Shown in pieces: positions 1 through 23,411 of a DNA stretch of 23,411 bases. The DNA lies in contig JAAOZP010000006.1 of the NCBI GenBank assembly GCA_011605725.1, positions 1-23,411 on the forward strand. Reading direction: 5' to 3'. The position numbers and the translations under genes are program-made. Within the stretch, counting starts at the first letter, position 1. The number at the start of each line of letters is the position of its first letter. Under the pieces are notes generated by a model. That model was not told where the DNA came from. It did no database searches and saw only the letters and a program-made list of their open reading frames with translations. The DNA comes from Nitrososphaerota archaeon (GTDB lineage: Archaea; Thermoproteota; EX4484-205; JAAOZP01).

Positions 1-3000
1 GTAGAATCTCAAAGGAGAATTGAAAGCGCTAAAGCTGGTTGGATGTCTTGGGGTTGCGCATATTGTAGAATCTCAAAGGAGAATTGAAAGTTGCCTCCCG
101 GCAGTCCTCCTCCTGGAATCTCCTCCTTAGTGTAGAATCTCAAAGGAGAATTGAAAGTAGGATACGTTAGCGGTGTTCACAACAGCTGTTTTGTTTTGTA
201 GAATCTCAAAGGAGAATTGAAAGAACGAGTTTTTGCCAGAACCCTCGGTCCAGTAGGCGATGTAGAATCTCAAAGGAGAATTGAAAGTAGCAATAAATCC
301 ATGCGTTCCAAGGGTTCTCCGACGGAGTAGAATCTCAAAGGAGAATTGAAAGGCTATTGGCTTGATACCGATGGCTCTACGATTTTCTGGCGTAGAATCT
401 CAAAGGAGAATTGAAAGTAGTGGTAGTCTGCATCCGATTCCCCCAGGTAGTAAAGAGGTAGAATCTCAAAGGAGAATTGAAAGAGTTTAACAAGCGTACC
501 TATGGTGTCGGATGGGGTCAGGTAGAATCTCAAAGGAGAATTGAAAGTTATATCTGTTAGCATGAGTATAACCATGAAACTTAAGTAGAATCTCAAAGGA
601 GAATTGAAAGTCATAAACGGCAACCCATGCATTCCAAGGGTTTTCAGGTAGAATCTCAAAGGAGAATTGAAAGACCAAGAATATCGGGAATAACCTTATG
701 ATTTTTTCCTTAAGTAGAATCTCAAAGGAGAATTGAAAGCTTGTGGCTTCCCCATGCGTCGCTTAACCTCTATGCGATGTAGAATCTCAAAGGAGAATTG
801 AAAGTGAGAAGCAACTGCCCTATGGCAAACGAATACCCTTCGTAGAATCTCAAAGGAGAATTGAAAGTCGTTTCCCCACTCTTTATCAGCTCGTCCAAAT
901 CGGCGTAGAATCTCAAAGGAGAATTGAAAGGAGAATAGAGTTCCTCCAGGTCACTTCCTTGTCGTTTCAAGTAGAATCTCAAAGGAGAATTGAAAGTTGA
1001 TAGATAGGGCGAGCAAGTTGATCAAGGAGCTTGCCGAGTAGAATCTCAAAGGAGAATTGAAAGTGAAGTCACGTTTACTCCTCCGGCAAACTGGGCTAAG
1101 ACGTAGAATCTCAAAGGAGAATTGAAAGCAGCCTCCTCCAGCAGCTCCTCCCACTCCCCTGGTTTCCTGTTGTAGAATCTCAAAGGAGAATTGAAAGCCT
1201 CCTGAATACTCTTTGAACAAGGGAGATGCCGGGCGTAGAATCTCAAAGGAGAATTGAAAGTAAAACCCTGGACGGAGGGTCGACAACCGCACCCGCGTAG
1301 AATCTCAAAGGAGAATTGAAAGACTCATTCAGGAGCTAAGACGCATTGGGACGAGTACTTCGGTAGAATCTCAAAGGAGAATTGAAAGAACGATTACAGG
1401 GGGAGCATCGTCGACCAGATCTCCGTAGAATCTCAAAGGAGAATTGAAAGCCTTCTCCCCGCCGACGCTGCACTTAATATCGCTCTGTTTCGTAGAATCT
1501 CAAAGGAGAATTGAAAGTTGAAACGGGGAGATTTCACGGAAAGGGGCTTAAAGGCTTAGTAGAATCTCAAAGGAGAATTGAAAGGTGTAATACCCTACGA
1601 CTCTAGCCACTCTTCACCACCGTAGAATCTCAAAGGAGAATTGAAAGTTCTTCTTTCTTTCCTCCTCAGCCTTTTTTCTTGCGTAGAATCTCAAAGGAGA
1701 ATTGAAAGCCGGCTTTTCTCCTTACGAATAATGTGGTTTCTTCCTCTGTAGAATCTCAAAGGAGAATTGAAAGCTTGTGGTCTCCCCCCGCTTGCTTGTC
1801 CGTCCTTGTCCCGTAGAATCTCAAAGGAGAATTGAAAGATATAGACGGCCAGCACTACTCCTAAAGCCCCCGCTCCAGTAGAATCTCAAAGGAGAATTGA
1901 AAGTTTTTGCTCTACTAACCTAAATGGAGGCTCAAAACTCGTGTAGAATCTCAAAGGAGAATTGAAAGAGAGCTTTATTTATTGACCACTCTATTTCTTC
2001 TTTTGGTTGTAGAATCTCAAAGGAGAATTGAAAGCCGTCATCGTGCCACCGGGGTTCTGGGCAACATAGGTGTTGTAGAATCTCAAAGGAGAATTGAAAG
2101 GCACAGACGAAGTCCCCCTCTGGGAATGGTTTCCCCATCTCTTTCCTCTGTAGAATCTCAAAGGAGAATTGAAAGTCGAATATCGACAGCCAGTTAATCG
2201 CTTGATACCGTCCAAGTAGAATCTCAAAGGAGAATTGAAAGATCCCAGAACCACGTTTTAATCAAGGATGCTTACGGTAGAATCTCAAAGGAGAATTGAA
2301 AGTCGTAGCCTACGAAGACCATTCCTCTCTGCCATGCTGTTATCGTAGAATCTCAAAGGAGAATTGAAAGATACTATAATCACTACCGTCCGGCAGTGTT
2401 ACCTTCACACGGGTAGAATCTCAAAGGAGAATTGAAAGGTAACAATATGGGAGTTAGAAATGCCGTGTAGCTTGCCCTGTAGAATCTCAAAGGAGAATTG
2501 AAAGTACATGCAGTGCCTGTTTTCATAGCCTTGCCAAGGCTTTCCAGTAGAATCTCAAAGGAGAATTGAAAGTCGATAATCTTGGAGACCTGCAGCCGGG
2601 TCATTTTCCTAAGTAGAATCTCAAAGGAGAATTGAAAGTACCAGTAGGGGCAGCAACTGCAGGTTGCCCCCTTCGGGTAGAATCTCAAAGGAGAATTGAA
2701 AGGTTTTTAAGTAAATCGTAGGCGGCAAATAGGCATTGGCTGGTAGTAGAATCTCAAAGGAGAATTGAAAGTGCTGCAGCCAAACCCTAGTCCAGAAGGA
2801 TTTAGCAGGTAGTAGAATCTCAAAGGAGAATTGAAAGTAGGTTATGATGATGTCTTCGGCTTCGTAGCTGAGGAGGAGCATGTAGAATCTCAAAGGAGAA
2901 TTGAAAGGCAGAGTTGAAAGATCCTTAAGAAAATCATTCCACCTGTGTAGAATCTCAAAGGAGAATTGAAAGTTATTCATGCTCCTCCTCAGCCTCCTCG

Positions 3001-3039
3001 AATTTGAAGCCGAGTAGAATCTCAAAGGAGAATTGAAAT
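1..3039 (+). CRISPR. CRISPR array: 47 copies of the 26-nt repeat GTAGAATCTCAAAGGAGAATTGAAAG with 46 spacers of about 35-49 nt; truncated at the window start, leader outside the window
   Basis: Repeats were counted at 1, 65, 132 ... 2947 and 3014. The last copy ends ATTGAAAT instead of ATTGAAAG. The + orientation is inferred from the canonical 3' ATTGAAAG handle and from degeneration at the right end. Confidence 0.99.
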
Positions 3040-3075
3040 AACGTATTTCGGGGAGAACCAGCTATTCCCGAGCTA

Positions 3076-3191
3076 GTTGAATCTCGTCAAAGAGATTAAA
3101 GGGTTATAGCAATAGTTGCTAAGGCTTTAAATAAGAATCTCGAAAAGGGAAATCATAAGTGGTTAATGATAACGATAAGAATCTCGCGCGC
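3076..3191 (+). repeat. Degenerate trailer repeats
   Basis: GTTGAATCTCGTCAAAGAGATTAAAG (3076-3101), TAAGAATCTCGAAAAGGGAAATCATAAG (about 3132-3159) and TAAGAATCTCGCGCGC (3176-3191) all keep the GAATCTC core, at decreasing spacing. Confidence 0.75.
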
Positions 3192-3192
3192 T

Positions 3193-3216
3193 TCTGAGGA
3201 TTAACTCAGATTTTTT
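3193..3216 (+). terminator. Putative array terminator (hairpin plus T6)
   Basis: TCTGAG-gattaa-CTCAGA is followed by TTTTTT, directly after the last degenerate repeat. Confidence 0.4.
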
Positions 3217-3255
3217 AATAGCTTTTTGACATCAAATTCTGTAAGCTCTATTACA

Positions 3256-4350
3256 TCATCTCCTAGGTTCCCAGCCCGCTCGTCGACAAGTATGCGATAA
3301 TCGAAATTCAAACCCTTCGAAGTCAACGCGCGCTAAGGCACGAAGTTTACTCCTCTTATCTTCTAATTCACGTCTCAGGGTAACTTCTAGTCCGATGAAC
3401 CTGTTTTCCTCTATCATTGCAAATACATCGCATTCACCTACTTTCTTGCCTTCGTCCGTAACTTCTAACTTCGGGATACTGGGTATTCCACTGTTCACCA
3501 TTTCCCTAAAGACTTCAAGCTCCAAAATCCCTCTTTCGCATAGCATTAACGACAACGCAGATTTAACGGTTTGAAAATCTGGCTCATCAGGCAATATTCG
3601 AGGTAAGATATAATTAAGCTGTTTGTATAAAGTCCTTCCCGCGTTTTTGAATTCATCTAACTGACACAGTTTATTTGTGAGCATTATGCATGCTCTCTTC
3701 TTGCTTTTTCTCCATTCGTCAGTAAAATTTACCAATATTCCATCTTCAAAAGTAAATCCATCAACTAACCTGAGTAACTTGATTAATTGGGATGAAATAT
3801 GCACGGGATCTTTAGTTCCAACTAGTTCGCAAAAGTAAGCTTGGACTCCAGTTTCTCCTATTTTCTCCTTATGCAACCTAACTGTTCCTTCACTAATTAA
3901 TTGCTCTAATTCTTTTCCGCAAGCATAAATTGATAGAAAACCTCTTTTTTCCTTTGAAAATTTTTGTAGCTCTTTATTTAAAGATTGGAAAAAGATTTGT
4001 AAAGATTTTACACGTTCATTACCGTAATCTCGCAGTTCATTAAGGTAGCATTTTTTATTTTTCTCAAGCATTTTATTAATACTTTTTAATACCCTATGTT
4101 CCCTTTTAATGCTATAAAATAATTTCTTATATTCTAAATTCACGAAAACTGAAAATAGATCATGTCCTAAAAATCGGGTTTCTGAACCGCTTTCGTCAAA
4201 TCTCTTTATCGATCTATCAAGTATGGAGAGTATTACTTCGAAAATTTTGGGGCGAATTTCTTCAAGAACCGCATCTTCGTCCATCCAACTAAATTTTTCT
4301 TCAAAATCTGTTTTGACTTCTTCTCTCTTCTCTTTATCCCAAAAATTCAA
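3256..4350 (-). CDS. Uncharacterised protein with a C-terminal PD-(D/E)xK-like nuclease domain; probably frameshifted near 3300-3333, with the natural stop at 3201
   Basis: 364-aa ORF with a TTG start, 42 nt after the last RAMP gene. Motif GILELEV...GECDVFAM...FIGLEVT. The +1 frame gives a natural-looking tail (LTSKGLNFDYRILVDE...KKLLKNLS*). Confidence 0.7.
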   Translation of the reverse strand: MNFWDKEKREEVKTDFEEKFSWMDEDAVLEEIRPKIFEVILSILDRSIKRFDESGSETRFLGHDLFSVFVNLEYKKLFYSIKREHRVLKSINKMLEKNKKCYLNELRDYGNERVKSLQIFFQSLNKELQKFSKEKRGFLSIYACGKELEQLISEGTVRLHKEKIGETGVQAYFCELVGTKDPVHISSQLIKLLRLVDGFTFEDGILVNFTDEWRKSKKRACIMLTNKLCQLDEFKNAGRTLYKQLNYILPRILPDEPDFQTVKSALSLMLCERGILELEVFREMVNSGIPSIPKLEVTDEGKKVGECDVFAMIEENRFIGLEVTLRRELEDKRSKLRALARVDFEGFEFRLSHTCRRAGWEPRR

Positions 4351-4392
4351 GAATAGTATGCTCGAATTCCTTTAACAGATATTGGTACCAGT

Positions 4393-5310
4393 CTATGGGC
4401 ATAGCCATTCCACGAACCTATCAAAGCTGACCCGTTCAGCTTTCCTCAGCGGATTTCCTATCCTGAACTCCACAGTTCTTCCATCACTTTCCGTATCCAA
4501 TATGTAAAACTCTCCACCAATAAGCTCCAAATGACCTAGGCCCGCGCTCTTTCTAGCACCGATTGAAACACCTAGTGTTTTGACAAGTTTAAGCGTTGAC
4601 GCAAAAAGCCTAGAATCCTCCTCGCCCCGTAGAAGGTTGTCCATGACCATTTTAAGCACGATGCGTCCCCTTGGCATGGCATTAATAAAGTATAGCAAGT
4701 TTTCCTTGACCTTCCCGCTTTTCCTATCTATCCCTATTCCAGGCCTTAGTGAAGGAGTTGCCATTATCAGCGAGTCGAAAAACCTAATCTTCCCAGCCAT
4801 TTTATTGCCGTAGAGTTTGCTTACGGGACAGTGTAACGCAAGGTACTCCTCTGCCATGGCTTCAAGCAATTCCTTCTCAGCACTTAAGCCTCTTTCCCTC
4901 ACCTCTTTTACCTCCTCTATGGCGTAGCCCAGTCCAACGAGGATTTCCTCCAGTTCTCTGGCTCCATGGGGTATATTCGATTCTCCTCCCTGAAGCGCCC
5001 TGACGAAGTTTTCTAAATATTTCCTGAATTTTTCCTCATTACTTCGATAACTAATTCCCATTTTCTCCGAGTAAAGCTCGACAGCCAATCCTGCGAGTCC
5101 TCCGAACTTGGCTTGTCTTGCTAGTTGCTCGCTCAGATTCCTAAACATGCCCTTCCATGTTGATGACGGTATTACTAACTCGCCTCCCGGAAGCCTGATG
5201 AGGTCCCTAACAACCTCATCTCCGCCGATTCCCACGTGTATTGGCGACTTAGCTTCGAACTCAACGATCCCGATGATTTTCATCTTTATCGGATTTAAAT
5301 GCAGAATCAT
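4393..5310 (-). CDS. Type III RAMP, Cas7 group (Csm3-like, with helical insertion)
   Basis: SPIHVGIG, VIPSSTWKGMFR, GIGIDRKSG and the G-rich loop IGARKSAGLG; ATGA overlap with the upstream gene. Confidence 0.9.
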   Translation of the reverse strand: MILHLNPIKMKIIGIVEFEAKSPIHVGIGGDEVVRDLIRLPGGELVIPSSTWKGMFRNLSEQLARQAKFGGLAGLAVELYSEKMGISYRSNEEKFRKYLENFVRALQGGESNIPHGARELEEILVGLGYAIEEVKEVRERGLSAEKELLEAMAEEYLALHCPVSKLYGNKMAGKIRFFDSLIMATPSLRPGIGIDRKSGKVKENLLYFINAMPRGRIVLKMVMDNLLRGEEDSRLFASTLKLVKTLGVSIGARKSAGLGHLELIGGEFYILDTESDGRTVEFRIGNPLRKAERVSFDRFVEWLCP

Positions 5311-6422
5311 TCTCCTCTACCTCCCATTGGATGTTCCCTGAGGGGGGTGAGCATGTTAACGCCAGTAACTGGTACTCCTCCCGCTACTTCCACAGTTCCT
5401 AAGAACTCGAGTGCACTAATGACTTTTGTTACTTCCCCTTCTCCCTCTACCTTTGCTACTAGAATCGAGCCATTATTGCCGCTTAAGCTGAAGATCGGCC
5501 TCTCCATGTTCCTCGCCATATCCCATCCGGAAATTAATTCCCTAGTCCTACCGTAAGCTGCCCCTATCCTTAATACTCCTTTAACACTCATGCCAATTCT
5601 CTTCGCAATTTTCTCAAGTTCTATAACATGTGGATAAGTATAATACTTCTCGCCATCTATTGAGATCATTTGGGAAATAGAATACAGTACAAGAGTAGCT
5701 TTATTTTCAATCGCATTTTTTACTGACTCAGCCTTTTCGTCGAGTGATATCTCTTTAAGCATTGTCAATTCAGCTCTACCAAATCCTCTGGAAACTCCTC
5801 TGCCAACTGCGAATTTCATACCTATTTCTAAGTTTACCTCATCAGGGACGCATAGCGTTGACCAGAATTCTTGACCTGACGAAATCGATTCGTATTCAAA
5901 CAGCATCCCTCTTTGATGGGAACCCTTACGTTTATTCATTCCAACGGATACCGTACGGTATGAACGCACCTTCACCTCTCTTAGGCGATTCTGGATAGGA
6001 ATAACCGGATCTGGATGAAGAGGGGAGATGGCCATATGCCCTTTAGAGCATAACACTTTATACTTCTGAGGATTGCGAGCAATAAAATCTTGTAGCACTT
6101 CATCCACATAGTTAATACGTTCCTTGCCCTCTGGAGCATCTTCATGGGGAATTTTACACTCGTATGCAAACGGGTGGCAGGGATATGCCCTTTTCTCATC
6201 GTCAATAGGATATGCTGGTGAAGCAATTATCCGGGGCTCTGTCGCCTCGCGTTTTAATAGCTCTTCATCCAATGCTCCTTTCCAATATAGGCTTGAGATC
6301 AATGCTCCTCTTAGCATTGAAGCAGGAATGTACTTAAGGGCAGAGAGAAATCCTTTTTCTGTTTTCTTAAACGTGATGTTTGCCGGCGATATGAGTTTGA
6401 AGTGTAATTCGTAAAACTTCAT
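5307..6422 (-). CDS. csx10: Type III-D Cas5-group RAMP (Csx10-like)
   Basis: YIPASMLRGAL, SPAYP, VGRGVSRGFG and C-terminal ISGWD...NGS motifs. Start placed at the ATGA overlap (6422), after the RBS GGAGGTGG. Confidence 0.8.
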   Translation of the reverse strand: MKFYELHFKLISPANITFKKTEKGFLSALKYIPASMLRGALISSLYWKGALDEELLKREATEPRIIASPAYPIDDEKRAYPCHPFAYECKIPHEDAPEGKERINYVDEVLQDFIARNPQKYKVLCSKGHMAISPLHPDPVIPIQNRLREVKVRSYRTVSVGMNKRKGSHQRGMLFEYESISSGQEFWSTLCVPDEVNLEIGMKFAVGRGVSRGFGRAELTMLKEISLDEKAESVKNAIENKATLVLYSISQMISIDGEKYYTYPHVIELEKIAKRIGMSVKGVLRIGAAYGRTRELISGWDMARNMERPIFSLSGNNGSILVAKVEGEGEVTKVISALEFLGTVEVAGGVPVTGVNMLTPLREHPMGGRGE

Positions 6423-7075
6423 TCCCATAACCACCTCCTCAAATCTTCCAAAAGAACTAACCAATCCCTCTCAAGCTTCTCTCTAAGAGGAGCCTCGTCT
6501 TCTATCATTAAGTCTATGATTGAAGCTCTGCCAAAACGTCCTATTCTCAGCTCTGCTAAGCCGAGAAGCAATAGGCCCAATAGCCTCGGATTTTCTTCTC
6601 GCACGCTTATATTGCCACTAAAGACGCTCCCGGGCGGCACATACTCGAGTGTGAATAAAGCTCCTTCTGCAGCCTTCATCGATTGGTCATCTATACGAAC
6701 TCTCGTCATCTCAAACATTTGCATGTGGTTAACAGGTTCGAAGTCTGAGACTAGAAGCTTGCTCGGCACGCTCCCCTTGGGATATCCGAATAGCTCGCAG
6801 ACGTCACAAACTCCTCCTGAGGAATGTGCTCTCTCAATCCCTTCCGGGCTGATTTCTCCACAGCTCTTGAAGCCATAGGGGGTTGCAATCCTGCTTGTTG
6901 CAGACCTTAGGCTTCCCTTAAAGCTTGATCCAGGAATGTATATTTCATAGGAATATTCCCTCCCTTTCTTCCTCAATACACGTGTAAATGGAATATCACA
7001 ACCAGCTGCACTCGGGTGGCTCCATCCCACACACATTAAACCAATCGTCTTTATCTTGACGGAGAAAGTTATCAT
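6419..7075 (-). CDS. Type III RAMP, Cas7/Csm3-like
   Basis: YIPGSSFKGSLRS, the Zn motif CDVCELFG and TRVRID. Start moved to 7075 (ATGA overlap with the cas10 stop, RBS GGAGGTGGAG). Confidence 0.9.
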   Translation of the reverse strand: MITFSVKIKTIGLMCVGWSHPSAAGCDIPFTRVLRKKGREYSYEIYIPGSSFKGSLRSATSRIATPYGFKSCGEISPEGIERAHSSGGVCDVCELFGYPKGSVPSKLLVSDFEPVNHMQMFEMTRVRIDDQSMKAAEGALFTLEYVPPGSVFSGNISVREENPRLLGLLLLGLAELRIGRFGRASIIDLMIEDEAPLREKLERDWLVLLEDLRRWLWE

Positions 7076-9723
7076 ATGGCTCCACCTCCAACTATCTTTA
7101 TCATTCTGTCTGCATCGATCAAGCATGAACTTTCTCCAACCTTCTGTGGAGTCAGCTTCAGGATCTCTGCATAGGGAGATGAACTCCCCATTCTCGTCGC
7201 TTGACGGATTCCATAAAGACGTGCCACAATAGGTATGTAGCTATTACTCTTAACCCTGGAACGGGCCACTGAAAGCGAGCTACCTATCGCGCTCCTAATC
7301 CCCTTAACCCTATCCTGTTCCTTCTTCACACTTTCCTTAAATCCATTGCCACATAACTCAGGAAATCTTGAAAGAGCGTAGCATTTTCCGAATGCCTCCG
7401 CGTCGCTGGAATACCCATTTATAACGATTCTAAACAAGTCTTCTACACCATAAGGCTGTGAACTGAGGAATTGTTCTTTCAACAAATCAAATCTTGCCTC
7501 TGCAGAACTATCCGATAGTGTTCCGCTATCCACAGCGTCGAAGCAGAATAGACTTAATGACGGATTTTTCCTCGCCTCTGCTTTAGCTTTTCCCATCAGC
7601 ATGGAGGCCGCCGAGACTATTGCCCATACGCTAGCCCTTGCCGGCGAAGATACCAAACCCATTGATAGCCCCCTTGCGCCTCCCATGTTAGCAGAAAACT
7701 CTCTTCCAAGCACTAAGGCAAACGGCAGGATGCCCCATGAGGGCATGAAGAATAATGCATCGTCCCCTCCAGCATACAATAACCCCAGTTTCACTGAGAC
7801 CGCTGCTCTAGCCGCTTCATCATCGTTTTTAGAAATATTCTGCACGCCTTCCCATATCTTTTCAACACTATATTCGATCGCCTTCTTTAGCGCCAAGTCT
7901 ATCCTAGCGCTTCTCTCATACGCATCTGCAGCAGAGAGACAAGTCGCCATGAAAACGCCCATAAGGTTTCCATCCACCTTCATAATTCCAAGGTTTCTAA
8001 GGCGGATTTTCCCTTCTAGTTCCTCCTTATTATGACCAGCTATGAGTTCCACTATCCATTTACTTGCCCCGTCCCAATCCGCATGAAAGACTTGTCTAGG
8101 AACGAATGTCCTATTCTTCACAATAATTTCGGATTCATATTTTACTCTAAAGTGAAGATCTCCTCCTATTTCATACAACTTTTTACACGTTCCACAGACC
8201 TCCTTTTCCCCTTCAGGGGTTAAGACCTTCTCTTCAGGAGGATTAAGGTAACAGAGCTTACATAGATTCCTAACGCCTTTCCCCGGGCTCGTCTTTACAA
8301 ACCGGTCTTCCGGCTTCATGCTGAACTTCTTAAACTGAATTTTCTCCGTGAGGTTCTGCGTGGTCTCTCTATAATTAGTACTTAAGGGGACTGATGCAAA
8401 CCTGACGGATATCTCCTTTATCTCTTCACAAGCCTTTTCCAGCGTACCGACTAAATTCGATGGAAGGATTAGCTGTATAACTCCTCCTGCCGAGTAAATT
8501 ATGGCCTCATAAGGGAGCCAAACATCGCGGCTTACATGGTGCTGAATCATAGACGGTATTTGAGCCATCACCGCCGCATCGATCATAAGGCTCGCGGCAA
8601 CGACCACCCTGAGTTCCTCAGACTTGAAGACAAAGGATTGGATGTTTCCAACGTCTATCAACGCCATCTCAACGCCATCGACGATTCTACCACCAGCCAT
8701 TTCGACGGGTTTTGTGTAATTCTCTGCTCTTTTGCGTATTTCTTCAACGAACATCCTACTGAGATCATCTATGGATGCATTGTCATATTGATGTAGCTTT
8801 TTCCAAAATTCCCAGCATTCTGGCCCAGCCCTATAAGCAGCATCCTCATTAATCCCTGCTTTGTTAGATAAATTACGTATCCTCTCACCAATTATCGTCC
8901 CGCCCAAACTTATAAGTCCATCGAAGAATGTAGCAGCATCATCAGCTTCCGACAACATCTGGGCTTCTCTGCTTTGAATCTCCTTTATCTCGCTCACGTA
9001 ACTCTTTCCTTCTAAAAGGATCTCAGCTATTTCTGATGAAGCCGTGACAGGATCTGTGTATCTGAAGGGCTTGCCCATATCCCGCAACATGGCTGCCAGT
9101 CTTAACATAGCCGTCTCTTTTCTAGGAAGCCCATTGGCCGTGGCCTTAGCCCACGCTATAGCGGAAGCGAGGAGGAGATGAGGCAGAAGCCCAGAAGTAT
9201 TCAAGGGGGGCCTAGTGTCCGCAGGCAGAGCGAACCAACAGTGCTCGATTTTCTCAGAGAGGTCAGCATCAGAAAGGATGGCTATGGGCTTTAGTTCATT
9301 GAGTCTCTTCACAATATCTTCTCTGTAGGTTAATTCAATGAACCTCACCGGGCTCCTGATCTCGTCCTGAATTTTTTCGAAGCCGATTAGCCTGTAAAGC
9401 AGGTAAGTTTTCAGGGGATTTGGCATCACCGCAGGGATTGTTTCCCTTATCAATGGAACCCTTAGAAAAAGCGCTATCAAGTCGGCGAGTAGCTCCAATT
9501 CCTCTGTTTGGTTCAAATTTCCCTCTCGCATGCGTTTAGCGAATTCTAACGCCTCGGATAGGAACTCCTTTAACCTTCGTAATACATTTTTCCAGATTTC
9601 TACGTCTTGTGGTGTTACCTTTCTCGTCGAAACTACTCTGTCTTCATCCCTGTAAGGAACAAAGAATGCTTTAAAGACCGGATAACCGGGTTCTTCAAAT
9701 TTCACTTCGTCAAAGCTTCTCAA
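7072..9723 (-). CDS. cas10: Cas10 large subunit; Palm GGDD intact, HD site degenerate
   Basis: 883 aa with ADTRP, DVGNIQSFVF, the CxxC...CxxC Zn finger, KVDGNLMG and LLYAGGDD (GGDD at 7759-7770). The HD position reads LRDMGKP. Confidence 0.97.
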   Translation of the reverse strand: MRSFDEVKFEEPGYPVFKAFFVPYRDEDRVVSTRKVTPQDVEIWKNVLRRLKEFLSEALEFAKRMREGNLNQTEELELLADLIALFLRVPLIRETIPAVMPNPLKTYLLYRLIGFEKIQDEIRSPVRFIELTYREDIVKRLNELKPIAILSDADLSEKIEHCWFALPADTRPPLNTSGLLPHLLLASAIAWAKATANGLPRKETAMLRLAAMLRDMGKPFRYTDPVTASSEIAEILLEGKSYVSEIKEIQSREAQMLSEADDAATFFDGLISLGGTIIGERIRNLSNKAGINEDAAYRAGPECWEFWKKLHQYDNASIDDLSRMFVEEIRKRAENYTKPVEMAGGRIVDGVEMALIDVGNIQSFVFKSEELRVVVAASLMIDAAVMAQIPSMIQHHVSRDVWLPYEAIIYSAGGVIQLILPSNLVGTLEKACEEIKEISVRFASVPLSTNYRETTQNLTEKIQFKKFSMKPEDRFVKTSPGKGVRNLCKLCYLNPPEEKVLTPEGEKEVCGTCKKLYEIGGDLHFRVKYESEIIVKNRTFVPRQVFHADWDGASKWIVELIAGHNKEELEGKIRLRNLGIMKVDGNLMGVFMATCLSAADAYERSARIDLALKKAIEYSVEKIWEGVQNISKNDDEAARAAVSVKLGLLYAGGDDALFFMPSWGILPFALVLGREFSANMGGARGLSMGLVSSPARASVWAIVSAASMLMGKAKAEARKNPSLSLFCFDAVDSGTLSDSSAEARFDLLKEQFLSSQPYGVEDLFRIVINGYSSDAEAFGKCYALSRFPELCGNGFKESVKKEQDRVKGIRSAIGSSLSVARSRVKSNSYIPIVARLYGIRQATRMGSSSPYAEILKLTPQKVGESSCLIDADRMIKIVGGGAI

Positions 9724-10681
9724 TGGTGGACACCTCGTCCTTTACGTCTAGCTCTCCCTCGTAGGTTCTCATGGCGCTCTCAACAAGGGTCCTAACAAGA
9801 GTGTTCAGATCTTCTCCCTCTAAGCTCCCCCCAGGGTTGATGGAGATATTTTCAAACTTTATATGCTCCGAATACTCAGAAAGCTTTAGCCTTTCCAAGT
9901 GGTATATTATCCTACCGAGTTCATATCCTCCAACCTGCTTTCTGTATTTAAACCTACCAAGCAGAACGGCCCTGCCTCTAGCCGAAACTTTCAAACCCAT
10001 TCCAATAAAAAGGAGGCCCAGCTCCTCTTGCCTGAGATTGAGAAAACTGACGGAACCGCGGAACTTGGAGTTCGGGGGAGCGGCGAGAACGTTCACCTCA
10101 TGTTCCAGATCAAGCCTTTCCAACCGGATTCCTTCTCCCTTAAAGTCTGAGAAGCTTATAAGACCTTGGAGGCCGTTCGTGCCGAACAAATCGCAGACCA
10201 AACATACTTGCTGGTTCCTCGTTGAATCGCAAGACCAACCTCTATTCTCCATAAGAACCTCCCCCCAAATCTTATAGTGCCTCCATCCATGGAGACGAGC
10301 AACTGGCGGACGAGTGGGAGCAGTAGCCCGTATGAAGCATGACTTCGTTTTTCCATTTCTGGCTCTGAAGCTGAGTTCAATCCTTGACCTGATGTTTCCT
10401 TTAACAGAGGATGCGGGAATAGTCGGCACATTATTCGTCGTATGGAAACTCGAGTACTTCTCCTCAAACTTAACGCTGGATATAGCCTCGCTTGTTAAGC
10501 CCCCGTACTTATTGAGAACCTTAATCAATTCTTCCTCATTCATCAGATGTTGTTCTTGCGCCGAGCCAATATACAAATAGGAAATAGGTTCGATAGTAAC
10601 CGAGAGAGAACCTACTAGATGCTCAAACCTGCTCCTATCCCTCGGTCGAGCTCTAATGACTTCGACTCCTAGAGATTGCAT
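9710..10681 (-). CDS. Type III RAMP, Cas7 group
   Basis: YLYIGS, TIPASSVKGNIRSRIEL, CLVCDLFGT and LLGRFKYR. Confidence 0.88.
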   Translation of the reverse strand: MQSLGVEVIRARPRDRSRFEHLVGSLSVTIEPISYLYIGSAQEQHLMNEEELIKVLNKYGGLTSEAISSVKFEEKYSSFHTTNNVPTIPASSVKGNIRSRIELSFRARNGKTKSCFIRATAPTRPPVARLHGWRHYKIWGEVLMENRGWSCDSTRNQQVCLVCDLFGTNGLQGLISFSDFKGEGIRLERLDLEHEVNVLAAPPNSKFRGSVSFLNLRQEELGLLFIGMGLKVSARGRAVLLGRFKYRKQVGGYELGRIIYHLERLKLSEYSEHIKFENISINPGGSLEGEDLNTLVRTLVESAMRTYEGELDVKDEVSTIEKL

Positions 10682-11585
10682 TTATCCAGGCCTCCTTGAG
10701 CTTTTCTAAAACGCTCCATACGTCATGGTCCTCCGCCACCTGCCACCCATCCTCAATTCTAACAATCCCTTGTAAGTTTACTTCACTGTCAAGACCCTCT
10801 TCCAAACTTTTTAATATTCCATCAACACTTTGGGGGAACTCCCTATTCTTGAATCTTATATTCTCAAACTTGACTTCTCCGAAGCCCCTTGTCTTGAATC
10901 CGCCTATTTTAACTTGACCTTCATTAATCATGCGTAAAACGATGCCTAAGAGGCCTAGCGCGTAATTTGGAAGGTTTGTACACTCCATTTTAAACCTAAA
11001 CTTGGCGCCTGGCTCCACATACTCCACAGTATAAAGGGCATGTTCCATTACGGCCCCGGTTCTCCTATTGATTGCTATTCCGGTTCTCGCACCAAGCCTG
11101 ACTGGAAGCGGGTTTCCATTCTCATCAAGAGGATATGCATCGCTGAAGCGGATTTTGCCTGCATAACCCAGTGAACCAAATATTTTGCACATTAAACATG
11201 CTTTCTTGAAGAAGGCATCCATAGCATCCTTCGAATTCCTACTCCTCAACTTAAGTTCCACGTATCTTCCAAGGGTCTGTTCCCCGAGCTCAGGATCCTC
11301 TATCTGCTTAAGATCCATACATGTTTCTTTGGCTAACCCAGTGCACACATCGAGTTTAGCGCTCTTCGCCATACTCGATGTATAACTCCTGAAAATGCCT
11401 TTGATGCTTGAGCCCGGAATGTACGGAAGAAATTCATCTTTATATGGAATCCTGAGGACGGCTAGGTCAACAACTGCACCCAGTGGAGGCTCTCTACCAC
11501 TACCGATACGAAGTGGCGAGCTGTTCGTTAAATACCCCTCTACGACTGTCTCTCTAAGCAGGATAGACGAAGATGTCCAATACAT
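10653..11585 (-). CDS. csm3: Type III Csm3-like Cas7 RAMP (Csx7-like)
   Basis: PLRIGSG..VVD (putative catalytic Asp), YIPGSSIKG, CLMCKIFG and IGGFKTRGFG. Confidence 0.9.
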   Translation of the reverse strand: MYWTSSSILLRETVVEGYLTNSSPLRIGSGREPPLGAVVDLAVLRIPYKDEFLPYIPGSSIKGIFRSYTSSMAKSAKLDVCTGLAKETCMDLKQIEDPELGEQTLGRYVELKLRSRNSKDAMDAFFKKACLMCKIFGSLGYAGKIRFSDAYPLDENGNPLPVRLGARTGIAINRRTGAVMEHALYTVEYVEPGAKFRFKMECTNLPNYALGLLGIVLRMINEGQVKIGGFKTRGFGEVKFENIRFKNREFPQSVDGILKSLEEGLDSEVNLQGIVRIEDGWQVAEDHDVWSVLEKLKEAWINAISRSRSH

Positions 11586-12292
11586 TATTTACCTCCCCCT
11601 AACCGACCTTCCGATAGTATCTTGATTTCTCCGCCTTCCAAGGAGTATGTCGACCACTTGGCTGTCCTGAGCTTTAAAAGACCACATCCCACTCCTTTTC
11701 TCGCGCCTACACTTATTCCCATTTTAAGCAAGTAGTCAAGCAAGCCCCCCAATAACTCTGCCCTCGGATCGTCTATATCCGGTTCAGGTAAGAATCTGAT
11801 GTTCAAGACATCCATTCTAAACGACCAGAGAGTATTTGGGACCACTAACTCTTCAGTAAATAAAAGCCCGGGTCTCGCTGCATGAAATTCCCTGTCAATG
11901 CTGACTCCGGTTTTAGTGAAGGTGCGTGCCGAACCATTCTTAGGATACGCATCGTAAATCTTGATATGGCTCGCTAATTCTGTTGAGCCGAATATTCCAC
12001 ATATGGAACAAAAGTTTCCATCTTTAGCCTCCTGCTTAATTTCATCTTCATCCCAGGGAGAATGGGCACGCATTCCTTTAGATAACGCTATCGACTCGAC
12101 CAGTGACCTGAAAACACCTTTTAAGCTGGACCCTGGGATACAGGGTATCCCGTCAATCCTGTACACAGCAACGTCTACTGCAGCACCTAGTGGTGGCTCT
12201 CTGCCGGTGCCAATACGAAGCGGTGTTTCGTTGATCAGCTCTCCCTCTATCTTCGTAATGAGCTTTATTAGGTTAAAATCTCTGTATTCCAT
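11585..12292 (-). CDS. csm3: Type III Csm3-like Cas7 RAMP
   Basis: PLRIGTG..AVD, IPGSSLKG, CSICGIFG and VGARKGVGCG. Confidence 0.9.
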   Translation of the reverse strand: MEYRDFNLIKLITKIEGELINETPLRIGTGREPPLGAAVDVAVYRIDGIPCIPGSSLKGVFRSLVESIALSKGMRAHSPWDEDEIKQEAKDGNFCSICGIFGSTELASHIKIYDAYPKNGSARTFTKTGVSIDREFHAARPGLLFTEELVVPNTLWSFRMDVLNIRFLPEPDIDDPRAELLGGLLDYLLKMGISVGARKGVGCGLLKLRTAKWSTYSLEGGEIKILSEGRLGGGK

Positions 12293-12299
12293 CTCCCAT

Positions 12300-12674
12300 T
12301 CACGTAGCGCGTACTCCCGCTAGCATTCTTAATAAGTCTGTGAATTCGTTAGGGGTCCTTTCAAGTCTGGTTTTCTCAACTATTTCGAAGATCCATTTCG
12401 CTAATCCAAGAAGTTTCCTTGCATCTTCCTTTCCTCCCTCTCGGTATATTCGCTCTAGTGCATTAGCCACTAAATCGGCTGTTCTCTTCCCTTTTCCAAG
12501 CCTCGAGGTCTGTCTGTAGGCAAAGGCAGCGGCAACAAGTAGGCTTGCCTTAGGATCTTGAACGTAATCTAAGGATGATAAGAGGTTTTCGAATTGCGAT
12601 TTTGTTAAGCCATCAAATTTAGCCTGTACCCCTATTTTTGTAGCAATATCAAGAGCCTCCTTATCGGAAATCAT
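12300..12674 (-). CDS. cas11: Cas11 small subunit (Csm2-like)
   Basis: 124-aa helical protein, first gene of the operon, with YRQTSRLG and ARKLLGLAKWIFE. Confidence 0.8.
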   Translation of the reverse strand: MISDKEALDIATKIGVQAKFDGLTKSQFENLLSSLDYVQDPKASLLVAAAFAYRQTSRLGKGKRTADLVANALERIYREGGKEDARKLLGLAKWIFEIVEKTRLERTPNEFTDLLRMLAGVRAT

Positions 12675-12705
12675 ATTTACAACCGTAAGTAAAGTAAAAC
12701 TCCCA

Positions 12706-12719
12706 TATTTAAACTTTCC
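12706..12719 (-). promoter_or_regulatory. BRE-TATA promoter of the type III operon
   Basis: Minus-strand GGAAAG-TTTAAATA, 31 nt before the cas11 ATG. Confidence 0.6.
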
Positions 12720-13166
12720 TCGTTTTTAGAGACTGTCAACTTAAGGCTTATTTTTAAGTTAGTAACAATGAGCACGATAACTTTATTTATTATTCTTAAA
12801 TAAAAAAATTTAAGATAACTTTTTTTAAAAAAAATCGTAGCTAATTTTGTTTTTTGGATTAAAGCGCGCGCGCTAAAATATTCCCAATTGAAATTCAAAT
12901 TTCATCATTATCTGGTGATGGGATAAAGAAAACTGAAGATAAGTTCCAAAAGCTTGGAGATTTACTTGAAAACGTCGAATACCCGGAGGGGCGTATTGAA
13001 GTTCATAACCTTTGAAGAGCCTAAAGAAGATCACGACAAAAATTTTTCAATTCATCATTTTTCTAAGCTTAATGAAATAGTTAAGAATTTTATATATTCT
13101 ACTCAATAGTAGCATAGTTATAACAACCTTGTAGATACGATTTCCTTCTGGTGGCATATTTACAAA

Positions 13167-14558
13167 TTATCCTTCCGGGTTAAATAACCACTTACATATT
13201 TCTGGTAATTTTTCTTTTATATATCTTAGTTCTAGCTCTTCATTCTGTTTTCTTACTTCAACCATAGTTCTTTCTAATCCCGAGTGCGCGAAAAAGTTTC
13301 TTTTAATATCTGATGTGCTTAGAGCCTTTTCTTTCTTCTCTTCCGAAGTCCCTTCTTGATATAACTCGTTTAGACAAGTCCATTGCTGGGTAACCTTGTT
13401 CTTCTTATTATCTATTTCACTTAGGTCTCTTTCTAGAAACCTCTTATTTAACGATAGATCTAGTTTATCATAGATTTCGGTGAATCTTTCTTTAATCTCA
13501 GTAATGCTCACTCCATCTTTTATCTCTAATCCTTCCATTTCGCTAGATATCCATTTGAATAAGGCAAGTGAATAGAACAGGTTGAAAACATCCTTCCACT
13601 TCAAGTTATTGACAGCGACTATTTTTTCGCTTAGCACTGGTTTCGTTTTTTCTAGGAAGAAGCATATTAGTTCCTTTTCAAGAACTTCTACTTTTTGATC
13701 AAGGTTTATTAACCCGCTATAAAAAGCTAGAGGCACATTATACTTTATAGAATGAAATGCTTTGACGAGGTTGTCTAACAAATATTTCAGTTTCGTCTTT
13801 TCGTCTTTAGTTTCATAAGAAATCCTTTTTTTCTCCTCTGGATTAGTTTCGACATAGTATTCGATTTTACATAAAGTTTCTAAATTCTGGGGCTTGATTG
13901 GTAAAGTGAAAAATGCTTTTACATCATACTCGTTAACGAATATTCTTATGGTGTGACGCAACTCTTCACTAAGCTTAGTTACTGGTTCAGAGATTGCGTA
14001 AAAAGCGTTAATTTTTTTCTCAGTTATTCCATTTCTTAACTTATCATAGACAATTATAGCTCTTAAGGCTTCCAGCATGGAGGTAACGTAAATGTTGTAT
14101 CCGGTAGACATGTCTGTAACTACTATTGTTTTCTCTCCGTTTTCATTAATTCTTTTCATTATGTCGAGAAATATCTGTACAGCAACATTGCCAGGAGTGT
14201 TTTTGAAGCTAAATCTTTCTTGACCGATCATATAGTTTCCGATAGCATTAATTGGTAAGATCTCAAAATCTTTGTAATTGCTTATATTACTTATCTTGTC
14301 TCGGAGGCTCTCAGCTAATGAAACTCTGTCTGTTAAATACTTTTGTATGTCCTGCCCTCTGTAAAGGCTGTTTGGACAAACGTATATTATCTTGGCTTCA
14401 TATCCTTTCTTCTCCCTATAATAAGAATATAGAACTTCAGATGAAAGCTTAAAATCCCTTCTTATGAAACTGCCTGCATCATCACCGTCTTCTATTTCAT
14501 AAGTAACGCTTGAATATCCTTCCAGATTACCAAGAACTTGGTATATCAGGGCCTTCAT
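13167..14558 (-). CDS. csx1: Csx1 CARF-HEPN cyclic-oligoadenylate-activated RNase
   Basis: N-terminal CARF (QVLGN..Y, DMSTGYN) and C-terminal HEPN RxxxxH (KRNFFAHSGLE). Confidence 0.93.
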   Translation of the reverse strand: MKALIYQVLGNLEGYSSVTYEIEDGDDAGSFIRRDFKLSSEVLYSYYREKKGYEAKIIYVCPNSLYRGQDIQKYLTDRVSLAESLRDKISNISNYKDFEILPINAIGNYMIGQERFSFKNTPGNVAVQIFLDIMKRINENGEKTIVVTDMSTGYNIYVTSMLEALRAIIVYDKLRNGITEKKINAFYAISEPVTKLSEELRHTIRIFVNEYDVKAFFTLPIKPQNLETLCKIEYYVETNPEEKKRISYETKDEKTKLKYLLDNLVKAFHSIKYNVPLAFYSGLINLDQKVEVLEKELICFFLEKTKPVLSEKIVAVNNLKWKDVFNLFYSLALFKWISSEMEGLEIKDGVSITEIKERFTEIYDKLDLSLNKRFLERDLSEIDNKKNKVTQQWTCLNELYQEGTSEEKKEKALSTSDIKRNFFAHSGLERTMVEVRKQNEELELRYIKEKLPEICKWLFNPEG

Positions 14559-14698
14559 ATCTGCACCAAGATTTATTACTGTAGAAACACCTATAAAAAT
14601 GTAAAAAGTGGTACATTCTTTGGTCTATCTTTCAATTTTGCTTTTTAACACTACGGCTTAAAAGGTAAAGTTAATTACTCGATTTTACTTTCTAAAAT

Positions 14699-15481
14699 AT
14701 GGTGTTGAGGTTGAAGCTCTCGGTAATTGCCCCGATAGGTACTTCTCCGCCTGTGGTTACGGAGTTTGTTCAATATGTTGAGGATGGTTTGAGAGAGCGT
14801 ATTAGTGATCTTACGGTTATAAGCACTAGTGATCCTTATGTTCTGAGTTGCACCGATCTCGCTGAGCAAGCTGTCCGGGATAGGTATCCTCATATTTATT
14901 TCCACAGGCATCAGCTTGGTTTCGAGGATATTGATTCTCAGGACAGGCTTTACGAGTTTATGCTTGACGTGGCTAAGCTGCTTAGAAATCAGGTGGAGCA
15001 GTTTAACGCCAGTAAGATTTACGTGAACTCTGCCGGAGGTAGGAAGGATGCGCTCATAGCGCTTTCAACGCTCTGTCAGTTCCTGCCTGTCTCAGGAATA
15101 TTTCACATCGTGATGCCTGATGTTAAGACGTTCAACGTACAGCTGGAGAGGATTAAGCATGAGATCGAGGAGCTCGGCAGGGCGGTTGATAAGAGAGCTT
15201 ACTACTTGAGTAAGAGGGATTTGTTCGACCCTCTGATGTATCCTCATCCGAGCACCTACTCTGTGGTTAGGATTCCGGTTGTCCCCTTTCCCCCGGGGGT
15301 TCTGGGGAATCTGGCGAAAATATTGAAGGGGGGTAAGACGGAGATAGTGACTACTGGATTAGAGCAGAGGCACATAGAGATGCTTGTAGATATTGGGCTT
15401 ATCACTGCAGACAAGAGATACGTGTACCCTACGGATGAGGGGAGGCTCTTATCCACGTTGATTAAAACGCTCGTCGAATAA
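14699..15481 (+). CDS. CARF + wHTH protein, Crn1/Csx14-like ring nuclease
   Basis: APIGTSPPVVTE, EDID and VNSAGGRK motifs of the Sso2081/Csx14-type CARF; C-terminal wHTH (LVDIGLI...YPTDEGR); divergent from csx1. Confidence 0.8.
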   Translation: MVLRLKLSVIAPIGTSPPVVTEFVQYVEDGLRERISDLTVISTSDPYVLSCTDLAEQAVRDRYPHIYFHRHQLGFEDIDSQDRLYEFMLDVAKLLRNQVEQFNASKIYVNSAGGRKDALIALSTLCQFLPVSGIFHIVMPDVKTFNVQLERIKHEIEELGRAVDKRAYYLSKRDLFDPLMYPHPSTYSVVRIPVVPFPPGVLGNLAKILKGGKTEIVTTGLEQRHIEMLVDIGLITADKRYVYPTDEGRLLSTLIKTLVE

Positions 15482-15727
15482 AACGTGCTTTCTTTAAACT
15501 AGGCTTAATGGGCAAAGGGTTTGCCGAAGGGCATACTATTAGTATAAACTGCAATCTCTAGGAAAAGATTTCCTTTAAAGCCTTGAGTTTTCAGTTTCCA
15601 AAAGGTTTATATAAAGTATACCCGTGAGTATACCATTTTACGATAGGAAAGCTGAACTTTCAGCCTTAGAGGAAGCAGCGCGCGCTACGAAAAGATAGTT
15701 TATGCGTAGAAACAGTCGAAAAAAATT

Positions 15728-16090
15728 TCAATAAAAAACTAGTCCGTATTTTTCCAGCCCCTCGTAATGCTTAATGTTTCTCGTTAACAGCTTAAATCTC
15801 TTCACTACTGCTGTGCCACCTATTATTAGGTCCCTGTCCTCAACAAGCCTGCCTGAGGCCCTGAGGCTCCTCCATATTTCCGAGGCTTTCTCCAGAATCT
15901 CGTTGTCGAGCCAAACAATGCTGAAGGATCTCTCCAGTATTTTCTTAGCCTCCTTCACATTCCTCGTCCCCCTGATGAACTCGTAGACAGTTATTTCCGA
16001 CACATAATGTGAATCCTCCGGGTTTAACTCCAGTCCTCCCTTATAGTAATCGATTAGACAGTCTGTATCCACTAGTATTCTCTCGCCCAT
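15728..16090 (-). CDS. vapC: VapC PIN-domain toxin
   Basis: ILVDTDCLID, SEITVYE, EDRDLIIGGTA and LLTRNIKHY. Confidence 0.92.
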   Translation of the reverse strand: MGERILVDTDCLIDYYKGGLELNPEDSHYVSEITVYEFIRGTRNVKEAKKILERSFSIVWLDNEILEKASEIWRSLRASGRLVEDRDLIIGGTAVVKRFKLLTRNIKHYEGLEKYGLVFY

Positions 16091-16272
16091 TTTTTAACCC
16101 TGACCTCATCATATCCCATTTCCAGAAGTTTCTGCATTCTTTTCCTATTTTTGAGCCTGTTCTCAGTTAGAGCTATGTTCGCGAGCTCGTTCAGGAACTC
16201 GTCCCATGCTTTCTCTCCCTTAATGCTCTCCAATCTTTTCTTCGTCTCCTTGCTCACAGGTATGGTACTCAC
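16072..16272 (-). CDS. vapB: VapB-type antitoxin (RHH-like)
   Basis: 66 aa with a GTG start (TIPVSKETKKRLESIKGEKAWDEFL); overlaps the vapC start. Confidence 0.8.
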   Translation of the reverse strand: MSTIPVSKETKKRLESIKGEKAWDEFLNELANIALTENRLKNRKRMQKLLEMGYDEVRVKKWAREY

Positions 16273-16423
16273 AATTATGGATTATGAATTATAATTTATA
16301 AACTTTTTGCGCGCTTGGGACCCATACACAAGATTCGTGAAAAACGCGTGGACACGAAGCTTACAGTCAGCGAAATCGAGAAGGGATTTATGAAAAAGCA
16401 TTATTAGAGTTATTTATAGGAAT

Positions 16424-16500
16424 GTAGAATCTCAAAGGAGAATTGAAAGCTTTTGGAAATCAATGTCCCGCCGTAAAACTGAACCTAAAAATCTGCGCCA
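16424..16500 (+). CRISPR. Mini-array: one perfect repeat, a 36-nt spacer and a degenerate repeat, behind an AT-rich leader-like region
   Basis: Exact repeat at 16424-16449, spacer at 16450-16485, and TAAAAATCTGCGCC at 16486, which resembles the main-array terminal TAAGAATCTCGCGCGC. Confidence 0.8.
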
Positions 16501-16536
16501 AGACTTTCAGAATAGTTGGTTTCAGTAGAACGTGTG

Positions 16537-16890
16537 TTAGTACAATAATAGGGGTCTCTCCTTCAGAGTTCCGGTTGCGGGGTCGACTTCGAAGCCGAGG
16601 GTTTCTAGGACAACGACGCCTAGCAAAACCCTGTCTATGAAATCAGATATCCACACGTCGAAAGGCCCCTCCTTATCCTTCAACCTTATCCATGCCCTCC
16701 CTCTTTTCACCTTAACCATTCCGGCTCCAGTCATGACTTTCTCCTCGCTGACGGGCTCGATCCCAATTTCCTTAGCGATTTTTTCAGGCAGCGCTGTCAG
16801 AGTTGCCCCCGTGTCAACCAATGCTTTCAATTTTACAGGCTTCTTCCTTTCTAAGCTTGACACCTCTATCTCAACCCAAGAATGCCCCAT
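16537..16890 (-). CDS. Clan AA (retropepsin-like) aspartic protease
   Basis: ALVDTGATLT catalytic motif and VLLGVVVLETLGFEVDP; 117 aa. Confidence 0.9.
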   Translation of the reverse strand: MGHSWVEIEVSSLERKKPVKLKALVDTGATLTALPEKIAKEIGIEPVSEEKVMTGAGMVKVKRGRAWIRLKDKEGPFDVWISDFIDRVLLGVVVLETLGFEVDPATGTLKERPLLLY

Positions 16891-17789
16891 TTTACTCTAG
16901 TAAAGAGAGTGAGGCTTACGGTATTTAAACGTTATAACACGGTTGGAATCTCATGGAGCCATCGGAATAGACGCTTCCATGATCGCCCAGGCAGCGTGTT
17001 CTAAAGCGCGCGTGCTAAATGTGTATAGAATTACTGAGTAAACTAGCATCTATCTCCAGAGGGGTCTTTATACCTACAGACATAGAAGAAGACTGGCCAA
17101 GAATACTTTTCGAGAAGGAAAAAACGTCTGGGCTCTGATACTCGAATGTTTACTTCACTTCCAGAGGAAAGAGGCATGGGATCCAGTTTAGCTTTAATTG
17201 CGACTTTTGGAAATTGAGCGGCTAATAAAACAGGTAAATAGCCTGATCGAAGATAATGGTTATCAATACTATGACGTACCGGACAGTGGGCAAGTGGCAC
17301 TTCTGGTTGCGTTCAGAGAGGATGGATGCTAATCACTGTGAATAAAATGGGTCGTTTTTATTTTAGGAAAATGCTGAGACGAATCTCTATCTTTTGATTC
17401 CGTAGTAGATATTCAGTCAATTGCTATCCCCTCCTGAAGCAGACCTTAATTTCTGCATATACCCGTTGAATTTGGCATCGCTTATGACCCCTTCCTTATC
17501 AAAGATTGAATGTACTTTCTTAGACCCTTCCCGTTCCATTTCATACCTACAGGCTTCTAAATCTTCACAACGAGCTTGGTAAACTCTTCAGGTGGCTAGG
17601 AAAGAATTGTGAATTCTAAAGGTTTATAAGGAATTAGAGTTTATATTTCTATAATGAAAGTGAACGGTGAATTAAAAAAAGAGAAAAGTTGTTGTTATTG
17701 CATATTGGGATGATAAATTACTTAAAGATTTTGATGCTTAGGATTCATCCTTTCTCCAAAAGAGGAAAACTGAAAGTTTAAGAATTAAA

Positions 17790-18255
17790 TAAGTGCGCGA
17801 TACTTCGGCCCAGAATTATACTCTTTTCTCCCCTGTTTGAATTCCTGAATGGTGATGAGGTAAAAGCTGTTGTTGCCCACGAGATAGGGCACATTGTGAA
17901 CAAGGACCACCTAAAGTATTATTCGGGCTTATAATATGGATAATAGGCATCGAGATTCTTGCCCTATCCATTTACTATAAGCTTGTCGGAGACAGGGCTG
18001 GGGACATTCTTTTCTTTCTTTCAATGTTGCTAGCATTCTTTTTCCCTCTTCATATCATCTTATTACTGGAGAAGAATGGAGCTTAAGGCTGACCTATATG
18101 CATCGCGTGTTGTGGGAAAGGAAACATACATCTCTGCATTGAGGAAGCTGGCTGGGCACAACCTTCTCCCTCTTGACTGGGGAAGCGAGGATCACCCTCC
18201 AATGGAGAGGAGGATAGAATATATACTCAAAAATTGTAAGGATAACAGGTATTAG
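17790..18255 (+). pseudogene. M48/HtpX-like zinc metalloprotease pseudogene
   Basis: EVKAVVAHEIGH (HEIGH at 17878-17892), then TM segments, RRMELKADLYA and DHPPMERRI. These are split across frames by at least two frameshifts and a stop. Confidence 0.85.
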
Positions 18256-18367
18256 CGCTTCTTTCCCCTCCTGGAGATATTTACGGCAGGAAAAGATGTT
18301 TTAGGCACTGAAAAGCGAAGAGTAGAGCCAACGCGTCTCGAAATGTCTCTACAACTTTACAGGAAAG

Positions 18368-18417
18368 TTTATGAATATGTTCATGATGATTGTAATCATG
18401 ATGAACACGTTCATAAA
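18368..18417. promoter_or_regulatory. Triple palindromic operator ATGA-N6-TCAT (15-bp period) over the ATPase promoter and start
   Basis: ATGAATATGTTCAT g ATGATTGTAATCAT g ATGAACACGTTCAT, flanked by TTT and AAA. Confidence 0.7.
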
Positions 18418-19759
18418 TAGGAGCAAGGAGCTAAGCTTTCTAGAAGAGAGGTACCGCTCCCCCAAGGCTGAGCTCATAGTGGTGTATGGGCGAAGGAGGG
18501 TGGGAAAGACCTTCCTTTTGAGGAGGTTTCTCTCAGGAAAAAGAGGCGTGTACTTCGTGGTTTCTAGGCTAGGCAATACTCTTCAAGAGATCTCGGAGGC
18601 GATAGGTGAACAACTAGGTGTTCATCCACCTTTATTACGTCACTACACTGATTTATTCAGCTACATAGCGAAGGAAAGCAGTGATGAAAGGATCATCCTC
18701 GTCATCGATGAGTTTCAGCGATTGGCGGAATACGACCCCACGTTTCTCACAGAACTACAGGCGGCTTGGGATGATTTTCTCAGCTACTCCAAGGTTTTCC
18801 TCGTGCTAAGCGGTTCCTCAGTAGGAGTTGTTGAAAGAGCTGCCTTGTCGTCTTCTTCACCCGTCTTCGGGAGACGCACGGGGCAACTTAAAGTGAAGCC
18901 ATTCACATTTACATGCGTCAAGGAGTTTGTCCCCATGTGGTCGTGTGAGGACAAGGTCAGAACTTATGCAGCTTTTGGAGGGGTTCCCGCATACTTATCG
19001 CTGCTCGACTGCTCCAAGAGTCTTCTTGAAAACATTAAAAATCTAATACTTGAGCCGGGAGGATTACTGCACGAGGAACCATATTTCCTCCTAGCAGCTG
19101 AGACCCGAGAACCATTAAGATACATGACAATACTGGAAGCGATGGCATCCGGATCCACAACCCTCGGCGAGATAGCTTCGAAAAGCGGGCTCTCATCAAG
19201 CGAGTTGCCAAGGTATATGAGGACCCTTGAAGCACTTCTCGACATTGTGGAGAAGAGATATCCTTTGCTAGAGGAGGGGAGACGTGGAAGAGCCAGGTAT
19301 GTTATAAAGGATAATTTCCTCCACTTCTGGTTCAAGCACGTTAGGCCAAGCCTCCACCTTCTTGAGCTCGGGGAAGTAGAACGCGTAGCTAGAAGGGTTT
19401 CAGAGCAACTGGATGAATACGTTTCCAGAATCTTTGAGGAGATTGCACTCGAACACTTTTCCCATTCGGTGCCCGCGCTGAAAGTTGGTAGGTGGTGGCG
19501 GGGCGAAGTGGAGATAGACGGGATAGCTATCGACGAGAAGAACAAAGTCGCATACTTCATGGAGGCGAAATGGTCAAAACATCCTTTAGACAGGTCTGTT
19601 CTTCGGGAGCTCGAAAGAAAAGCCGGAGAATTCGAATGGGGAAAAGAAGGGCGGAAAGAAGTCTACTGCATATACTCTAGAAGCAGCTTCACCTTTGCAC
19701 CCGAAGAAAACGTGAAGCAAGTCAACCTATCGGAAGTCTGCAACCAGCCATGCAGCTAA
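18401..19759 (+). CDS. Archaeal AAA/STAND ATPase with wHTH and a C-terminal DUF234/PD-(D/E)xK domain
   Basis: FINRSKEL, Walker A YGRRRVGKT, Walker B VIDEFQ, SGSS and EVEIDGIA...MEAKW. The start could be 18398 or 18401. Confidence 0.92.
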   Translation: MNTFINRSKELSFLEERYRSPKAELIVVYGRRRVGKTFLLRRFLSGKRGVYFVVSRLGNTLQEISEAIGEQLGVHPPLLRHYTDLFSYIAKESSDERIILVIDEFQRLAEYDPTFLTELQAAWDDFLSYSKVFLVLSGSSVGVVERAALSSSSPVFGRRTGQLKVKPFTFTCVKEFVPMWSCEDKVRTYAAFGGVPAYLSLLDCSKSLLENIKNLILEPGGLLHEEPYFLLAAETREPLRYMTILEAMASGSTTLGEIASKSGLSSSELPRYMRTLEALLDIVEKRYPLLEEGRRGRARYVIKDNFLHFWFKHVRPSLHLLELGEVERVARRVSEQLDEYVSRIFEEIALEHFSHSVPALKVGRWWRGEVEIDGIAIDEKNKVAYFMEAKWSKHPLDRSVLRELERKAGEFEWGKEGRKEVYCIYSRSSFTFAPEENVKQVNLSEVCNQPCS

Positions 19760-19830
19760 GAAAATGTTTAACTTACCAGGGTAGCGCGCGAATGATTGAG
19801 ATATGAGTGGATGGCTGGTGAGAAATATTT

Positions 19831-20115
19831 TCATATTCGACAGACCTCTCTTTTAATGACCCGTATCCTCTGAAACTCCTTTTCAAACACCTTGGCCAGT
19901 TCGGCGCTTCTAATCACAAGCAGTTCTTCGTTACTCTTCTCGTCTGCCTGTTTAGTCCAGTTGAAGCTTCCGATCAAGACGATATACTGGCCGATAATCG
20001 CAACCTTGTGACGCATATGGTACCTGTTAATATCATCCCTGACCTTAACGCCTGTCTCCAAGCTTGGAGAACTCGCTGTATTCAGAGGCTTGTTCCTCCT
20101 CGAAGAGCGCGCGAA
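19831..20115 (-). pseudogene. Phospholipase D (HKD) nuclease fragment
   Basis: MRHKVAIIG (HKD Asp lost), IGSFNWT and SNEELLVI. The upstream part RALFEEEQASEYSEFSKL is in another frame, and the N-terminus is missing. Confidence 0.8.
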
Positions 20116-20432
20116 GGCTTTCAAAATACTTTAGCAGAGTGCTTGCTAGTCTCGTAATAGGGGGCTTTCCTTTAGTGTTGGGGTTCCAGGTCGGCTTCGA
20201 AGCTAATGGTTCGAGGACGACGATACTTGGCAGAACAAGGTTTTGCGAGGCTTAAAACAGCTGTCGAATCGCTTACCCGCGCTCTCCACCGTGAAGGCTG
20301 GAGTTGAATGAAGCTTCTCATGCCTCTATGTGTAGAAACGTGTTTTCATGGTTATCGAAAATGATAACTTTGAATACGCGCTATTTTTGCAGCACAATAT
20401 TTTTATATTTCAACCCGTTTCCAAGAGAAGGC

Positions 20433-21590
20433 TTGAAGAGGCTTGGTTTCATGCTGCTGCTTCTAGCTTTTTCAACCATGTTTTTCAACACTGTTCAAAC
20501 ACCTGCCTACGCTTCTCCTTTCGAGCTTGCTTGCGACGACGGTAAGGCTGGCTACGGTTGGAGCGACTTCTACCCTAGCGGTGCCGCAGTATTGTTCTCC
20601 CCGCCTTCTGCCGGCTGGAGGATAACGGCGGTAAAGATTCATGCAGCATGCATCCTAAAGGGTCCGGCGTCGCTCTTCTACATTCAGATATGGGATGCTG
20701 GCTTAAACACTAAGTATTCTGAGCCGCTTCTCTTCAACAGGGTTTTCAAAAACGCTACTCTAGACTGGTACACGATACGGCTTCCAAACATTGTCGTTAC
20801 CGGAGACTTCTACGTCGTCATCATCCCGATGTTCACCCTTGACGGGCCTCAGCTCTGGATAAGCGTCGACAATAATCCGCCTTTCTCCAACACGAGCCTC
20901 ATCATGAACGTGGATAGGCATACTCCTCTTTTCCACATGAACGCGACAAGCGGGAAACCGGGAGACTTCATGATTAGAGTCATGGGGGAGCCTGCTCCAA
21001 CTCTTCCCGAGCTCAGGCTTGCTTCAGTAGAGTTCAACGATGAGGAGACAGTTATGGTTTTCAACTATCCCGGGGAGGTGAAGAATGCTTGGGCAAGGCT
21101 GACTAGGGTTAACGGCGACCCTGTTGAGTGCCGTGTTTCCAGGGAGGGGTGGAGCATCACCGTCAGGGTTAACGAGACAGGGCTGCTGAACGTTCTAGTT
21201 GAAACTGCCGGGGGAGATGTTGTTGGAGCCGGTTTAAGGATTAACGCCAGCCTGAGGACACGTTTCAAAACTCTTTCAACAAACTATACTGCTTTACAAG
21301 AGTTTTCAGAGGTTTTGCGCAGGATGGTTGAAACCCTTGAAACGGAGAACGAGAACTTGAGAACCCAGGTTAGGGACGCGAATTATGCGACCAGTATTCT
21401 TCAAAACCAAGTTTGGAGGCTGATGGAGAACAATACTAGGCTGGAGCGTCAGACAGCTGAGCTCAGCATGAGCATCGATAGGCTAAGGCTTGAGAACAAT
21501 CTTCTCCTAATCCTCTTAAGCGTGGCGGTGGCTGCTCTCCTTCTCACAGTTACCGTTAGAAGGTTAAGGGTGGGGAAATGGGCAGGCTGA
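20433..21590 (+). CDS. Secreted, C-terminally anchored protein (beta domain, coiled coil, TM helix)
   Basis: TTG start about 25 nt after TTTTATAT, signal peptide MKRLGFMLLLLAF, ELACDDG, a coiled coil, and a C-terminal TM followed by RR. Confidence 0.8.
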   Translation: MKRLGFMLLLLAFSTMFFNTVQTPAYASPFELACDDGKAGYGWSDFYPSGAAVLFSPPSAGWRITAVKIHAACILKGPASLFYIQIWDAGLNTKYSEPLLFNRVFKNATLDWYTIRLPNIVVTGDFYVVIIPMFTLDGPQLWISVDNNPPFSNTSLIMNVDRHTPLFHMNATSGKPGDFMIRVMGEPAPTLPELRLASVEFNDEETVMVFNYPGEVKNAWARLTRVNGDPVECRVSREGWSITVRVNETGLLNVLVETAGGDVVGAGLRINASLRTRFKTLSTNYTALQEFSEVLRRMVETLETENENLRTQVRDANYATSILQNQVWRLMENNTRLERQTAELSMSIDRLRLENNLLLILLSVAVAALLLTVTVRRLRVGKWAG

Positions 21591-23411
21591 GGGTTAAGGC
21601 TGCTGGAGTACTCCTAGCCATCTTAGTCGTCAGCATGGAGTTCACTCCGAAACTACTGGCGTCAAGAGTCTTAGCTCAGCAGGATGGCTACGAGGATTTC
21701 CTGAGCAGGCTTGAAACCTATCTTAAGGATGCTCTCCCACCTGAGTCAGACCCGATAAAGGAGTGCGAGTACATTATTCCTGACGGCTTCAACGCCTCCA
21801 CGGCTGAGAGGCTCTGGAGGATTGTCGGGCCTCTGGTGAGCATGGGCGCGTCCAGAGAGAACATTACGAGTGTGTTGGAAAAGGATTCGCAAAACGGCTT
21901 TCAAACCGGCGGGTTCTTCCTGAACTTCAGCAGCACGATTGTTGAGAAGCATGAGGATGGAAGCGTTATGGTGAAGACCCCGGTTGTCTCCAGCAAGCCT
22001 CTGAACTACACGCATTACAACTCTACTGGTGTAAAGATGCTTTACGAGGCTTGGAACGAGACTCTTGTCAGGCTTTACATGGTTGAGAGGCGCACAGGCC
22101 TATACAGGTATGTCATAAAAGATGTTGAGGAAGGAGTTGTCTTCAGCATCGTCTCGAGGCTCACTGTGAATGTTTACCCTGAGCCAGAAGTTGGGAAAAT
22201 AATGCTTTTCCATCCTGAGGAGAACTGGCCGTGGTTCCTGGGAAACCCGATCATAGCAGTACCGGGTCACTACGAGGAGGTTAAGACCCTTGTCCCTGAG
22301 CATGAGGAGAGCCACAGGGTATTGTTCCCAGCGTACGACCCTGTTATCGTTGAGGGCTGGATTATATACACCACCGTCTCCCAGACGAGCCTAACCCTAG
22401 GCGGGACGCTGGAAATATCCTACTGGGCAGAGTACAGTTCTCTGAATGGGGTGCCAACACCCCTTAATGCTTCCCTTAGGCTGAACGCTCCAGACGCCTT
22501 TGAACCGATAGACAGTGTCGAGAGGATTCTTAACGACACGCATGCCTCAGGAGTCTTCAGGCTAAGGGCTGTTAAACCGGGGCTCCACAACGTCACGCTG
22601 GTCTTAAGCGGGAACGCTTGCTTCGCCACCTGGCCTCCCAGCGAACAGGTCTCCTACGCAATCCTGGTCGTGGGCCCGGAGTCGCCATCCGTAAGCGTAA
22701 GGGTTCTCAACGTGGACCCATCCATCCTTAAGCACGCCGGGCTTCTCTTAGAGCTTGTTAACAACGGTGGGAGTGTTGCACGCAACGTCAGTATTCAGGC
22801 AAGCGGCCTCGACGCGGAGCCTTCGAGCCTAAGCATGGGAGACGTTGAAGCCGGGGGGTTTAGGAGAGTAGAGTTAACGCTCCGCCTCAAGAAGGATTCC
22901 TCAGAAGTAACGATTAGGGCTTACTATAGGGATGAGGAGGGCAATAATTATTTCTCTGAGGCGGAAGCCTGGGTCTGGACGCGGAGCATCTGGGTTCCTG
23001 AACACTACGAGGAGATCAGAGTCCTCGTCCCGGAGCACGAGGAGGCTACGAGGGTCTTCATACCGGGCCTAAACTATTCTACCCACGTGAGGTTCTACAC
23101 GTTGACGTTCAGCAGCCCCGGCTCAGAAATGGTTGCGGCAATGCCCAGTTTCCAGGGGCACTACGGGGGTTTCGAGCTTGTTTCACGCTTAGCCCCAATG
23201 GGGACTGTGGAGCTGAACGCTTCCAAGGGTGCTGAGGCATTTTCCAAGGCTGACTTCATACTGCTCAGCATCGAGCCATACTTCGAGCAGGTCGGGGTCT
23301 TCGAGGAGAAGAATGCTGCGGAAATTCTCGGCGTTAAGCCGGGTTTGCTAAGGAGCAACAGCTCAATCGGTGAATACAGGACTAGGCTGGTCAGCCAGAC
23401 GTGGAGGATTA
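21578..23411 (+). CDS. Large secreted or surface protein with a CARDB/S-layer-like domain (partial, runs off the window)
   Basis: ATG at 21578 (MGRLRVKAAGVLLAILVVS). Segments I translated at 22241 and 22991 are in frame, and I saw no stop. LELVNNGGSVARNVSI...GDVEAGG motif. Missing from the ORF track because it has no stop codon. Confidence 0.82.
   Translation, partial: MGRLRVKAAGVLLAILVVSMEFTPKLLASRVLAQQDGYEDFLSRLETYLKDALPPESDPIKECEYIIPDGFNASTAERLWRIVGPLVSMGASRENITSVLEKDSQNGFQTGGFFLNFSSTIVEKHEDGSVMVKTPVVSSKPLNYTHYNSTGVKMLYEAWNETLVRLYMVERRTGLYRYVIKDVEEGVVFSIVSRLTVNVYPEPEVGKIMLFHPEENWPWFLGNPIIAVPGHYEEVKTLVPEHEESHRVLFPAYDPVIVEGWIIYTTVSQTSLTLGGTLEISYWAEYSSLNGVPTPLNASLRLNAPDAFEPIDSVERILNDTHASGVFRLRAVKPGLHNVTLVLSGNACFATWPPSEQVSYAILVVGPESPSVSVRVLNVDPSILKHAGLLLELVNNGGSVARNVSIQASGLDAEPSSLSMGDVEAGGFRRVELTLRLKKDSSEVTIRAYYRDEEGNNYFSEAEAWVWTRSIWVPEHYEEIRVLVPEHEEATRVFIPGLNYSTHVRFYTLTFSSPGSEMVAAMPSFQGHYGGFELVSRLAPMGTVELNASKGAEAFSKADFILLSIEPYFEQVGVFEEKNAAEILGVKPGLLRSNSSIGEYRTRLVSQTWRI

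Follow-up and report, generated by a model that had tools for sequence, protein, structure and literature searches.

A trailer-end spacer in a hot-spring Brockarchaeota CRISPR array matches the 23S rRNA gene of a Parcubacteria clade and points to a candidate host-symbiont pair

The last well-preserved spacer of a CRISPR array in a hot-spring archaeon is antisense to bacterial 23S rRNA, and sequence comparison traces its source to the 23S rRNA gene of a Parcubacterium (Patescibacteria) of the clade that includes Parcubacteria bacterium GBS-2. The spacer is real, non-self and cross-domain, with a named target and a protospacer adjacent motif (PAM), and the case is built on this single spacer. 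The reading preferred here, to which a probability of about 0.48 is given, is that it represents an old immune record of clade DNA that entered the archaeon through contact with an episymbiont or parasite.

Host genome and organisation of the array

The window, that is, the whole stretch of 23,411 nucleotides that was analysed, is one contig (C15) of a 2.23-Mb genome that is 93% complete. The host, a hot-spring Ca. Brockarchaeota archaeon (phylum Thermoproteota), has an EF-2 with 96% identity to a Candidatus Brockarchaeota archaeon cluster and about 60% to Bathyarchaeia. A second contig, C11, carries a complete type I-A locus (Csa3, Csa5, Cas7/Csa2, Cas5a, Cas3', Cas3'', Cas6, Cas4, Cas2, Csa1 and Cas1), and Cas1, Cas2, Cas4/Csa1 and the I-A Cascade/Cas3 are thereby encoded beside the array. 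The features of the window are the following:

1..3039, + strand: trailer half of the CRISPR array, with 47 copies of the 26-nt repeat in the window
3014..3039, + strand: last full repeat, whose final G is replaced by T, at position -1 of the crRNA 5' tag
3040..3078, + strand: anchor spacer, 39 nt, antisense to GBS-2-clade 23S rRNA, protospacer 5' flank CCA (crRNA sense)
3079..3101, + strand: degenerate terminal repeat of the 25-nt Brockarchaeota type, with 21 identities, 2 mismatches and 2 gaps
3102..3159, + strand: older relic unit, a spacer-like stretch of 33 nt and a more decayed repeat at 3135-3159
3179..3191, + strand: putative third decayed repeat, a stub running into a GC palindrome motif, as judged by inspection
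4393..12674, - strand: type III-D-like effector genes (Csx7-type RAMPs, a Csx10-like protein and Cas10)
7072-9723, - strand: Cas10, with GGDD present and the HD dipeptide absent
13167..14558, - strand: Csx1 (CARF and HEPN), a cOA-activated RNase
14699..15481, + strand: Cas_NE0113-family CARF protein, presumably a ring nuclease

The type III operon is closed by a 364-aa gene (3256-4350) that has no Pfam or NCBIfam match.

Contig C11 ends in 36 copies of the identical 26-nt repeat, preceded by the leader and cas1, and its last 27 nt are the first 27 nt of the window, so that the two halves form a single array of about 82 spacers. The leader and cas1 fix the orientation: the array runs along the + strand and its trailer lies near 3100, and the crRNA sense is the one that pairs with rRNA, as a prior sequence-only reading of this DNA had proposed. 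That reading had placed a spacer antisense to bacterial 23S rRNA at 3040-3076. The sequence that it gave is found at 3040-3075 and the antisense match holds, whereas the true extent is 3040-3078, a length (39 nt) that fits the mode of the array (39-40 nt) and sets the start of the terminal repeat at 3079. Its remark that the preceding repeat is the only mutated full repeat is borne out by both contigs, where 3014-3039, with its final G>T, is the sole variant among full-length repeats.

The repeat that follows the spacer is degenerate, also as proposed, and resembles the 25-nt repeat of Brockarchaeota congeners, which is present in 8 of 25 relatives; alignment to the current 26-nt repeat needs at least four gaps and is a worse fit. 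The end of the array is therefore native to the lineage, which contradicts the suggestion that the array was inherited from a bacterium. Further out, the repeat at 3135-3159 shares 21 identities with the congeners' 25-nt repeat (a score reached by 0 of 2000 shuffles), and the stub at about 3179 follows it. Since decayed repeats lie beyond 3078, the anchor is the last well-preserved spacer and not strictly the oldest; of the label "oldest spacer", only the trailer position stands. A target search with the 33-nt relic stretch after 3102 found none. The G>T change in the last full repeat can be seen as the first step of a decay gradient, and fits ordinary trailer decay.

Some further observations concern the array. 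The GC palindrome that cuts the last repeat stub at 3179-3191 recurs in the congeners G016 and G002 (L087:1485-1535; L088), where it borders a solitary repeat and a short array, as if one and the same joining process had moved array pieces. A solitary exact repeat lies at 16424-16449, 13 kb from the array and behind an AT-rich stretch; the 36 nt after it have no target in clade DNA, and a putative second repeat aligns poorly (15 identities). The spacers at 288-326 and 611-647 have a common 18-nt stretch (94%) that gives an identical short peptide on translation. In the spacer preceding the anchor, the low-complexity segment 2978-3001 matches host contig C19 at 23/24, and the remainder is without match.

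The source of the anchor spacer

The spacer (3040-3078) matches the 23S rRNA of Parcubacteria GBS-2 at 38/39 (E 1.4e-11, against the GBS-2 genome), a near-full-length LSU hit that no viral sequence surpasses. When 185,579 species genomes were scanned for exact copies of the 29-nt core, two records came up, GBS-2 itself and one contig from an assembly of Ca. Calidifonticultor, both with the site in bacterial LSU rRNA, while among 400 genomes of the host phylum none came within three mismatches of this core. The JGI metagenomes, scanned with 34 exact bases, yielded 18 loci, 16 at 38/39 and two at 37/39. In a 23S tree rooted only by a distant host row, the 38/39 sequences (16 distinct loci) and GBS-2 form one branch (support 93/99). 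Only three of 120 GBS-2 relatives, nearly all with genomes below 1 Mb, reach 36/39. The GatA protein of a clade contig shares 82% identity with that of GBS-2; among named organisms, its closest matches are from Ca. Nealsonbacteria (74%). GBS-2 recurs in Great Boiling Spring records; a literature search of partial coverage found no paper linking GBS-2 to Parcubacteria. The acquisition from a bacterial neighbour envisaged by the sequence-only reading is thus supported, and the neighbour can be named.

Other sources were considered and rejected. Host rRNA reaches only 27/36 and 29/39, no viral contig matches, and what phages and plasmids yield are bacterial 23S fragments of a generic kind, at best 28/31 and 27/29. 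With Rfam, the 39-nt fragment goes undetected.

Patterns demanding the exact 3' end of the spacer found nothing in the species genomes or the JGI metagenomes, and hence no perfect match there. The lone mismatch to GBS-2 falls in a small hairpin of the rRNA, on its 5' arm, and the arms of this hairpin pair in all 35 target-like loci, 34 by Watson-Crick pairs and one with a wobble. In one of three other hot-spring runs described below (X3), a 23S contig stops aligning at precisely position 3040; its flank agrees with clade members at 27/30 positions and carries CGTA, the exact complement of the TACG in the hairpin arm of the spacer. Because the two arms covary, this complementarity indicates that a clade member outside the sequenced set probably matches at 39/39, and that the single mismatch is probably no mismatch against the true target, as deduced from the X3 flank.

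Two features of the rRNA loci can be noted here. On the Ca. Calidifonticultor (Actinomycetota) contig (L029:1-8000), the rRNA operon shares the spacer-region hairpin and the 23S 5' end with GBS-2 and adjoins genes for RNase J, DapA and DapB; the contig is possibly chimeric. Several target-clade 23S genes (L059, L060, L063, L065 and L068) contain insertions that lie 1.4-2.5 kb downstream of the protospacer and are absent from GBS-2; by eye, the open reading frames in these insertions resemble LAGLIDADG homing endonucleases. Breaks made by such enzymes could favour spacer capture.

Acquisition from DNA

Of the 16 loci at 38/39, 13 have CCA on the 5' side of the protospacer (crRNA sense), as does the X3 allele. 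This is a flank of the CCN type, known as the PAM of archaeal type I-A systems, and CC would occur by chance with a probability of about 0.12 per site of this 23S gene. The spacer is also enclosed by repeats in an array that has a leader, and its length is typical. In Pyrococcus furiosus, the PAM used in acquisition is CCN and rRNA genes are hotspots (PMC5737086), and rRNA hotspots of spacer acquisition have also been described for type III systems (PMC13575424). The present case resembles that of P. furiosus in its rRNA-gene protospacer and 5' CCN flank, and both cases in an adaptation by Cas1, Cas2 and Cas4 common to type I and type III effectors. It differs in that those spacers are self spacers obtained in laboratory assays, whereas the Brockarchaeota spacer is directed at non-self across domains and has become fixed in a natural population. 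A second protospacer for the host PAM was not found, the search of the phylum returning repeat matches only. A virus sharing the ENPWNAW motif of spacers 288-326 and 611-647 was sought for the same purpose, and the sole match was unrelated (25/39).

Taken together, the I-A adaptation module, the CCA flank and the lack of any reverse transcriptase (RVT_1) domain found in the 93%-complete genome make DNA capture the simplest reading, and the spacer was most likely captured from bacterial DNA. It is very probable overall that this was GBS-2-clade DNA, a probability shared between entry by contact and accidental uptake.

Occurrence in other hot-spring runs

Contigs of three other hot-spring runs (X1-X3), from three studies that all date from 2025 and possibly belong to one campaign, cover 3021-3124 (3010-3124 in X3) gap-free and with 3-4 differences. 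They bridge the junction between the spacer and the terminal repeat, which makes an assembly chimera unlikely. Fixed differences further on, for example at 3172, identify these contigs as other strains. Upstream, the alignment covers just 19-30 letters, in a search with a 31-letter rule; in X3 the 31 letters upstream of the anchor differ from those of the window, so another spacer precedes the same anchor there. Clade-type 23S flanks and the array end co-occur in all three runs, and the spacer thus matches the chromosome of a small-genome organism found alongside it. As for the retention of the anchor in related genomes, which the sequence-only reading had raised, it was not found in the 40 relatives searched, and these relatives use a different repeat.

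Predicted behaviour of the guide

The duplex of the guide with GBS-2 23S rRNA is complete, with one G-U pair and a computed energy of -73.9 kcal/mol, and the flank of this target pairs with the crRNA tag at only 2/8 positions, which by established type III rules would make the bacterial 23S a non-self target. With host 23S rRNA the guide pairs at 29/39, with six true mismatches and four G-U wobbles (-48.0 kcal/mol); these include positions +1, +4, +5 and +7, near the tag, with mismatches at +1 and +4, and the DNA flank of the host site is TGC, that is, non-CC. By these features the spacer is not a self-targeting (autoimmune) one. The mismatches and the non-CC flank leave little autoimmunity to attenuate, and the proposal of an attenuated self-guide or sensor finds no footing here. 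The established rules predict that the host's own sequence would trigger neither the I-A nor the III-D complex.

Entry of the DNA and alternative explanations

The course of events proposed here starts from the 23S rRNA gene of a GBS-2-clade Parcubacterium living in the same springs. The bacterium would attach to Brockarchaeota as an episymbiont or parasite, as its relatives do on methanogens, and its DNA would reach the cytoplasm; this is the weakest step. The I-A adaptation machinery encoded on C11 (Cas1, Cas2, Cas4 and Csa1) would then very probably have cut double-stranded bacterial DNA beside the CCA PAM and inserted the new spacer at the leader, from where it later shifted to the trailer. 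There, the decay of the flanking repeats would make recombinational loss unlikely, so that strains would keep the anchor with no need for selection. The crRNA, if processed, would guide I-A Cascade/Cas3 against bacterial rDNA entering the cell and the III-D complex against the 23S RNA of the bacterium, while host rRNA and rDNA would be spared.

Several known associations bear on the step of contact. Ca. Nealsonbacteria are reported as ectosymbionts on Methanothrix, and Ca. Nealsonbacteria, Ca. Yanofskyibacterium and Minisyncoccus attach to archaea (Methanothrix and Methanospirillum), the reported hosts all being methanogens (PMC10936435, PMC13293708). These cases share with the present one a partner or target in the Parcubacteria, with Ca. 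Nealsonbacteria nearest by named GatA, and an archaeal host, here putative; they differ in that their hosts are methanogens and CRISPR goes unmentioned in the two papers, whereas the array described here belongs to a hot-spring member of the Thermoproteota. As summarised in PMC12133352, which cites Esser et al. 2023, Ca. Altiarchaeum carries spacers against its episymbiont Ca. Huberiarchaeum. That account is alike in that an archaeal array holds spacers against the chromosome of a small-genome cellular organism of the same habitat. According to the same summary, however, the target there is a DPANN archaeon, many spacers are directed at it and FISH shows the cells attached, whereas in Brockarchaeota the target is a bacterium, matched by one spacer, and attachment is a proposal. 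A literature search of partial coverage, which is no proof of novelty, found no paper joining CRISPR, spacers, episymbiont, CPR and cross-domain.

Multiple spacers, as in a pair of the Altiarchaeum type, were looked for in the genome of a related species, and one of 84 matched. Against 760 kb of clade DNA, where reversed-spacer controls (n=84) reached 74% at best, none of the other 83 host spacers rose above these controls, by DNA or by translation, and neither did 39 congener spacers or repeat flanks by DNA; as this DNA comes from species related to a true target that is unsequenced, only conserved loci such as rRNA could show in the screen. A match in G403, considered as a further clade spacer, is a low-complexity pyrimidine run. 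Likewise, no signal of gene transfer specific to Brockarchaeota and the clade was found. The GBS-2 peroxiredoxin, 79% identical to that of the host, was rejected as a transfer, as it is equally similar to WOR-3 and Bathyarchaeia copies.

Other gene neighbourhoods are recorded as observations. GBS-2 has adjacent arginine decarboxylase-like and deoxyhypusine synthase-like genes, assigned by eye (L143:8292-9859; 67% and 60% to host proteins), and the host copy of the latter adjoins the type I-A locus. A Parcubacteria contig (L065:552-7383) bears an apparent amino-acid biosynthesis cluster, unusual for Patescibacteria, with ArgC-like (48% to the host's copy), RimK/LysX-like and isopropylmalate-type enzymes.

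The main competitor of contact, and a serious one at somewhat less than even odds, keeps the same source and the same I-A capture but lets the DNA enter by accident, as environmental DNA, in a vesicle or in a mispackaged virion, so that no host relationship is implied and the spacer survives only as a trailer anchor. The single match among 84 spacers, the position of rRNA as the one locus recognisable across species and the lack of specific gene transfer are all what such uptake would leave, and a trailer anchor is retained by the ordinary dynamics of arrays without any function. It accounts less well for the fact that the only cellular target to be identified is a bacterium with a small genome whose relatives parasitise archaea, in runs that contain the 23S of many taxa, which is a qualitative argument. 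No ComEC domain was found in the host genome, and contact would explain how DNA entered such a host; other archaeal routes of DNA import may exist. On balance, a Brockarchaeota host for the clade is plausible, and incidental DNA uptake is nearly as likely.

The remaining explanations are far less probable. In the least unlikely of them, selection keeps the guide as a type III sensor that reads bacterial rRNA or, weakly, host rRNA, with the tag mutation tuning the cOA/Csx1 output. The antisense orientation, the target flank unpaired with the tag, the GGDD of Cas10, the presence of Csx1 and the retention of the spacer end in three runs would all suit a sensor, but this orientation arises by chance in 50% of cases, the neighbouring repeats are decaying, the congeners are without the spacer, the site is buried in the 50S subunit, and the host duplex is much weaker than the bacterial one (-48 against -74 kcal/mol) and mismatched at +1 and +4. 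Reverse transcription of the spacer from bacterial rRNA, the RNA-derived origin that the sequence-only reading had entertained, is very improbable: rRNA is the most abundant RNA and a type III system is present, but Cas1 is an unfused protein of 331 aa within the I-A locus, no reverse transcriptase was found fused to it, near it or elsewhere in the 93%-complete genome, and the CCA flank is of the DNA type. Just as improbable, and largely refuted, is that the array end came from a bacterium or that the spacer arose by chimeric assembly with an rRNA contig. A position at the array end in a metagenome-assembled genome invites that suspicion; against it stand the gap-free bridging of the junction in the three other runs, the Brockarchaeota type of the terminal repeat and the lack of any array of the 26-nt repeat in GBS-2.

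Implications for the hosts of Patescibacteria

To our knowledge, hosts have been identified for very few Patescibacteria, and the small number of archaea reported among them are methanogens. With an archaeal spacer that has a PAM-flanked target in one clade of hot-spring Parcubacteria, a specific and testable candidate host-symbiont pair can be named, and the existing reads of runs X1-X3, with thousands of spacer-bearing records, can be used for a test of the host now. The finding adds to the known CRISPR memory against cellular symbionts, here in the form of an archaeal array that records a bacterium. Screening archaeal spacers against rRNA databases could find hosts even where the symbiont genome is lacking. 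If the uptake was incidental, the spacer would still be a clean case, of modest interest, of bacterial chromosomal DNA that entered an archaeon and became fixed. Under the preferred reading of contact, it can be put forward tentatively that thermophilic Patescibacteria of the GBS-2 clade may be episymbionts or parasites of Brockarchaeota, which would be the first non-methanogen archaeal host for the phylum, and that CRISPR would record, and may resist, a bacterial parasite across domains.

Follow-up and report, generated by a model that had tools for sequence, protein, structure and literature searches.

What is the gene that closes the type III effector operon of this archaeon? The window, that is the whole stretch of 23,411 nucleotides analysed here, carries at this position a gene (hereafter X) that an earlier note, made from the letters alone, had put forward as a candidate undescribed ancillary nuclease with a variant active site. 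Matches to Pfam, NCBIfam and PADLOC placed X at the end of a type III-D1 operon with the gene order of sso1424-1432 (PMC9945777). The same eight genes, cas11, three cas7, cas10, cas7, cas5/csx10 and cas7, follow each other in the same order in SsoCsm, the III-D system of Saccharolobus solfataricus (PDB 8BMW, PMC9945777). The SsoCsm operon as described and the purified native complex, with its eight subunits, have no X-like ninth component (PMC9945777), so that X is not needed for assembly of the complex. The operon and its surroundings in the window are as follows.

4393-12674, minus strand: type III-D1 (SsoCsm-like) effector operon, closed by X
12300-12674, minus strand: cas11/csm2
11585-12292, minus strand: cas7 (Csx7-type)
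10653-11585, minus strand: cas7 (Csx7-type)
9710-10681, minus strand: cas7 (Csx7-type)
7072-9723, minus strand: cas10 (best PDB match 8bmw_K, 1.2e-31)
6419-7126, minus strand: cas7
5307-6464, minus strand: csx10/cas5
4393-5310, minus strand: last cas7 (best PDB match 8bmw_N, that is Sso1432, Cas7b, 5.8e-26)
13167-14558: csx1, upstream of the operon
14699-15481: Csx14-type CARF gene, divergent
1-3029, plus strand: CRISPR array of 48 repeats, converging on X

The open reading frame called at this place (3256-4350, minus strand) encodes 364 amino acids from a TTG start and begins 42 nt past position 4393, where the last RAMP gene stops. These borders turned out to be an artefact, because the gene contains two frameshifts relative to its intact homologue P0002, encoded at locus L002. 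Three-frame translation, DNA alignment to L002 and tblastn-type matches in three frames agreed on a full gene at 3201-4408 (minus strand), running from an ATG at 4408-4406 to a TAA at 3203-3201 across both shifts.

4341-4345, minus strand: frameshift 1 (+1), a run of five T where L002 has four, which cuts off the first 22 codons
3334/3335, minus strand: frameshift 2 (-2), two nucleotides fewer than in L002, directly before a GCGCGCG run
4393-4408, minus strand: 16-nt overlap between the ancestral start of X (ATG) and the stop of the last cas7 (TAG, 4395-4393)

Starting from the ATG at 4408, 22 codons are preserved in a frame other than the called one, with a close match to the beginning of P0002, and the last 40 or so codons, down to the TAA at 3201-3203, are preserved in the third frame with 90% identity to P0002. 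The final 30 residues of the called frame are thus out of frame, and strand beta-4 and the last helix, which form the true C-terminus, are encoded in another frame. The description of X as a co-oriented gene lying 42 nt past the last RAMP gene is correct for the called frame only: it overlooked the frameshifts at both ends, and the gene itself shares its first 16 nt with the end of cas7, an arrangement typical of translational coupling. The remark that X is AT-rich like csx1 was borne out, with a GC content of 0.356 over 3201-4408 against 0.343 in csx1 and 0.459 in the RAMP and cas10 genes.

The window copy of X, with its two frameshifts, has probably been inactivated recently and is probably non-functional. 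That both frameshifts are assembly errors and that the organism carries an intact X seems to us rather unlikely, despite several points in favor of this explanation: the breaks lie within a T5 homopolymer and next to a GC repeat, the two segments put out of frame can still be read as conserved peptide, and the genome is a metagenome-type assembly of 20 contigs. Not one indel occurs in the roughly 8 kb of this operon that are 97-100% identical to L002, so the assembly is not prone to such errors, and we therefore rate the frameshifts as more likely real. Independent broken copies of X also occur in other genomes, one with in-frame stops (G120) and probably one with a split N-terminus (G041); together with the window copy they indicate that the gene is dispensable. 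Programmed frameshifting was set aside, as the two shifts lie at unrelated sequences and the homologues are encoded in one frame.

The near identity between the two operons does not extend to X. Over the stretch between 12589 and about 4650, window and L002 match at 97-100% without indels; identity drops from about 4640, taking in the last 85 codons of cas7b, and stays low through X to about 3150.

3150-4650, minus strand: replaced allele tract, 64-91% identical to L002 by sliding-window identity (rest of the operon, about 8 kb, 97-100%)

Between the window and L002, X has a dS of 0.66 and a dN/dS of 0.27, the ratio reaching 0.43 in the N-terminal helical domain described below as compared with 0.18-0.28 in the other segments tested. 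A ratio of 0.27 means that this allele had been functional over most of its past. These comparisons show that recombination replaced the allele of a gene which was under purifying selection, and that the gene did not decay in place; the frameshifts must be recent.

A set of 5.8 billion clustered proteins contained a single close relative of X, P0002 (405 aa, 68% identity). HMMER, run exhaustively on 1.84 billion representatives, gathered 20 proteins at E <= 0.001, most of them roughly 380-430 aa long and with a pairwise identity of just 20-30%. None could be assigned to a Pfam, NCBIfam or PADLOC family, and the only name given in the sources is "hypothetical". Searches with single sequences and with whole-length profiles of X against Pfam, NCBIfam, PADLOC and PDB retrieved only coiled-coil noise from the N-terminal helices, and a language-model atlas search only weak, unnamed rows. 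X is thus a member of an undescribed and rare family of proteins of about 400 aa.

Structure prediction was more informative. The AlphaFold2 model computed on the family alignment (pLDDT 87.7, pTM 0.85) is helical up to about residue 297, except for one small hairpin, followed by a core with helix 298-310, strands 315-323, 326-338 and 341-348, helix 354-369 and strand 373-380. Together with the structural comparisons, the models divide the protein into two domains.

3928-4408, minus strand: N-terminal helical domain of about 160 aa (P0002 residues 1-163), from the AF2 models
3201-3927, minus strand: Can2/Card1-like nuclease domain (helical subdomain plus alpha-beta-beta-beta-alpha-beta core), from VIA-align, Foldseek, ESM Atlas and PDB profile alignments

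When the model was compared by VIA-align with 48,161 PDB representatives, the top seven matches, covering model residues 164 to 405 approximately, were all CRISPR nucleases activated by cyclic oligoadenylate (cOA), with Z scores of 8.8-10.5.

6sce, Can1: Z 10.5 (163 aa aligned, rmsd 3.4)
1xmx, VC1899: Z 10.2
8bao, Can2: Z 10.1
6wxw, Card1: Z 9.7
7bdv, Can2: Z 9.7
8q3y, Can2: Z 9.1
8z4i, Cdn1: Z 8.8

Below these, from Z 7.9 downward, came generic nuclease folds such as Bax1 and NucS. VC1899, Card1, Cdn1 and Can2 were also the best Foldseek matches of the model, and an ESM Atlas shape search returned Card1_endonuc clusters in its top rows. At the sequence level, a profile of the core domain compared with 177,635 PDB sequences ranked VC1899 first (E 0.25) and SthCan2 second (E 0.88), E-values that are not significant alone. 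In these alignments the E-x-D motif of X falls on E291/D293 of VC1899 and E276/D278 of SthCan2, the active-site residues mutated in an earlier study (PMC7969007), and E-V-T falls on their E-C-K. Pfam PF09002 (Card1_endonuc) matched neither the window protein nor P0002 at E <= 0.01; the best E was 0.045, seen in two of the 14 members and below the curated cut-off. The use of PF09002 to reach true Can2 genes in the phylum yielded only sub-threshold matches in Rad50-like and NERD/Mrr proteins and was dropped for the PDB profile alignment. With AF2, VIA-align, Foldseek, ESM Atlas and the PDB profile in agreement, the predicted fold of X is that of a restriction endonuclease (PD-(D/E)xK), as the earlier note had suspected, and specifically of the Can1/Can2/Card1 type.

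The C-terminal motifs by which that note recognised the nuclease, E...ECD...LEVT, are indeed the conserved part of the family (E...GECDVF...GLEVTL in the window). The putative active-site residues, identified by conservation and by alignment onto the ExD and ECK of VC1899 and SthCan2, are given here in the numbering of the window reading frame.

3373-3522, minus strand: putative active-site residues
3520-3522, minus strand: E277
3469-3474, minus strand: P293-K294
3433-3435 and 3427-3429, minus strand: E306 and D308
3385-3387, 3379-3381 and 3373-3375, minus strand: E322, T324 and R326

In the numbering of P0002, E301, E330, E346 and T348 are invariant across the family, F305, P317 and D332 are nearly so, and K/R318 is kept in all members but one; three basic residues after the ExT motif (R350, K356 and K/R360) are each present in most, not all, members. 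The AF2 model places E301 on helix 1, E330 and D332 on strand 2, and E346 and T348 on strand 3 of a PD-(D/E)xK core. The hallmark lysine of this core, two residues past the acidic residue of strand 3, is absent from X. The second motif reads E-[VI]-T, with threonine for lysine in every member (T348 in P0002, T324 in the window frame). This ExT aligns where Can2 and VC1899 have ECK, and the variant site proposed earlier is a constant feature of the family.

The missing lysine is an argument for considering X a catalytically dead nuclease fold, serving as a nucleic-acid-binding, regulatory or scaffold accessory of the complex. Can1 offers a parallel, since its domain 2 is an inactive nuclease-like domain. 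VC1899, among the nearest structural matches, is inactive in vitro (PMC7969007), and X itself is dispensable and often broken. We nevertheless find this explanation quite unlikely. Invariance of E301, E330 and E346, and near invariance of D332, at 20-30% identity would be hard to explain without metal binding, and an active Can2 with threonine at the same position exists (PMC10783487). In this enzyme, TbrCan2 (a clade 1 Can2), ECK is replaced by SxTTS, in which Ser356 is equivalent to Card1 Glu308 and a threonine occupies the lysine position, and both ssDNA and ssRNA are cleaved with the help of Glu304, Glu341, Asp343, Lys369 and Glu372 (PMC10783487). TbrCan2 differs from X in having serine where X keeps glutamate and in carrying a CARF domain and being activated by cA4 (PMC10783487). 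Its essential K369 lies about 11 residues downstream of the threonine (PMC10783487), as compared with eight for the mostly conserved lysine of X; from this spacing we would guess that K356 of X is its equivalent. Given the three invariant acidic residues, the nearly invariant D332, the basic residues after the motif and the active TbrCan2 with threonine, we consider it fairly likely that X is a live metal-dependent nuclease.

The N-terminal part of X had been described as a helical or wHTH-like stretch of about 260 aa with no recognisable CARF or SAVED motif. It is indeed all-helical and without such a match, but the separate domain comprises only about 160 aa, the residues from about 164 on belonging to the Can2-type nuclease domain. 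Neither CARF nor SAVED was found in X with Pfam, NCBIfam or PADLOC, and the structure search revealed no resemblance to CARF, SAVED or another nucleotide-binding fold. Folded alone, the domain retrieved generic helical bundles only (Z <= 8.4, within the noise for helical proteins). No other part of the protein evolves as fast, and not one alignment column is invariant over these 160 residues. The possibility that it is a duplicate of Cas11 was rejected, profile-profile comparison with the Cas11 of the locus showing no relation (probability 0.15%).

X resembles Can2/Card1 (VC1899, Can1, Cdn1) in its nuclease domain of about 240 aa, helical subdomain included, in its E-x-D motif and in its occurrence at type III (including III-D) loci. 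It differs from them in having an invariant threonine (E-x-T) where they have E-C-K, in carrying a helical bundle of about 160 aa instead of a CARF domain, and in its place at the end of the effector operon, where its start lies inside the cas7 before it, whereas Can2/Card1 are separate ancillary genes.

The link to type III systems held beyond the window, every readable neighborhood of a homologue lying beside a III-D1-type operon. With this linkage and the restriction-endonuclease fold, neither of the two findings that would have spoken against the earlier note was made. All nine loci with flanks (the window's relatives L001/L002, L006-L012 and L029, the latter from a Caldarchaeales MAG found by a locus search with a three-sequence X alignment) carry the same operon order. 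In eight of the nine, X is the last gene and starts inside the preceding cas7, the overlap being 16 nt in L002, L006, L007, L008, L012 and L029 and 31-34 nt in L009 and L011; in L010, X is divergently transcribed next to cas11. Fifteen genomes of a 151-genome sample of the phylum have a Cas7b-type gene, and eight of these 15 have a detectable X; conversely, a Cas7b-type gene is present in eight of the nine genomes with an X match. Wherever both coordinates were listed in this sample, X was directly downstream of the Cas7b-type gene. In two further Cas7b-type loci the slot is taken by very divergent homologues of X (hhalign 97.5% and 65%). About one third of the Cas7b-type genomes of the sample have no detectable X, and the slot is then occupied by csx1, csa1 or unrelated genes. 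Within the genus of the window, only one of 13 genomes has X. A search for fused or longer forms (Cas7-X, CARF-X) recovered none, nor any X-Cas fusion, which is weak evidence. On these gene neighborhoods, X is a frequent but optional last gene of archaeal (Thermoproteota) SsoCsm-type III-D1 operons.

Such a distribution bears on what X does. It would be very unlikely, in our opinion, that X performs a housekeeping task of the module, such as trimming of crRNA 3' ends or a Cas4/Csa1-like processing step for adaptation. Co-expression with the backbone subunits would suit such a role, as would the cleavage of both ssRNA and ssDNA by Can2-type enzymes (PMC10783487) and the presence of Csa1, another PD-(D/E)xK nuclease, in the slot after cas7b at two X-less loci. 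However, loss in about one third of the loci, exchange of a diverged allele between otherwise identical operons and fast evolution would not be expected of a housekeeping gene, and SsoCsm matures and works without X.

A free-standing ancillary effector similar to Can2, whose helical domain would be a new sensor for a product of Cas10 (cOA or another nucleotide) in the place of CARF, is also conceivable. The nearest matches to the nuclease domain are all signal-activated enzymes, and all loci with X combine an intact cyclase-type Cas10 with further CARF effectors, which means that signaling is active there. The AT-rich composition shared with csx1 and the exchange of the X allele between near-identical operons point in the same direction. 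We nonetheless judge it unlikely, for a ligand pocket normally leaves conserved positions whereas the helical bundle has no invariant residue; the domain is unlike CARF, SAVED or other nucleotide-binding folds, and an overlap with the end of a core subunit gene, so regular in X, is rare among known ancillary effectors.

Because the helical domain lacks a conserved pocket and the overlap between the X start and cas7b is consistent across loci, we favor control by the complex over sensing of a small signal. Our best reading, for which we put confidence at about even, is a CARF-less Can2/Card1-type nuclease recruited to, or switched on by, the III-D1 effector complex. As the last gene of the operon, X would be co-translated with the backbone subunits; its helical domain would recruit it to the effector complex, or let the complex switch it on, without a known second-messenger sensor, and X would then cut single-stranded nucleic acid at the acidic metal site formed by ExD...ExT. 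The analysis establishes the fold, the equivalence of the motifs, the linkage of the genes, the overlap of the start, the replacement of the allele and the frameshifts; we infer the catalytic activity, the substrate and the association with the complex. Against this reading stand the replacement of the canonical lysine by threonine in every member and a link to Card1_endonuc that is below threshold at the sequence level (Pfam E 0.045, PDB profile E 0.25). The eight-subunit SsoCsm complex without X, the Cas7b-type genomes that lack X, the broken copies and, more weakly, the lack of fusions to Cas proteins count against it as well. A predicted complex of the last Cas7 with X scored 0.00, which gives no verdict and argues neither for nor against binding.

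More tentatively, and leaning rather against it ourselves, we can imagine X as a ninth, detachable subunit of III-D1 complexes. The helical domain would dock at the Cas7b/Cas5/Cas10 end, binding of target RNA would directly trigger the Can2-type site, and X might be related to the ancestor of the CARF-fused Can2/Card1. In that case, the hypervariable docking domain and the swapped alleles could be the outcome of an arms race against viral inhibitors.

Extra nucleases encoded inside the effector cassette, as X is, and proposed to ride on type III complexes have precedents in the NucC-Cas10 fusion (PMC11229360) and in Csx26 of Sulfolobus variant systems (PMC6546367, PMC7694759). Both differ from X in fold, NucC belonging to a different endonuclease family and Csx26 being annotated as HNH or as a possible Cas11. 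The Can1, Can2, Card1 and Cdn1 enzymes matched by X all depend on a CARF sensor, and on a cyclic-oligoadenylate signal, for their coupling to type III systems; the X family presents the same nuclease module with another coupling, within the effector operon and with a non-CARF helical domain. Provided that X is active and associates with the complex, type III systems would have a third route of nucleic-acid destruction, beside the Cas10 HD domain and the signal-activated effectors, and X would account for the unannotated gene that, in about two thirds of the sampled SsoCsm-like loci of Thermoproteota, comes after the Cas7b-type gene. The family also constitutes a natural test of whether the lysine of ExK is dispensable in this clade of nucleases.

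The earlier note had further suggested that X could be a DNase replacing the dead HD domain of Cas10. This does not stand as a general rule: in six of eight X loci all HD motifs of Cas10 are intact, and they are decayed only in the window and in its near-identical relative L002, so that X is not a general substitute for a dead HD domain. The Cas10 proteins of the window and L002 have RD for HD, a deletion of the HH segment and losses of other motif residues, with GGDD intact. For this particular genome, the meaning of X is thus more modest, since X and the Cas10 HD domain are both probably non-functional, and defense would rest here on the Cas10 cyclase and Csx1.

Outside a single tract, the effector operon of the window and that of L002, the locus on a JGI metagenome contig that carries an intact homologue of the putative nuclease gene X, were 97-100% identical. 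Within window positions 3150-4650, a tract made up of the last ~85 codons of cas7b (the last cas7 gene of the operon) and of X, identity fell to 64-91%. The tract thus looks like a swapped allele with a breakpoint within the neighbouring subunit gene cas7b. In three SsoCsm-like loci lacking X (L031, L034, and L032, in genomes G066, G026, and G145), cas7b was directly followed by csa1 or csx1; the product of csa1 is a Cas4-like PD-(D/E)xK exonuclease. The 3' end of the SsoCsm-like operon may act as a slot for varying accessory genes.

Broken copies of X were also present in other genomes of the phylum, G120 and probably G041:

L022/L028 (G120:C122), X copy with three in-frame stops, two TAG and one TAA
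L021 (G041:C40), X copy with the N-terminal ~100 codons out of frame with the remainder

The HD domain at the N-terminus of the window Cas10 (8940-9200) was decayed, with LRDMGKP, DPV instead of DHV, and the HH motif lost through an 11-residue deletion, although GGDD was intact. The L002 Cas10 was in the same state (decayed HD, intact GGDD), and HD motifs were retained in the Cas10 of six other X-bearing loci.

The window also contains the following features:

1-3200 region, CRISPR array of 48 repeats (repeat GTAGAATCTCAAAGGAGAATTGAAAG) and repeat-like remnants
14699-15481, plus strand, Csx14-type CARF protein gene (NCBIfam TIGR03642, 2.3e-26; PADLOC CARF5, 1.3e-69)
15728-16090 and 16537-16890, both minus strand, PIN-domain (VapC-like) gene and retropepsin-like aspartyl protease gene
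18371-19759, plus strand, archaeal ATPase_2, DUF234, and HTH protein gene (PADLOC PDC-S27, 7.9e-50)

The array, which is convergent with X, begins at base 1 and therefore extends beyond the contig edge. Its final repeat is degenerate (…GAAAT, 3004-3029); past it, at about 3127 and 3171, remnants resembling the repeat (TAAGAATCTCG) extend nearly to the X stop codon.

The Csx14-type CARF gene is divergent from csx1, and its product, which weakly matched the Crn1 ring nuclease (1.6e-4), is a candidate ring nuclease or regulator. PDC-S27 is a PADLOC candidate defence family; the two ORFs downstream of the ATPase gene (20304-21590 and 21578-23410) had no family match. The PIN-domain and protease genes have the CRISPR module on one side and the ATPase gene on the other.
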